64,000 nt of DNA, taken from a virus. The position numbers and the translations under genes were made by a program. Of this stretch, positions 1 to 64,000 are shown piece after piece; the stretch's first letter is position 1, and every line of letters starts with the position of its first letter. The stretch lies in IMG/VR virus record IMGVR_UViG_3300045988_156369. One strand, written 5' to 3'. The notes under the pieces were generated by a model. It was not told the DNA's origin. It saw only the letters and a list, made by a program, of their open reading frames with translations, and did not search any database.

Positions 1-1
1 G

Positions 2-18
2 TTTTTTTTTTTTTTTTT
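2..18. repeat. T17 homopolymer at the window edge
   Basis: 17 consecutive T (A17 in the sense of the leftward genes), directly visible. Confidence 0.9.
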
Positions 19-77
19 GTTATCACCGATAAACCATCAAAAAACGGTTTCAATCCCTTACGGCAAGTCCGTAAGGC

Positions 78-170
78 TGGTACTCCCACCCTGACTTGAA
101 CAGGGATTGCGCACTAATCTGGTGCTAGGCAGGCTATAAGGCCGCTTCTCTGCCATTGAGATATGGGAGC
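78..170 (-). tRNA. tRNA with a long variable arm and apparent anticodon UAU; identity uncertain
   Basis: Acceptor GCUCCCA/UGGGAGU, D arm UCUC-AAUGGCA-GAGA, T arm CCCUG-UUCAAGU-CAGGG, encoded CCA, 23-nt variable arm. The anticodon loop reads CUUAUAG with a C-C mismatch closing the stem. Confidence 0.55.
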
Positions 171-276
171 ATACTAAGGGGCTTCCCAGTGGAGCTTTCA
201 CACCACTTGAGCATTTTTCATTTCTGACTGAGGGATACCCCTACCCTCTCAGATCATCCGGGAGCGACCCGGCCAC

Positions 277-370
277 TGGCGGAGCAAGTGGGATTCGAAC
301 CCACGCGGCGGGATAAACCACCCTACGTCCTTAGCAGGGACGCCTCTTATACCAGCTTGAGTATTGCTCC
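277..370 (-). tRNA. tRNA-Ser(GCU)
   Basis: Acceptor GGAGCAA/UUGCUCC, anticodon stem CGUCC/GGACG with loop CUGCUAA, long variable arm, T arm GUGGG-UUCGAAU-CCCAC, encoded CCA. Confidence 0.88.
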
Positions 371-806
371 GTGTGAAAGGGCATCCCACCCTTGAGGTAC
401 CAGTGACGTGCTTAGCCGTCTCGCCATATGTCGATAGGTACTTACCGCTGCTTACCACTCGCCGCAGCCCGGAGGACTTTCCCATCTTGCCACCAGTTGG
501 AAAGGTGTTTGGAAGCCAACTGGAAGTTCCGCCGACGGTTTCATGCCGGGTGCTGCGTGTTAAGACTGCCGTAAAGACGGCTTTGAACCCGGCAAGGTGG
601 ACTGTTACCTGCCCGAAGGTGCAAACGGAATAGTTTTGAGGCAGTGTGCCGCTGCTCTGCCATTGCTTTAGCATCTGGGGGTTAGACCAGAATAAAGCGT
701 CCAGCGAGTTTATTTCACCCACTGATTTGACGGAGAGATAGCCCTCCGCGTACCCCAGACTTGACCGGCGCTGGGAACCATGACGCCCCGGTGTGAACCG
801 GAACGG

Positions 807-881
807 TGGAGCCAGGTGGGGGAGTCAGACCCACAACCTGCCGCTTACAAAACGGCTGCTCTGCCATTGAGCTAACCTGGC
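807..881 (-). tRNA. tRNA-Thr(UGU)
   Basis: Acceptor GCCAGGU/ACCUGGC, D arm GCUC-AAUGGCA-GAGC, anticodon stem GCCGU/GCGGC with loop UUUGUAA, encoded CCA. The T arm is non-canonical (GUGGG-UCUGACU-CCCCC). Confidence 0.65.
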
Positions 882-885
882 ATAG

Positions 886-1087
886 TAACAGAATAAATTC
901 ATGATGGAGACGACACCCCGAAATATGGTACATATATTTGTACTGGTGACGGGTACATGGATTCAAATTCAAACACCTGGATATGACCGAGGTGTGGAGC
1001 CGTTTGCTACCCGGTGCGGCCGCAGGTTGGCCGTGCCGGTGTGACGGGACTTGACGGTGTGAAACCAAAAATGAAGTTATTCTGTTA
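886..1087 (-). ncRNA. Structured RNA element, copy E (IR-closed, conserved hairpin), filling the tRNA-Gly/tRNA-Thr spacer
   Basis: 11-bp terminal inverted repeat (886-896 TAACAGAATAA, 1077-1087 TTATTCTGTTA). Hairpin 973-995 is ACACCU-C-GG-UCAUAU-CC-AGGUGU in minus sense, followed by UUGAAUUUGAA and CUCCAU. No ORF. Confidence 0.6.
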
Positions 1088-1162
1088 TGGAGAGGTGTAC
1101 CGGAGTTGAACCGGCGCTGCCTGCTTGGAAGGCAGGAGTACGAACCGTTATACGAACACCCC
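1088..1162 (-). tRNA. tRNA-Gly(UCC)
   Basis: Acceptor GGGGUGU/ACACCUC, D arm GUAU-AACGGUUC-GUAC, anticodon stem CCUGC/GCAGG with loop CUUCCAA, T arm GCCGG-UUCAACU-CCGGU, encoded CCA. Confidence 0.85.
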
Positions 1163-1168
1163 AGATTA

Positions 1169-1217
1169 GCGCCCGGTTGGGATTGAACCAACAATCTTTC
1201 GATTACAAGTCAGGCGC
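1169..1217 (-). other. tRNA-like acceptor/T-arm minihelix (truncated tRNA?)
   Basis: GCGCCUG...GUUGG-UUCAAUC-CCAAC-CGGGCGC. An acceptor-like helix plus a canonical T arm, but only 18 nt where the D and anticodon arms should be. Confidence 0.3.
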
Positions 1218-1244
1218 TTGACCGCTTTAAGTTGCGGATGCTGA

Positions 1245-1292
1245 GATTCCTGCCGGGATTGAACCGGTGAAGCAGCCGACCTGCCGGGAATC
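1245..1292 (-). other. Second tRNA-like acceptor/T-arm minihelix
   Basis: GAUUCC...CCGG-UUCAAUC-CCGG..GGAAUC. T-loop-like hairpin enclosed by a 6-bp outer helix; no anticodon arm. Confidence 0.25.
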
Positions 1293-1701
1293 ATACCAGG
1301 GCGGATTGTTTTAACGTGCTACCGCCTTCGCACGTTGCCCATGTACCAGCCTTGAGGACAGCGAGGTGCCGACACAGCCATGCACATGACCTTGCGCCAA
1401 GGATTTAATAGAGCCTTGAGCCTTGGGGGTTGAGGAATAAACTTTGATGAAAAAATAAGGTTTGAAATTTGAGCGTTGAGGTTTAAGCGTTAAGCATTAA
1501 ACTTTCCGGGCAGAACATTCATTCTAACGGGCTGGGCATACAAAAAAAATGCAGCCGCGAGGAATGAACCAATATTTTTATCATAATTCTAATGATCGTG
1601 GAACAGGTGTTTATAGTTTTAACTTTGTCATTATTCCACAGCGGACAAAGCGGCTTGTGGTTTGACGCTTTCGGTACACAGGCAAATGGTATCAAAACAG
1701 C

Positions 1702-2352
1702 TTAGTAGCTGAATGTGATCTGGGTAACGGCGTTGGAAACAGAGAGGGCAGAATCAATTTCGTTGTTGAAGGAATCGATCTGGGTCTGCAGGTCCTCAAT
1801 GATTTGAGTACAGCCTTTGGTGAGGCCATCGACCAGCTCCATGGAGTTCTGTTCAAGATAGGTGTTGCGGATCTTGGCGACAGTTTCAGGATCGGCATCC
1901 TTGGTTTTGGAATCGCCGCCGCAGATCGATTTGACCATATCATCGGCCTTGGCTTCCACACGGAGATTGGCGGAAGTGATCTGAGATGTTTCGTTTGAAT
2001 ACTGGGCCTGAATATGACTGCGCAGGTAGTCCAGGTATTCCATGCCGTGCTGCTTGAGAGAGATGGCTTCGGCCACGGTATAAGTTTTATTGTTGACTGA
2101 AATTTCTGTGACCGCGTTGGACTTGGAGACAGCGGCCTTGATGGCGTTGCGGCGATTGATGAGATCCATAGCGGAATCATAACTGGCCTGAGCGGATGTT
2201 TTGAATTCATCCACCGTGATTGCACCGAGCTTGGTAGCTTTGGCTTTGGCGGCGACACAGAACTTGGCGGAATCGATCTTTTTGATGATCCGGGAATCAA
2301 TAGTTTTGAGTTCCACCAGAGCGCGGTGAATGGACATGGATTCGGTAGTCAT
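1702..2352 (-). CDS. hypothetical phage protein (216 aa)
   Basis: Long ORF with AGGAGG 7 nt upstream of the ATG, preceded by the conserved 16-nt motif. Confidence 0.75.
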   Translation of the reverse strand: MTTESMSIHRALVELKTIDSRIIKKIDSAKFCVAAKAKATKLGAITVDEFKTSAQASYDSAMDLINRRNAIKAAVSKSNAVTEISVNNKTYTVAEAISLKQHGMEYLDYLRSHIQAQYSNETSQITSANLRVEAKADDMVKSICGGDSKTKDADPETVAKIRNTYLEQNSMELVDGLTKGCTQIIEDLQTQIDSFNNEIDSALSVSNAVTQITFSY

Positions 2353-2376
2353 GGGAAAAACCTCCTGAAAATAGTG

Positions 2377-2398
2377 TTTGCGAAAACTTGTATTATAG
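2377..2398 (-). promoter_or_regulatory. Conserved motif copy 1 (TATAAT-TACAAGTTTTCGCAAA), candidate promoter or 5' leader
   Basis: Minus-sense TATAATACAAGTTTTCGCAAAC sits 24 nt upstream of the 1702-2352 ATG, just after a hairpin plus T-run. Confidence 0.5.
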
Positions 2399-2404
2399 CG
2401 CCCG

Positions 2405-2431
2405 TAAAAATGTGGGACGACGATGCCCCAC
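2405..2431 (-). terminator. Possible intrinsic terminator
   Basis: Minus sense GUGGG-10 nt loop-CCCAC followed by AUUUUUA. The stem is short. Confidence 0.35.
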
Positions 2432-2443
2432 GATGAGAAAAAA

Positions 2444-3553
2444 TTATTTTAAGTTGAGCTGCTTGTAAGATAGCCACTTTTTGTAAGAGTAAACGAAATC
2501 ATTGCTATAAACGCCCCAGAGTTTTTCTGACAGCTGTTGTGTTTTGAAGAGCCGCAGGAACCGGCCGGATTTATAACAAGAGCTGACGAGAACTTTTTTG
2601 TTTTTGAAGGGATTGTTCACCGGAAGCTGTTCTTGGCGCTGAGAATAGACACGGTTGATGTTATTGACGATATAAAAACCGCTGGCGTCCGGGTCCGGCG
2701 TTTCGGCCTTGTTGGCGCCTTTTACACCGCGGATCACATAATCATCGCGGCCAAAAAACGATACTTCACGCATACCGGTACGATTGGGCACCAGGATACC
2801 TTGCGCAAGCATGGCTTTTTCAAGGTTGATACAGCAGAAAGAGGAAGAAATCACAATATCCTGCGGGAGGTGATTTTGTTCGGTGGCGTAAATTACCATA
2901 CGGGTAAGATCGACATCCGCTTTTTTGATAAGAGCAATGTTTTTGACCTCCACACCGCACCAGGCAAGGGTATAGATTGCACGGGGCATACAGTCCAGAT
3001 CACTGTTATTAAAGATAGCTTCCAGCAGAGATTCGAATTCTTCATCAGAAAAGAGCATCTGCTGAGAATAGGAATCAAGGGACTGCTGCAGAGTGGGTTT
3101 GCTGGGATTGGAAACGGTAGTGAGGGATGGCTTGGACGAAATTTGAGAATTGTCCTCATTATCAGCCAGTGACATCTGAAGAAACTGACGGAACGGATGA
3201 CCTGTTGACTGATCCAGCGTGATAACGTTTTGAAGAGCCAGGTAATCCAGGTAACAGGAGAGAAGGACCAGCTTGTTGCGGTTGATAACTGCACTTGCCG
3301 AGTTGCCAATGATTGCCTGCTTATAAAACGATGCGTACTGCTGATAGGAAAAGGATTCAAACCGGGTGCCGTACTGATGCTCATACGTTTCGAGCGTGTA
3401 GGAAAGCCGGGGAATGATTTTTTGGATATACTGCGGAACGGTTTTGCCGTGATTGACCGTAATATAAGCATTGGTAATATCAGAGATAAGTTGCTGATAA
3501 CGATCAATACGAACAGAATCATTGTTATACCGATCGATAATAGTTTTGCCCAT
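2444..3553 (-). CDS. hypothetical protein (369 aa)
   Basis: Long ORF co-oriented with its neighbours. No motif I can name with confidence. Confidence 0.7.
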   Translation of the reverse strand: MGKTIIDRYNNDSVRIDRYQQLISDITNAYITVNHGKTVPQYIQKIIPRLSYTLETYEHQYGTRFESFSYQQYASFYKQAIIGNSASAVINRNKLVLLSCYLDYLALQNVITLDQSTGHPFRQFLQMSLADNEDNSQISSKPSLTTVSNPSKPTLQQSLDSYSQQMLFSDEEFESLLEAIFNNSDLDCMPRAIYTLAWCGVEVKNIALIKKADVDLTRMVIYATEQNHLPQDIVISSSFCCINLEKAMLAQGILVPNRTGMREVSFFGRDDYVIRGVKGANKAETPDPDASGFYIVNNINRVYSQRQEQLPVNNPFKNKKVLVSSCYKSGRFLRLFKTQQLSEKLWGVYSNDFVYSYKKWLSYKQLNLK

Positions 3554-3616
3554 ACAGATCCTGCCTTTCTAGTTATTTATAGTATAACGTATGTAGACAG
3601 GAAATGCAAAGAAAAA

Positions 3617-4036
3617 CTATGCAACCGGTGTTGGGCGCGGTTCCGGGATGACCCAGCGGGTAAGGAATGGGTTCTGAGTAAGGAAAGCTTTTTTGGCCTG
3701 CTGCCAGTTTTCATCTGAGAAGCGGGCAATCGGTTCACCAAGCTGAGAGTTCAGGAGAGTATCCCGCGCTTCGACCACGAGGGTAGAATCCCGCGTAAGG
3801 CCGCGGATGGAACCGGCTGGGTAATCAACATGCGTTGGACTGGCACTTGCAAAGCGCTTGGTGGTGAAGGGAATAACATCGCATTGGCCGCTGAATTTGT
3901 TATAAATATCATTGCTGACGACCAGATAGGGATGAATGCCAACGTACTTGTGCGTACCGAGCAGGGCGTGGTCTTGCGGGGTGCAGCCCAGCCGGATTTC
4001 GCCAAACTTGGGAACCGATGTACTGGGTTTGAACAT
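3617..4036 (-). CDS. MazF/PemK-family endoribonuclease toxin-like protein
   Basis: HPYLVVSNDIYNKFSGQCDVIPFTT...SPTHVDY...GLTRDSTLVVEARDTL aligns with the MazF-Bs pattern RPVLVIQNDIGNRFSPTAIVAAIT..LPTHVEI..RDSVILLEQIRTI. AAGGAGG RBS. Confidence 0.72.
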   Translation of the reverse strand: MFKPSTSVPKFGEIRLGCTPQDHALLGTHKYVGIHPYLVVSNDIYNKFSGQCDVIPFTTKRFASASPTHVDYPAGSIRGLTRDSTLVVEARDTLLNSQLGEPIARFSDENWQQAKKAFLTQNPFLTRWVIPEPRPTPVA

Positions 4037-4120
4037 AGCGGGGAAACCTCCTTTACTTATTTATTGCTTACCTTGTGATATTATCATACCACGTTACTTA
4101 CAAGAAGTCAACAGTAAAAT

Positions 4121-4456
4121 TCAAGATTTTTGAAAAATATTTACGGAATAATTTACACCATCCAGAACGAAATCATAGGTGGTGTAGGAGTAGGTATAAC
4201 GGCCAAAAGGGATTTCATTGCCGGGGGTGCTGGGGGTGACGGCGGCCTGAATGTTGAGAGCCTGCAGGACGATGGTGCTGGTTTTGCTTTGGAAGCGAAG
4301 CAGCGGGACGCCGGTGGAGGCGGACATGAAGCGGATTTGATCCGGCTTGAAGGTAGAAAGGGAGGACATTGCCGGGGTGTAGAGGTGGACATTGATGTAG
4401 GCTGCGTTCCGGCAGGCGGTGGCAAGCTGGGCAAGGGTGATAGTTTGTGTATTCAT
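4121..4456 (-). CDS. hypothetical protein (111 aa)
   Basis: ORF with AAGGAGG RBS. Confidence 0.65.
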   Translation of the reverse strand: MNTQTITLAQLATACRNAAYINVHLYTPAMSSLSTFKPDQIRFMSASTGVPLLRFQSKTSTIVLQALNIQAAVTPSTPGNEIPFGRYTYSYTTYDFVLDGVNYSVNIFQKS

Positions 4457-4626
4457 GGCTCCTCCTTATTAGTTGACGTCCGAAAAGATGGACTGGAAAA
4501 TGGTGGGAATTTAATCCCAATAGTTGTAATTGACAACCATTTGTTGTATAATGCGAGTATAGCACAAAGGAATTCAAAATACTAGAACTGAAACCTGTAC
4601 CAACATTGAAAAGAGGACACGAAAAT

Positions 4627-4905
4627 ATGGAGATTGGGCAAATTATACGAGAGTGGCGCAAGGCAAACGGGATGAGCCAACGGGAACTGGCAGAGCGGCT
4701 GCGATGCGGAACCCACACTGTGATGGGGTGGGAGAACGGAATCAACTACCCAGGGTTTTGGGCGCTGGGCGTATTGGCGGACGAGATGCACTGCACGGTA
4801 GACTACCTGATGGGGAGGGAAAATCATTCTGCAGCGGCTTGTAAAGAATCCACGATGGAATCAATGGCATCGGAGGCTTCGGAACAGAGATCAACAGCGG
4901 ACTGA
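4627..4905 (+). CDS. XRE/Cro-CI family helix-turn-helix regulator
   Basis: IREWRKANGMSQRELAERLRCGTHTVMGWENG is a typical HTH_3 pattern. AGAGGA RBS before the ATG at 4627. This is the only plus-strand gene in this part of the arm. Confidence 0.7.
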   Translation: MEIGQIIREWRKANGMSQRELAERLRCGTHTVMGWENGINYPGFWALGVLADEMHCTVDYLMGRENHSAAACKESTMESMASEASEQRSTAD

Positions 4906-5099
4906 AGTTCATCCATGGCGTCCTGCATAGCGGTGCCGCGGTCGGAATCCTGCATAGACTCCGGCATATTATCGAAGGCTTCTTCCTCAAGATCGTGCAG
5001 ATCCTGAACTTGGGAGGAGAGATCATTCTGAATGGTGGAGGAGAGATCCTTGAAAGCCTTGATAAGACCGCGAATTCTGGAACGGCGTTCTCTATTCAT
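4824..5099 (-). CDS. hypothetical acidic protein (91 aa)
   Basis: ORF with RBS. Its 3' end overlaps the convergent XRE ORF. Confidence 0.6.
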   Translation of the reverse strand: MNRERRSRIRGLIKAFKDLSSTIQNDLSSQVQDLHDLEEEAFDNMPESMQDSDRGTAMQDAMDELQSAVDLCSEASDAIDSIVDSLQAAAE

Positions 5100-5127
5100 A
5101 ACAATTACCTACCTTATTATATAGTGA

Positions 5128-5694
5128 TTAGAATGAGTGGGTTTTGGATTCGGTTACGGTATGGATAATGGCGGGGCTGCAGGACCAGGCAAAGTGGGGC
5201 TGGCGGCCGGTGGAAGTGATGACAGAGGTGACAAGATCCATGGCAGCAAGGACGGCTTTTTGACGGATGATGTTGCGGTCGTGATCCTGAAAAAGATAGC
5301 GGCGGACGAAAACATTTTGAATCTCCGAATTGGCCACGGCGATATAGACAGTGCCGGCAGGCTGAGATTCTGCATGAGGACCTGCAATGCCGGTGACGCC
5401 AACGCCAAGCTCTGCGCCAGATTTTTGAGCTGCGCCGATTGCCATTTGGGCGGCGACAGGACCGGAATAAACAGTGTAATTCTTGATGGTGTCCGGTTTG
5501 ACAGAGACAAGGTTCATTTTGGCAGCGGCAGAGTAGGTGACAAAGCCATACTCCATAACGCTGGATGCGCCGGGGATACTGACGAGAGAGGAAGAGAAGA
5601 GGCCGGCGGTGCAGCTTTCGGCAGCAGAGATGTGAAGGGATTTGGATTTGAGCAGCTCAACAAGCTGTTGGGAGGACTGAGGGATAGAATTCAT
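5128..5694 (-). CDS. cinA: CinA-C/PncC-like nicotinamide-nucleotide amidohydrolase domain protein
   Basis: ISAAESCTAGLFSSSLVSIPGASSV..GFVTYS...GVGVTGIAGP...GTVYIAV matches the CinA C-terminal (PncC) signature. ATG at 5694 with AAAGGAG. Confidence 0.72.
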   Translation of the reverse strand: MNSIPQSSQQLVELLKSKSLHISAAESCTAGLFSSSLVSIPGASSVMEYGFVTYSAAAKMNLVSVKPDTIKNYTVYSGPVAAQMAIGAAQKSGAELGVGVTGIAGPHAESQPAGTVYIAVANSEIQNVFVRRYLFQDHDRNIIRQKAVLAAMDLVTSVITSTGRQPHFAWSCSPAIIHTVTESKTHSF

Positions 5695-5756
5695 AAGCAA
5701 CGCTCCTTTGAATGGGAGGATGTACGCCAGGGTTTTGCGACCCTGGTTTTTATTTT

Positions 5757-6167
5757 TTAATAGGACAGAACGAAGAACAGCCAGGTAAGAAAAATTTGGC
5801 CGATATGGAGGAGCTGGTCGGTGGTAAGAGAAATAGAACCTTCGTTCGCTTTTTGGTGGTCGATAATAGCATGAAAACCGGTATTGGTAAGAATGGAGGA
5901 ACAGAAATAGGCAATTGCGTGTGGGTTATAAGGGAAGAACAGAGAATAAACCAGAAGCGGAATCGTAATGCAGGTTGACCACATGAAGGAATGCTCGATA
6001 AGGGCGGTGATGTAATCAACAGGATAATGCTCCTGAACGAATACCTTGGAATACTTGAGGTCCCACCACAAACGCTGCTTAAAATCGGCGAGGATGCCCT
6101 GGAGATTGTAATCGGCAATGAGGTGGGAGAAAACCATAAGGAGGAGGAGAAGAAATTTGATGGGCAT
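5757..6167 (-). CDS. membrane protein, DUF3307-like
   Basis: Several hydrophobic segments. HLIADYNLQ near the N-terminus resembles DUF3307. Confidence 0.55.
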   Translation of the reverse strand: MPIKFLLLLLMVFSHLIADYNLQGILADFKQRLWWDLKYSKVFVQEHYPVDYITALIEHSFMWSTCITIPLLVYSLFFPYNPHAIAYFCSSILTNTGFHAIIDHQKANEGSISLTTDQLLHIGQIFLTWLFFVLSY

Positions 6168-6182
6168 AAGGATTCACCTGCC

Positions 6183-6566
6183 TTACCAGCCGCGGCGCTT
6201 TTTGCCGATTTGTTCTGCCTTATAGGTCAGAGCGCGATCATGCACGCCGCTGATACGGTCGAGATAGTTGGGGTTGACTTCTACCTTTTCATCCTCAAAG
6301 ACATGCTGCCACCAGATACGATGACCGTCAGCGTAATCAACATTGTGTTCCTGCATAAGAGTGTAGAATGTCTCTTTGCGATTGTTAAAACGATGTCCAC
6401 GCCACTTTTCATAGATGGCTTTCTCTTCCGGGGTGGGTTCTGAGATGGAGCGCTGGTAGGCACCGAGGGCATTAAAATCTTTAATATCATTGGATGTATA
6501 GCCGGATGCAGCGGCAGAACCGAACAGACCAGCGATACCGAGAATTAAACCAAAACCACCTAACAT
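6183..6566 (-). CDS. hypothetical protein with N-terminal TM segment (127 aa)
   Basis: ORF with AAGGAGG RBS at 6572-6580. Confidence 0.7.
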
Positions 6567-6589
6567 AGTTGTTACCTCCTTGGATTTTG

Positions 6590-7434
6590 AAAATTGAAAT
6601 TATTTGGAACGAAGACGGCAGCGCATGACTTGAATGGACTGGATGGTAATGTTCAATGGGCTTCTCACAAAATAGGCAATGGTGTTCCTGCATTTCAGAA
6701 ACAGCATTTTCAAGGCTCCCTTTTTGGTAGAGTGGGCCTTGCTGATACTGCCATTTCTGAATGTTAGGGTTGTCAAGCTGCATGAACGCAAATTTGTTGA
6801 CTTCAAGCACAACATCACTGATAGGAAGAAACTTCTGAATTTTCTTCACCAAGTTGATGTGTGTCTGTAGCAACTGATTTGCAGTAGGCGTAAGCCATCC
6901 TTCCGGTCTTGCACGATTGGTGAACTTTGCCTCTTTGTTTTTGATACCAATGCAAAGTACATCTTTCTCACAACCCGGAAGATGGCGCTTGATAACGCCA
7001 ATTTCTTTTGCACGTTTACTAACACTACCATTTTGAGCAGTGGTTTGCTTTACGCACTTCTTAGAAATAGTGCCGTTGGTTTTTGCTCTCCGCTGACGGC
7101 GGCAGCGTCTGCCGTTGGTGCGTCTTGCGCAGCGTGATTCCTTACGCTTTTTCATCAGCTTAGGGACTTCCTTATTGCGGGTCTCAAGATGCGCAGTAAA
7201 GACCGCCGCCCCGTCTGTTTTGACAACGGCAACGCCGATGTTGGTCCTACCAGGGTCGATACCCAAGTATAGGGGTTGAACTACATCATCAGTTTCATAA
7301 AGCAACTGGATAGTAAACGGTTTTGATTTTACGACTCGTGCTTTTCCATTCTTAAGGAGATGGCGCACATGCATACAGCGAGTCGTTGGCATCAAAGGTT
7401 TACCATCTTTGTTTAACACATATACAGTAGGCAT
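6590..7434 (-). pseudogene. iscB: 3'-truncated IscB (OMEGA RNA-guided nuclease) remnant
   Basis: [20 protein letters not shown] (PLMP domain), [14 protein letters not shown] (RuvC-I), Arg-rich bridge helix [17 protein letters not shown] (RuvC-II), start of [15 protein letters not shown]. Homology then stops, with about 200 aa missing (rest of HNH, RuvC-III, TID). The frame runs on into the next gene. Confidence 0.8.
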
Positions 7435-7657
7435 ATACGCTACCCTCCTTTTACTGTAAATCTCTCCTGCTGAAACAGGAGGTTGTGTTTCCCTTGGCTG
7501 GGTGTTTGCTGTGAGCGGTATTGTACGAGACAATGCCACTCGTGCGGAGCTATCAACTGGGAAAATCGATAGGCGCAACAAACATCCAAATGCCTGTGGT
7601 ATTTGTAAAAACAGATGGTTTTATTCAAACCACCTATTTTTGCAAATACCCTTGGAT
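7435..7657 (-). ncRNA. Candidate IscB omega-RNA region
   Basis: 223-nt ORF-free segment immediately 5' of the iscB remnant, where IscB omega-RNAs are encoded. Contains hairpins such as CUCCUG-UUUCAG-CAGGAG. The assignment is positional. Confidence 0.45.
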
Positions 7658-8641
7658 TTATTGGGTGAAATCATAGGCGGACTGGGCAAGGGGCAGGCAG
7701 TGAGCACGCAAAATCTGCCAGAGTTTGCAATCCGGTTTTGTGCGGGAGAGGAGTTGCAGGGCGCGATCCCTGGACATATCGCGGTGAGCAAGAGGGTAGT
7801 TTTGAGCCAGAAAGTTGCGATGGGATTCATTGTTGGTGAAAAGAAGCTCGGTACCGGGGTGAGTTTCCGTTAAGTAGAAGTAGGGGCCGGTAACTTGCAG
7901 GCGGATGCCAGCGGACGGAGCACAGTAGAGATCGAGGGGAGAATCATCCTTTGCTAAGGTGTAGCCCTTGCCGAAATAAGAGAGCCAGCGGTGGACGTTG
8001 GGACCCCAGGGGCAGACGGTGGGCGGCGGCATGAAATCATTGCCTTCCCAAACGTTTGGGGTAAAAGTTTCATCATAGGGGTAAGGACAATCCTGTTCCG
8101 GGGTGAGAGGCGGGGTGTAGATTAGAGGCGGATAGGCGGGCGTGGTGGTGCAGATAGCTTCCGGCGGAACGGCTGCACCTTGGGGCAGAGGAGTGAAATC
8201 ACAGGCTTCGGTTGGATAGGAATAGCCGGACGAAGAATGAATGTTTTTGGTTTTGACCTGGCGATAGACGGTACGGAGCTTACCATCCTGATAGAGGTTG
8301 CCAAAGATAAAATCGTTCTGACTGACAAAGTAAAGAGTGCTGCGATCGCCATTGAAACAGAAAACAGCAGCGGCAGTTTGGTCGGCCAGGTTGGGACGGG
8401 GGATATCCGGGGCGGCGTGATCAAAATAATCCTGGAAGCTTGTCCAGTTTTTGAAATAGAACGGGTAGTTGGGATTGGGAGAAAAATCAGAACAAATGCC
8501 CTGATAGGAACCGTAGTGAAGATGGGCGCAATCCGAAACAAGATTGACAGTGATGTTATTGGCACGCTTACATTTGATGCCATGATAAGCGCAGTGACAG
8601 CAGTGAAGCTCTTCATCGTAAAGTGGATTTGTGGCGGACAT
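7658..8641 (-). CDS. hypothetical Cys-rich protein (327 aa)
   Basis: Long ORF with RBS. Confidence 0.7.
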   Translation of the reverse strand: MSATNPLYDEELHCCHCAYHGIKCKRANNITVNLVSDCAHLHYGSYQGICSDFSPNPNYPFYFKNWTSFQDYFDHAAPDIPRPNLADQTAAAVFCFNGDRSTLYFVSQNDFIFGNLYQDGKLRTVYRQVKTKNIHSSSGYSYPTEACDFTPLPQGAAVPPEAICTTTPAYPPLIYTPPLTPEQDCPYPYDETFTPNVWEGNDFMPPPTVCPWGPNVHRWLSYFGKGYTLAKDDSPLDLYCAPSAGIRLQVTGPYFYLTETHPGTELLFTNNESHRNFLAQNYPLAHRDMSRDRALQLLSRTKPDCKLWQILRAHCLPLAQSAYDFTQ

Positions 8642-8745
8642 GGAAAAACCCCCTTAATCTCAATTTGGCGATAATAAATACGATAAGAAGCGTTTTCGCT
8701 ACAAATAAAAAACATTCCATCTGCTCATTCGTTTCCTTTCTGACT

Positions 8746-9165
8746 TCAAAGGTCAAACCACCAAGGAGTGGAACGCTCTTCCCCTCCCTGTTCTACTTTT
8801 TGCCAAGGCGTTTCGGATTTGCCGTGAACCTGCTCGTCAAGGCGTTTGCTGCATTCATCGCACAATGAACCATAGGGAATATCCCATAAGGGTGTTGTGA
8901 TAAGCTGACCACAGCAATCGCATCTCTTTCCTTCTTCTACCTCCGCAACCTCTTTCATAAAGTTGACGGTCTCTGCATCACCAGTAAAAACCAGTGGTGT
9001 CAGTTCTGCTTCTGTGCGAACGACACGAAGCAAAGTAAAAGGAGAAGAAAAGTCCCAAGGAATATCGACAGAACGTAAAGCATCGTAAATGCCGTTTCCT
9101 TTTGAATTAGAAACAGAGCGAAGTTGCGAATAAACTTCATCCTCGGTCAAATCCACTTTTGCCAT
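8746..9165 (-). CDS. hypothetical protein with CxxC..CxxC zinc ribbon (139 aa)
   Basis: CDCCGQ...CDEC. GAAAGGAG RBS. Confidence 0.7.
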   Translation of the reverse strand: MAKVDLTEDEVYSQLRSVSNSKGNGIYDALRSVDIPWDFSSPFTLLRVVRTEAELTPLVFTGDAETVNFMKEVAEVEEGKRCDCCGQLITTPLWDIPYGSLCDECSKRLDEQVHGKSETPWQKVEQGGEERSTPWWFDL

Positions 9166-9166
9166 T

Positions 9167-9916
9167 TTATTCTCCTTTCAGAGAACGAAACGCTGTGCGT
9201 ACTCGGTCGAAGAACCCTTTCTTTGGTGCGGGAGCCTTTTCGCGTTGGCGGTACAACCCGTTCATGGACTCATCCAGATTGTTAAGCTGATCGCTCAACT
9301 CGCGGATGCTTTCCGGCGTAGAGAACTTCTTTACGATGTCCTTGTCAGCCTTTTCTTTGACAACGGCAACCATCTTATCCAATGTTAAATCGCAATATTC
9401 ATCCGTCCAATCGCCGATGAAATAAAAGCGTTCTACCACGGTTCTTGTTGCGGTATCTTGGAAAGTTCCAAAAAGAATGGGGTCTTTTTCTCTTTTGATA
9501 GCCTCGACTCTTCGCTCCTCGCGCTTTGTGTAATCCGTGAAGACTACATATATCTTATCGAAAATACCCTTGCAGCATTCGATTTTCTGAATGATTTCTT
9601 CCGGAATCCGCCGCTGATAATTCTCCAGCTCCACAATTTTAACGACCTTGTTGTCTACCATGTGGATAAAATCGTCCACATCACTTTTGTAGACAAAGGT
9701 ATCAATGCCGAGGTCAAGCAGCTTCTTTTCTCGTGTGATATTGTCGATGTGGAAAAGCAGCTTTTTCTGCGCAGCAATTTGTCCGGAACGCTGATACTCT
9801 TCGAGAAGAGCAAGGCAGTTCTCATATAGCTGAGAAAGTCCAGCAGCCGTCATTGTCTGCTTTCGGCTTTTTACCTGTTCGAAATATTCGGCAGGAGAAA
9901 CGGTTGTATTGTTCAT
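9167..9916 (-). CDS. hypothetical protein (249 aa)
   Basis: Long ORF, 1-nt spacing to the next gene. Confidence 0.72.
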   Translation of the reverse strand: MNNTTVSPAEYFEQVKSRKQTMTAAGLSQLYENCLALLEEYQRSGQIAAQKKLLFHIDNITREKKLLDLGIDTFVYKSDVDDFIHMVDNKVVKIVELENYQRRIPEEIIQKIECCKGIFDKIYVVFTDYTKREERRVEAIKREKDPILFGTFQDTATRTVVERFYFIGDWTDEYCDLTLDKMVAVVKEKADKDIVKKFSTPESIRELSDQLNNLDESMNGLYRQREKAPAPKKGFFDRVRTAFRSLKGE

Positions 9917-9937
9917 GATATTTTCTCCTCTCTGCCT

Positions 9938-11074
9938 TTAGACGGCGTAGTGGATATCGCGGGAGCGGGTGCGGCGGAAGGCGAGAGCGGCGGGAGTGGT
10001 GGATTTGATCTGGGCGATGGCATCATAGCAAGCCTTTTCATCCGGGTCAGAAAGTTCATCATCGGAGATGTGGCGGTATTCAAATGTGAGGTCCTTGCCT
10101 TCAACAAAGGGAGTGCCGGAGGTTTTATCAAACTGAACGGAATCATTGTTGTAGGTGACTTCGAAGATAAAATCGCCGTTTTTGTTAAAGAAGCGAACGT
10201 ATTCTTCCGAGGAGGGATCGAAGAGATCACGGCGGACATTGCTGGCGGTATAGACAACGCCGTTTGCGAATTTCATGGTGATGTTATAGTGCTCAGCGTT
10301 GAGGTTGACAATGTTCAGATCCTTGATGGCTTCCGTGAAAGGCAGGCCGGTGTTGAGTTCAAAGGCGATGGAACGCAGGCAGTCATAATTGAGGTCAACG
10401 CGACCGGCAAAACCGATGACGGCATCGATCTGGTCATAATATTCCGGCTTGAGCTTATCCTGCATGTAGGTGCGGATTTCATCTGCGGTGGGGTAATCGA
10501 AGCGGAAGTGGTAGTGGAAGCGGCCGGGGCGGTTGACGAGGAAATCATTGAGACCTTTGAGATCATTGCAGGTGACGACAAAGAGGCGTTTGCCGTTGGA
10601 GGTGCCATCGAACAGGGAGAGCATGGTGGACTGAGGATCGGTTTTATCATTATCGGAGGGATGGGCGAAAGTTTTATCGAATTCATCAAAGAGGATCATG
10701 ACTTCCTGGTCGATAGATTCGAGGTAGGAGGCGATGCCGGGGATGGCTTCATCGACAATAAGGACGGGCAAGCCGGCAGAGATGGCGCGGGTGGAGAGCA
10801 AGCGAGCGAACATGGACTTGCCGATACCTTTTGCGCCGCTGAGGATGACGCCAAGAGAACGCGGGAAAGCGTTGTAGGACGCTATGACTTTTTCGACCTT
10901 GGATTCATGCGGGCCATAGACAGTTTCGTTGACCTGCATATTGGGGCGGGATTCCAGATAAAAGCCGCTGAGCTTGGAGAAACGGACGCAGTAGGTGGCG
11001 GCGGGCAGGGAATCAAAGGTGCGAAGGGAATCATCGTAGATCTGGTACTTGATGCCGGTGTTAACGATTTTCAT
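9938..11074 (-). CDS. AAA+ family ATPase
   Basis: Walker A GAKGIGKS, Walker B ILFDEFDK, followed by a sensor-like region. Confidence 0.75.
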   Translation of the reverse strand: MKIVNTGIKYQIYDDSLRTFDSLPAATYCVRFSKLSGFYLESRPNMQVNETVYGPHESKVEKVIASYNAFPRSLGVILSGAKGIGKSMFARLLSTRAISAGLPVLIVDEAIPGIASYLESIDQEVMILFDEFDKTFAHPSDNDKTDPQSTMLSLFDGTSNGKRLFVVTCNDLKGLNDFLVNRPGRFHYHFRFDYPTADEIRTYMQDKLKPEYYDQIDAVIGFAGRVDLNYDCLRSIAFELNTGLPFTEAIKDLNIVNLNAEHYNITMKFANGVVYTASNVRRDLFDPSSEEYVRFFNKNGDFIFEVTYNNDSVQFDKTSGTPFVEGKDLTFEYRHISDDELSDPDEKACYDAIAQIKSTTPAALAFRRTRSRDIHYAV

Positions 11075-11169
11075 AAATATGTAACTCCTTTTGATTTTTG
11101 TTATAGAACAATGTTAAAAATAAAACAAGGTGGTGGAAAATATTACAAAAATGGGAAGTGGTACGATTA

Positions 11170-11571
11170 TCAGTACGGGGCTTCGAGATTGCGGGGGTCA
11201 TAGGGGGTGTAAGTGATTTCGATTTTGCCGGGGCAGGTACAGGTTTTTCCATTGACAAAATACTGACGCCAGTAGTCATCGTCACATTCGCCTTTGGAGG
11301 TAATACGGAAGGTAAGGGAAGGGAAGGAGCGGGAGAGGGCGATCATATCGTTGGCGACATCGAACGGACATTCGTTTTCGGGGTCGAAGGTAAGGATATC
11401 GTTCTCGTCATCATAAAAATAGGCGGAAGGATCGAAGGGTCTGAGGCAAGGGGAAGCATCAGCGTAAAGGGTTTGGAGTTCATGCTGGATGGCACGGCGG
11501 GTGGGTTCCGGGATGAGAGTGGGGTCGTTATCGCGGAAGACATCGAGAGTGTAGCGGTTGAAGTAGGACAT
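11170..11571 (-). CDS. hypothetical protein (133 aa)
   Basis: ORF with AAGGAG RBS. Confidence 0.65.
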   Translation of the reverse strand: MSYFNRYTLDVFRDNDPTLIPEPTRRAIQHELQTLYADASPCLRPFDPSAYFYDDENDILTFDPENECPFDVANDMIALSRSFPSLTFRITSKGECDDDYWRQYFVNGKTCTCPGKIEITYTPYDPRNLEAPY

Positions 11572-11588
11572 AGAATCATCTCCTTAAT

Positions 11589-12029
11589 TTAAGATGCAGC
11601 GGCGGAATCGGTAAGGGATTTGAACATTGTTTTGGGAAGGCCGGGGGTAGATTCCTGACGGGAAATCCACTGGCGTTGGTAGGAGACAACACGGGGATAA
11701 TCAGCAGCGGGGGAAACAAGTTTTGGGGTTTCGATGTTCTCAAAGACACATTCCGCGATGATCTGCAGGATTTCCGGCAAGGTGGTATCAGAACCATAGG
11801 CGGAGACAAGACCGCGCAAAGAACAGTAATAAGGCTCGACGGCCTGTTCCAGCTGACGGATGGTGTAGGCAGAGAGGTCGATCGTTTCGGCGGCAACGGC
11901 ATAATAATCGCGGTAGGGAGAAGCCGATTTGGAGTAAAAAGGAACGATGTCAGTGAACTGGTATGTAGTGGGAGAGAGAGCGCGGCAGTACTGGCGGGTG
12001 TCCGGGTCAGTTTGGAAAAATTGTTTCAT
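11589..12029 (-). CDS. hypothetical protein (146 aa)
   Basis: ORF with RBS, co-oriented with its neighbours. Confidence 0.65.
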   Translation of the reverse strand: MKQFFQTDPDTRQYCRALSPTTYQFTDIVPFYSKSASPYRDYYAVAAETIDLSAYTIRQLEQAVEPYYCSLRGLVSAYGSDTTLPEILQIIAECVFENIETPKLVSPAADYPRVVSYQRQWISRQESTPGLPKTMFKSLTDSAAAS

Positions 12030-12043
12030 GGGGGGTGGTCCTT

Positions 12044-12361
12044 TCAGGGGGTGGTGAGAGGCTGGATGAGGGAATCAAAAGAGATGGAGGAAATGGGGAT
12101 GGACTGTGGGGAGGAAGAATAACCGACAAGAGCACAGATAGGGAAGTAAAAAGGGACACCATAAAAAGAATACGATCGTTTATCAGATGTATGGTGAACC
12201 TCTTTTACAACATAAGAGTTACCGCAGAATCGTTTCATGCTTTTCAAAATGGTGATACGCGGAGTTTTAATTTCGCCACTTTCATTCAAACCGTATTCTT
12301 CTGCCATGTCATCCCATGTACGGATGGTGACGATATCATCGGGCTGAGGGTTGAAATTCAT
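12044..12361 (-). CDS. SFDDLL-tail small protein paralog 1
   Basis: N-terminus DDIVTIRTWDDMAEEYG; C-terminus ISFDSLIQPLTTP. Confidence 0.75.
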   Translation of the reverse strand: MNFNPQPDDIVTIRTWDDMAEEYGLNESGEIKTPRITILKSMKRFCGNSYVVKEVHHTSDKRSYSFYGVPFYFPICALVGYSSSPQSIPISSISFDSLIQPLTTP

Positions 12362-12657
12362 AGAGTGGCTCCTTTCAGAAGGTCATCAAAGGTGAGAGAG
12401 GATTCAAAGACGGGTAACACAAGAGAACAGACAGGAAAATCATAGTTTACATCCGCAAAAGAGCACCAGGAGCCAACAGCGGTAGTGGTTACACGTTCAA
12501 CAGTGTAGAAATGACCGCAATATTGTTTCATACTTTGAAAGATGGCGATAGGAAGCGTTGGGATATCCCCATAGGAATCAGTGCCAAACTCTTTTACCAT
12601 ATCATCCCAGGAGCGAATCATAACAAAATCACCGATTTGAGGAAAATACGAACTCAT
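12358..12657 (-). CDS. SFDDLL-tail small protein paralog 2
   Basis: GDFVMIRSWDDMVKEFG; tail LTFDDLLKGATL. 4-nt overlap with its neighbour. Confidence 0.78.
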   Translation of the reverse strand: MSSYFPQIGDFVMIRSWDDMVKEFGTDSYGDIPTLPIAIFQSMKQYCGHFYTVERVTTTAVGSWCSFADVNYDFPVCSLVLPVFESSLTFDDLLKGATL

Positions 12658-12974
12658 TATGTGGCTCCTTTCATAAGATCATCGAAGGAAATGGTAGAAG
12701 TAGGAACAGATGGGGCTAAAACGAACATGTCTTCAGTAAAAGGGAACCAGCTGCCGTTTAATCCATAAATCCAATGTTTATCGTTAATGGATGGCCGGAC
12801 ATATTCAACTTTGAAAGAGCGACCGCAAAACTGTTTCATATTATAGTCAAGGGTTACATAAGGGGTTTTAATCCCTAGTTGTTCACCCAGGCTGCCATAT
12901 TGAGAGAGCATATCATCCCAAGCGCGGATGGTGACCGTATCACCAGGCTGAAATCTGTGAGGATAAGACGGCAT
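12657..12974 (-). CDS. SFDDLL-tail small protein paralog 3
   Basis: GDTVTIRAWDDMLSQYG; tail ISFDDLMKGAT. Confidence 0.78.
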   Translation of the reverse strand: MPSYPHRFQPGDTVTIRAWDDMLSQYGSLGEQLGIKTPYVTLDYNMKQFCGRSFKVEYVRPSINDKHWIYGLNGSWFPFTEDMFVLAPSVPTSTISFDDLMKGAT

Positions 12975-12977
12975 AGG

Positions 12978-13382
12978 TTAAGCACCACCTTGAAGTAAAT
13001 CATCGAAGGAAATGGAAGAGGGAGGAGTAGGCACGGGGGAGGATTCCATAAGAGATTGGTAGGCGGCATAAATTTTTGAAGCGTAATACAGTTTGTCATC
13101 CTGGGTGGTGAACTGAAAGAAATTTTGATTGCAGGTCCCCGTGGCAGTGACGATTTGAGGGGAATCAAAATCACCGCGGGAAACAGCAGTAACGTCAGAA
13201 ACAGGACAGAAAATGGAACGACTCCATGATAAGTTCATACGGTAAGCGATGGATCGTTTGCGTAGATCAGAGCTTTGGAGAAAATCATCATAGAGAGCTT
13301 TGCATTGAGCGAAGGAGGGGAAGAGAATTTCTTGGTTAGGAAGGATGGTGGGGTAAAAAAGTTCGATTGTTTCGGGAATCAA
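12978..13382 (-). CDS. SFDDLL-tail small protein paralog 4 (divergent N-terminal domain)
   Basis: Tail SSISFDDLLQGGA. Confidence 0.72.
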   Translation of the reverse strand: MIPETIELFYPTILPNQEILFPSFAQCKALYDDFLQSSDLRKRSIAYRMNLSWSRSIFCPVSDVTAVSRGDFDSPQIVTATGTCNQNFFQFTTQDDKLYYASKIYAAYQSLMESSPVPTPPSSISFDDLLQGGA

Positions 13383-13714
13383 AAGAAGTCACCACCTGAG
13401 AGAAGAGAATCAAAGGAGAGAGAAGAGGGAGGAACGGATGTGGGTTTGGATTGTTCGAACATGGGAGAAGAAAAAATATTAGAAATACCGTCGAGATAAT
13501 AAGAATCAAAAGTTGGAGGTGCATGGCGGCGTACATAAACAATGGGGAGTGTTTGTCCGCAATATTTTTTCATTTGCTCTGTGAAAAATTTTGGGACTTT
13601 GATTTCACCAGATAAGTTCAGACCAAATTCAGCGGCCATATCATCCCACTGACGGATGGTAACTTTATCTCCGACGTTGTAGGTAGGATAATCGGCAGGG
13701 TTAAGAGGTTTCAT
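13379..13714 (-). CDS. SFDDLL-tail small protein paralog 5
   Basis: GDKVTIRQWDDMAAEFG; tail LSFDSLLSGGDFF. Confidence 0.78.
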   Translation of the reverse strand: MKPLNPADYPTYNVGDKVTIRQWDDMAAEFGLNLSGEIKVPKFFTEQMKKYCGQTLPIVYVRRHAPPTFDSYYLDGISNIFSSPMFEQSKPTSVPPSSLSFDSLLSGGDFF

Positions 13715-14100
13715 TGAGGGAGTTCACCTCCGGCAAGGAGTTGGTCAAAAGAGATGGCGGGAGGAATGACGGAAGAGGATTCGTTAAGAGGGGCGAGCAT
13801 GGCGGGTGAGAGGAACCAGTTGTAGATTCCAAATATAGGAGGGATGTTATAAGAGAAAGAGAGAAGAGGATCATCGAACTGGAAGATACGGGGAGAAAGA
13901 TAATATTCATCATTGTCAGAATAGAAAGGTTCGTTTACGATGGTGAGAGTGGCACCGCAGAGGTATCTCATTTCGTCATGAAAGAATGTGTCATCCGGCA
14001 AGTGTATGCCACCAATGGAATCATAATGGCCGATGGAATTGAGTTCATCCCAGGAGAGGATGCGGACGTGTTGGCCGAGGTAGAGGTCTTGGAAGGTCAT
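13711..14100 (-). CDS. SFDDLL-tail small protein paralog 6
   Basis: VRILSWDELNS; tail ISFDQLLAGGELPQ. Confidence 0.75.
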   Translation of the reverse strand: MTFQDLYLGQHVRILSWDELNSIGHYDSIGGIHLPDDTFFHDEMRYLCGATLTIVNEPFYSDNDEYYLSPRIFQFDDPLLSFSYNIPPIFGIYNWFLSPAMLAPLNESSSVIPPAISFDQLLAGGELPQ

Positions 14101-14112
14101 AAAAAAATCACC

Positions 14113-14805
14113 TCATTGATTGGACTGGGGTTTGGGTGCCCAGGAATGGGGCTGGCCATCCAGGATTTGCATTTCCTTGGCGATGGAAGCGATAACGAAA
14201 TCAAGAGAGATGGCCTGACCGGTAGTCTGGCGGCCCCAGTAGGATTTGCCCCAGCAATCAAGAACGACTTCACCGCGGGCTTTGAGCTTTTCACCGAACC
14301 AGTTGGAGACCGCCCACCATTCAAAGATTTCGGGCGGGGTGGTATCGAGGTCATCGTATTCATCGTCGCTGTAGACAGCACCGCAACACTGGCAGACATG
14401 AACAGTTTCGGACTCGCAGCAGGCACGGGCTTGGGTGAGAGTGGGATAAGTGAGGCCGCAGACGGGGCAGATATAGGGGTCCTCAGGTTCCGGGACGTCA
14501 GAATCATAATCCGGGTTTTGGAATTTGGAATCATCGAGGTCCGTGACGTCAACTTCATCAAAGTAGCTGGAATTACCGCACTCGGAGCAGGTTTGGGAGG
14601 AAGCATCACAGATAGCGGATTCGTAATCGGATTCATCGAAAGGAGGATCTTCCGGGATACTAGCGTCATAAGCGAGGGCGGAGAGGATAAAATCCATTTC
14701 CTGGTTCATATTGCAGAAGACTTCGCGGTTGATGAGCTGGTCGAGAATTTTTTGGTTGGGGGTGGAATCGGAAGAATATTCTTTGTCATTAACGGTGTAG
14801 AACAT
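14113..14805 (-). CDS. hypothetical acidic, Cys-cluster protein (230 aa)
   Basis: CSECG, CPVCG and CQCCG motifs. RBS present. Confidence 0.7.
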   Translation of the reverse strand: MFYTVNDKEYSSDSTPNQKILDQLINREVFCNMNQEMDFILSALAYDASIPEDPPFDESDYESAICDASSQTCSECGNSSYFDEVDVTDLDDSKFQNPDYDSDVPEPEDPYICPVCGLTYPTLTQARACCESETVHVCQCCGAVYSDDEYDDLDTTPPEIFEWWAVSNWFGEKLKARGEVVLDCWGKSYWGRQTTGQAISLDFVIASIAKEMQILDGQPHSWAPKPQSNQ

Positions 14806-14837
14806 GGGATCAACTTCCTTTTTTGTATGTAGGGGGT

Positions 14838-15443
14838 TCAGGATTCAAAATCGGGGTGGTCGAGGGCGGTGGCGTTGGAGAAGAAGACATCAACCATATC
14901 CTGATCGGATTCGATGTTATAGCAGCCGCCGCAGGAATCGTTTTCTTCCCACTCATTGGAATCGGGGTTATACTGATAGAGGGTGAGAGTTTTTGCTTCA
15001 CCGTTGAGGTACTGCTGATAGAGTTCAAGCTCACTTTTGATTACGTTCTCAGCATGAGAGCGCCAGTCCGGGGTGGAGTGGCCGAGGTCAGCTACGTTCT
15101 GGCGGGTGCAGACGGCGAAACCGGCAAGGCCGGAATCAAAATCATCATGGAACGGCGTGGTGGAGAGGGCGATGGCGGAGTGAACGTAGGCATAGATGGG
15201 AAGCTTGACGTATTCAGATTCAATGCCGGCTTTGACATCAGGGACAAAAGCGCTGACAGGTTTATCGCCGGAGAAATAACGGTTGGGGGCGATATAGAAT
15301 GTGGAGTAGCAATCCCAATCCGTGCGGGGGTTGGGAGGGAAGAGGTCGGGTTCTTCGGAGATAAAATAAAGATCATTGCCGGATTTGGCGTAGGTGCCGG
15401 TGAGGGTTTGTTCGGTTTGAACGGGGATGGTGAGGGTGGACAT
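14838..15443 (-). CDS. hypothetical protein (201 aa)
   Basis: ORF with AAGGAGG RBS. Confidence 0.7.
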   Translation of the reverse strand: MSTLTIPVQTEQTLTGTYAKSGNDLYFISEEPDLFPPNPRTDWDCYSTFYIAPNRYFSGDKPVSAFVPDVKAGIESEYVKLPIYAYVHSAIALSTTPFHDDFDSGLAGFAVCTRQNVADLGHSTPDWRSHAENVIKSELELYQQYLNGEAKTLTLYQYNPDSNEWEENDSCGGCYNIESDQDMVDVFFSNATALDHPDFES

Positions 15444-15446
15444 ATT

Positions 15447-16850
15447 TCAAGCCTCCTTCTTGGATGCGGATTCAACTTCCGGCTTGGATGCGGCGTTAAT
15501 ATAAGTGTTGACGGCGGCATTGAAGCGATCAAACAGGACGCCGCTGTACATAACAAGGGTTTTGAGCTGCTGTGCGGTGCGGTGATAGCGATTACGGAAC
15601 TGGATATGAGCTTCGTTCCAATCGGTGTTCATGGTTTTATAGACGTTGCGGTAGGTGACGGAGAAGTTGCAGGAGGTATCATAGTAGATAGCAGCGGCCT
15701 TAGCAATTGCGGCATTGATGGCGGCAGCACGTTCATCCAAAAGGGACTGAGAAGGGGCGGGAACGGGCTGTTCATCCAGAACGGAAGTGGCCGGAGATTT
15801 GATGATGCAGGGTTCGGTTTTAATGAGGCCGAGTTCCCGCTGGACACCGAGGGGAAGCTGAGAGTTGGGGTTGGAATCGTTTTTGCGAACGTGCTTGATG
15901 ATGGCATCGTTATAGAGATCGTTCAAAATAGAATCGAAGATTTCACGGTAGGTAGTGGAGGAGCTAATAATTTGGATGGTGGAGATATAAGAAGTGCAGG
16001 CGTGAGATTTGCGGTAGTTGATGCGCTCCTGCTCCTGGACAAAACCGTAATCGCGTTTCATTTTGGCGTAGATCTGGTTGAGGATATCGCGGCGGGAGGG
16101 GTAAAGCTCCGGGGCGTTGCGGATGATTTTATCCATGGTCTGGTAGACTTCATCACGCCAGGTGACGGGGGCGGATACAGGTTTTGAGGTTACAGCAACA
16201 GAGACATTTGACTTTTGCGGGGCAGGTGCCGGGGTGGATTCGTTTTTGGGGCTGGGGGCAGGTTCATCATGGACGGCATAATCCTTGGGGGTGACGGTGA
16301 CGGGCTGCGGGGCAGGCTGCTGAGCGGGGACAGCACCGGCAAAGTGGTTGGCGAGGGCAGCGAGGGTGGAGGTCATTGTGACCATGCAGCGGGCGGTTTC
16401 GGCCTGGGTTTTGAGGGTGGAATCAACGAGGGCCTGGATGGTTTGCATAGCTACGGCGGAGGTTTGGTCCGGGGTGGCGAGAACGCTGCGGCCATGGTAA
16501 AGAGATTCCATAACGTCCCATACGAAGTCCATGAATTTATCCGCGTTGGGCTGGCGGGAGAAGCGGCAGATTTCCATAACACCGCGGAGGGTGTAGACAC
16601 GGGTATTTCGATTTACCCATCTATTTCCTTCAACACCCCCCAAAGTGAGGGTTGTTGAAAGTGGATCAAGACGGTCTTTATTTCGATCATGAATTTGCTG
16701 AATAGCATCATCAGCTTTTACATAGCCTAGTGCTTCACCAATCTGACGCCTCGTCATATAAAATTTGTTTTCAATGGCATCATCTTTATAGAAGTTGCAG
16801 GTGAGGGAGCCAAAAGGCTTTTGGGTAACGAGGGTAAGATTTTGAGTCAT
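15447..16850 (-). CDS. Bro-N/ORF6N-type antirepressor-like DNA-binding protein
   Basis: From the internal ATG at 16850 (GAAAGGAA RBS): FGSLTCNFYKDD..FYMTRRQIGEALGY...RVYTLRGVMEICRFSRQPNADKFMDFVWDV, typical of phage antirepressor N-terminal domains. Confidence 0.7.
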   Translation of the reverse strand: MTQNLTLVTQKPFGSLTCNFYKDDAIENKFYMTRRQIGEALGYVKADDAIQQIHDRNKDRLDPLSTTLTLGGVEGNRWVNRNTRVYTLRGVMEICRFSRQPNADKFMDFVWDVMESLYHGRSVLATPDQTSAVAMQTIQALVDSTLKTQAETARCMVTMTSTLAALANHFAGAVPAQQPAPQPVTVTPKDYAVHDEPAPSPKNESTPAPAPQKSNVSVAVTSKPVSAPVTWRDEVYQTMDKIIRNAPELYPSRRDILNQIYAKMKRDYGFVQEQERINYRKSHACTSYISTIQIISSSTTYREIFDSILNDLYNDAIIKHVRKNDSNPNSQLPLGVQRELGLIKTEPCIIKSPATSVLDEQPVPAPSQSLLDERAAAINAAIAKAAAIYYDTSCNFSVTYRNVYKTMNTDWNEAHIQFRNRYHRTAQQLKTLVMYSGVLFDRFNAAVNTYINAASKPEVESASKKEA

Positions 16851-16899
16851 TTTGAAAGTTCCTTTCTGTGATATGGGATAAATGGATATTGGATATTTG

Positions 16900-17055
16900 T
16901 TATGCTTTGACGGTGTTTTTGCGGGTGAGTTCGAGGACGGTGCAGAACGGGGCGAACCAGCCGCCGCCCGAATAGAAGGCGTGCGGGGTGGAGGGCTGGC
17001 ATTCATAGCAGACAGTGCCGTTGATGATAGCGAGGGTGTAGGTAAGTTTGGTCAT
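16900..17055 (-). CDS. small hypothetical protein (51 aa, below the ORF-track cutoff)
   Basis: ATG at 17055 preceded by GAAAGGATC. Translates as MTKLTYTLAIINGTVCYECQ...TVKA with stop TAA at 16900-16902. Confidence 0.45.
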   Translation of the reverse strand: MTKLTYTLAIINGTVCYECQPSTPHAFYSGGGWFAPFCTVLELTRKNTVKA

Positions 17056-17090
17056 AATGGTTGATCCTTTCTGATGGTAAAAATAGATTC

Positions 17091-17366
17091 AAAATAAAAC
17101 AGGGAACAAGCTGGTGGGAAACGGTCTTCTTGAGTGGATCGATGATTGGACTTGTGAAGAACGTATGAACGTAGTTTTGGTTTTGTGACAAGTCTTTTGA
17201 TGTCAACTCGAAACCGTATGGAGGCGCGTCGTCTGCAGACGACGCCCGTGATCCAGGAGGGGGAGGAGGTAACAAATTCGAACTCTTGGATATAACCGAA
17301 GAGTGAAAGCATGAACTGAAATATAATCAGCAAATGATTCTATACCTTGTTAGGCTGTTTTATTTT
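17091..17366 (-). ncRNA. Structured RNA element, copy A
   Basis: 12-bp perfect terminal inverted repeat (17091-17102, 17355-17366). Hairpin 17282-17304 is ACUCUU-C-GG-UUAUAU-CC-AAGAGU, then UCGAAUUUGUUACC, the C-rich run CCUCCUCCCCCUCC, and CUCCAU. Confidence 0.6.
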
Positions 17367-17432
17367 TAAGGTTGATAGTTGGGGCACGGCGGGGTGTGGT
17401 CGGCAAAATCGGCCATGGAAGCGCCGTGGTAT

Positions 17433-17792
17433 TTATGCTTGGGGATTTGCCAGTTGAGAGGTAGCTCCTTTCAATAAATCATCAAAGGAGAGAGTGGAGG
17501 CGCAGACAACTGTGGGACAAGATTGTTCAAACATGGGGAAAGTAAAAACCGCTGTGCTACCACCGAGATAATAAAAATCAAAACTCGGATGTAAAAAGGG
17601 GTCTATGCGAACAATAGGGAGTGTCTGTCCGCAATATTGTTTCATAGGCTCTGTGAACAAAGCTTGTGGGGTTTTAATGGCACCATATCTGTTCAAACCA
17701 AATTCGGACTCCATATCATCCCACTGGCGAATGGTAACTTTATCACCAATGTTGTAGGTAGGATAGTTATTGGGGTTAGGGGCAGTATTCAT
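17433..17792 (-). CDS. SFDDLL-tail small protein paralog 7
   Basis: GDKVTIRQWDDMESEFG; tail LSFDDLLKGATSQLANPQA. Confidence 0.78.
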   Translation of the reverse strand: MNTAPNPNNYPTYNIGDKVTIRQWDDMESEFGLNRYGAIKTPQALFTEPMKQYCGQTLPIVRIDPFLHPSFDFYYLGGSTAVFTFPMFEQSCPTVVCASTLSFDDLLKGATSQLANPQA

Positions 17793-17797
17793 AGTTA

Positions 17798-18187
17798 TTA
17801 GACTCCTTGAAGTAAATCATCGAAGGTAATAGAAGGGGTGGAAATACGGTTTTTGGGTTCAGGGGGGAGGGTTGCAGGGACGGGGAGGAGCATGGCGGAG
17901 GTGAAAAACCAACCGTGAGGAGAATCATCAACATTAAAGCCTGCATGAGTACACGATAAATAATCGAGAATATAAATGGGTTCATCAGGAAGATCTTTAT
18001 CATGAACGATTTTGACAACAATAAACTCTTTGCCACAGTAAGGTTTCATGTCAAGAATAAAAGAAAGTTTATTAGGATGAACAGTGATATCACCGTAAGG
18101 ATTGGAGCCGAATTCTTCCATCATATCATCCCACTGGCGGACGATGACGCGATCACCAACGTGGTAGGTGGGGTAGGGGGATGGCAT
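17798..18187 (-). CDS. SFDDLL-tail small protein paralog 8
   Basis: GDRVIVRQWDDMMEEFG; tail ITFDDLLQGV. Confidence 0.78.
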   Translation of the reverse strand: MPSPYPTYHVGDRVIVRQWDDMMEEFGSNPYGDITVHPNKLSFILDMKPYCGKEFIVVKIVHDKDLPDEPIYILDYLSCTHAGFNVDDSPHGWFFTSAMLLPVPATLPPEPKNRISTPSITFDDLLQGV

Positions 18188-18556
18188 TCAAATGCCTCCT
18201 TTCAGGAAATCGTCAAAGGAAACAGGGGAAATGGGAACCGGGGTGCCATAGGGGTGGAATTCATTGGGGGTGAAAAGAGCGGTGTTCCAAGAGAATCTGG
18301 CAGCGGCGGAGGGAGCGACAGCAGTGGAGAGATCGTAGGGTTTTAAGAAGTAAAAGTCAGAAGTGCCAAATTTACGATCAATTTGCATGATGCTGCCACA
18401 AAGAGAACGGCGTTTAGGGGACATATAATCTGCGATACCATTAGAAAGGGGATCGAGAAACAGCGCACAGCCAGCATCATTTTTGGGAAGAGCGTCAAAC
18501 TCTGCGGCAGAAATGATTTGAACGAGGGTGCCAACGGGGTAGGTGGGGAAATTCAT
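18188..18556 (-). CDS. SFDDLL-tail small protein paralog 9
   Basis: Tail VSFDDFLKGGI. Confidence 0.75.
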   Translation of the reverse strand: MNFPTYPVGTLVQIISAAEFDALPKNDAGCALFLDPLSNGIADYMSPKRRSLCGSIMQIDRKFGTSDFYFLKPYDLSTAVAPSAAARFSWNTALFTPNEFHPYGTPVPISPVSFDDFLKGGI

Positions 18557-18927
18557 TGCGCGGCTCCTTTCAACAGATCATCTAATGACATGGAAGGAAC
18601 CGGAGGCGGAGAAACGACACTCAGCAGATCCATAAGAGGGTGAAATTCAGCGGCGGAGAAGAACCAGTCATCCCAGGGGAAAACGGTTTTATCTTTAGCG
18701 AAGAAAGGAGTGAGTTTATATAGGTTTCCTACTACACCGTTTTCGGAAATGCTAGTAATGACAGCCGAACAACCGCAAATAGGAAGTTTATCTCTGTGAA
18801 AAGAATCGTACAAGCCGTAACTGGACCGAGCAAGAATAAAATTGCCGCGGTCATCCGTAGGACAGGAATAAACTTTTTCTTCGGAGATGATTTGGACAAC
18901 ATCGCCAACTTTATAGGTAGGATTCAT
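18553..18927 (-). CDS. SFDDLL-tail small protein paralog 10
   Basis: ATG at 18927 with GAAAGGAAG RBS. Tail MSLDDLLKGAAQ. Confidence 0.72.
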   Translation of the reverse strand: MNPTYKVGDVVQIISEEKVYSCPTDDRGNFILARSSYGLYDSFHRDKLPICGCSAVITSISENGVVGNLYKLTPFFAKDKTVFPWDDWFFSAAEFHPLMDLLSVVSPPPVPSMSLDDLLKGAAQ

Positions 18928-18952
18928 GGTAGGCTTCCTTTCTGTGATGGGG

Positions 18953-19249
18953 TTAGAGGTTTGCGATAAGAGAATCAAAGCTGAGATACGGAGCGGGGAT
19001 AGTGCGGGAGATCATGCTGGGCTGGATGATGTAGTAGGAATCGTTGTGAGGAAAGTAGAGGCGGAGAAGGCCGGATTTGCCAAGGATGGCAACGATCTTG
19101 CCCTGCTTGCTGAGGATAGGCTCATAGGGAAGAGAATCGGTGAGGGTGAAAGTGGTGCCGTAATCATACTGGAGGGAGCAGAGCATTTCCGGGGCGGAGA
19201 CGATCTCGACCCAGGTTCCAGGTTCATAGCCGGGGAGGAATGGGGTCAT
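18953..19249 (-). CDS. SFDDLL-tail small protein paralog 11
   Basis: Tail LSFDSLIANL. Confidence 0.7.
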   Translation of the reverse strand: MTPFLPGYEPGTWVEIVSAPEMLCSLQYDYGTTFTLTDSLPYEPILSKQGKIVAILGKSGLLRLYFPHNDSYYIIQPSMISRTIPAPYLSFDSLIANL

Positions 19250-19255
19250 GAGGAA

Positions 19256-19519
19256 TCACCTACCTTGAGAAATAAGTTCATCAAAAGAAATGGGAGAAGT
19301 GGGAAGAGGAGCGGGGGTGACGGCTTCGGGGGTATCGTCATAAGTAAGGGCAGAATGGGTGGCGACAAATGTTTTGTTATTCATACTGGGGACAATAACG
19401 GTGACATAAACGCCAGTATCAGATTGGACAAAGCCGTGGAGGGTACGATGGGCTGCGCCATGTAGCGTTATGATTTTGAAATAGACGGGAGTGCCGGGTT
19501 GAATGTAATAAGGGTCCAT
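19256..19519 (-). CDS. SFDDLL-tail small protein paralog 12
   Basis: ATG at 19519 after AGGTGA. Tail ISFDELISQGR. Confidence 0.7.
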   Translation of the reverse strand: MDPYYIQPGTPVYFKIITLHGAAHRTLHGFVQSDTGVYVTVIVPSMNNKTFVATHSALTYDDTPEAVTPAPLPTSPISFDELISQGR

Positions 19520-19537
19520 AAGAATCACCTGTATGAA

Positions 19538-19828
19538 TTAGAGGACGGAAATAATTTCATCAAAAGAAACGGTAGACGGGGGCACGGTGTTGGGGGACTT
19601 ATAGGCGAATGGATCGTTGGGGTCCTGGATTTCGGTGATATATTCATGGGGGACGTGGAAGGTGCGGGAATCATCGGTCCAGACGGTGACGCGGTTGCCG
19701 TTATCTTCTTGGACGGTGCCGGAGAGATAGATGATTTGAAATTTAGTTTTCAGGGGATTGTGATCCTGGCTGATAACTGGTCCTACGGTATAGAATTTGA
19801 CCCGTGAGCCGGGGGAGATAAGTTTCAT
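19538..19828 (-). CDS. SFDDLL-tail small protein paralog 13
   Basis: ATG at 19828 after AGGTAA. Tail VSFDEIISVL. Its C-terminal half is similar to the upstream frameshifted copy. Confidence 0.7.
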   Translation of the reverse strand: MKLISPGSRVKFYTVGPVISQDHNPLKTKFQIIYLSGTVQEDNGNRVTVWTDDSRTFHVPHEYITEIQDPNDPFAYKSPNTVPPSTVSFDEIISVL

Positions 19829-19833
19829 AAAAA

Positions 19834-20014
19834 TTACCTGCCTTGAAGGAGAGCGTCGAAAGAGATGGTTGGGGAAGATACGGGGGGTAGAGGACTTATA
19901 AGCGAGGGGATCTTTGGCATCCTGGATTTCGGTAATAACTTCATAGGGGACGTTGTAGCTGTGGGAATCGATCAAGATGGTGACGTAGTTGCCGTTATCT
20001 TGGATAAGTTTCAT
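19834..20014 (-). pseudogene. SFDDLL-tail paralog 14, frameshifted at a C6 run (sense strand)
   Basis: The N-terminal frame (MKLIQDNGNYVTILIDSHSYNVPYEVITEIQDAKDPLAYKSS) and the tail frame (PVSSPTISFDALLQGR*, stop 19834-19836) differ by one nt at the homopolymer 19882-19887. Confidence 0.6.
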
Positions 20015-20230
20015 AAAAATCACCTGAATTCATTTGAAGGGGAGGGTTCCGGGGTATTACAAGGCGCTCCAACCATTGGAATGGCCGGAGGCCCAGCGAA
20101 AGGAAAGTAAAACCATGACCGTGCGTTTACCAGGCGCACGAGCAGGGGGCGCAACGAGCTGCTAAGAAAGGAAGAAACAGCTGAAGCGCCTGGGAATGCC
20201 CCGGAACCATGGGGCGGAATGGAGAAAAAC

Positions 20231-20568
20231 AAAAATCAATTTGTGAAAGCTGATGAGAGGCAGCCACCGGACCCAGATGCTGGCCATGGCTGTTATTCTG
20301 AGTTTGATTGGTGCTTCCACCGGTGTTGCTTACTTTTTTTGTTGAAGAATAGGGCATTAGCCCATCCTTTCTGATGCGCCGCGAGGCTAGTTTCCGTGTG
20401 TATGGAAGTTCGAGACTGATGCGGTGCTTACTGCGACGCGATTGGATCACCTCCAGGGGGGTGGGACAGGGGAACAAATTCAAACCCTCGGATATGACCG
20501 GAGGGTGTTTGGCTTTGACTTGAACAGAAATCAAAACGAAACTTTACCTTTGAAACAAATTGATTTTT
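20231..20568 (-). ncRNA. Structured RNA element, copy B (starts 4 nt after the RT stop codon)
   Basis: 14-bp perfect terminal inverted repeat (20231-20244, 20555-20568). Hairpin 20481-20511 is CAAACACCCUC-C-GG-UCAUAU-CC-GAGGGUUUG, then AAUUUGUUCCCC, a C-rich run, and UUCCAU. Confidence 0.6.
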
Positions 20569-20572
20569 TGGA

Positions 20573-21763
20573 TTATGCGGTTACGCTGGGCGGGGCGAGA
20601 TCGGCCTTGATGCAGGATTCAAGGTCAAGGCCATATTTGGCGTTATACTTTTGGATGATATATTTGGTGGTATCGGGCTGGACATCCTTGAACCAGGTAA
20701 TGTTGCCCTGGAAGGACTGAAGGTCTTCATCCGGCCACTTTTTGCCCTTTTGTTTATCGCGGAAGTAGGTATCAATGGTGGCTTTGAAGATTTTATTTTT
20801 GCGGTAGCCGACTGTGATTTGGTTATCCTTATTGAGCATGACGCCAAGAATCCAGTTGCGGCCGGCGCGGGAGTGGAACTGGGTTTTCTTTTCATTGAGG
20901 GTGAAGGGGGCGTTCATTTGGGAGAGAAGCTGGACGATGAGGCGCTCGACGGCGTGATAATTGAAGATGACTTTGCAGGAGACGATGATATCATCGGCGT
21001 AGCGGGTGTAGCAGAGGCGGTCAGTGATGGGGGTTCCGTCCGGGTTATGCTTGCCGGATTCAAAATGGTTGACGGCCTTGGCGAAGGCGTGGTCAAAGGG
21101 GATCATCATGATGTTGGTGATGAGCGGGGAGATGGGGGTGCCCTGCGGCAATGCGCCGTTAAGGAAGCAGAGGTCTAGGGCTTTGAGCAACTCCGCGTGG
21201 CCGGTAGGGCTGGCGAGGATGAGGTTGAAAGGATAAATGAGTTCAAACTGGGAGAGAACAAACGCCGGCGTGGTGGAAGGGAAGAAGCCATGGAAATCAA
21301 AGTGGGCGTACCACCAGGCATTGAACTTTTGGTGACGTTTGGCGGCGGAGAGGACGCTGCGGTCCTCGACATAGGCGAAGGCGCAGGTGTGGTGGTCGGC
21401 AAACATCCAGGACTGGAAGAGAGTTTTGAGTTCCTTGAGGGCTTTCATTAAGTCGGAGTTGGGGGCATCGATCCAGCGGAGGCCGCCGGAAGCTTTGGGG
21501 ATGGAAAAATGGTTGTACAGGCTGGAACGGGGAGTGGTGAGGCGAAGGGATTCATACTGCTGATTGAACGCCTGGAGCTGGAAAATCATTTGTTCCACCT
21601 TGGTGATGCGCATGATGCGGGGAGGAACTTTATTGCAGATGACGGTACGGGTAGCACCGTGGCCGCCGGTGGAAAGGTTGGCGAGGTTGAAATCCCCGCG
21701 AAGGAGTTCTTCAAACGTCATTTCCCGGAAACGTTCCGGGCAGTTATAAGTGATGTAAACCAT
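20573..21763 (-). CDS. stand-alone reverse transcriptase (retron/Abi/UG-like)
   Basis: RT motifs IPKASGGLRWIDAP, HFDFHGFFPS, LPQGTPISPLITN, YTRYADDIIV, NEKKTQF, ILGVML. AAGGAG RBS. No RNase H, endonuclease or maturase extension visible. Confidence 0.88.
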   Translation of the reverse strand: MVYITYNCPERFREMTFEELLRGDFNLANLSTGGHGATRTVICNKVPPRIMRITKVEQMIFQLQAFNQQYESLRLTTPRSSLYNHFSIPKASGGLRWIDAPNSDLMKALKELKTLFQSWMFADHHTCAFAYVEDRSVLSAAKRHQKFNAWWYAHFDFHGFFPSTTPAFVLSQFELIYPFNLILASPTGHAELLKALDLCFLNGALPQGTPISPLITNIMMIPFDHAFAKAVNHFESGKHNPDGTPITDRLCYTRYADDIIVSCKVIFNYHAVERLIVQLLSQMNAPFTLNEKKTQFHSRAGRNWILGVMLNKDNQITVGYRKNKIFKATIDTYFRDKQKGKKWPDEDLQSFQGNITWFKDVQPDTTKYIIQKYNAKYGLDLESCIKADLAPPSVTA

Positions 21764-21789
21764 GTGAGTGCTCCTTATGTGAGGGTTAT

Positions 21790-22124
21790 GTTTGTGTTCT
21801 GATGGAGATGTGGGCTGCCGCGAGTTTCCCGTTCGTCGGGCCGGGAGGCGTATCGTTGCTCTGGTTGATGCGACCGTAGCCTAATGTGGATTCGACCTTT
21901 GCGATACCTGCACCTTTGCTGGCCGAAATGTGTGGATTTTTCTTAGAGTTTTTCTACCAATCGGTGCTTGACACAAGGCTCGGATACTGCTATGGTGGGG
22001 TCTTGAGTCAGCCCCGGGCTGGCCAGGATCATGGAGGAGGGTGGGTCGGGGTAACAAATTCGTGCTCTTGGATATGACCGAAGAGCACGAAGCGAAAAAA
22101 AAGCTTACAGTATACAACACAAAC
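21790..22124 (-). ncRNA. Structured RNA element, copy C (ends 26 nt upstream of the RT start codon)
   Basis: 9-bp terminal inverted repeat (21790-21798, 22116-22124). Hairpin 22059-22091 is UUCGUGCUCUU-C-GG-UCAUAU-CC-AAGAGCACGAA, then UUUGUUACCCC, the C-rich run CCCACCCUCCUCCAU. Confidence 0.55.
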
Positions 22125-22154
22125 GAAATTTAATGAAACGCTAAGACGACAGGG

Positions 22155-22838
22155 TTACAGACCGAGGAATGCGGATTCACCCTGGAGATTGAAGGGGGCA
22201 GAGAGGCCGGTGTGGATCAGCTCGCCTTTTTTGATGAAGTTTTGGAAGTTGGTGACGGTATAGCAGGCGGCAACGCGAACCGTGGGGGCAACACCGAGGG
22301 TAGTGCCGCAGGCCGAAACAGGGACCTGGGCGGTGGCTTCGGCGTGAGTAAAGTTCATTGTGGCGCGGAATTCCTTGACCTGTTTGGGGTCCGACCAATC
22401 GGCAGCGTAGAGCTGGGCGTCAAAGAGGGCGGTGCGGACATCAAACATGGCTTTAATGAAGGTGTTAAAGCGGTTGGCATCCACGATTTTCTGGCGGATC
22501 TCGATATTATCTACGGCGAGAAAAACGTAACCGGAGAGGGGCTGGCCGTTCCAGCCGGAGGGTTCCAGACGGATATCATTTTTGGCTTCCGGGTTGATGG
22601 CACAGAGGATATCGCGGAGGGCTTCCACTTTGGGCTGGCCGACCTGGGGATCAAAGAACATCTGGTTGACGATGTTTTTCTTTTCCACCGTATCAAAATC
22701 ATAAAGGGTGAAGTTGGTCAGGCCATAGCGGGCAAGAAGCTCCGCGATGGTGGAGCCGACCGAACCGCAGCCAATGATGTGGATGCGGCCTTTGACATCA
22801 TGCGGGGAGAAGACATCCAGGCTTTTGGCAAGATTCAT
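22155..22838 (-). CDS. ThiF/MoeB/E1-like adenylyltransferase (PRTRC ThiF-like)
   Basis: Rossmann loop HIIGCGSVGSTIAELLARYG followed by LYDFDTVEKKNIVNQ, as in ThiF/E1 enzymes. 4-nt overlap with the JAB gene. Confidence 0.78.
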   Translation of the reverse strand: MNLAKSLDVFSPHDVKGRIHIIGCGSVGSTIAELLARYGLTNFTLYDFDTVEKKNIVNQMFFDPQVGQPKVEALRDILCAINPEAKNDIRLEPSGWNGQPLSGYVFLAVDNIEIRQKIVDANRFNTFIKAMFDVRTALFDAQLYAADWSDPKQVKEFRATMNFTHAEATAQVPVSACGTTLGVAPTVRVAACYTVTNFQNFIKKGELIHTGLSAPFNLQGESAFLGL

Positions 22839-23599
22839 AAGGCACCTCCGTTGGTGAGATAATCGTAATAGGTGGGGTAGTGGTCGTAATAATTGCCGTC
22901 ATCGTCCGTCCAACAGCGGGCGGCGTTATCCCAGAAGACGTGGGGTGCGGTGCCACCGGTGGGCTTGACGGGAGGGTTCGTTTTGGAATAGATGGGCGGA
23001 GCCTTGGTGACAAGGGACTGAGCGGTGGCGGCAAAATCGGAGAGAGTATCGGTGTAGGTAACAGAGATATCGTCTTTATCGTAGATTTTGTTGGCGGCGT
23101 AGTCATACAGGCGGGCGGTGAACTCGCCACGCTTGTTCCAGATCATGAAGAGGTAGAAATCATTGCCCTTGAGCTTATTGACAATTTTGGACTCGTTTTC
23201 GTCATCAACGCCGGAAGGGGAAGTGGACATGTTGACGTGGCTGTGGGCCTGGTAGCGGATGTTGTTGAAGATTTCATCGGGCTGGGAGACCAGCCAGTCG
23301 TTGTATTTATCCTGGTCGGTTTCGACGGTGACACCAGTGACCTGCTGGGGGTAGACGAGGATATCATAGATTTCATACTCGGTGGGGGAGAGCTGGCGCA
23401 TGAGGCCGTGCCAGGCGACCTCGGAAGTGAAATCATCAATGAGGCGGGACTGTTTGGCCCAGGCATCGGCGGTAAAATTGATGTTGATTTTATCTTTTGC
23501 CTTAGTTTTTGTGAGCTTGACAGCGCCGGTGAGGAGCTGCTGACGATAGAGTTCGATGGCGGCATCCAGAGCGGTCTGATCAATACGGATAACTTGCAT
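22835..23599 (-). CDS. JAB/MPN (JAMM) metalloprotease-like protein
   Basis: Complete JAMM signature: upstream Glu (SEVAWHG) and HSHVNMSTSPSGVDD, which fits HxH-x7-S-xx-D. Confidence 0.78.
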   Translation of the reverse strand: MQVIRIDQTALDAAIELYRQQLLTGAVKLTKTKAKDKININFTADAWAKQSRLIDDFTSEVAWHGLMRQLSPTEYEIYDILVYPQQVTGVTVETDQDKYNDWLVSQPDEIFNNIRYQAHSHVNMSTSPSGVDDENESKIVNKLKGNDFYLFMIWNKRGEFTARLYDYAANKIYDKDDISVTYTDTLSDFAATAQSLVTKAPPIYSKTNPPVKPTGGTAPHVFWDNAARCWTDDDGNYYDHYPTYYDYLTNGGAL

Positions 23600-23601
23600 G
23601 G

Positions 23602-24942
23602 TTATTCTCCTTCCTTAACGGAATCGTTTGCGGATTTGAGCTGTTCAATGGCCTGCTTGGGGGTGATGGATTCACCGGCGGCGGTAAGGATGACGGGGAT
23701 ATCATTGTGATAGGCGTCGGCGAAATCATCAAAGAAATATTTGGTGGAGATTGTTTCGACGAGGTTCATGCTGCTGGCGCTCTGCTGACAGATAGCAATG
23801 GCGGCAATAAAATCTCGGCGATCCTCGGCATCCTCCAGCATGGGTTCATAGTTACCGAGGCAGGAGTGATGATTGATGTGAGGGTTGGGAACAGCCTGAA
23901 TGACGTTCATATTGATCGCATCGGACATAGCTGTGACATGGCAGTTGTAATTAAGCCTATAGGTGGCAGCGAGTTTGATTTTGAAGATGTGGTCAATGAA
24001 CACAGCCCGGAAAAGGATACGGACATCGTGTTCTTCTTCATCGGTAAGATCCTGATAGGGGCGGTCACTGTTGAAGATAAAGGTTTCGACATCATCCGGG
24101 TCATAGTTGGAGAGGAATGTGGTGATGACGAGGAGAAGCGATCCATCGACAGCACCAACGGAGATACCCTTTTGAGTGTGGAGATAATCCTTGAGTTCCG
24201 TGATAAAGGTGGATTCATCTTTGGAGTCAAGGCCGGTCAGCTCACAGTTGGTGTTGGTGATGTTGGTAAAAATTTCCGAGATACGGGCGCGGGTTTCTTT
24301 CAGATCACGGTAAAGACTTTCAATTGACCGCTTGAGATCCGCTTTACGGCGGTCAATGGTACCTTTGAAGAGGGATTCGATCGCTTTATCTACGGCCCTG
24401 GAGGTCAGATCGGTTTTGTTATAAAGGGCTTCCGCCATCCGGGCGAGGGCTTCCGAGCCAGTATCCGGGGTGGAGAGGGCGCGAAGGTAAGCGAGTTCAT
24501 CGGAGGTGAGGGGGTGGTCCTTGAAAAGCCAGGGCAGCAGGCGGGGCATGGCCGAGGCGACACGGTTGTAAAAAACACTGCTGTAGAGGCCGCCGTCGCG
24601 CTGGAACTGGACGATGGTGATACGGGCGGCTGCATCCTGATAAACTTTGTATTTATCAGAGAGATAAGCGCCGATATCCTTAACTTCCTGGATGGAATCG
24701 GGGATGGAGGCTTTATCGGTGACGAAGAACAAACGGGATTCATTCGGGTTAGTGGAAGGCTGGAGGCCGGAATCATCGCCAAGGATGGCAAGGGTATTGC
24801 CTGCGGTGAGGCGGGAGTAGACCGTGCAGGCCAGAACTTTGGTGAAAATTGTTTTGAAAGAGGAGCGGCAGGGGGTGTTGTCCTGCCATGTGATGGTGGG
24901 CGACATGTAATTGAGAATATCGGTGTAATTGGGGAGTGGCAT
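23602..24942 (-). CDS. hypothetical protein of the E1/JAB cassette (446 aa)
   Basis: Long ORF abutting the JAB gene. Near the C-terminus, NPHINHHSCLG faintly resembles the HPN..C active-site stretch of E2/UBC folds. That resemblance is a weak inference only. Confidence 0.65.
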   Translation of the reverse strand: MPLPNYTDILNYMSPTITWQDNTPCRSSFKTIFTKVLACTVYSRLTAGNTLAILGDDSGLQPSTNPNESRLFFVTDKASIPDSIQEVKDIGAYLSDKYKVYQDAAARITIVQFQRDGGLYSSVFYNRVASAMPRLLPWLFKDHPLTSDELAYLRALSTPDTGSEALARMAEALYNKTDLTSRAVDKAIESLFKGTIDRRKADLKRSIESLYRDLKETRARISEIFTNITNTNCELTGLDSKDESTFITELKDYLHTQKGISVGAVDGSLLLVITTFLSNYDPDDVETFIFNSDRPYQDLTDEEEHDVRILFRAVFIDHIFKIKLAATYRLNYNCHVTAMSDAINMNVIQAVPNPHINHHSCLGNYEPMLEDAEDRRDFIAAIAICQQSASSMNLVETISTKYFFDDFADAYHNDIPVILTAAGESITPKQAIEQLKSANDSVKEGE

Positions 24943-25077
24943 GGTGATTCATTTTTCCTTTCTGATTAGATTTGGAACGATTGGCCGCGTTTGCGTTGCC
25001 CGCTGCCTGCCGCGGGGAGGCTGTTCCTGTCAGGCAGCACCCCGGTGGGGGAAGAGACACCACCGGAGGGAAATCAA

Positions 25078-25305
25078 TCAGGCGTTATCCTGCTTGGCAA
25101 TGTTGACCAGGTAGCACTTTTCCGCGATACCGAAGTCTGCGAAGGTCTTATCCAGGTCGCCTGCGGCCAGAGAGGAGCCATCCAGCTTGGTCTGGCCGGT
25201 AGTGTAATCGACATCATGAGCTTCCAGGACGGAGCGCAGGGTGGTGTTGGGGTCAACGGGGTAGGTGTTGCGGTGCAGGTTATCGACGATAGTGACGTTA
25301 ATCAT
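25078..25305 (-). CDS. small protein (75 aa), candidate ubiquitin-like/beta-grasp component
   Basis: Its size, alternating beta-like pattern, and position in an E1/JAB operon are comparable to PRTRC protein C. It ends ...AKQDNA with no terminal GG. Confidence 0.5.
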   Translation of the reverse strand: MINVTIVDNLHRNTYPVDPNTTLRSVLEAHDVDYTTGQTKLDGSSLAAGDLDKTFADFGIAEKCYLVNIAKQDNA

Positions 25306-25356
25306 GGTAAAAAATCTCCTTATGATGAAATATTTTTATGTTGGATTGTGGATTGG

Positions 25357-25405
25357 GGAAGAAAAATCATGGCCGGGCTGCTTGTTGTGGGGGTGAGCAC
25401 CGGCC
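25357..25405 (-). terminator. Possible intrinsic terminator after 25413-25868
   Basis: Minus sense GGCCGGUGCU...AGCAGCCCGGCC stem followed by AUGAUUUUUCUU. Confidence 0.4.
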
Positions 25406-25412
25406 GTTTTGG

Positions 25413-25868
25413 TTACTGAGCGGCGGTTTCGTTTGCCGGGGTGGTCTGGGCGGCCGGGGTGGAAACTTCAATGCCGGCGATGATGGCATCGTGGTCGGCC
25501 TTGAGCTGAGCCAGAGTTGCAGCGGCCTGGGTTTCGATTTCATCCAGGTGCTTCTTTGCGAAGCCGATGCGCTCGGCGACATGCTCCTTGGCCTTGGTGA
25601 TGTCTTCGAGGTCGGCGGGCAGGTCCTCAACGTAGATGGCATTGTCGGTGCCGAAGGCGGACTTGGCGAAGCAGATGCCGTAGGTGGACATGCTCTGCTT
25701 GGCGGACGGGGCAATGGCAAAGATGATTTCATCGTCATCGCCGGACTTTTTGCCGGGCTTGGTCAGCTGCAGGGCCTGGGGAGCCTTGGTGTGAAGGGTT
25801 TTGAGCTGAGCCATAGTCAGGGCGGAGGTGATGGAGAAAGTGGTTTCGTTGATTTTGACAGTAGACAT
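25413..25868 (-). CDS. hypothetical protein (151 aa), first gene of the E1/JAB cassette
   Basis: ORF with RBS. Its position is equivalent to PRTRC protein E (positional only). Confidence 0.65.
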   Translation of the reverse strand: MSTVKINETTFSITSALTMAQLKTLHTKAPQALQLTKPGKKSGDDDEIIFAIAPSAKQSMSTYGICFAKSAFGTDNAIYVEDLPADLEDITKAKEHVAERIGFAKKHLDEIETQAAATLAQLKADHDAIIAGIEVSTPAAQTTPANETAAQ

Positions 25869-25936
25869 AATGTGTGTCCTTTCTTTGGCGTGTAGCCAAT
25901 GTAAAAAATATTTGCAAGTGCGGAATGCACGGTTGC

Positions 25937-26062
25937 CTAGGTTGGGAAATTGGTGAGGGAAGCGAGTTCATGGCAGGCTTCGCGGTAAGTATCGGCGGAC
26001 TGGATGAAGGTGGGGCCGTCACGGATTTCGTAATGGCCGTGGGTGGGGATGATGATGTACAT
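25937..26062 (-). CDS. small hypothetical protein (41 aa, below the ORF-track cutoff)
   Basis: ATG at 26062 preceded by AAAAGGAG and by the conserved 16-nt motif. Translates as MYIIIPTHGHYEIRDGPTF... Confidence 0.4.
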   Translation of the reverse strand: MYIIIPTHGHYEIRDGPTFIQSADTYREACHELASLTNFPT

Positions 26063-26080
26063 GGGGGTCAACTCCTTTTG

Positions 26081-26096
26081 TTTGCGAAAACTTGTA
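26081..26096 (-). promoter_or_regulatory. Conserved motif copy 2 (TACAAGTTTTCGCAAA)
   Basis: Identical 16-mer, 18 nt upstream of the 26062 ATG. Confidence 0.5.
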
Positions 26097-26120
26097 AATA
26101 ACAGGGTGAAATAAAACCTA

Positions 26121-26149
26121 CCAGACGGGGCAGGGCGGGGAACAAATTA
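26121..26149 (-). repeat. Partial (hairpin-less) copy of the RNA-element linear block
   Basis: Minus sense AAUUUGUUCCCCGCCCUGCCCCGUCUGG. Compare copy B, AAUUUGUUCCCCUGUCCCACCCCCCUGG. Confidence 0.4.
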
Positions 26150-26297
26150 TAATAAGGCTGGGATGCGCTGTGAGAAACGAGAAGAAAACGGGCGAGAAAC
26201 TGCATGGCCACAAGGAAACACGGCCTGTAGGGGCTGTGTGGGGCGCTGAGAGGGATGCGGTTTCATGCTGGCGGGTGACTTTGTGATTTTGATTATA

Positions 26298-26313
26298 TAC
26301 AAGTTTTCGCAAA
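26298..26313 (+). promoter_or_regulatory. Conserved motif copy 3, divergent from copy 2
   Basis: Identical 16-mer on the plus strand preceded by TTATATA. No ORF follows it. Confidence 0.45.
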
Positions 26314-26438
26314 TGTTCAAGCCGTAAAAATGTTGCTTGATGCGGTGAGAATGTTGCATGGCCGATGACAAAATATGTTTGTTTTTAAGCGGTACAAACC
26401 CGGTGAGGTGGTGGGTTAGTAAAAGCAATGTTCCAAAA

Positions 26439-26506
26439 CGGCCTAAAAATTGCGTGTCAATACGACTAGGAAGGTTCAAAATCGGGCTGAAAACAGCACG
26501 TCAATA
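26439..26506. repeat. Two 24-nt iteron-like sites
   Basis: 26439-26462 and 26483-26506 are reverse complements of the sites at 41867-41891 and 41942-41966. Consensus ATTGACRYGCWRTTTTYAGSSCG. Confidence 0.7.
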
Positions 26507-26589
26507 GCGTTTATATATAAAGATAAAGATAGATATATAAGAGGGCGGTGCGTCCGGCGTTTGGAATGGGAACGGGTTTTGCGCTTGTG

Positions 26590-27207
26590 TTACGGGTTTG
26601 CGGGGCTCTGGGGTACGGGTTTATAGGCGGCGCAGGTTTTGGTGGCGGAACAGGAAACGGTGTTCGTTTTGGTGATGGGAATGGTGGGTGCGATGGGAGG
26701 AGCGGCAAGGGTGGTGGCGGACTGGAGAGTGAGAGGTTTCGTTTCGGCTTTGGCTTCCGTCATCTTGGTAGGTTTGATTTTGCCATCAATAACATCGTGC
26801 AGGTAGTTATAGCAGCCGATGACGAACAGAGACTTGCGAAGAGGATCAGCGAAGAAATCATCAATGGTGTAAGGATAAGAAGCTTTTTCGTGAATGGCTT
26901 CGTTGCTGTAGTTGTAGCCATAAGAGTAAACGGTGGTGGGGCTGTGGCGGACATTGAATTTGCGGGTGATGTAGTTGCAGCCGAGCTTGACATAATTCAT
27001 GAAGGCGGCAGAGCTGTAGTTGAGGACATCGCGGACGGGAAGAGAAACGGGGAAATCAGCAGCGGCAATAATTTCATCGTAGAGGGTGACGATACGCTTT
27101 GCCAGGCCGGTTTTGGTGGTAAGGAACCAGTCGTCCTGGGTTTTGAGCTGGCGGATGGCGGCATCAAGAGCTTTTTCGGAAGTAATTTTTCTTTCAAAGT
27201 CAGTCAT
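26590..27207 (-). CDS. hypothetical protein (205 aa)
   Basis: ORF with RBS. Confidence 0.7.
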   Translation of the reverse strand: MTDFERKITSEKALDAAIRQLKTQDDWFLTTKTGLAKRIVTLYDEIIAAADFPVSLPVRDVLNYSSAAFMNYVKLGCNYITRKFNVRHSPTTVYSYGYNYSNEAIHEKASYPYTIDDFFADPLRKSLFVIGCYNYLHDVIDGKIKPTKMTEAKAETKPLTLQSATTLAAPPIAPTIPITKTNTVSCSATKTCAAYKPVPQSPANP

Positions 27208-27245
27208 GGTAAGTAATTCCTTTCTTGGCTTAGAGTTTAATAGGC

Positions 27246-27276
27246 AAAAGAAAAAAGCCTTGCGGGTAGGCAGGGC
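27246..27276 (-). terminator. Intrinsic terminator
   Basis: Minus sense GCCCUGC-CUACCC-GCAAGGC followed by UUUUUUCUUUU. Confidence 0.6.
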
Positions 27277-27293
27277 TTTGGGGTGATTGATTT

Positions 27294-27677
27294 TTAAGTT
27301 TCTCCCAAAGGAGTTTTTCCATGGTACTGAAAATCCAGATCATAATTACGACCACAGATACATTCCATTGTTACAACAGGTTTGCTTTGCGAGGTTTCGG
27401 GTTTATAAACATGAAGAATGCCCTGTGTTTTACCGCAATCGGGGCATTTGAAGTCGGTAAATTCATCACAGAGAGGTTCGAGTGTCACCCAGCCGTCCGG
27501 GTTGCTAACAATAACATCCCAGATGAGAAACATAATGTTACCAGGAGTCAGGACGCCGGGGGAATCCTCATTAAGATTAGAAAGCTTTGGTTCTTCGCCC
27601 CAGGACTTATCATACCGAAACTGGGAACCTGCGGGAATACCAGGAAGGTCTTTCAAGGTGGTTACTTTATAAACCAT
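27294..27677 (-). CDS. hypothetical protein with Cys4 cluster (127 aa)
   Basis: ORF containing CPDCG...CICG. Confidence 0.68.
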   Translation of the reverse strand: MVYKVTTLKDLPGIPAGSQFRYDKSWGEEPKLSNLNEDSPGVLTPGNIMFLIWDVIVSNPDGWVTLEPLCDEFTDFKCPDCGKTQGILHVYKPETSQSKPVVTMECICGRNYDLDFQYHGKTPLGET

Positions 27678-27715
27678 AGTTCAATCTCCTTTCTTGAATC
27701 GTTTTGTACCGCAGG

Positions 27716-28069
27716 TTAATGCACAGCGGCGAGGACGGGGGCGGCGGCACAGCAGAGGGTTTTGCAGCCGATGACGCGGCCTTGGGTATCGCGGACCATG
27801 CAGCAGGGGTAAAAGACATCGGAGCGGGTGGGGACGCGGGAGGCAACAAGAGCACTGACAATGTAAATCGTATTGGGCATGGGGTTTGGCAGGTTTTCGA
27901 CATCGCCATAGTAAGAGTGGGAGATGGGGATGGTTGTGCCGGAAGCGGTGGTGAATTCGCCGTCGGAAATGGATTCAACATAGACGCGGGCAACCACGCC
28001 GAAGGGCTTGATGGAGGCGGTGCCAATATTGATTTCGTGCGGGGTGAGGTTGAGAATTTGGGTAGACAT
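27716..28069 (-). CDS. hypothetical protein (117 aa)
   Basis: ORF with GAAAGGAAG RBS. Confidence 0.68.
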   Translation of the reverse strand: MSTQILNLTPHEINIGTASIKPFGVVARVYVESISDGEFTTASGTTIPISHSYYGDVENLPNPMPNTIYIVSALVASRVPTRSDVFYPCCMVRDTQGRVIGCKTLCCAAAPVLAAVH

Positions 28070-28286
28070 GGGGCGGTACTTCCTTTCATGCTGCGCAGCT
28101 TTGTGGCTTGCAGATTCGTTTTTGAATTTACAATTTGTTCATAAGATTTGTTAGGATGGTAAAATTTATGCGGATTTTAACTTGGAAAGTTTGGTGGAAA
28201 CGGAGAAATAATTTTGTTTTGCGGTTTGGTTTATGATTGGATTATACAACCAAACGTTGTGATGCGCTAGTGCAAAAGGTTGGACA

Positions 28287-28616
28287 TTAGTAATAATAGC
28301 GGCGTTCCAAATCATATTTGCCGTTGGGGGTGAGGCCGTCGGGGGTGGACCAATCGCAGGTATCCTCTTCGTTTTCGGCAGTGGGGCGGATGATGGGCCA
28401 GGTGACGATATAGCACGGGGCAGTGAAATCCTTGGCGATTTCGTTGGGGCAGATGGCTGTGGCAACGTACTGGGCGATACCGTGGTAACAATCATAGGAG
28501 CAGTAGGCTTGTTCCAGGAGGATGAGGGGCTTGCCATCGTAAGAGCAGGCACCGTTGAGTTCCAGGCGGGAGAGTTCGGACTGGAGGTTGAAGGGGTGGC
28601 GGGTTTTGGTTTTCAT
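28287..28616 (-). CDS. hypothetical protein (109 aa)
   Basis: ORF with GAAAGG RBS. Confidence 0.65.
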   Translation of the reverse strand: MKTKTRHPFNLQSELSRLELNGACSYDGKPLILLEQAYCSYDCYHGIAQYVATAICPNEIAKDFTAPCYIVTWPIIRPTAENEEDTCDWSTPDGLTPNGKYDLERRYYY

Positions 28617-28633
28617 TTTGGTTCGACCTTTCT

Positions 28634-28831
28634 TTAGCAGACTGTGTTGTTATGAATTGGGTAGCGGCGTTTGCGGATCATGGGGCAGATGTGTTCATTT
28701 TCAATGTAAGCTTTGCGGTCGGCTTTGGCTTCCCGCATTGTGCTGCACTGGGTAAGGACTTCAAGGCCATCGCCATAACCATAATCATAAACGACCTCGT
28801 ATACATCCTCAGTTTTACGTTCATAAGCCAT
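28634..28831 (-). CDS. hypothetical protein (65 aa)
   Basis: ATG at 28831 preceded by GAAAGGAAG. Confidence 0.6.
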   Translation of the reverse strand: MAYERKTEDVYEVVYDYGYGDGLEVLTQCSTMREAKADRKAYIENEHICPMIRKRRYPIHNNTVC

Positions 28832-28881
28832 GATGGAACTTCCTTTCTTTGACAATACTGTTACTTAATTTTGATTGACGT

Positions 28882-29535
28882 TCAAAAATCAATCTTGAGG
28901 CGGCGCTCTTTAATGGGGATGGTTTCAAAGTGGTAGCCGTCATCGTAAGTGTTGGGGATGCGGGTGCGCTTGGTATCGTGGCGAATGGTGGAGAGTGGGG
29001 CGGCAAGGAGCAGGGAGAGGATAGCCCCGGCAGCGGATTCAATCTCGGAATCAGGACAGCCAAAGCCGATAAGCGGGTCAGTAAACCAGGACTTGGGGCT
29101 TTCTTCCATACAAGCATCGCCGGAGTAGGTTTCGCTTTTGGGATCGATAGGGGTTTTGAGGTAGTGGAAGGGAAAGAAAGGGTTATTGTCCAGGCTATAG
29201 GAGTAGTAAACGCCGTTCATTGTGAAGTTGATATAGCTGGTGTGGGTGACGGTGATGGGGGCGTTGGGGATGGACTGGAAAAGGGCGAGTTCCTTTTGGA
29301 GGTTGGAAATCAGCGGTTCCCGCACTTTGGGATGGAAGGTTGAAGATGATTCAATGCGGCGCTGCGTTGCGGTGCAGGCTTCTTCCAGGTTGCGGTCAGA
29401 GATGACGGCGGAATACAAGGGTTTCACTTTGCCGCCCTGGGCGGTGATGAGCTGGGCCAGGCAGGTAAGGATGCGGGCAGAGTTATACTGCCAGGAGGTT
29501 GCGTAAAGACGTTTGTTCTCTTTGGTGACAATCAT
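28882..29535 (-). CDS. hypothetical protein (217 aa)
   Basis: ATG at 29535 preceded by GAAAGGAAG. Confidence 0.7.
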   Translation of the reverse strand: MIVTKENKRLYATSWQYNSARILTCLAQLITAQGGKVKPLYSAVISDRNLEEACTATQRRIESSSTFHPKVREPLISNLQKELALFQSIPNAPITVTHTSYINFTMNGVYYSYSLDNNPFFPFHYLKTPIDPKSETYSGDACMEESPKSWFTDPLIGFGCPDSEIESAAGAILSLLLAAPLSTIRHDTKRTRIPNTYDDGYHFETIPIKERRLKIDF

Positions 29536-29567
29536 TGTGGGGCTTCCTTTCATCTTGTGATTCAGTG

Positions 29568-30062
29568 TTAAAACCAGGTGATAGAATCAAGGTCGGCGGC
29601 AGGAATTTCTCTGCGGTCGGCAAAAATGCCTTTATATTCCGGGTGGTCGGACGGGATGAGGAAGGCGGTAACATCTTTGGCGCTCTCAAGCGTTTTCTGC
29701 ACGATTCGTTCCGCAATGATGGTGGACATGGCAGTAAAATAAGTAACGCATTTTGCGTAGGGAATATAAAACGTGACGGCGTACTGGCGCAGTTCAGGCT
29801 GCCAGATGCGATAGGGGTCATTCAAGGCTAGGCTGCGCAGATTGACAAAGTGGTTGTGGTGTGCCTTGATTGCGGCGCGGCATTCATTCAGGACCTGGGC
29901 GGTGCCGGGAATGATATCCGTGGGGAGAACCGGTTCGTCATCGGTGAAGTAGCTGCGAATAGCGGAACGGATTTCATCTATCGTTTGGCGGCTGTTATAA
30001 TGGCCGATGACGGTAGGTGCGTGGGTGGAATCAGTGAGAATGAGAGCGTAGGGGGTATTCAT
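29568..30062 (-). CDS. hypothetical protein, paralog of 30467-31141
   Basis: MNTPYALILTDSTHAPTVIGHYNSRQ here versus MNSLYALILTDSLHLPTTIGYFNTRP in the paralog. Confidence 0.72.
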   Translation of the reverse strand: MNTPYALILTDSTHAPTVIGHYNSRQTIDEIRSAIRSYFTDDEPVLPTDIIPGTAQVLNECRAAIKAHHNHFVNLRSLALNDPYRIWQPELRQYAVTFYIPYAKCVTYFTAMSTIIAERIVQKTLESAKDVTAFLIPSDHPEYKGIFADRREIPAADLDSITWF

Positions 30063-30092
30063 TTTGCAGCTTCCTTTCATGATTCAATTTAT

Positions 30093-30449
30093 TCAGAGGT
30101 AGTAGGCGGGAAACGCCTGGCCGACTTCTTTATAGGTGGTGAGGATGGGGCCGTGGCGACAGATAAAATCATGCAGGCCGGCACGCAGGGCGCTGAAGAT
30201 TGCGTCTTCGTTGTAATGGGCGGACGCTTTGTTATAATCGCGCTGCCAGGTGGTAAAGTAGGTCCGAATCGCTTTGGATTCCCAATCATTTTGGAGGAAA
30301 GCGGGAACCTTGCCGGAATCATACTGCTGCCAGGCTTTGGCAAAACGGATATCGCCATAGATGCGGGAGGCCATGTTATAGGCGATTTTCTGCTCTGCGG
30401 TGCAGACGGACTTATCCACGCCACGGATTTTGTGGTATTGCAGTTTCAT
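30093..30449 (-). CDS. hypothetical protein (118 aa)
   Basis: ORF with RBS. Confidence 0.68.
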   Translation of the reverse strand: MKLQYHKIRGVDKSVCTAEQKIAYNMASRIYGDIRFAKAWQQYDSGKVPAFLQNDWESKAIRTYFTTWQRDYNKASAHYNEDAIFSALRAGLHDFICRHGPILTTYKEVGQAFPAYYL

Positions 30450-30466
30450 TGCGGAACTCCTTTCAA

Positions 30467-31141
30467 TCAGAGAATAATCTGGGTGCCTTCATCCAGGGAC
30501 TTGCGGAGGGTATTGGCAAGCGCGTTGAGGTCCGTGAAGTTTTCATTGGGCAGGGGAGAGTTGACGGCGTGATAGGCAAAGGTTTCAAACTGGCTGCGGC
30601 TGATGGTGCCGGAGTCGGCCAGCTTAGCGAATTCAATGAGGGAATCGGCAGTGGGTTTGGGCTGATGGAGGGCGAGGGCATCCAGCATTTCCGGCTTGAC
30701 TTCCGTGTAGCCAACGGTTTCAACATGTTCATCCGGGAAGGCCGTTACGATAACTGTACAGTTGGGAACGGTGTGGGAGACGATACGGGTGGCGGTGAGA
30801 TCTGTGACGGTTTCCATAACGGTGAAGTAACGGTCGCCGGCTGCGGTTTCATAATAGACGCGGAACGGGGTTGTTTCGGGGTCGGAGAGGTCATCGACAG
30901 GCTTAACGCGCAGGTCTACATAGTGCGCGGGATTCTTTTCGATTGCGGTGCGGCATTCATCCAGGATGTTCACTGCGGCGTTGGAGAAGCAGTTGAGGCT
31001 TTCGACCGACTGGGATTCATCGTCCAGCCAGGCGCGGGCACTCTGGCGGGCTTGACAGGCGGCGGGACGGGTATTAAAATAGCCGATGGTGGTGGGCAGG
31101 TGAAGGGAATCGGTGAGGATGAGGGCATAAAGAGAATTCAT
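30467..31141 (-). CDS. hypothetical protein, paralog of 29568-30062
   Basis: Shared N-terminal 100 aa pattern. RBS present. Confidence 0.72.
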   Translation of the reverse strand: MNSLYALILTDSLHLPTTIGYFNTRPAACQARQSARAWLDDESQSVESLNCFSNAAVNILDECRTAIEKNPAHYVDLRVKPVDDLSDPETTPFRVYYETAAGDRYFTVMETVTDLTATRIVSHTVPNCTVIVTAFPDEHVETVGYTEVKPEMLDALALHQPKPTADSLIEFAKLADSGTISRSQFETFAYHAVNSPLPNENFTDLNALANTLRKSLDEGTQIIL

Positions 31142-31184
31142 TTTGGGTACTTCCTTTCATTTCACACTGTTTTTGGCAGGGGAT

Positions 31185-31373
31185 TCAATCGGCATCAATG
31201 GCCAGGGCGTATTCATCCGACTGGCCAAAGACGGTGAGGGTTACGGTTGCAGGGCTGGACGGGTCATAATCAATTTGGATGTTGGTCATAACCAGGCGGC
31301 AGGTGGCGGCAAAGGTCAGGAGGATAAGGCCGAGGGAGAGGAGGAGGGCGGAGAGAATGCGGCGAGGTTTCAT
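31185..31373 (-). CDS. small secreted or lipoprotein-like protein (62 aa)
   Basis: N-terminal signal-like MKPRRILSALLLSLGLILLTFAATC. Confidence 0.55.
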   Translation of the reverse strand: MKPRRILSALLLSLGLILLTFAATCRLVMTNIQIDYDPSSPATVTLTVFGQSDEYALAIDAD

Positions 31374-31467
31374 TTTGGGGACTTCCTTTCATTTCAATAA
31401 AAAACGCCCTGGCGGTGAAGTCAGAGCGCAAAGAACTTATTCATGATGTTCATGATGGGATTCAGGG

Positions 31468-31704
31468 TCAGGCCGCCTTGCGGTGGGTGGCGGTGCGGTG
31501 CTTTGCCGCTTTGGGTTTGGCTGCCGGTTTGTGAGTGGCATACACGGCCAGAATCAAAACAGACAGGGAAACGGCCAGCAGAATGAAGGGGTGACGAGTG
31601 GCCAGGGCGGGAAGGCCGAAGAGAATGGCGCACGCGGTGGCGCTGAACAGGGCGAAGCGGGTGAGGTGGACGGCCAGGCGCTTATAAATGTGTTTTAATT
31701 TCAT
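31468..31704 (-). CDS. small membrane protein (78 aa)
   Basis: Two hydrophobic segments and a basic tail. Confidence 0.55.
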   Translation of the reverse strand: MKLKHIYKRLAVHLTRFALFSATACAILFGLPALATRHPFILLAVSLSVLILAVYATHKPAAKPKAAKHRTATHRKAA

Positions 31705-31730
31705 AATGGACTTCCTTTCAACCTAACAAT

Positions 31731-31985
31731 TCAATCTTCAACTTCGATTTTGCACTGAAAGCTATCCGGGATCGTATCATAAAGGCGACGCAGGACACAA
31801 CGTTCCCAGTCTGACCATTCGGCAGCAGGGAAGAGAAGATCAAAGTCATTCCGACCAAGAGCGGCTTCCATGTGGCTTTCTACCAGGTCAGCATAATGTT
31901 TGGCAAGCTCTTTACGGGAAAAGCTTTTCAGAGTTTCGGAAAAGTTGCCGGCAGGAGTATTCCAATTCAAATTAACTGAAAACAT
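31731..31985 (-). CDS. hypothetical protein (84 aa)
   Basis: ATG at 31985 preceded by GAAAGGAAA. The longer track ORF is an upstream read-through. Confidence 0.6.
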   Translation of the reverse strand: MFSVNLNWNTPAGNFSETLKSFSRKELAKHYADLVESHMEAALGRNDFDLLFPAAEWSDWERCVLRRLYDTIPDSFQCKIEVED

Positions 31986-32082
31986 GATGGGATTTCCTTT
32001 CATTTTATAATCTGGATTTGCTTTTGAAAATGGTGGTAGGATGCTTTCTTCCCCCGGCCTACCAACTCCGGGCATGGGGGTG

Positions 32083-32310
32083 TTACAGCGTGGCAATGAG
32101 GGTGCAGTCAATGGGCTGCGCTCCCGGATAAAGCGATTCCGCAACGGGTTCATTTTCGGAATCAAATGCCAGGGCACGCTTGCAGCGGCCGCAAAGCAGA
32201 TCGAGCACTTTGTGTTCCGCCCCACCGTTAGAATAAGCGGGGATGACAGACTTAAACAGGGCACCGGTGGAAAGTTGGAACCGGACTTCAAACAACTTCA
32301 TTTCAAACAT
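32083..32310 (-). CDS. hypothetical protein (75 aa)
   Basis: ORF with GAAAGGAAG RBS. Confidence 0.55.
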   Translation of the reverse strand: MFEMKLFEVRFQLSTGALFKSVIPAYSNGGAEHKVLDLLCGRCKRALAFDSENEPVAESLYPGAQPIDCTLIATL

Positions 32311-32356
32311 AGTTTTTTACTTCCTTTCATACTTCAATTCGTTTTGCGGAGGCGGA

Positions 32357-32920
32357 TCAGAATGCACCGCCGTCAAGATACAAACCGATTTTATCCGTGA
32401 CGGCAACGCGGCGGCCGTTAATTTCGACCTTATCACCATAGGCCAGGAGGGTGGCAAGGCGGTATTCGTGGCAGTTACCGTGCTGACGGCTTTTGAACTT
32501 GAAATGATTTTTGCGGATGACGCCGGCCTGCATTTGAGCGGCAAAGAAACGCGGGGCAAGAGCTTTCATTTTGGCGGCGCGATAGACTGCCAGGGCTTTC
32601 CGGTATTCTGCCGTTGCGTGTTCCGGCGGGGTCATGGGGAAGCGCTTGAAAATTTCGGCGACGTGTTCGGACGTTTCAGCGGTTGCGCGGAACGGCACCC
32701 AAAAAGATTCATTTTGCCCACGGCAAGGGCGCATAAAAATCATTTGGCCCTTGTACATATGCGGGCGGGCAACATAGGGGCCAACGCGGTCAACCCCGTA
32801 AATGTCCCCGGCTTGCAGGTTATACCCGTGCCAGGGCGTGGGGCTGGTGCATTGGCGGGGGCTTTTCATCTTATACCCGGCCACACTTTTGGCGGCGGGT
32901 TTTGCGTGTTTGCGTGACAT
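32357..32920 (-). CDS. hypothetical basic protein (187 aa)
   Basis: ORF with AAGAGGTG RBS. Confidence 0.68.
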   Translation of the reverse strand: MSRKHAKPAAKSVAGYKMKSPRQCTSPTPWHGYNLQAGDIYGVDRVGPYVARPHMYKGQMIFMRPCRGQNESFWVPFRATAETSEHVAEIFKRFPMTPPEHATAEYRKALAVYRAAKMKALAPRFFAAQMQAGVIRKNHFKFKSRQHGNCHEYRLATLLAYGDKVEINGRRVAVTDKIGLYLDGGAF

Positions 32921-33046
32921 TTGGGTACACCTCTTTTGTATAATTTATTCAAACATTCGTTCTTTCCGGGCGCGGCGGTCATGCCCACTTTGCCCGGTTA
33001 TGAAGGCGGTTTTGTTTTGGCGCGTGGTTTTGTGGCGCTTGTACTC

Positions 33047-33075
33047 TTGCATTTTACCGGCTGAAATGTTATAAT
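33047..33075 (+). promoter_or_regulatory. Near-consensus sigma70-type promoter, antisense to the leftward arm
   Basis: TTGCAT (33047-33052), 17-nt spacer, TGtTATAAT (extended -10, 33067-33075). Confidence 0.5.
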
Positions 33076-33616
33076 TAACCTGTGAAAAAACAGGCCATTG
33101 TTATAACGGCGTGTGAATACACTTTCCGGGTTGACAAGAGGTGCAAGGCTCAAACCACGGGGCCGCGACAAAACCGCCATATATGTACACTTGTGTAATC
33201 TATACAGGTTTTGCAAGTTGGGTTTTGCGCTTTACAATGCTTTACCATATTGACGCGGGATTAAAACCCCGTTGCCAGGCTGCAAAGGGTACACTTTCCG
33301 GGCGGAATTTATGCACACTTTTTGCGGCGGCATGGTAAAACAAGTGGGATATAGCGAACAAACAGGGCCCTTTGCGTGCACCGTGTTCCCACGGCATTTT
33401 TTAAGCACAGGGCGCACAAGTAAACCGTTCCCGGCTTTTGTGTCAACCTGCTTATTCTGTTGTCAAGGTGCTTTTGCCGTCTATACCGGGCGGCGCGGTG
33501 CTGCAATCAGTAACACGGGGGCGCTTTTTGGGGCGCTCTTGTGTTTCCAGCCCCGCGGCGCGGACGCTTGCAGCGTGGGGCCATACCGCCCAAAGAGGGC
33601 GGCGCGGTGGATTGAA

Positions 33617-34312
33617 TCAGGCGCGGGCGGCGGTCAAAGTAGCGGCGGGCGCTTTGGGGGTTGCCTTCCGGGTGGACTTGCGCGGGGCTTTTGCTTTTGC
33701 CTGTACGGCGGCAACGGCGGCGGCTTTTGCGGCCTGTTCGGCCTTGCGCTGTTCGCGGGCGGCCTTTTGGGCGGCCTTGCGGGCCTTCTTATCTTCCACC
33801 AGGGCGGCGGCGTTACTTGCTTGTACGCCGTCAAGGCGGTCAATAGCCCACTGTTCAAGCGCAGTCATAACGGTGGAAGTGGCGGCAGAATCCGCGTTCA
33901 GGTTGATTGTACCACGGCGGGCGCCGTTGGTATCTTTTGCGGTGCCATTGACGGCAACGGGGGCAAGGGCGGTAACAATACGGGCGGCGGCGGCGCTGTC
34001 TGTTTCACCGCTTGCCACGTCAAAGAGCATAGCGGCGGCGGCGCGGCGGTCAGGGGCGAACTTGCCCAAATAGCCGCGGGCGGCGGTCAGAACGGGCGCG
34101 GGGTCAGGGGTCAGGCTGTTAGTAACAGCGGCGCGATAGTCCGCCACGGCCATAATCAGGGCGGCGGCGCTATCCCGGTACAGGTGGAAGAGTTCACGGG
34201 CGGCGGCGGTGGTCATATCAGGGCCGTCACAGTGGGCGGTAAAGAGCTTGCAGTTAATTGCTTTGTGCTCTGCAATGGCAGCGCGGGCGGCGGCGGTATA
34301 ATTTGTAGTCAT
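33617..34312 (-). CDS. Ala-rich hypothetical protein (231 aa) in a GC-rich patch
   Basis: ORF with GGAAGGAAG RBS. The basic C-terminal tail is rich in A and K. Confidence 0.65.
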   Translation of the reverse strand: MTTNYTAAARAAIAEHKAINCKLFTAHCDGPDMTTAAARELFHLYRDSAAALIMAVADYRAAVTNSLTPDPAPVLTAARGYLGKFAPDRRAAAAMLFDVASGETDSAAAARIVTALAPVAVNGTAKDTNGARRGTINLNADSAATSTVMTALEQWAIDRLDGVQASNAAALVEDKKARKAAQKAAREQRKAEQAAKAAAVAAVQAKAKAPRKSTRKATPKAPAATLTAARA

Positions 34313-34585
34313 GGTATGTACTTCCTTCCTATATGTTCAATTGAGTGTTGTCCGGGCGGTAAAGCCGGGCGCGGTCAAAATCGGATGAACATACCTGAAA
34401 CAGTGCAAGGGGTTTGTTTCAAGTACACGCATAGTATAGCATGTGCATATAGCTATGAACATACACAAAACGCGCAAAATTAAAAATCTGAAAAAGTGAC
34501 GGTACAGTGACGAAATATTCTGTTAGTGTACATATATCTATGCACTATTGATACATGCAAGAAAGAGGTGCAAATAATAAAGATT

Positions 34586-34789
34586 ATGGGTAAACGCATA
34601 TATAATGAAGCCAAAAAAGCGGCAAATGCGCGATATATCGCGGAAAAAACGGATAGAATTCAGGCATATTTACCGGCGGGATACGCTGCGAAGATTGCTG
34701 CAATAGCCGATCAACAAAACACAAGCAAGGCGCAAGTGCTAAAAAATGCCATAGATATGTTATACAGCACGGTTATTGATAATAAATAG
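34586..34789 (+). CDS. ribbon-helix-helix (Arc/CopG-like) DNA-binding protein
   Basis: RIQAYLPAGYAAKIAAIADQQNTSKAQVLKNAIDMLY fits a beta-strand/helix/helix RHH pattern. It is divergent from the leftward arm. Confidence 0.55.
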   Translation: MGKRIYNEAKKAANARYIAEKTDRIQAYLPAGYAAKIAAIADQQNTSKAQVLKNAIDMLYSTVIDNK

Positions 34790-34910
34790 CACATATGATC
34801 CGTGGGATTTTTTCCGCGCTATATAATGTACGCGCGTACTAATAAGGCGGGGAAGGCGGGGCTCTGTACTGCGTGTATCAGGCAGTGGAGGACCGGGACG
34901 CAGATAGATT

Positions 34911-34939
34911 GTTTCAATTCTAACTGTTTGAATTGAAAC
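34911..34939. repeat. 10-bp perfect inverted repeat
   Basis: GTTTCAATTC, 9-nt spacer, GAATTGAAAC. Confidence 0.8.
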
Positions 34940-34972
34940 TAATGGTTGTTAGGGCACCGACGGCACAAAAGA

Positions 34973-34998
34973 ATTTACCTAAATATATTTACCTAAAT
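34973..34998. repeat. 12-nt direct repeat ATTTACCTAAAT x2
   Basis: Copies at 34973-34984 and 34987-34998. Confidence 0.8.
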
Positions 34999-35406
34999 TT
35001 CTTTAACTAAAACAGCGCCTGGTATACCCTCTGTAAAGCAAGAAAAGCGCCAAAAATCAGCGGGTGAGAAGGCCATAAAATAGCGGTACACCGCTAAAAA
35101 TCTGCTACTTGCAAACCACCTTCAATAGTTTGTATGTGGGGGCAGGTTAAAAAGAAAAAATAACGTGTGAGCGTGAAAAACGGGTCAGTTATCTCATCTC
35201 ACTCCCGGCTCTCAAAACACAAACCAACGCACCTACGCGGTTTCTCCCTCTTTCACCTCCCCACCTCCTCTTCTCCTTTCTCTAAACCCCTCCCTTCCAC
35301 CACTTTCCGTCCTCAAACCCCCTGTTTCCTTAATCGTTCCCTTTCTCGAAGAAAACCGCATAACAATCCGCTTTCTAGGCTCCTTTGGGGCCTTATTTTT
35401 TTACCC

Positions 35407-35542
35407 AAAAACGCCATAAAAACGTGCAATTTGGCCACTAAAATGCGCAAAAACAGCGCCAAAACGCTAAAAAACGCATAATTTCCGCTCGAAAACGCCT
35501 CGGAACGACTCTGGCGGAGCTTTTTGATCCCCGAAAACGCCC
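35407..35542. repeat. Array of 8 A-tract/AAAACGC-like units, roughly helically phased
   Basis: A-runs start at 35407, 35418, 35440, 35449, 35461, 35469, 35492 and 35534. Confidence 0.65.
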
Positions 35543-35691
35543 TCTTTGGGCCTTCATCAGGGGCAGATCCATCCATTTTGAGACCAGATCCGGCTAATAA
35601 CGAGCACCACAGGGCTATCACAGGGCGCTCTGATCGCCTGTTAGTCGTTTTCCTACCTATTTATACTGTATAGTTGGTTCTATCAGCCTCG

Positions 35692-35775
35692 CTGTTGCCA
35701 GGTAGACAGGGGGGAGGTTAATCCCACTGTTGCCAGGTAGAGTGGGTAGATTGGGTCCCGCTGTCGTCAGACAGG
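35692..35775. repeat. Three repeats spaced 35 nt apart (CTGTTGCCAGGTAGA x2 plus degenerate CTGTCGTCAGACAGG)
   Basis: Copies at 35692-35706, 35727-35741 and 35761-35775. Confidence 0.7.
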
Positions 35776-35842
35776 GGGTTCTTTCGCCCCTACAGGCGGA
35801 GCCTGTGTTACGCTTTCTCCTGAAATTTATTTTTTGTCACTG

Positions 35843-35872
35843 TTGACTTCTTGTAATTAGCAGTGCTATAAT
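35843..35872 (+). promoter_or_regulatory. sigma70-type promoter of the rightward arm and integrase
   Basis: TTGACT (35843-35848), 18-nt spacer, TATAAT (35867-35872). Confidence 0.6.
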
Positions 35873-35882
35873 AGAACCATAA

Positions 35883-35911
35883 GATAAAGCTCCGCAGGAT
35901 AAAGCTCCGCA
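35883..35911 (+). repeat. Tandem 14-nt repeat GATAAAGCTCCGCA x2 in the integrase leader
   Basis: Copies at 35883-35896 and 35898-35911, between the -10 box and the RBS. Confidence 0.75.
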
Positions 35912-35940
35912 AGACACACCACACAGGAGGGAAGCCCACT

Positions 35941-36909
35941 ATGAAAAAAAGAAACAGCGTAGCTCACTTTATTCCCCGCACAGTTACGATGCAGGAAGCC
36001 GCAGATGCCAAAGGTGGGCTGGACCTACAAGGTGCTGCAAGCTTACTGATGGCAATGATGCAGGCAAGCGCCGATACTGACGGCCACAACGCCCTGATGG
36101 AACAGCTGGCATCCGCCATGGGTTATAAGCTGGTACGCGAAACACCACAGCCGCGCCAGCGGAGCCGCAGTAAGAAAGCCCGTGCCGCCCGCTATGCACA
36201 ACCCAAACTGAGTCTGGTAAAAACCAATGGTGTGGCAAAACCAACGCCGGCAGAGCCGATCCGCAGCCGCGAGGACTTTAACGCCATAGCCACATACCTG
36301 CACACCCAGGGACGCCCGTATAACAGGCAGCGGAACTATACCTTATTTATATGTGGTGTGACACTGGGCCTGCGTGTGGGCGATCTTTTACGCCTTACCG
36401 TTGATGATGTGTGGGATTGTGAGCACAACTGCCCGCGCCACCGCGTAATTATCATCAATGAAAAGACCGGCAAGCGCACCAATGACCTGATTACCCCGCT
36501 GGCAGCAGGCGCGATTACCGCTCTGATTGAAGAGATGCGGGGCCGAACCATGAATGTGCTGAAGCCAGGCTGGCCATTGTTCCAGAGTATGCGCAGCCCC
36601 AAGGGAGTGCCGCAGCCGCTGGACGAAACCCAGGTGTGGCGGATCTTAAACCATGCGGCCAAAGAGTGCGGCATTAAAGAGCATATTAGTACCCACAGCC
36701 TGCGCAAGACCTATGGCTATGCTGCAAACCACGCCATGACAGAGGCCGGGCTGCCGGCTGGCCAGGTGATGGAAACGCTGCAAAACAAGTTCCACCACAG
36801 CAGCCAGAGCATTACGATGCGCTACATTGGCTTGAGCCAGGAGCAGATTGATGCAACGGCAATGGCAGTAGATACAGTGTTGGGGGTGCCGCCGTTGGCT
36901 ACTATATAA
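35941..36909 (+). CDS. int: tyrosine recombinase / phage integrase
   Basis: Catalytic pattern GLRVGDLL (Arg), HSLRKTYG (HxxR), HSSQSITMRYIG (His..Tyr). Confidence 0.85.
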   Translation: MKKRNSVAHFIPRTVTMQEAADAKGGLDLQGAASLLMAMMQASADTDGHNALMEQLASAMGYKLVRETPQPRQRSRSKKARAARYAQPKLSLVKTNGVAKPTPAEPIRSREDFNAIATYLHTQGRPYNRQRNYTLFICGVTLGLRVGDLLRLTVDDVWDCEHNCPRHRVIIINEKTGKRTNDLITPLAAGAITALIEEMRGRTMNVLKPGWPLFQSMRSPKGVPQPLDETQVWRILNHAAKECGIKEHISTHSLRKTYGYAANHAMTEAGLPAGQVMETLQNKFHHSSQSITMRYIGLSQEQIDATAMAVDTVLGVPPLATI

Positions 36910-36926
36910 CGATACCCACTGAATTT

Positions 36927-36953
36927 GGGTGCCTGGCAAGCACCCGTTTTTTT
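36927..36953 (+). terminator. Intrinsic terminator after int
   Basis: GGGTGC-CTGGCAA-GCACCC followed by G and T7. Confidence 0.8.
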
Positions 36954-36965
36954 ACCTTTATTAAA

Positions 36966-36981
36966 TACAAGTTTTCGCAAA
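36966..36981 (+). promoter_or_regulatory. Conserved motif copy 4 (TACAAGTTTTCGCAAA)
   Basis: Identical 16-mer, 19 nt upstream of the 37001 ATG and directly after the int terminator. Confidence 0.5.
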
Positions 36982-37000
36982 CAAAGGAGGCAAATAATTC

Positions 37001-37702
37001 ATGGAAAATCACAACACAGGCACCATCAACAGCTCCGCTAGATATTGTTTGGCAAAACCGGGCGACAAGGTGCGAATTACCAAAACACACCGGGCGGATA
37101 TACGCCAATATGCGGCCTGCGAGGGAGATACATTCATAATTACCAAAGTGGTGGACGGCCAGATCCCCTATGGGCGGTGGCTGCAGCCGAGCGGTATGCT
37201 GGCGGTCAGGGAGCTGAAGCTTGACCCAAACTGCTGTACGTTACTTACGCCGGAGGAATGTGAGGCACCGGCTGCTACACCAGAGCCAACCACGCTGCGC
37301 AGTGTGACGATTGATGTGAGCGACCCAGAGGCAGCACATAAGGCCGTGGATGATGCGTGCGCAAAATACCAGGCCAGCCAGACGAGCCGCTGGAGCACGG
37401 CAGAGACATGCAGCGCAAAACTGAGCGCCAGGAAAATGATGGCCACGCTATGTGAGCAGGGTGTCAGCATGGTTTGGTTTATTGAATCAGATCCAGGCCG
37501 CCGGCATGTTTGTTTGGAATGCGACAATGGCACGCCGAACACATGGGCGAAAAGTCATGGTTATTCTACCAACTATGTGCAAATCACCTTTAACGATAAC
37601 GTAGACTTCGATGAATGGATTGGCCGTTACGCCTGCCTGTGCGCATTAACGGGCGAACCTGTTGCCGATATTGTTATGCGCAGCATCAAGATTGACACCT
37701 GA
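37001..37702 (+). CDS. hypothetical protein (233 aa)
   Basis: ORF with AAAGGAGG RBS. Confidence 0.72.
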   Translation: MENHNTGTINSSARYCLAKPGDKVRITKTHRADIRQYAACEGDTFIITKVVDGQIPYGRWLQPSGMLAVRELKLDPNCCTLLTPEECEAPAATPEPTTLRSVTIDVSDPEAAHKAVDDACAKYQASQTSRWSTAETCSAKLSARKMMATLCEQGVSMVWFIESDPGRRHVCLECDNGTPNTWAKSHGYSTNYVQITFNDNVDFDEWIGRYACLCALTGEPVADIVMRSIKIDT

Positions 37703-37733
37703 ATAATTAACAAAGTTTTGGAGGTCTTTACCA

Positions 37734-38468
37734 ATGAAGAAAATTCCAACCTTATATAAACGCGAGTTCAGTGGCCACAAGATTACCGGAATCCATGACG
37801 AGATTACGCCGGGCTGTGAAGCGGCGCTGACGGATGAGAGCATTGCCACATTGAAGATTGACGGTGCCTGCTGCGCGATTATTAACGGCGAATTCTACAA
37901 GCGCTTTGATGCCAAGCCGGGCAGAGCAGTGCCGGAGGGTGCGATCCCGTGTGACGAGCCAGACCCGGTAACTGGCCACTGGCCCCACTGGGTGAAAGTG
38001 GCGGCAGACAACCCCGCGGACAAATGGTTTGTGGCGGCACGAAACAACAGCTGGGATGACCTGCCGGATGCAACCTATGAGGCGATTGGACCGCACTTCC
38101 AGAAGAATCCCTACGGGCTGGACAAGGACGTGCTGGTGCGGCACGGCACGATCAGTATTGACGTCCCGAACCTAAGCTTTGAGGGAATCCGGCGCGGGTT
38201 GGAGTTGGCCGCCATAGAGGGCATCGTGTTCTGGCATGAAGGAGCACCGCTGTGCAAAATCAAGCGCAGTGACTTTGGCTTTAAGTGGCCGGTGACGCAA
38301 GACGAGCTGAACGCGGAGTTTGGGGCAAATAATCCTGATCCGTGCGAATTGGTGCGGCGGACTGCGGCTATGTACAGCAGGCATGAATTTCCGGCAGATA
38401 TGACCAAGATGTTTGATTCTGGACATGAAGCCACCAAGGAGGAAACGCGCAGGCATGAAAATTATTGA
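37734..38468 (+). CDS. ATP-dependent RNA/DNA ligase-like nucleotidyltransferase
   Basis: Motif I TLKIDGACC (KxDG), motif IV-like EGIVFWH, motif V-like CKIKRSDFG. Minimal size of 244 aa. Confidence 0.6.
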   Translation: MKKIPTLYKREFSGHKITGIHDEITPGCEAALTDESIATLKIDGACCAIINGEFYKRFDAKPGRAVPEGAIPCDEPDPVTGHWPHWVKVAADNPADKWFVAARNNSWDDLPDATYEAIGPHFQKNPYGLDKDVLVRHGTISIDVPNLSFEGIRRGLELAAIEGIVFWHEGAPLCKIKRSDFGFKWPVTQDELNAEFGANNPDPCELVRRTAAMYSRHEFPADMTKMFDSGHEATKEETRRHENY

Positions 38469-38853
38469 CTTTGAGCGCAAGGGCAACCTGGTACGGTTCT
38501 ACCTGGGTGATGATGACCTGGTGGAATGGTACGGCGACGACTGGAACGATACGCCGTATGAGCATAACGCAGAGCGAGTCTATGACAAATATATCAAAGG
38601 CTACTGCGATATGATGTTCCCGTTTGACGACCTGGTACTGGAACCTTGCTGCGGAACCTGCAACAGCGGGTGGTGTAAAGATGATATGGTGGCGCAGAAA
38701 GTGCCCTGCATTATTCAGGTGCCGGCTGCAGTACATAGTGACAGCTTTGATGAAAGTTTTGACCACTGGGTAGGGGCCAAGGGCGTACATAAATTTTATT
38801 TTGGCGACCATATGGAACCAAGCGCTATGACTGCTACCAATCCTCATTCTTAA
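38455..38853 (+). CDS. hypothetical protein (132 aa)
   Basis: ATG at 38455 overlaps the end of the ligase-like gene. Confidence 0.62.
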   Translation: MKIIDFERKGNLVRFYLGDDDLVEWYGDDWNDTPYEHNAERVYDKYIKGYCDMMFPFDDLVLEPCCGTCNSGWCKDDMVAQKVPCIIQVPAAVHSDSFDESFDHWVGAKGVHKFYFGDHMEPSAMTATNPHS

Positions 38854-38878
38854 ATAATAACTTTGGAGATTTTTAACA

Positions 38879-39091
38879 ATGGAACAAACATGCTTTAGAT
38901 ATTCCGTACAGCCACAGACGGAACACATTAAGGATTACACACATACAATCGCCGTAATGTTTGAAGACATGGTAGATTATGCAGACCGCAATGGCCTTGA
39001 CCGGAACGAGGTAGTAAGCGAAATGCTGCACGACATAAACGCCATGAGCGGTTACTGCGATATGAATAAATACCGGCCGTTGCCGGAATAA
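38879..39091 (+). CDS. hypothetical protein, paralog of the C-terminal half of 39178-39516
   Basis: TEHIKDYTHTIAVMFEDMVDYADRNG...SGYCDMNKYRPLPE here versus TEHIKDYNRTIALMFEDMVDFADRYG...SGYCDMNRYRPMPR in the paralog. Confidence 0.68.
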   Translation: MEQTCFRYSVQPQTEHIKDYTHTIAVMFEDMVDYADRNGLDRNEVVSEMLHDINAMSGYCDMNKYRPLPE

Positions 39092-39177
39092 AAGAGGTGC
39101 GGCATGACGATTGAATTATGGCGGGGCAGCTGAAAGTCAGTAGGCAAACTTGATCTTGGATAAGGAGAAAAACTACA

Positions 39178-39516
39178 ATGCGATTGATTGACGCTGATGC
39201 CATGCAGGTTGAATGGCTGGCCAAAGGGCTTGACGATAGAACTTATGACACAAACAATGTGCTTGATAGCATTGACGAGCAGCCTACCATTGACCCTGAA
39301 TATAAAAGACCCGCAACTTATATCGTTGGTGAACAGGTACAAACTGAACATATCAAAGATTACAACCGCACGATCGCCTTAATGTTTGAAGATATGGTGG
39401 ATTTTGCCGATCGTTATGGTTTTAGCCGTGATGAGGTAGTAAACAGTATGATTTACGATATGCACACTTTGAGCGGCTACTGCGACATGAATAGATATCG
39501 GCCAATGCCGAGATGA
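39178..39516 (+). CDS. hypothetical protein (112 aa)
   Basis: ORF with RBS. See the paralog at 38879-39091. Confidence 0.68.
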   Translation: MRLIDADAMQVEWLAKGLDDRTYDTNNVLDSIDEQPTIDPEYKRPATYIVGEQVQTEHIKDYNRTIALMFEDMVDFADRYGFSRDEVVNSMIYDMHTLSGYCDMNRYRPMPR

Positions 39517-39531
39517 GGGAGGAATACACAA

Positions 39532-39726
39532 ATGACCAATGAAGAATTTGAAACCCGCAAGAAAGAGGTTGCCAGTAACCTGCAATTATTGCTTGACGAG
39601 ATGCGGCAGCTGCACGACTGGATTGTTCTTAACCCGGTAAAAGAAGTCACACAGGAAGACTATAAAGACTGGGAGAATTCGTTCGGTACTCTGCTTGACA
39701 GTTTCGAGATTCTAGACTGCAACTAA
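39532..39726 (+). CDS. hypothetical protein (64 aa), paralog of 39744-39956
   Basis: Shared pattern ...L(H/R)DW(I/M)..(N/H)PV(K/E)(E/D)VT...(D/E)WE. Confidence 0.6.
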   Translation: MTNEEFETRKKEVASNLQLLLDEMRQLHDWIVLNPVKEVTQEDYKDWENSFGTLLDSFEILDCN

Positions 39727-39743
39727 TAAGGAGGAAAACTACA

Positions 39744-39956
39744 ATGACTGATAATAATTTCACAATCGAAGATTTTAACACCAAGAAGCAAGAGATTGCC
39801 GGCGACATGAAGATTTTATTCAACGAGCTGACCACCCTGCGTGATTGGATGATCCAACACCCGGTGGAAGACGTTACCATGGATACCGCCAAAGAATGGG
39901 AGGATGGATTCTATGGTTTGAAAGAAAACTTTTTGTTTGTCGGCCATGCCTTTTAA
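39744..39956 (+). CDS. hypothetical protein (70 aa)
   Basis: ORF with AAGGAGG RBS. Confidence 0.6.
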   Translation: MTDNNFTIEDFNTKKQEIAGDMKILFNELTTLRDWMIQHPVEDVTMDTAKEWEDGFYGLKENFLFVGHAF

Positions 39957-39965
39957 GGAGGATAT

Positions 39966-40412
39966 ATGTCAAAGTTAAAAATCGCCAGTGCTATAACTCA
40001 CGCTTGCGCTGTGGCCACTGCGGTATTGACTGTTGGAGCCGCCGTACACTTTTGCCTTTACTTAGAGGCTAAAGCGCCAAAGGCTGTAGACACAACTGCT
40101 GTATATACCACGCACAAGATCTCCTACGCATTTCTTGAAACGCGGCCGTATACAAACCGGTATGGCGGCATTTGCGGCGCTGACACATACCTGCACTGCG
40201 GCGTAATACAGGATGATGGGAGCATAAAAGAAGAAACCGAGGATGTAGATTACGTCACCATAAAATATTCTGATGAAGATTACAGCTACAAGGCCGACTT
40301 TTACGACCGCACCACATACGACAATGAATCGTTCGAAGATCGGTATACCAGCACGGTGTACTACCTGACCGACGAGATGATGCGAGACCTGGGTACCGGA
40401 GGCAGCCAATGA
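39966..40412 (+). CDS. membrane-anchored hypothetical protein (148 aa)
   Basis: N-terminal TM segment. AAGGAGG RBS. Confidence 0.65.
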   Translation: MSKLKIASAITHACAVATAVLTVGAAVHFCLYLEAKAPKAVDTTAVYTTHKISYAFLETRPYTNRYGGICGADTYLHCGVIQDDGSIKEETEDVDYVTIKYSDEDYSYKADFYDRTTYDNESFEDRYTSTVYYLTDEMMRDLGTGGSQ

Positions 40413-40612
40413 GCGAGACATGGGAATCTACGGTGAACGCCATATTGATGATTTACATATATGGACCGTTGATGCTGTTGATGTTGGGGATTAACTGTAC
40501 GCTGTTGATTTTTAGCGTGTGGAAGATAATAACAATAGCAAAACACATTGCCAAGAGATATTACGAAAAGTTCATATGTAAAATTTTCATGAACAATAAA
40601 AACGAAAAATAA
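40409..40612 (+). CDS. small membrane protein (67 aa)
   Basis: Hydrophobic core. 4-nt overlap with the upstream gene. Confidence 0.55.
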   Translation: MSETWESTVNAILMIYIYGPLMLLMLGINCTLLIFSVWKIITIAKHIAKRYYEKFICKIFMNNKNEK

Positions 40613-40627
40613 GGTGAAAAATTTTTT

Positions 40628-40897
40628 ATGGCACGACTGATTGATGCGGAGGAGTTTGAGGCGTACTGCATTGAGCGCGACCCGAAGTATTCAGAGGCCG
40701 AATGGCAGGCTTATCTGGATGGGGTACAACGGGTTTTGGAGGCCATTGATGCGGCACCCACCATGACAAAATATGTGCGATGTGAAGACTGTGACGAGGT
40801 AGTAAACTCTCTTAAACGCCCAGATTTATACTACTGCACATTGCATGACTGCGAGACAACAAAGGAGGGATTTTGTAATGAAGGGCATGTCGGATGA
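40628..40897 (+). CDS. hypothetical protein (89 aa)
   Basis: ORF. The N-terminus MARLIDAEEF resembles that of 39178-39516. Confidence 0.62.
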   Translation: MARLIDAEEFEAYCIERDPKYSEAEWQAYLDGVQRVLEAIDAAPTMTKYVRCEDCDEVVNSLKRPDLYYCTLHDCETTKEGFCNEGHVG

Positions 40898-41165
40898 AAG
40901 TTATTGGGATCGGGGAGAACTGCTCTGTGCGTACGTGCGCGGCGAAAAAACGCTGGATGAAGTCATGGACACGATTGAGCTGATACTAGCGTGGGATGTG
41001 TGGACGACGATGGATAAGATTAACCCCATTGGCGGACATGGCCCTGCAAGTCCTTATGACGAGCCTTTGATGGCAGAAACAAATTATTCAGCCCAGCTAA
41101 GATACGAGCTGGAAACGCCTGTACGGCGGGCTAAGGAGGTGGATAAAGCAGATGACAAGGCTTGA
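40878..41165 (+). CDS. hypothetical protein (95 aa)
   Basis: ATG at 40878 after GGAGGG. Confidence 0.6.
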   Translation: MKGMSDESYWDRGELLCAYVRGEKTLDEVMDTIELILAWDVWTTMDKINPIGGHGPASPYDEPLMAETNYSAQLRYELETPVRRAKEVDKADDKA

Positions 41166-41397
41166 AAAGTTACAAAGCGCAACGGCGGACGATCTGGCCA
41201 GCCTATTTACCATCATAGACGACGAAGGCGAGTACCGACCGCTGTTGATGCCAATGAACCTGGTGAAAGATCCTGACAACCTGGACGAGATTATTCAGAG
41301 CCAGAGCGAATGGCTGCAGGGCGAATATTGGCCGGGAGATTTTGGGCTTGGCTGGTTTGATGAACCGGTAATGCCGGAACCAGCGATCTATTCATAA
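41152..41397 (+). CDS. hypothetical acidic protein (81 aa)
   Basis: ORF overlapping the upstream stop codon. Confidence 0.6.
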   Translation: MTRLEKLQSATADDLASLFTIIDDEGEYRPLLMPMNLVKDPDNLDEIIQSQSEWLQGEYWPGDFGLGWFDEPVMPEPAIYS

Positions 41398-41698
41398 ACC
41401 GCGACACCACACGGTATAACATGGCCTGAGACGCGCAGGGACGCGCTGTGAATCACGATACAAGGAGATACGACATGCAATACATAAACCGAGAAGATGC
41501 GTTAAAAGCGCTGGGAGATGAGCCTGGAAGAACTATTTAGCGCAAAAGGAAAGAGCGTGATTTTATCAGCGCCGGATCAGATTTTGAACCGATACGTTAT
41601 GGCCTGGGCGATTGTATAAAACCAGGAACGAAAAGAACCAAGGACGCGATTGAACCAAACCCTTTGCACCATAATAACCTTTACGCAACTACGAAAGC

Positions 41699-41729
41699 GG
41701 AACGCAGTAACCTGCAGGAACGCAGTAAC
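41699..41729. repeat. 13-nt direct repeat GGAACGCAGTAAC x2
   Basis: Copies at 41699-41711 and 41717-41729, in a 600-nt ORF-poor region. Confidence 0.8.
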
Positions 41730-41866
41730 AACCAAGAGAACGAACCTCATGCGCCCACACAAGAACAAACGCCGGGGAAACGAGCCGCTTATAACATTAA
41801 CGAGAGATTTATAATTACATCCTATTTTCACGCAGTTTTAGGGGGTGGTTTTGAACCTTAGTGCTA

Positions 41867-41966
41867 TCAATGACACGCAATTTTTAGGCCGCTTTCTGAA
41901 TAAACCCTTCAAAAACAGGGTCTCAGAGCTTTTTAACGCAAGCAATGACACGCAATTTTCAGGGCG
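41867..41966. repeat. Two 25-nt iteron-like sites upstream of the putative initiator
   Basis: TCAATGACACGCAATTTTTAGGCCG (41867-41891) and GCAATGACACGCAATTTTCAGGGCG (41942-41966). Inverted copies lie at 26439-26506. Confidence 0.7.
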
Positions 41967-41995
41967 ATTTTAATGATTAGGAGCGATAAGTAAGA

Positions 41996-42973
41996 ATGTT
42001 TATTAAGGAGGATCGGATCAATGATTTTTACATACAGGTGCCCGCTGATCTGATTTTTTTGAAAGATGTAAAAGAAATCCTACCCGTTTATTTGACGCTT
42101 TATATGCGGGCAGTGCCGGTTTACGAGGATGAAGAAGACATCTGGACCATTGCTACAATCGCTGAGATTACAAACACAACAGGCACGTTTGGGGTTGGCA
42201 AGAAGAGAAGAGAACAACACAACCGAGTGATTAAGGCGATACAGTATCTTGAAGAGGGTGGAGTAGTGCATACAGAGGATTTTGATCCTAGTAAGCCTTC
42301 AGAGCTGTTTCGATACCGTTTCTGCCCGGATATGAAAGATGTGTTTATGACGGGAAATGGAACGTTCAGTTTTGCTCTTCTTGGATGTAAAGAGTACCAC
42401 GTTTTGCGCAAGCTAGTTCTGGCTGAATGCCCGGATGGGCGTGGGGCGGAAACCTTGTTCAGAGTATATCTTTACTTTAACTACCGCCGTACATTGTGGC
42501 AGAAAACTTACATCAACGAAAGCTCAGGCACACTCCCTGTGTGGGTGGGAATTTTAAGCGGTGTGGCCACAGAACTACGTTATCATACTGGAACGCTAAC
42601 GAACGCAGTTAAAGATCTTCATAGCTTAGGGTTGGTTACGCCTTGTTACGGAGTGATTCCTGAAGGAATTGGTGTGAAAGGCAAACCCGATATGATGGTT
42701 GCTTTGAATCTGCTGTGCGATGAAGAAGGCCCGGCTAAGGCAATCTGGAATGCACAAGACAGGTACCGTAAAAAACCAGGAAAAGAGCATTCCCGGTGGT
42801 ATCCCGTTGGCAGCTGTAAGCCGTCAAAGGGAAAAGGTGAAGGTGCTGAGATGACAGAAGAGATGACAACGCCGGAGATTAAAGTATTGAATAATGACGG
42901 TCCCAATATTGTTGTGCCAGATGAAAGCAAGCCCCATTTAATCTCTAGTATCTTTTTTAATTCAGCGATTTAA
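41996..42973 (+). CDS. putative replication initiator / winged-helix DNA-binding protein
   Basis: 325-aa ORF directly downstream of the iterons. The function is positional inference only. Confidence 0.55.
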   Translation: MFIKEDRINDFYIQVPADLIFLKDVKEILPVYLTLYMRAVPVYEDEEDIWTIATIAEITNTTGTFGVGKKRREQHNRVIKAIQYLEEGGVVHTEDFDPSKPSELFRYRFCPDMKDVFMTGNGTFSFALLGCKEYHVLRKLVLAECPDGRGAETLFRVYLYFNYRRTLWQKTYINESSGTLPVWVGILSGVATELRYHTGTLTNAVKDLHSLGLVTPCYGVIPEGIGVKGKPDMMVALNLLCDEEGPAKAIWNAQDRYRKKPGKEHSRWYPVGSCKPSKGKGEGAEMTEEMTTPEIKVLNNDGPNIVVPDESKPHLISSIFFNSAI

Positions 42974-43010
42974 CCAACAATAAAAATATTTTTTTTGGAG
43001 GTATAAAACT

Positions 43011-43313
43011 TTGAACAAGAAAGAAGCTGAAACTTTGTTGATACTGACAAATTTTCTGCATGACCTGTGGCAGGGATTTAAGGCCATGGTGCTGGTTGGA
43101 AGCTGCATTGTGGTGATCCGGCTGGCGTTGCAGATGTTGGGTACTGTGGCCACGGTTGGAATTTTTGTGGCGCTGCCAGTTTTGTATGCGCTTCTGTGGG
43201 CGGCACTTTCCCGTGAGGCGTTTGACAGCGGGCGGGTTAGCATTGAAAAGATTTACAACTTGGAAAAAGCCGAGAACAAAGAGAATGACCCGGATAACAA
43301 GGAGGACGAGTAA
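43011..43313 (+). CDS. membrane protein (100 aa)
   Basis: TTG start after GGAGG. Two TM segments. Confidence 0.55.
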   Translation: MNKKEAETLLILTNFLHDLWQGFKAMVLVGSCIVVIRLALQMLGTVATVGIFVALPVLYALLWAALSREAFDSGRVSIEKIYNLEKAENKENDPDNKEDE

Positions 43314-44884
43314 TGTTCGCACCACCACTATATATTGTGCGAAAGTTGAACCTGACCTACATTATCAACCATGACTATAACATTCAGATCAGCCAGGAGG
43401 AGGAAGAGCGCTTTTATGTAAAGCAGGGTGATAACATGCTGTTCCGGCAGATCCGGCTGCTTACATATGAAAGCAACGAGTATAATCGGTTTGTTGTGTT
43501 TGTGGATTGCGTGGGTGGCCAGAACAAGAAGGCGGCGATGAAGCGGTTGATCCAGCACGGGTTTAAGATTGGAAAGCAAGAGTTTGTGCTGAGTGAACGC
43601 AGCGCCAGTATGGTGCGGCAGGGTATCTTGAGCTTTGTGGACAGGCGGTTGGCCCACGACCTTGACGTGAGAATCACGATGGGAATACAGCTAGACAAGA
43701 CTGTGCTCGCCAAAATGATGAGTTACCGTGGTTTGTGCTTTTCCAGCTGCCACTGCATTGAGAACTGGTACCCGACCATTGTGGTGGTGCCGGATTGTTT
43801 TGTGACGATACCAAACCAGAACATTAAATATGTATATGACCGCAAGATCCAGTTCAAAGACCGCAAAACCGGGGCTGACCGCGAGTGGGTACAGAAAGAC
43901 ATTGCAGAAACTACCCGCGACATTGAGATAAACGCCTTTGACGGCTGCGGGATTGCACACCCCAAGATTATGCAGGAGATACAGCGGCGGTTGGGCAGTG
44001 AGACGCCCGTGACCAGTGTGGTGTGGCGTATGCCGTACTTTAAGGGTGTGCTGAACCAGATGGATTATGAAACGTTTTTTGCAGAACGCGGGGTACGATT
44101 CATCAAAGACATTTGGGGCGTGGAACACGATGTCAGCCCAGGGGCTGAACCCAAGATTATTGCGTGTGAGAGCATGTACAAGGGGTACAAGTATTTTAAG
44201 AAGACCGGCACGATTGCGGACTGGGAGGAATACTGGTACCAGTTCAAGAAGAACAAGCACTGCATTGGCATTGCAAAGTGGCAGTTTGACATTGACACAG
44301 AACCGCTATACACCCGCGGCAACTACCAGATTTTGCAGGACCTGGATTTGCCGGTAGACGAGTTTGAGCATCTGGCAGATTACAGCATTGATTGGGTTGA
44401 AAAGATTGAGAACGGTGACCCGGTATACACCTACTGCTTTTTGGGCATGCTGGCTGACCGGCACAAACCGCTGAATAATTATTGCGCGGCGATTTTGAAG
44501 AACCCGGAGATGCTGAAAGAGGAGGGGGTGCGAAAATACATAACCAACTTGCTTGGAAAATATAAGGACGACATGAAGTGCGGCAAGTTGTGGCTGCGCG
44601 GAAGCTTTAAGTTCTTAGTGCCTGACCTGATTATGCTGATGGAACACATTGCCGGTCTACCCTTGAAGGGAGCGCTGGAGGCGGACGAGTTTTACAGTTT
44701 TGACAGAACAGGGACAACGCTTGGCGAACGGCTGATTGAACGCAACCCGCACATTTGCAAGAGCGAGCATGTGATCCTGAAAGGCGTGACCAACCCGCTG
44801 CTGGAAAAATATTGCAGCCAGTTGGTGAACACGTTGATTGTTAATTGCAAGAGTATTACCCCGCAGAGATTAAATGGCGCGGAT
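43313..44884 (+). CDS. RdRP/YonO-like two-barrel RNA polymerase, exon 1 of 4
   Basis: Ends ...ERNPHICKSEHVILKG...SITPQRLNGAD. The last exon nucleotide is U, paired in P1 (CGGAU/GUCCG). Confidence 0.75.
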
Positions 44885-45146
44885 CGGATGATGGTCCGGG
44901 GCTGTGGTAACACAGCATTTGGAACGGTGTGAACCCCTCGTCAGGGGTGTGGCCCGTATGGGCTGCTAACAGGGAATGCCTGCCTGAGAGACGGCAGGAG
45001 AATCCTGTGGCTGGAAACGGCTGCAACGACTATCTGGGATGAGTGTACCAGGGTAAGGCTGCTATTGACACGCAGTTTGGAGCGCACCGCTGCCGGGAGA
45101 CCGGTAGAAGATATAGTCTACACCTGCAAAAAATGACGTAGGTGTG
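44885..45146 (+). mobile_element. Group I intron 1 (262 nt, ORF-less)
   Basis: P1 with a U-G pair at the 5' splice site, GCTAACAGGGAA block, P7 pairing GACTAT/ATAGTC (R/S-like AAGATATAGTC), terminal G at 45146. Splicing restores GAD-YDGD. Confidence 0.75.
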
Positions 45147-45422
45147 TACGACGGGGATTTGGTCCTAGTATTAAATAGCCCTTTGATGATGAAGGGTGTG
45201 GACAGGAACGCAAAAATTGTAATTGACATTGAAGATAAAGTAACTGCGCTGGCGGAGAAGGACACGATCCAGAACCGCACGGCGTGCATTATGCGCAGCT
45301 TGAAGAGTTTGATTGGTGAGATTTCCAATTACGCGAGCTGCTACCACAACAAAACACCAAAAACTGAGAAGCAGAAAGAGACATACGCCCGGTATGTTGA
45401 TCTGCTCTCCATAACCAACGGT
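45147..45422 (+). CDS. RdRP/YonO-like RNA polymerase, exon 2
   Basis: YDGDLVLVLNSP...LIGEISNYAS...LLSITNG. Ends in U, paired in P1 (AACGGU/GCCGUU). Confidence 0.7.
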
Positions 45423-45672
45423 GGCTTCGCCGTTGTAAAACCGCGTGAATGCCTTATCAGCAGTGTCGCCTAAAGGGCGGCTAACGGTGAAACTCTTTAC
45501 AATACAGCGTAAAGACAATACCGTGCCAAGCTTTGATTGCCAGTTACTGGTAATTACTGAAGGTGTAAAGACTAGGGGTGATGAGTGTAGCCCTGTAGGC
45601 CGGGAGATGATAGCCCGGACGCCAAGCGCGTGGCCATGGAAACATGGAAGAGATAGTCTGGCCTGTATGGTG
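45423..45672 (+). mobile_element. Group I intron 2 (about 250 nt; 3' end 45660-45672 uncertain)
   Basis: GGCGGCTAACGGTGAA block and P7 pairing GACTA/TAGTC (AGAGATAGTC). Candidate terminal G at 45660, 45669 or 45672; all three keep the reading frame. Confidence 0.6.
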
Positions 45673-45704
45673 ACATACGGGATAATTGAAAAAACGAAAG
45701 CCAT
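45673..45704 (+). CDS. RdRP/YonO-like RNA polymerase, micro-exon 3 (32 nt)
   Basis: Encodes TYGIIEKTKA plus 2 nt of an Ile codon. The 5' boundary is uncertain. The 3' end is U, paired in P1 (GCCAU/GUGGC). Confidence 0.5.
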
Positions 45705-46669
45705 CAAGAATCGGTGGCCCTGTGCGGTGACGCGCAGTGGAAACAGCTGGTGAACCTGCAAGAGCAGGGTGTACACAGGACAAATGTGGAAACGCAGGAA
45801 ATGGCGTTTTGTCTGTGTGCTAACAGGGAAACTATCAGATTATAAAATATGGAGGTTGTATGTTTTTTATTGATAAAGATAAATACAGAGACAGCAGTGG
45901 CATTTATGCAATTACGAATATCGCCAACGGAAAAGTTTATGTAGGGCAGACAACAATGCGCTTTATAAAACGCTATTGGCATCATTGTTGGAAGTTGGCG
46001 CATAATGAACATGACAACTGTTACTTACAAAATGATTACAATACTTACGGGGAGGAGGCTTTTAATTTTAAGGTTTTAGCTGTGTTAGAAACTAATGATG
46101 ACATCAATATTATTGAGCAGCAGTGGATTGCTTTTTATAGATCTTTAGGTTGTTGTTACAACATTCAAGATGGCGGCCAAGAGAAAAATCTGGGACGTTT
46201 TCTATCTAAAGAGTCTAAGAGAAAAATTGGAGAAAAGAATCGTGAGCATATGTCTGGAAGAAAACTGCCTGAACAGACAAGATTGCACATGCGAGAATCA
46301 GCACATAGAGGTTCTGATAACATGACGGCAAAACTAAACGAGCTTGATGTAGTTGAGATCGCAAATTTGATAAACTCTGGTTTTTCTAACAGAGAGATTG
46401 CAGCTAGATACAATGTTACTCATGAGAATATTCAGCACATTAGAAAAGGCCATACCTGGAGCCACATTACAGGTTTTGGTAGACATTAAAAACTTATAGC
46501 AAATATAATCTGATACAATCCTGTGCCAAGCCTTATACATATAATAAGGAAGGTCAAGAGACTAGCCCGCAAGGGATGTACGCGATCCGGTGAAAATCCG
46601 GCGTGGAAGTGCCAGCCTCTCATACACGCCAAGAGTGTGAGATGATGATATAGTCCACAAGCAAGAATG
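45705..46669 (+). mobile_element. Group I intron 3 (965 nt) carrying a GIY-YIG homing endonuclease
   Basis: Paralog of intron 1: same P1 geometry, covarying hairpin CTGTGC..GCGCAG, GCTAACAGGGAA and AATCCTGTG blocks. The HEG lies in a loop closed by ATCAGATTATA/TATAATCTGAT. P7 pairing GACTA/TAGTC. Terminal G at 46669. Confidence 0.72.
45860..46489 (+). CDS. GIY-YIG homing endonuclease
   Basis: GIYAITNIANGKVYVGQT...RYWHH...N...EEAF (GIY-YIG module), plus repeated basic NUMOD-like segments and a C-terminal HTH-like region. GGAGG RBS. Confidence 0.85.
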   Translation: MFFIDKDKYRDSSGIYAITNIANGKVYVGQTTMRFIKRYWHHCWKLAHNEHDNCYLQNDYNTYGEEAFNFKVLAVLETNDDINIIEQQWIAFYRSLGCCYNIQDGGQEKNLGRFLSKESKRKIGEKNREHMSGRKLPEQTRLHMRESAHRGSDNMTAKLNELDVVEIANLINSGFSNREIAARYNVTHENIQHIRKGHTWSHITGFGRH

Positions 46670-47366
46670 CGATTTTGCAAAAACCGGTGTGCTGTACCCG
46701 GTGCCGCGGCAGATTGCCAAGTATGGCAGACCTTTGCCGTATTTTATGAAATATGCAAGCCCGTACTACAAGCGGATGAAGCGCCTGAGCTGCGCCCACA
46801 GCAACATGAATAAGATGTGTTGGGTTATTGAAAAGTGGGCGGACGGGCTGCGCCACAAAAGGAGTGACGGGTTTGATTACACAATTATGATTGACGCGGA
46901 GGTGGGATTTAGCCAGGAGCATTTTGATGCGATTGAAAAAATCTACTTTGAGTTTAATAAAACGGTAGCCGAGCTGGCAGAGACTGAACACCATTGCCGT
47001 TACTTTGATCGGTTCAAAGATGAGCTGGAGGCCGAGGGCGTTACAAAGGAGTTTGCCGCCAACTTTGAGGTTGACTGGCAGCTGTACTACAACAAGTTCC
47101 GTGCCCGGTGTGCAGAGATTTGCCTTGACCCCAAAGAACTGGCCAACATTGCCGTGATGCTTTGCTACCAGAAATACCCCCGCCGCAGCAAGAAGTTTAT
47201 GTGGGTGGTGGCCGGCACCGGCATTGTGGAGAACATCCAGCAGGTGAACATTTGCTTGCCGCAGCTGTGCGATGACGGTGAATATGAGTACCTGGGTAAG
47301 CGTTATGCCCTGGTGCCGGTTGGCAACGAACTGAACATTGAACCGATTGAAGGAGGAGAGGGGTAA
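46670..47366 (+). CDS. RdRP/YonO-like RNA polymerase, exon 4
   Basis: Splicing gives KAI-DFAKTGVLYPVPRQIAKYGRPLPYFMKY, matching the AVDFxKTG....P.FM block of RdRP-family enzymes. Summed exons are 2577 nt, giving 858 codons plus a stop. Confidence 0.72.
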
Positions 47367-48181
47367 TGTATTACAGCTATTATTGCAATGAAAAGATGCT
47401 GCTGGATAACTTTGACGATTACAATGAAAGCCCGCGGCTGTTACGGCGGCTGTTGGCGCAGAGTGGGTATGAGCCAGATTTTTGTGCAGATATGCAGCTG
47501 GCCCATACAGACCCCAAGTACATAAGGCAGTATGACCGGTTGGACCTAATCCAGCAGTACAAGAAAAAACAGCTGAAGAAGTGTGGACTGCGGCAGGTTG
47601 ACAAGATCTACCTTTATGATAGCGACCTGACTTACATCCGGTTGGCGATCCGTACTTATGGGCTGACGCAGCGACAGGTAAAGGTTTTGCTTGGTGTGAT
47701 TATTATGTGCCGGCTGAATGGTAGCGACACGCTGGATCTGATGAACCGATACAGGATTAAACAGTTTTGCTCTTGCTTTGGGCGAGATGTGACAGCGATA
47801 CACATTGATGGCGCGAACTGGTGGGACGGTTATGAAGCGCCGGTGGAGCTGGATGTGCTGAGTGACAAGTGCGGTATATTGAACCGAATTACTTGTAAGC
47901 CGGGTCCGGGGCGGATTGGCTGTTTGTATGAGTATCCGTTTTATGATCACAAAAGCGAAGGTGTTTACTGCTGGGATGTGACGGCAGAGAACAACCGGTT
48001 GGACATGGATAAATTGTGCGCAGAGATTGGGCTGTTTGACAACCGGTACTGCGAAAAGTGTGGGGAAGAGATTGCGTGGAATGCCAAGGCACACTACTGC
48101 AAGACCTGCGCGGAATTGGAGAAAAATGCCAAGACATTAGCCCGCGTGACCCGCTACAGAAACAAAAATAATACCTTGTAA
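47366..48181 (+). CDS. hypothetical protein with C-terminal zinc ribbon (271 aa)
   Basis: CEKCGEE...CKTC. ATG overlaps the upstream stop codon. Confidence 0.7.
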   Translation: MYYSYYCNEKMLLDNFDDYNESPRLLRRLLAQSGYEPDFCADMQLAHTDPKYIRQYDRLDLIQQYKKKQLKKCGLRQVDKIYLYDSDLTYIRLAIRTYGLTQRQVKVLLGVIIMCRLNGSDTLDLMNRYRIKQFCSCFGRDVTAIHIDGANWWDGYEAPVELDVLSDKCGILNRITCKPGPGRIGCLYEYPFYDHKSEGVYCWDVTAENNRLDMDKLCAEIGLFDNRYCEKCGEEIAWNAKAHYCKTCAELEKNAKTLARVTRYRNKNNTL

Positions 48182-48228
48182 CGCTTGAAGCTGAAAACCC
48201 CCTATATATGATTATAGAGGGTGGAGTG

Positions 48229-48262
48229 CCCCCGACCATTATGGCTGGGGGTTCTTTTATTC
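48229..48262 (+). terminator. Intrinsic terminator
   Basis: CCCCCGACC-ATTAT-GGCTGGGGG followed by TTCTTTTATT. Confidence 0.6.
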
Positions 48263-48295
48263 TCAGATTATTTTTTTATAAGGAGATTTTTGAAG

Positions 48296-48511
48296 ATGAT
48301 TGTTATTTCTAAGGAAGAAGCAAAAATGTTGCGCAAGAAGTTCCCCGGTGTGCATATGGTTACGACCGTGAACAAAACGATGGTGGACGAGCTGCCGTAT
48401 GTGCTGCAGGCTTTGCCCAACAACTATTTTGCGCAGGAAGCTTTGGCTGAGATGGAGCGTGACCAGCGCCGCACCGGAATTGTGAATACACGGGGTGACG
48501 TGAATGCTTGA
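48296..48511 (+). CDS. hypothetical protein (71 aa)
   Basis: ATG at 48296 after AAGGAG. Confidence 0.6.
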   Translation: MIVISKEEAKMLRKKFPGVHMVTTVNKTMVDELPYVLQALPNNYFAQEALAEMERDQRRTGIVNTRGDVNA

Positions 48512-49685
48512 ACTGCACAAGCTTGCCAAGGAAACTGACAATGAATACATCTACCGCATTTGTGCTGCCAAGGACCAGATTGGTACCTGGGACGATGTGG
48601 CGGATGTGATCAATAAAGAGCTGGGGCAGGACAAGGATGAGTGCGTATACCGCAAGAACTGGAAGGCGTTCAACATTCTGGCGCACGCCAGTGAAACTAA
48701 CCTGAGTGACGCCCAGCAGATTTTGGGCGAGATTAAAGAGCAGCGCCGCGAGCTGGAGAAAGAAAAGGTTAAGCTGCGGGACGAGCGCAATGAAGTGAGC
48801 CGCCTGATGCGGGTACAAGCCCGTGGAGAGAGCATGCGAGAGCTGATTGAACGGCGGTTCAGCGCTTATAAGCCGGAGACTTTTGAACACATTGGGGTAG
48901 TTAGTACAGAAGCACTGACGACTGACCTGATTGTTCACCTGACCGACCTGCATGCGGGAGTAAAGATTGAGAACCTTTACAATAGTTTTGACCAACAGGT
49001 GCTGCGTGCCCGGCTGAAGCGTTATGCAGAAAAGGTGTATGTGATCCAGCAGCGCCACAATGGCCAGAATTGTTTTTTGGTGCTGGGCGGAGACCTGGTA
49101 AACGGTGAGATCCACCTGAACAACCGGCTGGAAAACAACGAGAATGTAGTGGACCAGGTAATCAGCGCCGGGGAAGCTGTGAGTTGGTTTGTGGCTGAAC
49201 TGAGCCGTATGTTTGAACATGTATACATTTATAGTGTGCCGGGTAACCATAGCCGGGTGTTCCCTGCCAAGGAGGATAACCAGCACGGTGAATACCTGGA
49301 CAAGCTTGTGACTTATATTGTGGACGCACGCTGTGCGGCACTTGGCAATGTAGAAACCTACCAGAATACGATTGACGAGACGATTGCGGACTTTATGGTA
49401 CGCGGCCGACTGGTGTATGCAGTGCATGGTGACAAAGACACACCGGGCAGCGTGGTACAGACCTTGACTATGATGACAGGTGATAAGCCTGACATTGTGC
49501 TGATGGGACACCGCCACACCAATGCCCTGACGACTGTATACGATACGAAAGTATACGAAAGCGGCTGTGTGGATGGCGCGGACAGTTACTGCATGGATAA
49601 GAGATTGCGAAATAAACCGGAGCAGAACGTGCTGGTGGTGAATGCTTACGGCGTGGATTGCTGTTACGATATTACGCTGGATTAG
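48504..49685 (+). CDS. calcineurin-like metallophosphoesterase (Mre11/SbcD-type fold)
   Basis: Motifs TDLHAG, GGDLVNG, PGNHS, VHGD and MGHRHT in canonical order. Confidence 0.8.
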   Translation: MLELHKLAKETDNEYIYRICAAKDQIGTWDDVADVINKELGQDKDECVYRKNWKAFNILAHASETNLSDAQQILGEIKEQRRELEKEKVKLRDERNEVSRLMRVQARGESMRELIERRFSAYKPETFEHIGVVSTEALTTDLIVHLTDLHAGVKIENLYNSFDQQVLRARLKRYAEKVYVIQQRHNGQNCFLVLGGDLVNGEIHLNNRLENNENVVDQVISAGEAVSWFVAELSRMFEHVYIYSVPGNHSRVFPAKEDNQHGEYLDKLVTYIVDARCAALGNVETYQNTIDETIADFMVRGRLVYAVHGDKDTPGSVVQTLTMMTGDKPDIVLMGHRHTNALTTVYDTKVYESGCVDGADSYCMDKRLRNKPEQNVLVVNAYGVDCCYDITLD

Positions 49686-49711
49686 AGCGTGGGATTTTTT
49701 GATGAGAGGGG

Positions 49712-49969
49712 ATGGTTGTTAGAGTGGGTGAGTATGAGAAGAAGCAGCCCGAATACTTTTGCAGTTATTCGGCGCGGCTTACGAATTTTTTGAAGGCGTT
49801 TGGTTTGAGCTATGAGAGCCGGCAGATAAATCCCATTACCCAGACAAGCTACTGTGTGTTTAAGCGCAGCCAGAAATTGATGGATGTGATAGAGTTTTGG
49901 AACGAGTGCCGGAACAACTTCCGTGATTATGATGAGAACGGGAACCGCGCCGATAAGGCGGGTGACTGA
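49712..49969 (+). CDS. hypothetical protein (85 aa)
   Basis: ORF with GAGAGGGG RBS. Confidence 0.6.
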   Translation: MVVRVGEYEKKQPEYFCSYSARLTNFLKAFGLSYESRQINPITQTSYCVFKRSQKLMDVIEFWNECRNNFRDYDENGNRADKAGD

Positions 49970-49971
49970 AC

Positions 49972-51027
49972 ATGGCCGGAAGACCGAAAGGCTCTAAAAA
50001 TAAAGCTACAATTTTACGAGAAAACGCAGAAGCGCAGGCCAAGATCCGCCGCATGATGGCAGAGGACGATGGGCCTGCGTATTTTGTTTGCGCCTGTTGC
50101 GGCAAGCGGTTTATGCACCAGAAGGATAATTTTTCCCCTGCGCAGAGTGAGCTGTGGCGAGGAAACAACCATTACTTTCCGGTATGCAAAAGCTGCATGG
50201 ACAAGCTGGTTGACCATTATACCCAGGCGCTGGGTAATGAGGATGAGGCCATGAAGCGGGTGTGCATGCTGTTTGACATTTATTACAGCGAGGGCCTGCT
50301 GAAAAGCACGGCAAAGCACGCCCCGAACACAAGCCGGATGACAGCTTGGATCAGACATTGCAACATGACCCAGAACCATGGCAAGACCTTTGATACCTAC
50401 CTGGAAGAAATTAACGGGCGGGTGATCAATGATGTAAGCGATATCAGCGAGACACGACCAAACGGCGGCAAGGTAAGCCAGCGTATGGTTGGGTTTTGGG
50501 GGCCAGGGTTCAACGAGGCCGAGTATGTGCGGCTTGACAATGAGTACAAGGACTGGATTACCCGGTATGAGTGCTCCACAAAGGCGCAGGAAGAATTGTT
50601 CAAAGCAATCAGTATGGCGCAGATTATGCTGACAAAGGCATACCAGACGGGTGACACCAAGAAGGTAAAAGAGGCCAGCGATACTTTGCAGAACCTGCTG
50701 GGTAGCGCCAATATTAAGCCGAACCAGACGAACGATAATGCGCTGGCAGAGGCAAATACCTTTGGCACTTTGATTAAAAAGTGGGAAGACAAAAAGCCGA
50801 TCCCGGAAGCTGCGCCTGAATGGAAAGACGTGGATGGGATTGGTAAATATTTCCGCACTTGGGTGACAGGGCCAATGATGGAACTGTTCAAGATCAAGAA
50901 CCCGTGGCAGAAAGAATACGAGGAAGGCATGGCACCTTATACAGCGCACCGACCTGAATACACCGGCGGAGAAGAGGAAGAGAACGAGAGTATCCGCAAC
51001 GCCATTTTTGGCACCCCAGGAGAGTGA
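49972..51027 (+). CDS. putative small terminase / DNA-binding protein
   Basis: 351-aa ORF immediately upstream of terL. Basic N-terminus GRPKGSKNK and a Cys4 cluster. The function is positional. Confidence 0.5.
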   Translation: MAGRPKGSKNKATILRENAEAQAKIRRMMAEDDGPAYFVCACCGKRFMHQKDNFSPAQSELWRGNNHYFPVCKSCMDKLVDHYTQALGNEDEAMKRVCMLFDIYYSEGLLKSTAKHAPNTSRMTAWIRHCNMTQNHGKTFDTYLEEINGRVINDVSDISETRPNGGKVSQRMVGFWGPGFNEAEYVRLDNEYKDWITRYECSTKAQEELFKAISMAQIMLTKAYQTGDTKKVKEASDTLQNLLGSANIKPNQTNDNALAEANTFGTLIKKWEDKKPIPEAAPEWKDVDGIGKYFRTWVTGPMMELFKIKNPWQKEYEEGMAPYTAHRPEYTGGEEEENESIRNAIFGTPGE

Positions 51028-51039
51028 GGTGGTGCTTGA

Positions 51040-52782
51040 ATGGTGAAGAAAACTGCAAGAGAGGTTACGGAAGATAAGACAAGCCGGATTATGAATGCCG
51101 TGGCGCTGTGGGCCAGCTTTTACCGGGCGAACCCGCAGAGGTTTTGCAAGGATTATTTGAACGTAAACCTGAAGATGTTCCAACAGATTTTGATTTATTG
51201 CATGGCGCTATGCACAAATTTTTGTTTTATAGCGGCGCGTGGTCTAGGCAAAACGTTCCTATGTGCAATTTTCTGTTGTTGGAAAGCGATCTTGTACCCA
51301 GGCAGCCTGATTGTGATTGCGAGCAAAACGCGAAACCAGGGCAGCCTGGTACTGAAAAAGATTGAGCAGGAGTTGGTGCCGCGAAGCCCATTACTGCGCA
51401 GTGAGATAAAAGATATAACGATAAACCAGAGTGTGGCGAAGATAACCTTCCGTAATGACAGTGTGATTGAGGTTGTGACCGCCGCAGACACTGCCCGTGG
51501 CGGCCGTGCGAGTTTGCTGATCATTGACGAGTACCGCATGGTTGACAAGGAAGTGCTGGATCTGGTTTTGAAGAAGTTTTTGAACTATATCCGCCACCCC
51601 GGCTACATGGACAACCCCAAGTACGCCCATTTGGCGGAACGCAACCAGCAGATGTACCTAAGCTCTGCATGGTTTGAACAGCACTGGTCATGGGATTTAT
51701 GCAAGGATTACTTTGTGAACATGTTTGACACCACGAAAAATTACTATTGTTTCCGATTCCCGTACCAGATGAGTATTAAGGAAAACCTGCTGCTGAAGAG
51801 CCAGGTAGAAGACGAGATGACAGAATCGACGTTTTCTGACATACGGTTCCGCATGGAGAACGAGGCGCTGTTTATTGGTACGACAGATGGCGGGCTATTT
51901 AGCTTTGATGACATTAACAAGCAGCGCAAGATCATAAAAGCGTTCTATGCGCCAAACATGATTTTGAACAATAAGGCGGCTTGCCAGTTGCCGGCCAAGA
52001 AGACCGGTGAGAAGCGGATTTTGACGGTTGATATTGCCCTGATGAGTTCTAAGCGCCGCGACAATGACGCCACCAGCATCTTTTTGAACAGTTTGGTGCC
52101 GGACAGTACAGGCAAGTGTACCAGCAACATGGTGTACACCGAAAACTGCGAGGGTATTATTACGCAGGATTTGGTGCTGAAGCTACGCCGCTACTTTAAG
52201 TATTTTGAGTGTGACTACATTGGCATTGACGCAAAGGGTCTTGGTGCTCCTATTATGGATCTGCTGATGCACGAGTGCTATGACCCGGAGACGGGCGAGA
52301 CATACCCGCCGCTGAACTGCTGCAATAACCCGGATTTCCAGGAGCGGTGCCCCGACAAGACGGCACCCAAGGTGATTTGGGCGATCATGGGCAGTAGCCA
52401 GTTTAATAATGACGTGACAATTGCGTTGCGAAGCGGAATCCAACAGGGGAGAATCCGGTTTTTGGAATCCGAATATGACTGCGAAGAGATTTTGCGGGCG
52501 AACATTAAAGGTTATGACAAGCTTTCACCCATGGAGAAGATGGCGCTGCAGATGCCGTACATCAATACCGGATTGGCTGTAAATGAGCTGGTGAACCTGG
52601 AATATGAAGCAACGAATAATTTGATCCGTGTGCATGAGAAGCCCGGCGCACGCAAGGACCGTTACAGCAGCCTGAGCTATAACTATTACATTGCGCTGCA
52701 GGTTGAACGCATGATGAGTAAAAACTTTATGCGCAATAAGAAGATTGAAATAAACTTTAGAGCGCCCAGACTGCGGCATTAA
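51040..52782 (+). CDS. terL: terminase large subunit
   Basis: Walker A-like AARGLGKT, Walker B LLIIDEY. 580 aa with a C-terminal nuclease-sized domain. Position is before portal. Confidence 0.85.
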   Translation: MVKKTAREVTEDKTSRIMNAVALWASFYRANPQRFCKDYLNVNLKMFQQILIYCMALCTNFCFIAARGLGKTFLCAIFCCWKAILYPGSLIVIASKTRNQGSLVLKKIEQELVPRSPLLRSEIKDITINQSVAKITFRNDSVIEVVTAADTARGGRASLLIIDEYRMVDKEVLDLVLKKFLNYIRHPGYMDNPKYAHLAERNQQMYLSSAWFEQHWSWDLCKDYFVNMFDTTKNYYCFRFPYQMSIKENLLLKSQVEDEMTESTFSDIRFRMENEALFIGTTDGGLFSFDDINKQRKIIKAFYAPNMILNNKAACQLPAKKTGEKRILTVDIALMSSKRRDNDATSIFLNSLVPDSTGKCTSNMVYTENCEGIITQDLVLKLRRYFKYFECDYIGIDAKGLGAPIMDLLMHECYDPETGETYPPLNCCNNPDFQERCPDKTAPKVIWAIMGSSQFNNDVTIALRSGIQQGRIRFLESEYDCEEILRANIKGYDKLSPMEKMALQMPYINTGLAVNELVNLEYEATNNLIRVHEKPGARKDRYSSLSYNYYIALQVERMMSKNFMRNKKIEINFRAPRLRH

Positions 52783-52838
52783 GGAGAGAACTTTAAGTAA
52801 TTAAAATCATTGTCAATGGTGATTAAATGTGTTGAAAC

Positions 52839-54014
52839 ATGCTCATGGAGGATAAGAGGAAATTGCTAAAAAGCTTCAAGACAGAAATAAATCCGACGGT
52901 CGAGCAAAAAATTAAGATTCGTAAAACGATAGGAACTTGCAGATTTATTTATAACTTCTATTTAGCTCATAACAAAAAGCTTCACGAAGATGGGGAAAAA
53001 TTTATGAGCAGCAGTAAATTTAGAATCTGGCTCAATAACGAATATCTTCCACAGCATCCGGAGCATTTGTGGATCAAGGAGGCATATTCAAAGGCTGTAA
53101 CACAGTCAGTAAATAACGGACAGACCGCATTTACAAGATTTTTTAATCACGAAAGTGCTTTCCCTAATTTCAAAAAGAAAGGCAAATCTGATGTAAAAAT
53201 GTATTTCGTAAAGAATAATCCTAAAGATTGTTATTGCGAAAGACATCGGATTAAAATTCCATCGCTTGGCTGGGTTCGTATCAAGGAAAAAGGATATATA
53301 CCAACTACCAAAGATGGGTATGAGATTAAAAGCGGTTCGGTTTCAATAAAGGCTGACAGGTATTATGTTTCAGTTCTTGTGGAAGTCTCTGATAACAAAA
53401 CAACCAATCACTTCAATGAAGGGATTGGCATAGACCTTGGACTAAAAGATTTTGCCATTGTATCAAACGGCAAAACATATCAAAACATCAACAAAACAGA
53501 AAAACTTAAAAAACTTGAGAGACAGCTTATTCGAGAACAAAGGTGTCTTTCTCGTAAATACGAAAAATTAAAGAAAGGAGAGTCCACTCAAAAGAATATA
53601 CAAAAACAAAAACTCAAAGTACAAAAACTTCACCATAGGATAGATAATATCCGTACCGATTATATCAACAAGACAATCGCAGAGATGGTAAAAACCAAGC
53701 CATCTTACATAACGATTGAAGACTTAAATGTAAAAGGTATGATGAAGAACAGGCATCTCGCAAAAGCCGTTGCATCACAAAAGTTCTATGAATTTAGAAC
53801 CAAGCTCAAAGCTAAGTGCAATGAAAATGGTATTGAATTAAGAGTTGTAGACAGATGGTATCCATCATCCAAAATGTGTCACTGTTGCGGCACTATCAAG
53901 AAAGATTTGAAGCTTTCGGATAGAATATACCGTTGCGATTGTGGCTATGTCGAGGATAGGGACTTTAATGCTGCTCTTAATCTAAGAGATGCTTTAACTT
54001 ACGAAGTTGCATAA
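52839..54014 (+). CDS. tnpB: TnpB (IS605 OrfB-family RNA-guided nuclease)
   Basis: RuvC triad contexts GIDLGLKD, ITIEDLN and DRDFNAALN. Zinc finger CHCCG...CDCG. N-terminal OrfB-like helix-rich region. Confidence 0.88.
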   Translation: MLMEDKRKLLKSFKTEINPTVEQKIKIRKTIGTCRFIYNFYLAHNKKLHEDGEKFMSSSKFRIWLNNEYLPQHPEHLWIKEAYSKAVTQSVNNGQTAFTRFFNHESAFPNFKKKGKSDVKMYFVKNNPKDCYCERHRIKIPSLGWVRIKEKGYIPTTKDGYEIKSGSVSIKADRYYVSVLVEVSDNKTTNHFNEGIGIDLGLKDFAIVSNGKTYQNINKTEKLKKLERQLIREQRCLSRKYEKLKKGESTQKNIQKQKLKVQKLHHRIDNIRTDYINKTIAEMVKTKPSYITIEDLNVKGMMKNRHLAKAVASQKFYEFRTKLKAKCNENGIELRVVDRWYPSSKMCHCCGTIKKDLKLSDRIYRCDCGYVEDRDFNAALNLRDALTYEVA

Positions 54015-54193
54015 TAAAAGCAAACGTAAGTATGTACTGCGGGCTATCGCAGGAATTCACGACTGTGGAGTGTACAAGAACTTGTGAGTAGCGTATCTGT
54101 TTACGGATTGCAAAAGCATACACAGTGAAGCAGTAAGAAGTATCCGCAAGGACTTCAATTTCTCGATGTGTTTGAGTATATTTCAACACATTT
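54015..54193 (+). ncRNA. Candidate TnpB omega/reRNA scaffold region
   Basis: ORF-free 180 nt between the tnpB stop codon and the right end of the insertion, where TnpB guide-RNA scaffolds are encoded. The assignment is positional. Confidence 0.4.
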
Positions 54194-54211
54194 TGAGTGG
54201 CAGGCGGCTAT

Positions 54212-55747
54212 ATGGAAGAAATACAGCAGAAAAAGGTCGCCATGATCAGCCCGGACGGCAAGAAAAGCTTTGTGCCATTGACGGAATTTATGAGTAAGGT
54301 GCGATATGCGAACCTGGCAAACGTGAAGATCCGCGACCTGGAAAATAACCGCGACTACAACCCTACTTATAAAAAGTACACCAAGAGCCAGATTGTTACC
54401 TATTTGGCGAACCCGGCCAACTATGAAGTGCAGCTGCGGCAGATGAGCCAATACCTGTTCAATATTTCGAACTATTACAGGCGGCTGATCCAGTATTTTG
54501 CCAACATGAGCACGTTCAGTTACATTGTGGTGCCGTATGGCGTTGATTATTCCAAGAATGTGAACCTGCAAAAGTTCAAAAAAGGTTACTATGCGGTGAC
54601 GGCACAGCTGGAAAAGATGAACCTGCGGCACGAGTTCAGCCGGGCGTTGATGGTGGCGTTCCGTGATGATGTGTATTACGGGTACGCATGGGAAACGAAC
54701 GACAGCTACACATTTCAGCAGCTGGATGCAGACTATTGCAAGATCAGCAGCATTGAGGATGGTGTATACAACTTTGCGTTCAATTTTTCTTATTTTGATT
54801 CCCACAATGAGCGATTACCAAATTTTCCGCCGGAATTTACCACGATGTACAGTGCGTACCAGAAGGATTCCGGCTTGAAGTGGCAGGAGTTGTCAAGTGA
54901 AAATTCTATCTGTTTGAAAGTAAACGAGCAGACGTATGTGCCGATCCCGCCGTTTGTGAGCTTGTTCAGCGCACTGGCGGATATTGAAGACTACCGGGCG
55001 ATCAGTAAGGATGCCAGCGAAGTGAATAATTACAAGGCGTTGGCGCTGGAGATCCCGGTGGGGGATGACGGTACATTTTTGATTGACTACGACCTGTGCA
55101 AAGAGTTTTACGACATGCTGTGCAACGTGCTGCCGGAGAACATTGGCGCGATTATGAGTCCGATGAAGATCAGCAGCTGGGACTTTGAAAAAAGTGGAGC
55201 TGTGAGCGGCAGTGACGATGTGGCAAAAGCTGAAAATTCGATGTGGAAGCAGGCGGGTGTCAACAATATTTTGTTTGGTGGCGGTGAAGATCCCAGCAGT
55301 TCGACGCTGAGCCTTTCTACCGTAAATGACCAGATGATTGTGTTTGCGATGATGCGGCAGATTGAACGCTGGATCAACCGTAAATTAAAGAGTGTTTCGA
55401 CGGCAGTTAAGTTTAAGGTAAATATTTTAGATGTGACGTATTTTAACCGGCAGGAAGTGCATGACCGCCTTGTAAAAGATGGCCAGTACGGAATGCCGGT
55501 GCGCAGTGCCATTATGGCGACAAGCGGATACAGCCCAAGCGATATGGAGAACATGCAGTACCTGGAAAACACGGTATTGAACCTGTCGGCCAATGAGGTG
55601 CCGCTGATAAGCTCCAACACGCAGAGCGCTGCTGACAGTAATGCCGCGACAGATGAAGGCGGACGCCCCACCAATGCAAGTGAGGGTAAGGCGCTGACAG
55701 ACGCAGGCGAGAATAGCAGCGAGGAAGACCTGGCGACAGGAGGCTGA
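54212..55747 (+). CDS. portal protein (by size and synteny)
   Basis: About 510-aa ORF following terL once the IS is removed, with an acidic C-terminus. The start could be GTG at 54197 or ATG at 54212. Confidence 0.6.
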   Translation: MEEIQQKKVAMISPDGKKSFVPLTEFMSKVRYANLANVKIRDLENNRDYNPTYKKYTKSQIVTYLANPANYEVQLRQMSQYLFNISNYYRRLIQYFANMSTFSYIVVPYGVDYSKNVNLQKFKKGYYAVTAQLEKMNLRHEFSRALMVAFRDDVYYGYAWETNDSYTFQQLDADYCKISSIEDGVYNFAFNFSYFDSHNERLPNFPPEFTTMYSAYQKDSGLKWQELSSENSICLKVNEQTYVPIPPFVSLFSALADIEDYRAISKDASEVNNYKALALEIPVGDDGTFLIDYDLCKEFYDMLCNVLPENIGAIMSPMKISSWDFEKSGAVSGSDDVAKAENSMWKQAGVNNILFGGGEDPSSSTLSLSTVNDQMIVFAMMRQIERWINRKLKSVSTAVKFKVNILDVTYFNRQEVHDRLVKDGQYGMPVRSAIMATSGYSPSDMENMQYLENTVLNLSANEVPLISSNTQSAADSNAATDEGGRPTNASEGKALTDAGENSSEEDLATGG

Positions 55748-55752
55748 TAGCG

Positions 55753-55938
55753 ATGAAGCGTGAAGTTAAAGTACGCGGCCGTGACGTGGTACTATATTTG
55801 CTGCGCCAGAAAAAGAAGCTGGTGCGGGAAGAGCGCGATAGTGGCGGCCATACAGTATATATTTTTGAACTTGACGACGATGATTTGAAGGCTGTGCAGG
55901 AGTTTGCCGCACAGCAGAAAAAACGAAATTACTTTTGA
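55753..55938 (+). CDS. hypothetical protein (61 aa)
   Basis: Short ORF followed by a terminator. Confidence 0.5.
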   Translation: MKREVKVRGRDVVLYLLRQKKKLVREERDSGGHTVYIFELDDDDLKAVQEFAAQQKKRNYF

Positions 55939-55940
55939 GA

Positions 55941-55965
55941 GACCGCTATGCAAGCGGCCTTTTTT
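55941..55965 (+). terminator. Intrinsic terminator
   Basis: GACCGCT-ATGCA-AGCGGCC followed by T6. Confidence 0.6.
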
Positions 55966-56039
55966 AGTTTACGGGGTGATTGGATGTGAGTGAGCGGTTG
56001 AACCGCCTGCCAATTACCTTTGAAAAAACCGGAGAAGTG

Positions 56040-57665
56040 ATGGGCAAAGATACGCGTTTTATTAACGTGACGATTGATGTGCTGCATACTGGCGGCAACC
56101 TGAACGGATCGCGGTTTGAAAAAGAGGTAGTTGACCGGGCAGCAAAGAGTATTGCGAATACCCCGATCCTTGGATACATTGAGCAAAATGACGATGATGA
56201 GCTTGATTTTAAGGGCCACGAGCATGAGCTGATTGTGGACGAGGACGGGATTCGATATGTATATGCCGGCAGCGCTTACGGTGTGATACCGGAGAGCTGC
56301 AACCCGCGCTGGGTAAGCCGGGATGACGGCACAGGAAAAACACGGGAATATTTGCGCGTTGACGGGTTGCTGTGGACCAAGTTTGACGATTCCTGTGGGA
56401 TTTTTGAGCGGGATGTGGTGAAAGGGCAGAGCATGGAGATCACCAACATGGAAGGCTATGTGGATAAGGACGGCTACTATGTTGTGCAGAATTTTGATTT
56501 TGATGGCTGTTGCGTGCTTTCCACCACTGACCCGCAAATCCGACCAGCAATGACGGGCAGCACAGTTACGGCGAATTTTACCGCCGCGACGATTGCGAGC
56601 CAGGTTAAGGATATGCTGGCGGAATACACAGCTTTACAGAGATCTGAATCCTCCAAGGAGGCTCAGATAGATAATTTTGCGAAAGGAGACGATTGCTTGA
56701 AAGAAAAAGAAGAAATTCTGGCTTCTTACGGCATTGACGCTTCTACGCTGGAGTTCTCTTTGGAGGAAATTACCATTGAGGAACTGAAAGCGAAGTGTGA
56801 AGAGATGGCTGCAGCAAAATCTGCCGAGCCGGAAGAGCCGCAGGGTGAACCGGAAAGTGAGCCGGCCGCAGAGCCTGCTGCTGAACCTGCAGAACCCGAA
56901 CCCCAGGCAGAACCGGAACCCGCTGCGGAACCGGAAGGCGGAGAACCTGCTGCGGATTACAGCCTGAACCTGTGCGACAAGCTGAACGAAGTAAACGAGG
57001 CCATTAGCGCTGAAACCATGATTGACCCGTGGGGCTATGAAGTGAGCCGCTATTGGCTGCAGGATGTGCAGGATGACCTTGCCGTTGTGATGGATTGCCA
57101 GGATTGGAAGATCTACAGCTTTACCTTCACCATGGATGGCGACAACGTGAAAGTTGATTTTGCCAGCAAGAAACGCATGAAGGTAAAGTATGAAGCCTGG
57201 GATGAAGGCAGTGCCGATATTGGCGTGCCCGCGCTATACAGCACCATGGGCGACAAGGCCAAAGAGCAGACCGAAAAACTGGAGGCTGCCAACAAGCAGT
57301 ACAGCGAACTGAAAGCAGAGTATGACGAGATGAAGCCGAAATATGATGCTTACGTTGCGGCCGAGGCTGCTGCTGCCAAAGAAGAAGAGAGCGCTAAACG
57401 CGAACAGCTGTTTGCCGTTATGGATCAGAAGCTGGATGGCGATGCTGATTATGCCAAGCTGCGAGATAACAAGACGATGGAGTTTACCGTTTTGGAAGAT
57501 GCTTGCTACAAGCTGTTGGGCAAGAAGGCCGCTGAGTTCAGTTATGTTCCGCCCAAAGAAAAGAAGGGCGAGGTAAACAAGGTACGGTTTGGCGTGAATG
57601 GCACCCAGAAAACAGAGAAGCGCTATGGCGACCTGTTTGAACGTTACCTGCATACAAAAGAGTAA
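56040..57665 (+). CDS. putative prohead protease/scaffold fusion protein
   Basis: N-terminal HTGGNLNGSRF..ANTPILGY resembles XkdF-type prohead protease domains. A central Glu/Pro/Ala-rich linker is followed by a coiled-coil-like C-terminus. Position is between portal and capsid. Confidence 0.55.
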   Translation: MGKDTRFINVTIDVLHTGGNLNGSRFEKEVVDRAAKSIANTPILGYIEQNDDDELDFKGHEHELIVDEDGIRYVYAGSAYGVIPESCNPRWVSRDDGTGKTREYLRVDGLLWTKFDDSCGIFERDVVKGQSMEITNMEGYVDKDGYYVVQNFDFDGCCVLSTTDPQIRPAMTGSTVTANFTAATIASQVKDMLAEYTALQRSESSKEAQIDNFAKGDDCLKEKEEILASYGIDASTLEFSLEEITIEELKAKCEEMAAAKSAEPEEPQGEPESEPAAEPAAEPAEPEPQAEPEPAAEPEGGEPAADYSLNLCDKLNEVNEAISAETMIDPWGYEVSRYWLQDVQDDLAVVMDCQDWKIYSFTFTMDGDNVKVDFASKKRMKVKYEAWDEGSADIGVPALYSTMGDKAKEQTEKLEAANKQYSELKAEYDEMKPKYDAYVAAEAAAAKEEESAKREQLFAVMDQKLDGDADYAKLRDNKTMEFTVLEDACYKLLGKKAAEFSYVPPKEKKGEVNKVRFGVNGTQKTEKRYGDLFERYLHTKE

Positions 57666-57684
57666 AAAAAAGGAGTTACATATT

Positions 57685-58206
57685 ATGGCTAACATTAAAC
57701 ATGCTGTTGTTGGCACCGATATGCTGGTTGGTTCCAGCAACGCTGCCTACCTGAAGAGTGTTGTTTTTTACAAGGATGGCAGCCCTGCCGCCATTGATAA
57801 TGGCAACATTGTTGTGATTGGTGATGCGATCGGCCCCGAAACCTACAAGGCTGAAGCACCTGCTGCTGATTCCAAGCGCTCCCTGCTGGCCCTGGTTGCC
57901 GGCGTTGAGCTGTTTTACGATGAGACCCGCACCCATTACCTGACCGAGTGGGAGAACGAAGCTGGCAAGCCTGTTCGCGTTTACCTGCTGGTTGCTGGCG
58001 CTGATTCTTTCCGCGTTACTGCTGAAGCTTTTGACGGTACCCCCGAAAAGGGCAAGTTCGTTGCCTTTGCTGCTGGTTCTACCAAGCTGAAAATTGAGGC
58101 TGATGCTTCTGCTGACAATGTTTTTGGTGCGATCAAGCGCGATCCTGTGAAGGTTGGCTTTGGCGACGGCCAGTATACCTATTACATCGTTGATGTGATC
58201 GCCTGA
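57685..58206 (+). CDS. hypothetical head-associated protein (173 aa)
   Basis: ATG at 57685 after AAAGGAG. Lies between the scaffold and capsid genes. Confidence 0.6.
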   Translation: MANIKHAVVGTDMLVGSSNAAYLKSVVFYKDGSPAAIDNGNIVVIGDAIGPETYKAEAPAADSKRSLLALVAGVELFYDETRTHYLTEWENEAGKPVRVYLLVAGADSFRVTAEAFDGTPEKGKFVAFAAGSTKLKIEADASADNVFGAIKRDPVKVGFGDGQYTYYIVDVIA

Positions 58207-58290
58207 TTTTTTGTATCAGCGAGTTAGTTATAACTAATTACTGGTGTGGCCTATGGCTGCACCTATCTTTATATGTAAAGGAGTATTAAC

Positions 58291-59277
58291 ATGGATGAGA
58301 AACTGATTAAGCTGGCCGTTGATGGCTACCATGGCCACCTGGGCGAATACAGCGTGAAAGACAGCCAGGAAGTTCTGCGCCAGGCCATGATTGAGGCTAA
58401 TAATGGCAAGACCAGCATGAGCTACAAGGATATCCGCGACGGTAAGTGCAGCAACCTGTTTGCTATTACCGAAGTTCTGATTGAAAAGGTCAGTGAAGAG
58501 GGCCTGAAGGGTGACGAGTTCTTTACCAATTTTATTGAGGACCGCAATACCGCTCTGGGCGATACCAACATTTTCCATACCACCAAGCCGTGCCTGCTGA
58601 CTGTTGCCGACATTGCTGAAGGCACCCAGGGCGTTCGCCGTCAGCGTCTGGAAGCCGGCCAGGACATTACCGTGAATACCCAGCTGCGTGCTGTGAAGGT
58701 TTACGAGGAAATGAACCGTGTGATGGCTGGCCGCATTGACTTTAATGACCTGGTTGACACTGTTGGCCGCAGCTTTACCCAGTATGATCTGGACAGCGCT
58801 TATCTGGCATGGACCAGCATGTTTACCAAGCTGGACCCCGTTTATACCCAGAGCGGTTCTTACAATGAGGACAAGCTGCTTGACCTGATTGAGCACATTG
58901 AGGCTTCTACCGGCGACACCGCTACGATTGTTGGCACCCGTAAGGCACTGCGCAAGATTACCACTGCTACCATGGGTGAGCAGGCCAAGAGCGACCTGTA
59001 CAGCATGGGCTACCTGGGCCACATTGCTGGCACCCCGCTGGTTGCCATGAAGCAGCGCCACAAGATTGGCTCCACTGAGTTTATTCTGCCTGACGACACC
59101 GTTTACATTTTTGCCGGTGACACCAAGCCCGTGAAGCGCGTTACTGAGGGTGAAGTTACCATGCTGATGGGCGACCCGATGAACAAGACCGACCTGACCC
59201 AGGAATTCCTGATGACCAAGCGTACCGGTATTTCCATTATTCTGGACCGCGACTTTGGCAGCTACAAGTTTGCCTGA
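58291..59277 (+). CDS. major capsid protein (by synteny)
   Basis: 328-aa ORF after the scaffold gene, followed by the strongest terminator in the window. Confidence 0.62.
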   Translation: MDEKLIKLAVDGYHGHLGEYSVKDSQEVLRQAMIEANNGKTSMSYKDIRDGKCSNLFAITEVLIEKVSEEGLKGDEFFTNFIEDRNTALGDTNIFHTTKPCLLTVADIAEGTQGVRRQRLEAGQDITVNTQLRAVKVYEEMNRVMAGRIDFNDLVDTVGRSFTQYDLDSAYLAWTSMFTKLDPVYTQSGSYNEDKLLDLIEHIEASTGDTATIVGTRKALRKITTATMGEQAKSDLYSMGYLGHIAGTPLVAMKQRHKIGSTEFILPDDTVYIFAGDTKPVKRVTEGEVTMLMGDPMNKTDLTQEFLMTKRTGISIILDRDFGSYKFA

Positions 59278-59294
59278 TTTTGAGCTGAACGATA

Positions 59295-59322
59295 CCCCTG
59301 CCGCAAGGCGGGGTTCTTTTTT
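59295..59322 (+). terminator. Intrinsic terminator after the capsid gene
   Basis: CCCC(T)GCC-GCAA-GGCGGGG followed by TTCTTTTTT. Confidence 0.75.
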
Positions 59323-59349
59323 ATGTAAGGAATATTTTGGAGGTATGTT

Positions 59350-59883
59350 TTGGCAACTGCGAAGATTACCAATGAGACCATGGTGGAATGCAAGAACGGC
59401 ACCCATGGCAACTTGTTTTATGCTTCGACCCGCAACCCCGGCTACACCGTTGAGTGGACCGAGTTTGGCGAGGTGCAGGAGATGGACTACGCCGAGCTGC
59501 TTGTAATGCGTGGCAGCCAGCCGCGGTTTTTCCGTGATAACTGGATTTTGATTGAGGACGCCAACGTATTGCGCAAGCTGGGTGTGGAACGTTATTACAA
59601 GAATGCGCTGACCACGGAGAACTTTGACGAGGTATTTAAGTGGACCCCGGATGAGATCCGCGAGAAGGTGCCCAAGATGAGCGAGGGGATGCGCGACAGC
59701 ATCCGTATCCGCGCAAAGGAGATGCTGAAAGCAGACCAGCTGGACAGCCGTGCCATGATTAAAGCATTGAACGATGTGCTGGATTGCGATTTGGAAGAAT
59801 CCGTTGCGTTGGAGGCACCCAAAAAACCCAGAACCCGCAAGAGCGGCGTTGAGATTGTGACGATCGGCGGAACCGAAGAATAA
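59350..59883 (+). CDS. hypothetical structural-module protein (177 aa)
   Basis: TTG start after GGAGG. Confidence 0.6.
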   Translation: MATAKITNETMVECKNGTHGNLFYASTRNPGYTVEWTEFGEVQEMDYAELLVMRGSQPRFFRDNWILIEDANVLRKLGVERYYKNALTTENFDEVFKWTPDEIREKVPKMSEGMRDSIRIRAKEMLKADQLDSRAMIKALNDVLDCDLEESVALEAPKKPRTRKSGVEIVTIGGTEE

Positions 59884-59904
59884 TGAGAGGAATGGTGCGG
59901 GCCA

Positions 59905-60339
59905 ATGGGCACAAGATACGAGGAAGTTTATGAGCGTTACCGTGGCCAAGTCCGCAACTATGAGTTCCTGGACTACGATGCGGTGACAAGAGAAGCAATG
60001 CAGCTAGATCTTTTGAAGATGGCGATCAGCGATTTTGAGGATGTGTGCAAACAGAATCTGAATGACAGGGAAGATGACCTGCTGGAGTTCAACATTACGC
60101 TGACGAACCGCGAGAAGGATATTTTGGCACTGGGCATGATTGTGCATTTTGTGCGCCAGTATGTTTATAACACAGACGCATTGCAGAACGGATTGAGCAC
60201 AAAGGATTTTACGTTGTTTTCGCCAGCTAACCTGTTGGAGAAGATGACGACCCTGCTGACCACGACAGAGCGACAGCAGATGAAGGAGATTAACCTATAC
60301 TCTTTCCGCAATGGGGAAATTGCGAGCTTGACTGAGTGA
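59905..60339 (+). CDS. hypothetical head-tail joining-module protein (144 aa)
   Basis: ORF in the structural operon. Confidence 0.6.
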   Translation: MGTRYEEVYERYRGQVRNYEFLDYDAVTREAMQLDLLKMAISDFEDVCKQNLNDREDDLLEFNITLTNREKDILALGMIVHFVRQYVYNTDALQNGLSTKDFTLFSPANLLEKMTTLLTTTERQQMKEINLYSFRNGEIASLTE

Positions 60340-60350
60340 GGTGGTAGCGT

Positions 60351-61355
60351 ATGAACTATGAGACATATGCTGCTATGCTTGGCAGGCACGGAAGTACGCG
60401 GCGTGACCGGATGGTTGAAAAGAGCAAACGGGACACGCTGAGAATGGGGCCTGACTCCCCTGCCTATAAAGAGGTAGAGATTGAGGGGGTACCCCACCAC
60501 ATGATGATTATTAGCAGCACGGTGACAAACCAAAAGATTATACGCACCATGCCGGGCGACAACTTTGAGATTGGAAAAATTATGCTGTTTAGTAAAAGCC
60601 ATTGGCTGATTACAGAGCGCGATGCGGACGATGAAATAACCGTGCGCGGCAAAATTGAGCTGTGTAACCGGAGCATCCAGTGGCAGAACCATGAGACCGG
60701 GGAAATTATTACCCGGTGGGCAGTGGTGGACAAACCGTATTTTTCTAACCTGAACGAAGATGTATACATGACCATTTCCAGCCGCGAATTCCAGGTGAAA
60801 ATACCGTATGATGAGGAATCGGCTTTGCTGGATGTGGGGAAACGCCTGATGATGGAGCAGATTAACGGCAAGCCTAAAACTTACCGTGTGACCTGTGTGG
60901 ACGCTATGACAGAACGCTACGACTGGAATGACGCCCAGACGGGATTTTTGGTTTTGAACCTTGAACAGGACCAGCATGTGGAAGAACAGGATAACGCCGA
61001 AAAGATGCTATGCGATTACCAGGAGGTAAAGCAGGCACCGGAGGATGGCGAAGTGATTATTAAATACGCGGGCGAACCCAAAGTGCGCATTTGCGGGCGT
61101 GGCAAGATTTTTAAGGCCACGATTGATGGCAAGCCGCTGCCGGGATGCACCTGGAGCCTGAGCGTTGATGATAAAACACTTGAAACAAAGGTATACCTTG
61201 CCAACAGTGTGCAGTGGAACCGGGTAACTGGGGACAGCTGCCGGGTAGGCGCAGAGGATAATGCCGCGCTGAATGGAGCTACCGTGAAACTGACGGTTGT
61301 GGCACCGGACGGCAAGAGCACAGACAGCATTGCAGTAAAGGTGGTGGACGTATGA
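60351..61355 (+). CDS. hypothetical structural protein (334 aa) with Ig-like C-terminus
   Basis: The C-terminal ...ATVKLTVVAPDGKSTDSIAVKVVD resembles Big_2-type domains. Confidence 0.62.
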   Translation: MNYETYAAMLGRHGSTRRDRMVEKSKRDTLRMGPDSPAYKEVEIEGVPHHMMIISSTVTNQKIIRTMPGDNFEIGKIMLFSKSHWLITERDADDEITVRGKIELCNRSIQWQNHETGEIITRWAVVDKPYFSNLNEDVYMTISSREFQVKIPYDEESALLDVGKRLMMEQINGKPKTYRVTCVDAMTERYDWNDAQTGFLVLNLEQDQHVEEQDNAEKMLCDYQEVKQAPEDGEVIIKYAGEPKVRICGRGKIFKATIDGKPLPGCTWSLSVDDKTLETKVYLANSVQWNRVTGDSCRVGAEDNAALNGATVKLTVVAPDGKSTDSIAVKVVDV

Positions 61356-61858
61356 ACCTGAGTGAGCTGGGAGAATACAAACACAAAGTAGCCGCCCTGC
61401 TGGCACAGGACGACACCATTATTAACCTGCTGCTTGGCCCTGTGGACGATGATACCGACACGGACGAGATGCTACTGGGCGATAAGAGCATTAGTACCGG
61501 ACATATTTATGAGTTTGAGTATGTGCCGGAGATCAATGAGACGGCGGACACCTACCTGTGCATGGAGACCGTGGTGGCTAAGGCACCGAGCGATACGGCA
61601 TACAGAGTATACCTGTACATTTTTGCCTATTGCAATAAGAAGGTAATGAAGAGTTACCGACACCCCGGCGTGCTGGGGACGAAGGCCGATGTGTTGGCCA
61701 TGAATGTTGACCGTTTGCTGAACGGCAGCGAAGATTTTGGAATTGGGAAGGTACGGTTACTGAACGATGATATATACAAGCCGAATAATAATTATTATGG
61801 CCGCTGCATTACATACGAAGTGATGGCGTTCAACCGCAAGATGGGTGGCGCAAAGTGA
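61352..61858 (+). CDS. hypothetical structural protein (168 aa)
   Basis: 4-nt overlaps with both neighbours. Confidence 0.62.
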   Translation: MNLSELGEYKHKVAALLAQDDTIINLLLGPVDDDTDTDEMLLGDKSISTGHIYEFEYVPEINETADTYLCMETVVAKAPSDTAYRVYLYIFAYCNKKVMKSYRHPGVLGTKADVLAMNVDRLLNGSEDFGIGKVRLLNDDIYKPNNNYYGRCITYEVMAFNRKMGGAK

Positions 61859-62643
61859 AAGTACCGTACTATGAATTGCAGAACCCCGAAGGTTTTATGG
61901 TGAAAAATGTGGGCAGAGTACACTCGCCACGACTGAGTGACATTAACAAGCGCGGCTATATGAGCTATCAGTTTGCGCTAAGTACCTTGCTGCTGACACC
62001 ACAGGCGATGTTTGAAGACATTGCCAAGGTAACAGGGCAAGAGAACCCGTATGAAGCTTTGAGCGAGGAGGAAAAAGCCACCATAAACACCTTTGATTTA
62101 TTGAGTATGAGCAAAGAAAGCCAGGCGGAGATGATTGCCGCACTGGCCTTTTTTATTGATGCGCCGCTTGAATATGATGAAGCGCACCATGCTGTGCTGG
62201 TGAATAAAACCGAAGTGGACGATAAGATCCTGATTGATGGTTCCATAACGCGAGATAACTGGGCAGAGATTTGCGACATTTGCCTGCAAACCGCGTACAT
62301 AGACCAGAAGCGGGAGGAGAACTTGAAGTTCAAAAATGAGGCTGCCCGCAAGTTTTATGAACGATTCCAAAAGAAAAAGGCTGAATATGAAAAATCGAAA
62401 CGAAAGGGGTATAAGAGTAACCCTGATTTGGAGTTGGGGAACATCATCTCTGCGCTGGCGACAAACCATAACAGCCTGAATTATACGAATATTTATGATT
62501 TGACGGTGTACCAGGTGCATGACACTTTTAACCGTCAGAACATAAAAAAACAAAATGAGATCCATGACATGAACTATGCCGTATGGGGTGGCGAGAACGA
62601 CCTTGGCGGATGGTACAAACACATGGAGATTGATAAACAATAA
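61855..62643 (+). CDS. hypothetical structural protein (262 aa)
   Basis: ORF in the structural operon. Confidence 0.62.
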   Translation: MKVPYYELQNPEGFMVKNVGRVHSPRLSDINKRGYMSYQFALSTLLLTPQAMFEDIAKVTGQENPYEALSEEEKATINTFDLLSMSKESQAEMIAALAFFIDAPLEYDEAHHAVLVNKTEVDDKILIDGSITRDNWAEICDICLQTAYIDQKREENLKFKNEAARKFYERFQKKKAEYEKSKRKGYKSNPDLELGNIISALATNHNSLNYTNIYDLTVYQVHDTFNRQNIKKQNEIHDMNYAVWGGENDLGGWYKHMEIDKQ

Positions 62644-62657
62644 TGGAGGATTAAGAT

Positions 62658-63383
62658 ATGGCTGTAAATCCGAATATGGCGAACCGTGAAGTTGCTGATC
62701 TGGTTCTGCTTGATTACAAGACCAAGAAAGTTTTTCTGCCCATTGATTTTGCCAACGTGACCACCACTGACTTTACCGCAAACCGCGTGTTTGCAAAGGG
62801 CGGCCAGGGCGCACCGAACCGTGTTGGCTTTGATGGCGAGCGTGCAGGCACTCTGAAAGTTGATACCCAGATCATGCCTGTTAAGCTGTTTGCCCTGCTG
62901 AGCGGCCAGGACATTGGCAAGGTTGCAAAGATTATGAAGCGCGAGGTACTGACCGCCACCACTGACGGCATTGAGCTGAGTGAGACCCCGAAGGCCGGCA
63001 CTGTGCAGGTTTTTGCTGTTTCTGATGACGCTGGTACTGAGATCAGCGATCTTACCACCAATGACAAGAAGGTTACTGGTGCCGTCCTGCAGGACGGCAA
63101 GAACTATATTGCCTACTACTTCTACGACAAGAACGATGGTGTTCAGACTGTCAAGTTTGATTCTGACACATTCCCGCGTGCCTTTGAGATCCACGGTATG
63201 ATGCCGTTCAAGACCGAGGACGACGAGATTGTGCAGTGCGAGCTGGTTTACTACAAGGCTCAGCCGCAGGCAAGTTTCAGCCTGGCTTTCCAGAACACTG
63301 GTGATCCGACCACTGTTTCTATTACCTTTGACTGCATGGCCAACCAGGACGGCGACATTTACGACATGAACTTTATGGAGTGA
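62658..63383 (+). CDS. putative major tail/tube protein (positional)
   Basis: 241-aa ORF after the neck-module genes. GGAGG RBS. Confidence 0.5.
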   Translation: MAVNPNMANREVADLVLLDYKTKKVFLPIDFANVTTTDFTANRVFAKGGQGAPNRVGFDGERAGTLKVDTQIMPVKLFALLSGQDIGKVAKIMKREVLTATTDGIELSETPKAGTVQVFAVSDDAGTEISDLTTNDKKVTGAVLQDGKNYIAYYFYDKNDGVQTVKFDSDTFPRAFEIHGMMPFKTEDDEIVQCELVYYKAQPQASFSLAFQNTGDPTTVSITFDCMANQDGDIYDMNFME

Positions 63384-63489
63384 TCAGCGCAAATTCCTAC
63401 CTTATTATATACAGGCTTGAATTGTGATGTTTGATCCGTGGGGGAGCGAAAAGCTCCTCCATTTTTAGAACGCGAAAGGAGTAGCGTGC

Positions 63490-63744
63490 ATGGAAGACAA
63501 GAATACCGGCGGTTTTACCGACGTGAAGATTGAACCTGTTGAAACTGCTGCCCCGCCCAAAGTGACCCTGAAGCGTCAGGTGCGCCCGCTGAAGGGCGTG
63601 GTTGTGTACTGCAGCAAGGAACGCGGCTACATGGGTTTTGAATGTGATGGGCGCGGCTACCAGATGCCGGTGAAAGACGGCTATACTGTTGGCGATACAG
63701 TCAAGTTCAAGATTGCAGACGGGAAGATTGAGCTGTGCAAGTAA
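63490..63744 (+). CDS. hypothetical protein (84 aa)
   Basis: ORF with AAAGGAG RBS. Confidence 0.55.
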   Translation: MEDKNTGGFTDVKIEPVETAAPPKVTLKRQVRPLKGVVVYCSKERGYMGFECDGRGYQMPVKDGYTVGDTVKFKIADGKIELCK

Positions 63745-64000
63745 GCGGACGAAGCAAGTATAATGTGAGCCGTGACAAGAGCAAACGCACCTATGACGGG
63801 ATTGTGTTTGACTCTGAACTTGAGATGAAGTATTACAAGGATGTTGTGCTGCCGGGGGTTTCCAGCGGGGAGATTGTGGACTATCAGCTGCAGAAACCCT
63901 ATGAGTTACAGCCAAAGTACCGCAAGGAACGTGGGGGAAGAATAGAGACGGTGCGAGCTATTAACTATGTGGCTGATTTTTGGTTGAAGTATAAAGATGG
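63735..64000 (+). CDS. DUF1064-like protein (partial, runs off the window)
   Basis: Frame is open from 63732 with a GTG at 63735. ...RTYDGIVFDSELEMKYYKD...GEIVDYQLQKPYELQPKY...RAINYVADF matches the DUF1064 pattern (G.KFDSK.E..Y..L....G.I......F.L.P......I.Y.ADF). Confidence 0.5.
   Translation, partial: MQVSGRSKYNVSRDKSKRTYDGIVFDSELEMKYYKDVVLPGVSSGEIVDYQLQKPYELQPKYRKERGGRIETVRAINYVADFWLKYKD

What the first reader, a model, noticed from the sequence alone, without database searches (positions are those of the whole stretch)
43313..47366. RdRP/YonO-like single-subunit RNA polymerase gene split by three group I introns inserted in its catalytic motifs
**Splicing model.** Joining 43313-44884, 45147-45422, about 45673-45704 and 46670-47366 gives one 858-codon ORF (2577 nt, in frame).

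**Motifs restored by splicing.** All are hallmarks of the eukaryotic-type RdRP/QDE-1 family, to which SPbeta YonO belongs:
- ...LNGAD|YDGDLVLVL, the DxDGD metal-binding loop
- LIGEISN
- ...KTKAI|DFAKTGVLYPVP...PLPYFMKY, matching AVDFxKTG...P.FM

**Splice-site evidence.**
- Each 5' splice site follows a U that can form a U-G pair in a P1 helix with an internal guide 9 or 6 nt downstream: CGGAU/GUCCG, AACGGU/GCCGUU, GCCAU/GUGGC.
- Each intron has a GACUA/UAGUC P7 pairing within R/S-like blocks.
- Introns 1 and 3 end in G.

Introns sitting exactly in the two most conserved peptide motifs is typical of homing.
Basis: partly seen in the sequence, partly recalled or inferred. Interest (0 to 1): 0.72.

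Follow-up and report, generated by a model that had tools for sequence, protein, structure and literature searches.

The report
Phage RNA polymerase gene with three introns
A gut-phage gene for a YonO-type RNA polymerase is interrupted by three mobile self-splicing group I introns, two of them only 8 bases apart; this is real and neatly documented by intron-free sister alleles, but it is a new example of a known phenomenon.

Summary
The finding is essentially right, with one boundary wrong. Window 43313-47366 (+) encodes one YonO-like RNA polymerase, split by three group I introns.

- **Corrected anatomy.** Intron 1 is 44885-45146, intron 2 is 45423-45696 and intron 3 is 45705-46669. Exon 3 is 8 nt (AAAGCCAT, 45697-45704), not about 32 nt. 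The product is 850 aa, not 858.
- **Empty sites.** IMG/VR alleles 97-98% identical in DNA carry no intron (L014, L015) or only one of them, and fix every junction.
- **The protein.** The spliced product passes Pfam RdRP PF05183 in one stretch across all junctions. It aligns to SPbeta YonO with hhalign probability 99.8%.
- **Where the introns sit.** Intron 1 lies inside the catalytic D|YDGD triad. Introns 2 and 3 lie in NG|KA(I)|DFAKTG.
- **RNA evidence.** All three follow a U that pairs with G in P1 and end in G. Hand-built IA-like structures are 98-99% paired, with 11-13 compensatory pairs each. None reaches the Rfam gathering score, and intron 1 gets no Rfam hit at all.
- **Mobility.** Intron 3 carries a GIY-YIG homing endonuclease. 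Relatives hold up to four introns in this gene.

Multi-intron phage genes and an intron in a phage RNA polymerase gene are known. The 8-nt exon appears to be new for a phage. Splicing itself is inferred.

The parts
43313..44884 (+). Exon 1 of the YonO-like RNA polymerase gene (aa 1-524, ends ...LNGAD, the first Asp of the catalytic triad)
   Evidence: ORF list and translation. It is contiguous with exon 2 in intron-free alleles L014, L015, L022 and L048.
44885..45146 (+). Intron 1, 262 nt, group I (IA-like), no ORF. P1 is 44880-44884 with 44894-44898; P7 is 45028-45032 with 45114-45118; the terminal G is 45146.
   Evidence: Precisely absent in L014/L015/L022/L048. The hand-built structure on 12 site-1 introns is 98.6% paired, with 11 pairs changed on both sides against 1-3 in slid controls. 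No Rfam hit even when searched alone. Its DNA profile hits intron 2 at E=1.7e-9.
45147..45422 (+). Exon 2 (aa 525-616, YDGDL...LIGEISN...LLSITNG)
45423..45696 (+). Intron 2, 274 nt, group I (IA-like), no ORF. P1 is 45417-45422 with 45429-45434; P10 is 45423-45427 with 45698-45702; P7 is 45570-45574 with 45654-45658; the terminal G is 45696.
   Evidence: RF00028 39.3 bits, E=5.6e-8, below the gathering score of 50. Absent in L014/L015/L048/L041 and present alone in L024/L025. The structure is 98.8% paired, with 11 compensatory pairs against 0-4 in slid controls.
45697..45704 (+). Exon 3, an 8-nt micro-exon AAAGCCAT (Lys-Ala and the first two bases of Ile)
   Evidence: Homologues have only KAI between NG and DFAKTG. 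The empty-site DNA reads AACGGT|AAAGCCAT|CGATTT. It is contiguous with exon 2 in L048 and with exon 4 in L022/L024.
45705..46669 (+). Intron 3, 965 nt, group I (IA-like). The guide AAUCG-GUGGC lies at 45709-45718: P10 pairs with 46670-46674 and P1 with 45700-45704. P4 is 45823-45828 with 46519-46524; P7 is 46560-46564 with 46651-46655; the terminal G is 46669.
   Evidence: RF00028 scores 20.5 bits on the 3' half and 30.6 bits (E=1.8e-5) on the ORF-less 296-nt version in L026. Absent in L014/L015/L024 and present alone in L048 and L079-81. The structure is 98.2% paired, with 13 compensatory pairs against 1-4 in slid controls.
45860..46489 (+). GIY-YIG homing endonuclease ORF (209 aa) in the terminal loop of P5 of intron 3, with a GGAGG ribosome-binding site upstream
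   Evidence: Pfam GIY-YIG 30.9 bits (cut-off 22.6), and phrog_314 homing endonuclease at E=1.8e-25. It is 35% identical (E=1e-43) to the ORF inside the yonO intron of Bacillus phage Goe14. ORF-less relatives have ACTATCATGGTTGATAC at this position.
46670..47366 (+). Exon 4 (last base of the Ile codon, then DFAKTGVLYPVP...GGEG and the stop)
48504..52782 (+). Downstream SPbeta-like late genes: YonJ-like metallophosphoesterase (48504-49685), YonG-like protein (49972-51027) and terminase large subunit (51040-52782)
   Evidence: Pfam Metallophos_2 and phrog_284. YonJ_N and YonG_N are recorded on the syntenic genes of related loci. Terminase_6N hit.

Best explanation
Window 43313-47366 is one gene of a temperate Bacillota (probably Lachnospiraceae) phage.

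**The protein.** It encodes an 850-aa YonO-type single-chain, two-barrel RNA polymerase. By analogy with SPbeta YonO, this is the phage's own DNA-dependent RNA polymerase for late genes.

**The interruptions.** The pre-mRNA carries three independent, IA-like self-splicing group I introns of 262, 274 and 965 nt. Each folds so that its internal guide pairs with the last 5-6 exon bases (P1, with a U-G pair at the splice site). Exogenous G attacks there. The freed exon then attacks after the terminal G, helped in introns 2 and 3 by a P10 pairing with the next exon.

**The micro-exon.** Introns 2 and 3 are separated by an 8-nt exon, AAAGCCAU.
- Bases 2-6 are the P10 partner of intron 2.
- Bases 4-8 are the P1 partner of intron 3.
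- The two reactions therefore cannot use the exon at the same moment and presumably happen one after the other, in either order.

**Spread.** Intron 3 carries a GIY-YIG homing endonuclease in its P5 loop. This enzyme, and the HNH or GIY-YIG genes found in P5 or P6 of sister copies of introns 1 and 2, cut intron-less alleles during co-infection or phage-prophage encounters. The introns are then copied in by repair. This explains the patchwork of 0 to 4 introns among alleles about 97-98% identical to the window (nucleotide identity computed for L014 only).

**Shown:** the exact insertion boundaries, the family of the protein, RNA structure conservation, the endonuclease family, and the population polymorphism.

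**Inferred:** that splicing happens, the order of splicing, endonuclease activity and target, and the polymerase's template and role.
For: **Boundaries**
- Alleles L014/L015 match the spliced CDS over all 2553 nt without any insertion, at 97-98% identity.
- L041, L022/L023 and L048 carry only intron 1, 2 or 3 respectively.
- The window's spliced CDS differs from L014 at 46 nt but only 6 aa, which indicates purifying selection on the joined frame.

**Protein**
- PF05183 at 51 bits against a cut-off of 23.8, in one stretch across the junctions.
- hhalign to SPbeta YonO with probability 99.8% and E=2e-28, aligning the Asp triad.
- The triad is essential for YonO catalysis (PMC5467207).
- yonJ, yonG and terminase synteny.

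**RNA**
- U before each 5' splice site, paired to G; a terminal G on all three introns.
- Structures are 98.6%, 98.8% and 98.2% paired, with 11, 11 and 13 pairs changed on both sides, against 0-4 when the partners are slid.
- RF00028 gives E=5.6e-8 for intron 2 and E=1.8e-5 for ORF-less intron 3.
- P10 is AAGCC/GGCUU for intron 2 and CGAUU/AAUCG for intron 3.

**Mobility**
- GIY-YIG ORF.
- ORF-containing and ORF-less versions of every intron.
- Twenty-six fetched loci in two phage lineages (~98% and ~72% protein identity) carry introns 2 and 3 around the same 8-nt exon, and L001 breaks off inside intron 2, so the arrangement is carried by phages that persist.
- Nucleotide differences from the empty allele L014 cluster just 3' of site 1 (nt 1578-1602) and at sites 2/3 (nt 1854-1866). 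This is as expected for co-conversion tracts or endonuclease-resistant targets.
Against: - No RNA data: splicing was not observed.
- None of the three introns reaches Rfam's gathering score of 50 bits. Intron 1 has no RF00028 hit at all.
- The structures were drawn by hand from these same sequences, which favours them over the slid controls. The alignments hold only 2-4 independent lineages each.
- All three introns have one or two hairpins between P3 and P4, where canonical group I introns have a 3-nt joiner. I could not find this described.
- Intron 1 has no convincing P10.
- The overlap of P10 and P1 on the 8-nt exon might lower splicing efficiency or allow exon skipping.
Confidence: 0.9

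Rival explanations
1. One reading: intron 2 ends near 45672 (or at G45681) and exon 3 is 32 (or 23) nt. This would add TYGIIEKT (or IIEKT) to give an 858- or 855-aa protein.
For: The frame stays open with these joins. The RF00028 alignment of intron 2 stops at 45680, after the P9 hairpin.
Against: - None of the 19 full-length homologues aligned (nine of them read residue by residue) has extra residues between NG and KAI.
- Empty-site and single-intron alleles put the 3' boundary at ACG|AAAGC[CT]AT.
- Only that boundary gives a terminal G followed by a 5-bp P10 (AAGCC/GGCUU).
Confidence: 0.02
2. The gene is a decaying pseudogene. One or more insertions, especially intron 1, which Rfam does not recognise, no longer splice, and the phage does without this polymerase.
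For: Rfam scores are sub-threshold or absent. There is no expression data.
Against: - Exons differ from the intron-free allele almost only at synonymous sites: 46 nt against 6 aa.
- Helices of all three introns keep pairing through compensatory changes.
- The same three-intron layout recurs in 18 fetched alleles about 98% identical to the window at protein level, plus the window and 3 more alleles that add a fourth intron.
- YonO-type polymerase is a conserved hallmark gene of SPbeta-like phages (preprint 10.1101/2021.11.22.469490).
Confidence: 0.05
3. A genes-in-pieces arrangement: the fragments (539-aa, 109-aa and 225-aa ORFs) are translated separately and assemble without RNA splicing. The insertions would be free-standing endonuclease cassettes or other non-splicing mobile DNA.
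For: Exon 4 has a possible GTG start at 46689, and exon 1 ends at a stop 16 codons into intron 1.
Against: - The break falls between the first and second Asp of the metal-binding triad.
- The 8 nt encoding K-A-(I) cannot be translated on their own.
- Two of the three insertions have no ORF at all.
- The insertions have a conserved group I fold.
Confidence: 0.02

Closest known systems
yonO of Bacillus phages vB_BsuS-Goe14 and Goe11 (SPbeta-like), deposited as yonO_2 + 'hypothetical protein' + yonO_1
   Same: - The same host gene family, interrupted in the same TIDFAKT/AIDFAKTG motif by a ~1.3-kb insertion.
- The insertion has a weak RF00028 hit (18.9 bits).
- Its GIY-YIG ORF is 35% identical (E=1e-43) to the window's.
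- It shows the same 'P3 ...GUG-AA-hairpin' layout.
   Different: - One intron, not three.
- It is inserted 4 nt downstream (ATCGAT|TTC, against GCCAT|CGAT).
- The host polymerase is only ~23% identical.
- The records do not annotate an intron, and the accompanying preprint never mentions one.
- Only Goe14 was examined here.
Multi-intron phage genes: Staphylococcus phage Twort orf142 (three group I introns, exon skipping) and DNA polymerase / terminase genes of Bastillevirinae (two or three introns)
   Same: Several self-splicing group I introns in one essential phage gene, many with homing endonuclease ORFs (PMC11878797; Landthaler & Shub 1999, as cited there).
   Different: - A different host gene.
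- An exon of 8 nt, or overlapping use of an exon by P10 of one intron and P1 of the next, is not mentioned in what I could read.
- The Twort paper itself was not available.
Intron with HNH endonuclease in the virion RNA polymerase gene of Pseudomonas phage PhiPA3
   Same: A mobile group I intron in a phage-encoded RNA polymerase gene. Its endonuclease attacks the intron-less allele of a related phage (PMC11620839; summarised in PMC11878797).
   Different: - That is a multisubunit-type polymerase of a nucleus-forming jumbo phage, with one intron and an HNH nickase.
- A competition role is not tested here.
Micro-exon between two group IB introns in placozoan mitochondrial cox1 (1 nt)
   Same: Two independent group I introns separated by a tiny exon that must be kept for the reading frame (PMC5436844).
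   Different: That case is organellar and fixed in the lineage. Here both introns are still polymorphic and mobile in a virus, and each also occurs alone.
T4 td, nrdB and nrdD introns (subgroup IA2, with I-TevI-type GIY-YIG endonucleases) - from general knowledge, not tested here
   Same: Phage group IA introns with P7.1/P7.2, an endonuclease ORF in a peripheral loop, and insertion in catalytic regions of nucleotide-metabolism enzymes.
   Different: The introns here have structured hairpins between P3 and P4 and are not, or only weakly, recognised by RF00028.

Membership tests
Group I intron | 5' splice site follows a U that forms a U-G pair in P1 with an internal guide sequence | tested here: met
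   The pairs are CGGAU/GUCCG, AACGGU/GCCGUU and GCCAU/GUGGC. P1 is 100% paired in 12 site-1 and 7 site-3 introns.
Group I intron | Intron ends in G (omega G) immediately before the 3' exon | tested here: met
   G45146, G45696 and G46669, at boundaries fixed by empty-site alleles. At the DNA level the intron 3 boundary is ambiguous by 1 nt. The U/G rule selects CAT|C...G|CGA.
Group I intron | Conserved core: P3-P8 with the P3/P7 pseudoknot, P4-P6 domain, and J8/7 followed by the P7 3' strand | tested here: met
   Hand-built structures are 98.2-98.8% paired, with 11-13 pairs compensated against 0-4 in slid controls. GA[UG]A[UG]AGUC is present once in each intron and nowhere else in the window.
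Group I intron | Score at or above the Rfam RF00028 gathering threshold (50 bits) | tested here: not met
   Intron 2 scores 39.3 bits. Intron 3 scores 20.5 bits, or 30.6 for the ORF-less relative. Intron 1 has no hit. This is a detection threshold of one general model, not a structural criterion. A fourth intron in relatives scores 86 bits.
Group I intron | Guanosine-dependent self-splicing | not testable with these tools
   Needs in vitro transcription and splicing, or RNA-seq.
Group I intron, subgroup IA | Extra helices P7.1 and P7.2 between the P7 5' strand and the P3 3' strand | tested here: met
   Two hairpins sit at that position in all three introns. Compensatory changes are seen in both hairpins of intron 1, in P7.1 of intron 2 and in P7.2 of intron 3. 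The finer subgroup (IA1/2/3) is not assigned. The hairpins between P3 and P4 are not a feature I know from IA.
YonO / RdRP (PF05183) two-barrel RNA polymerases | Match to the family profile above the curated cut-off | tested here: met
   PF05183 at 51 bits against 23.8, aa 73-661. phrog_8308 at E=3.5e-75.
YonO / RdRP (PF05183) two-barrel RNA polymerases | Catalytic Asp triad DxDGD | tested here: met
   D524-Y-D526-G-D528 is restored by removing intron 1. It is invariant in 20 homologues and aligned to the YonO DNDGD, which is essential for YonO activity (PMC5467207).
YonO / RdRP (PF05183) two-barrel RNA polymerases | Detectable homology to SPbeta YonO itself, and SPbeta-like gene neighbourhood | tested here: met
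   tblastn E=1e-13 at 23% identity. hhalign probability 99.8%. YonJ_N- and YonG_N-bearing neighbours and a terminase lie downstream.
YonO / RdRP (PF05183) two-barrel RNA polymerases | DNA-templated RNA synthesis | not testable with these tools
   Inferred from YonO only. Sequence searches of the PDB found no solved relative.
GIY-YIG homing endonuclease | GIY-YIG catalytic domain plus C-terminal DNA-binding module, encoded inside an intron loop | tested here: met
   PF01541 at 30.9 bits against 22.6. Weak NUMOD3 and HTH_38 hits. phrog_314. The ORF replaces the P5 loop of the ORF-less version.
GIY-YIG homing endonuclease | Cleavage of the intron-less allele near the insertion site | not testable with these tools
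   Only indirect: presence/absence polymorphism, and clustered exon differences next to the sites.

The most novel reading that the evidence does not exclude
**The micro-exon.** The 8-nt exon between two still-mobile group I introns may be the first such case in a virus. Because its bases double as P10 partner of the upstream ribozyme and P1 partner of the downstream one, correct expression of the phage's own RNA polymerase may depend on ordered or cooperative splicing of tandem ribozymes.

**The intron class.** The yonO-associated introns, including the site-1 class that RF00028 cannot see, may form an undescribed IA-like subclass. Their mark would be a covarying structured domain inserted between P3 and P4.
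Probability: 0.4. Interest if true: 0.55.

Novelty: new member of a known kind. Interest (0 to 1): 0.45.

Why it matters
- **Annotation.** YonO-type polymerase genes of gut and Bacillus phages are repeatedly mis-called as two to five fragments: truncated 547-, 549- and 625-aa 'proteins' in the protein database (cluster representatives standing for 343, 940 and 15 member sequences), and yonO_1/yonO_2 in GenBank. A class of group I introns escapes the standard Rfam model.
- **Biology.** This is a natural series of 0-to-4-intron alleles of one essential phage gene. That is convenient material for studying homing, co-conversion, endonuclease gain and loss, and possible intron-mediated competition between co-infecting phages.
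- **RNA mechanism.** The 8-nt exon shared by two ribozymes gives a simple test system for how tandem group I introns avoid exon skipping.

Tried and rejected
- **Rfam at gathering threshold over the whole window:** no group I hit. With relaxed thresholds, intron 1 alone still gave nothing.
- **Megablast of 43000-47600 against GenBank phages:** no match.
- **PDB sequence searches** with the protein and with a 20-sequence profile: no relative.
- **My own intermediate hypothesis:** intron 2 ends at G45681, giving a 23-nt exon and 855 aa, which I used. I dropped it once uninterrupted homologues and empty sites were seen.
- **MAFFT misalignment:** it misaligned the ends of the L004/L051-type intron 2, so P1 and P10 of intron 2 were left out of the formal count and checked by eye only.
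- **Literature:** I found no paper on introns in yonO and none on helices between P3 and P4. The Twort three-intron paper was not held.
- **Other options considered:** inteins and group II introns were rejected without a dedicated test. Stops occur in the exon frame 16-17 codons into each intron.

Full report
**What is in the sequence**

On the + strand, 43313-47366 holds four pieces of one reading frame separated by three insertions.
- Exon 1 ends ...LNGAD at 44884.
- Exon 2 runs 45147-45422 (YDGDL...LIGEISN...LLSITNG).
- Exon 4 starts at 46670 (the last base of an Ile codon, then DFAKTGVLYPVP...).

- Nine uninterrupted homologues of 837-861 aa (53-72% identical) read ...NG-KAI-DFAKTG, with only three residues between exons 2 and 4.
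- The intron-free DNA of L010 reads AACGGT AAAGCCAT CGATTTTGCC.
- Exon 3 is therefore the 8 nt AAAGCCAT (45697-45704).
- Intron 2 is 45423-45696 and, like the other two, ends in G.
- The spliced CDS is 2553 nt, which gives 850 aa.

**Empty sites**

A scan of IMG/VR with a 20-sequence protein alignment returned 80 loci. BLASTN of the spliced CDS against them gave a natural deletion series.
- L014 and L015 match all 2553 nt at 97-98% identity with no insertion.
- L041 has only intron 1. L022/L023 have only intron 2. L048 has only intron 3. L024/L025 have introns 1 and 2.
- Besides the window, 18 loci (L040 and L042 among them) carry introns 1, 2 and 3 and no other.
- The junctions in the empty alleles are GCGCGGAT|TACGA and AACGGT|AAAGC[CT]AT|[CT]GA.
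- The boundaries of introns 1 and 2 are unambiguous at the DNA level.
- The boundary of intron 3 is ambiguous by one base. It is resolved by the rule that a group I 5' exon ends in U and the intron ends in G.
- The window's spliced CDS differs from L014 at 46 nucleotides but only 6 amino acids, so the joined frame is under purifying selection.

**The protein**

- The spliced product hits Pfam RdRP (PF05183) at 51 bits (cut-off 23.8), in a single stretch covering aa 73-661 that crosses the junctions.
- It hits phrog_8308 at E=3.5e-75 over aa 70-817.
- tblastn finds SPbeta yonO (E=1e-13, 23% identity) and 'RNA-dependent RNA polymerase' genes of Thomasclavelia and Enterocloster phages.
- hhalign of the family alignment against SPbeta YonO gives probability 99.8% and E=2e-28 over 677 columns. 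It aligns LNGADYDGDL with LQFDNDGDK, LIGEISN with NIGEYSN, and NGKAIDFAKTG with NNFTIDFAKTL.
- The Asp triad is essential for YonO's DNA-dependent RNA synthesis (PMC5467207).
- Downstream genes are a YonJ-like phosphoesterase, a YonG-like protein and a terminase, as in SPbeta. An integrase lies at 35941-36909.
- This is a temperate SPbeta-like phage of gut Bacillota. A ~99% identical copy sits on a 141-kb contig binned as a Lachnospiraceae MAG.
- The introns sit in invariant columns of the alignment: G522, D524 | D526, G527, D528, and G616 | K617, I619 | D620, K623, T624, G625.

**Are the insertions group I introns?**

Rfam's RF00028 does not reach its gathering score of 50 bits for any of them.

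| Intron | RF00028 result |
|---|---|
| 1 | no hit, even when searched alone |
| 2 | 39.3 bits, E=5.6e-8 |
| 3 | 20.5 bits on its 3' half |
| 3, ORF-less 296-nt version in L026 | 30.6 bits, E=1.8e-5 |

I therefore drew structures by hand and tested them on alignments of the variants found at each site.

| Intron | Alignment | Cells paired | Pairs changed on both sides | Same, slid controls |
|---|---|---|---|---|
| 1 | 12 sequences, 4 sequence types | 98.6% | 11 | 1-3 |
| 2 | 7 sequences | 98.8% | 11 | 0-4 |
| 3 | 7 sequences | 98.2% | 13 | 1-4 |

- Each intron has P1 with a U-G pair at the splice site.
- Each has P3, P4-P6 and P8, the P7 pseudoknot GACUA/UAGUC preceded by a J8/7 of the usual GA(U/G)A(U/G)AGUC form, and two hairpins (P7.1/P7.2) between P7 and P3'. 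That last feature is the mark of subgroup IA. A P9 hairpin was drawn and counted for introns 1 and 2 only.
- The J8/7-P7 decamer occurs three times on both strands of the whole window, each time at the end of one of these introns.
- Intron 2 has a 5-bp P10: GGCUU at 45423-45427 with AAGCC at 45698-45702.
- Intron 3 also has a 5-bp P10: AAUCG at 45709-45713 with CGAUU at 46670-46674.
- Intron 1 has no convincing P10.
- DNA profiles of introns 1 and 2 hit each other (E about 1e-9), so these two are paralogues.

Caveats: the structures were derived from these sequences, and each alignment contains few independent lineages.

**An unusual shared feature**

All three introns place one or two hairpins between the 5' strand of P3 and P4, in the pattern P3(...GUG)-AA-hairpin(s)-(G)CUA-P4. 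By eye, the Goe14 yonO intron does the same. Canonical introns have a three-base joiner at this position.
- The hairpins covary. In intron 3, 7 of 9 pairs of the larger one are fully replaced between lineages.
- P3 itself has one compensated pair in intron 2.
- I found no description of this, and it may explain the poor Rfam scores.

**Mobility**

- Intron 3 carries a 209-aa GIY-YIG ORF (45860-46489) with its own GGAGG. It sits where ORF-less copies have the P5 loop.
- Sister copies of intron 1 carry an ORF in the P6 loop (788- and 797-nt forms); I did not run it against any protein family library.
- Sister copies of intron 2 carry either a GIY-YIG-like ORF (by its motif; L022, L037) or an HNH_3 ORF (weak precomputed Pfam hit; L004-L007) in the P5 loop.
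- Relatives have a fourth site near codons 126-137, occupied by a canonical group I intron (86 bits). L087, L089 and L093 have four introns.
- Differences between the window and the empty allele L014 cluster at nt 1578-1602, just 3' of site 1, and at nt 1854-1866. L015 has identical flanks.
- That pattern fits co-conversion or endonuclease-resistant target variants.
- All six alleles lacking intron 3 whose micro-exon was printed read AAAGCTAT; one other, L015, reads AAAGCCAT. Those with it all read AAAGCCAT.
- Distant homologues also carry insertions at hot spots near residue 525 and near residue 620 (mapped by tblastn only). These are in Clostridiales Family XIII PM5-7 and Faecalibacillus, at 53-55% identity.

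**The micro-exon**

Introns 2 and 3 flank the same 8 nt in 24 further fetched loci of the ~98% lineage and in L051/L052 of a ~72% lineage. Each intron also occurs alone, so this is two elements rather than one composite.
- Bases 2-6 of the exon are intron 2's P10 partner.
- Bases 4-8 are intron 3's P1 partner.
- The two pairings compete for GCC.
- I infer sequential splicing in either order. Intron 3's own P10 would guard against skipping, which would shift the frame by 8 nt. None of this is shown.

**Comparison with what is known**

- Two or three group I introns in one phage gene are known, in Bastillevirinae DNA polymerase and terminase and in Twort orf142.
- An endonuclease-bearing intron in a phage RNA polymerase gene is known from PhiPA3.
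- A 1-nt exon between two group IB introns is known in placozoan cox1.
- GenBank already holds an unannotated yonO intron. In Goe14 the gene is annotated as yonO_2, a hypothetical protein and yonO_1.
  - The insertion lies at ATCGAT|TTCGCA, 4 nt downstream of the window's site 3.
  - Its GIY-YIG ORF is 35% identical to the window's.
  - The accompanying preprint does not mention introns.
- I found no paper on introns in yonO.

**Verdict**

It is a new member of a known kind.

Three details would interest specialists:
- the tandem introns around an 8-nt exon;
- the 0-to-4-intron allele series;
- an intron class with a structured P3-P4 insert that Rfam misses.

Splicing, endonuclease activity and polymerase function remain inferred.

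Noticed in passing
window 52839-54136: A TnpB/IS605 OrfB gene (Cas12f1-like TNB, OrfB_IS605, HTH_OrfB_IS605) sits right after the terminase. It is followed 48 nt later by a full RAGATH-18 RNA (54062-54136, 72.5 bits). This looks like a TnpB with its guide-RNA region inserted in the late operon. Related loci also carry TnpB (L004) or RAGATH-18 (L112 1105-1177).
   Followed up: partly
window 24973-25038 (-), with ORFs 23602-24942 (-) and 20573-21763 (-): A sub-threshold match to the HDV-like ribozyme of F. prausnitzii (38.7 bits; gathering score 44; E=0.0013) lies just upstream of a 446-aa ORF with no Pfam hit. A reverse transcriptase (RVT_1) gene lies further down the same strand.
   Followed up: no
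window 81-1162 (-): A cluster of four tRNA genes (81-170, 280-370, 810-881, 1091-1162). Two of them have long variable arms.
   Followed up: no
L086-L093, CDS nt ~378-411 (window equivalent about 43690-43725, unoccupied): There is a fourth intron site in the same gene in close relatives. It holds a canonical group I intron (RF00028 86 bits) of 341 nt, or 1310 nt with a 310-aa ORF. L087, L089 and L093 carry four introns in this 2.5-kb gene.
   Followed up: partly
window 44932-44968, 45450-45483 and 45761-45826 (between P3 and P4 of introns 1, 2, 3); L011 4624-4690: All three introns and the Goe14 yonO intron have covarying hairpins inserted between the P3 5' strand and P4, after a conserved ...GUG-AA motif. 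I found this described nowhere. In introns 1 and 3 the UGA of this motif is the stop that closes the upstream exon frame.
   Followed up: partly
window 44885-45146; L111 4557-4861; L112 4578-4863: The insertions next to the DxDGD motif (site 1), whether in close relatives or in homologues at 53-55% identity, get no RF00028 hit. That holds at E<=10 in the window and in L026 and at E<=0.1 in L089, L086, L111, L112 and L094, although the close relatives show good covariation support. The L111/L112 insertions were mapped by tblastn only and their sequence was not compared with intron 1. This class seems invisible to the standard model.
   Followed up: partly
L014 versus window, CDS nt 1578-1602 and 1854-1866: Of the 46 differences between the window's spliced CDS and the intron-free allele L014, 19 lie in these two stretches: 14 immediately 3' of site 1 and 5 at sites 2/3. 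The other empty allele, L015, has near-identical flanks (one base differs in the 20 nt 3' of sites 2/3). This may reflect endonuclease-resistant versus susceptible targets.
   Followed up: partly
L011 (OL580764.1 Goe14) 2701-6498; also MT601272.1 Goe11: GenBank records of SPbeta-like Bacillus phages annotate yonO as two genes with a 'hypothetical protein' between them. The gap is an unannotated group I intron with a GIY-YIG ORF.
   Followed up: yes
L027, L030, L035, L050, L086, L087, L094 (site 1 region): A further insertion of about 960-980 nt lies at or next to site 1. The first ~25 nt of exon 2 are diverged there, so simple peptide anchors fail. It was not characterised.
   Followed up: no
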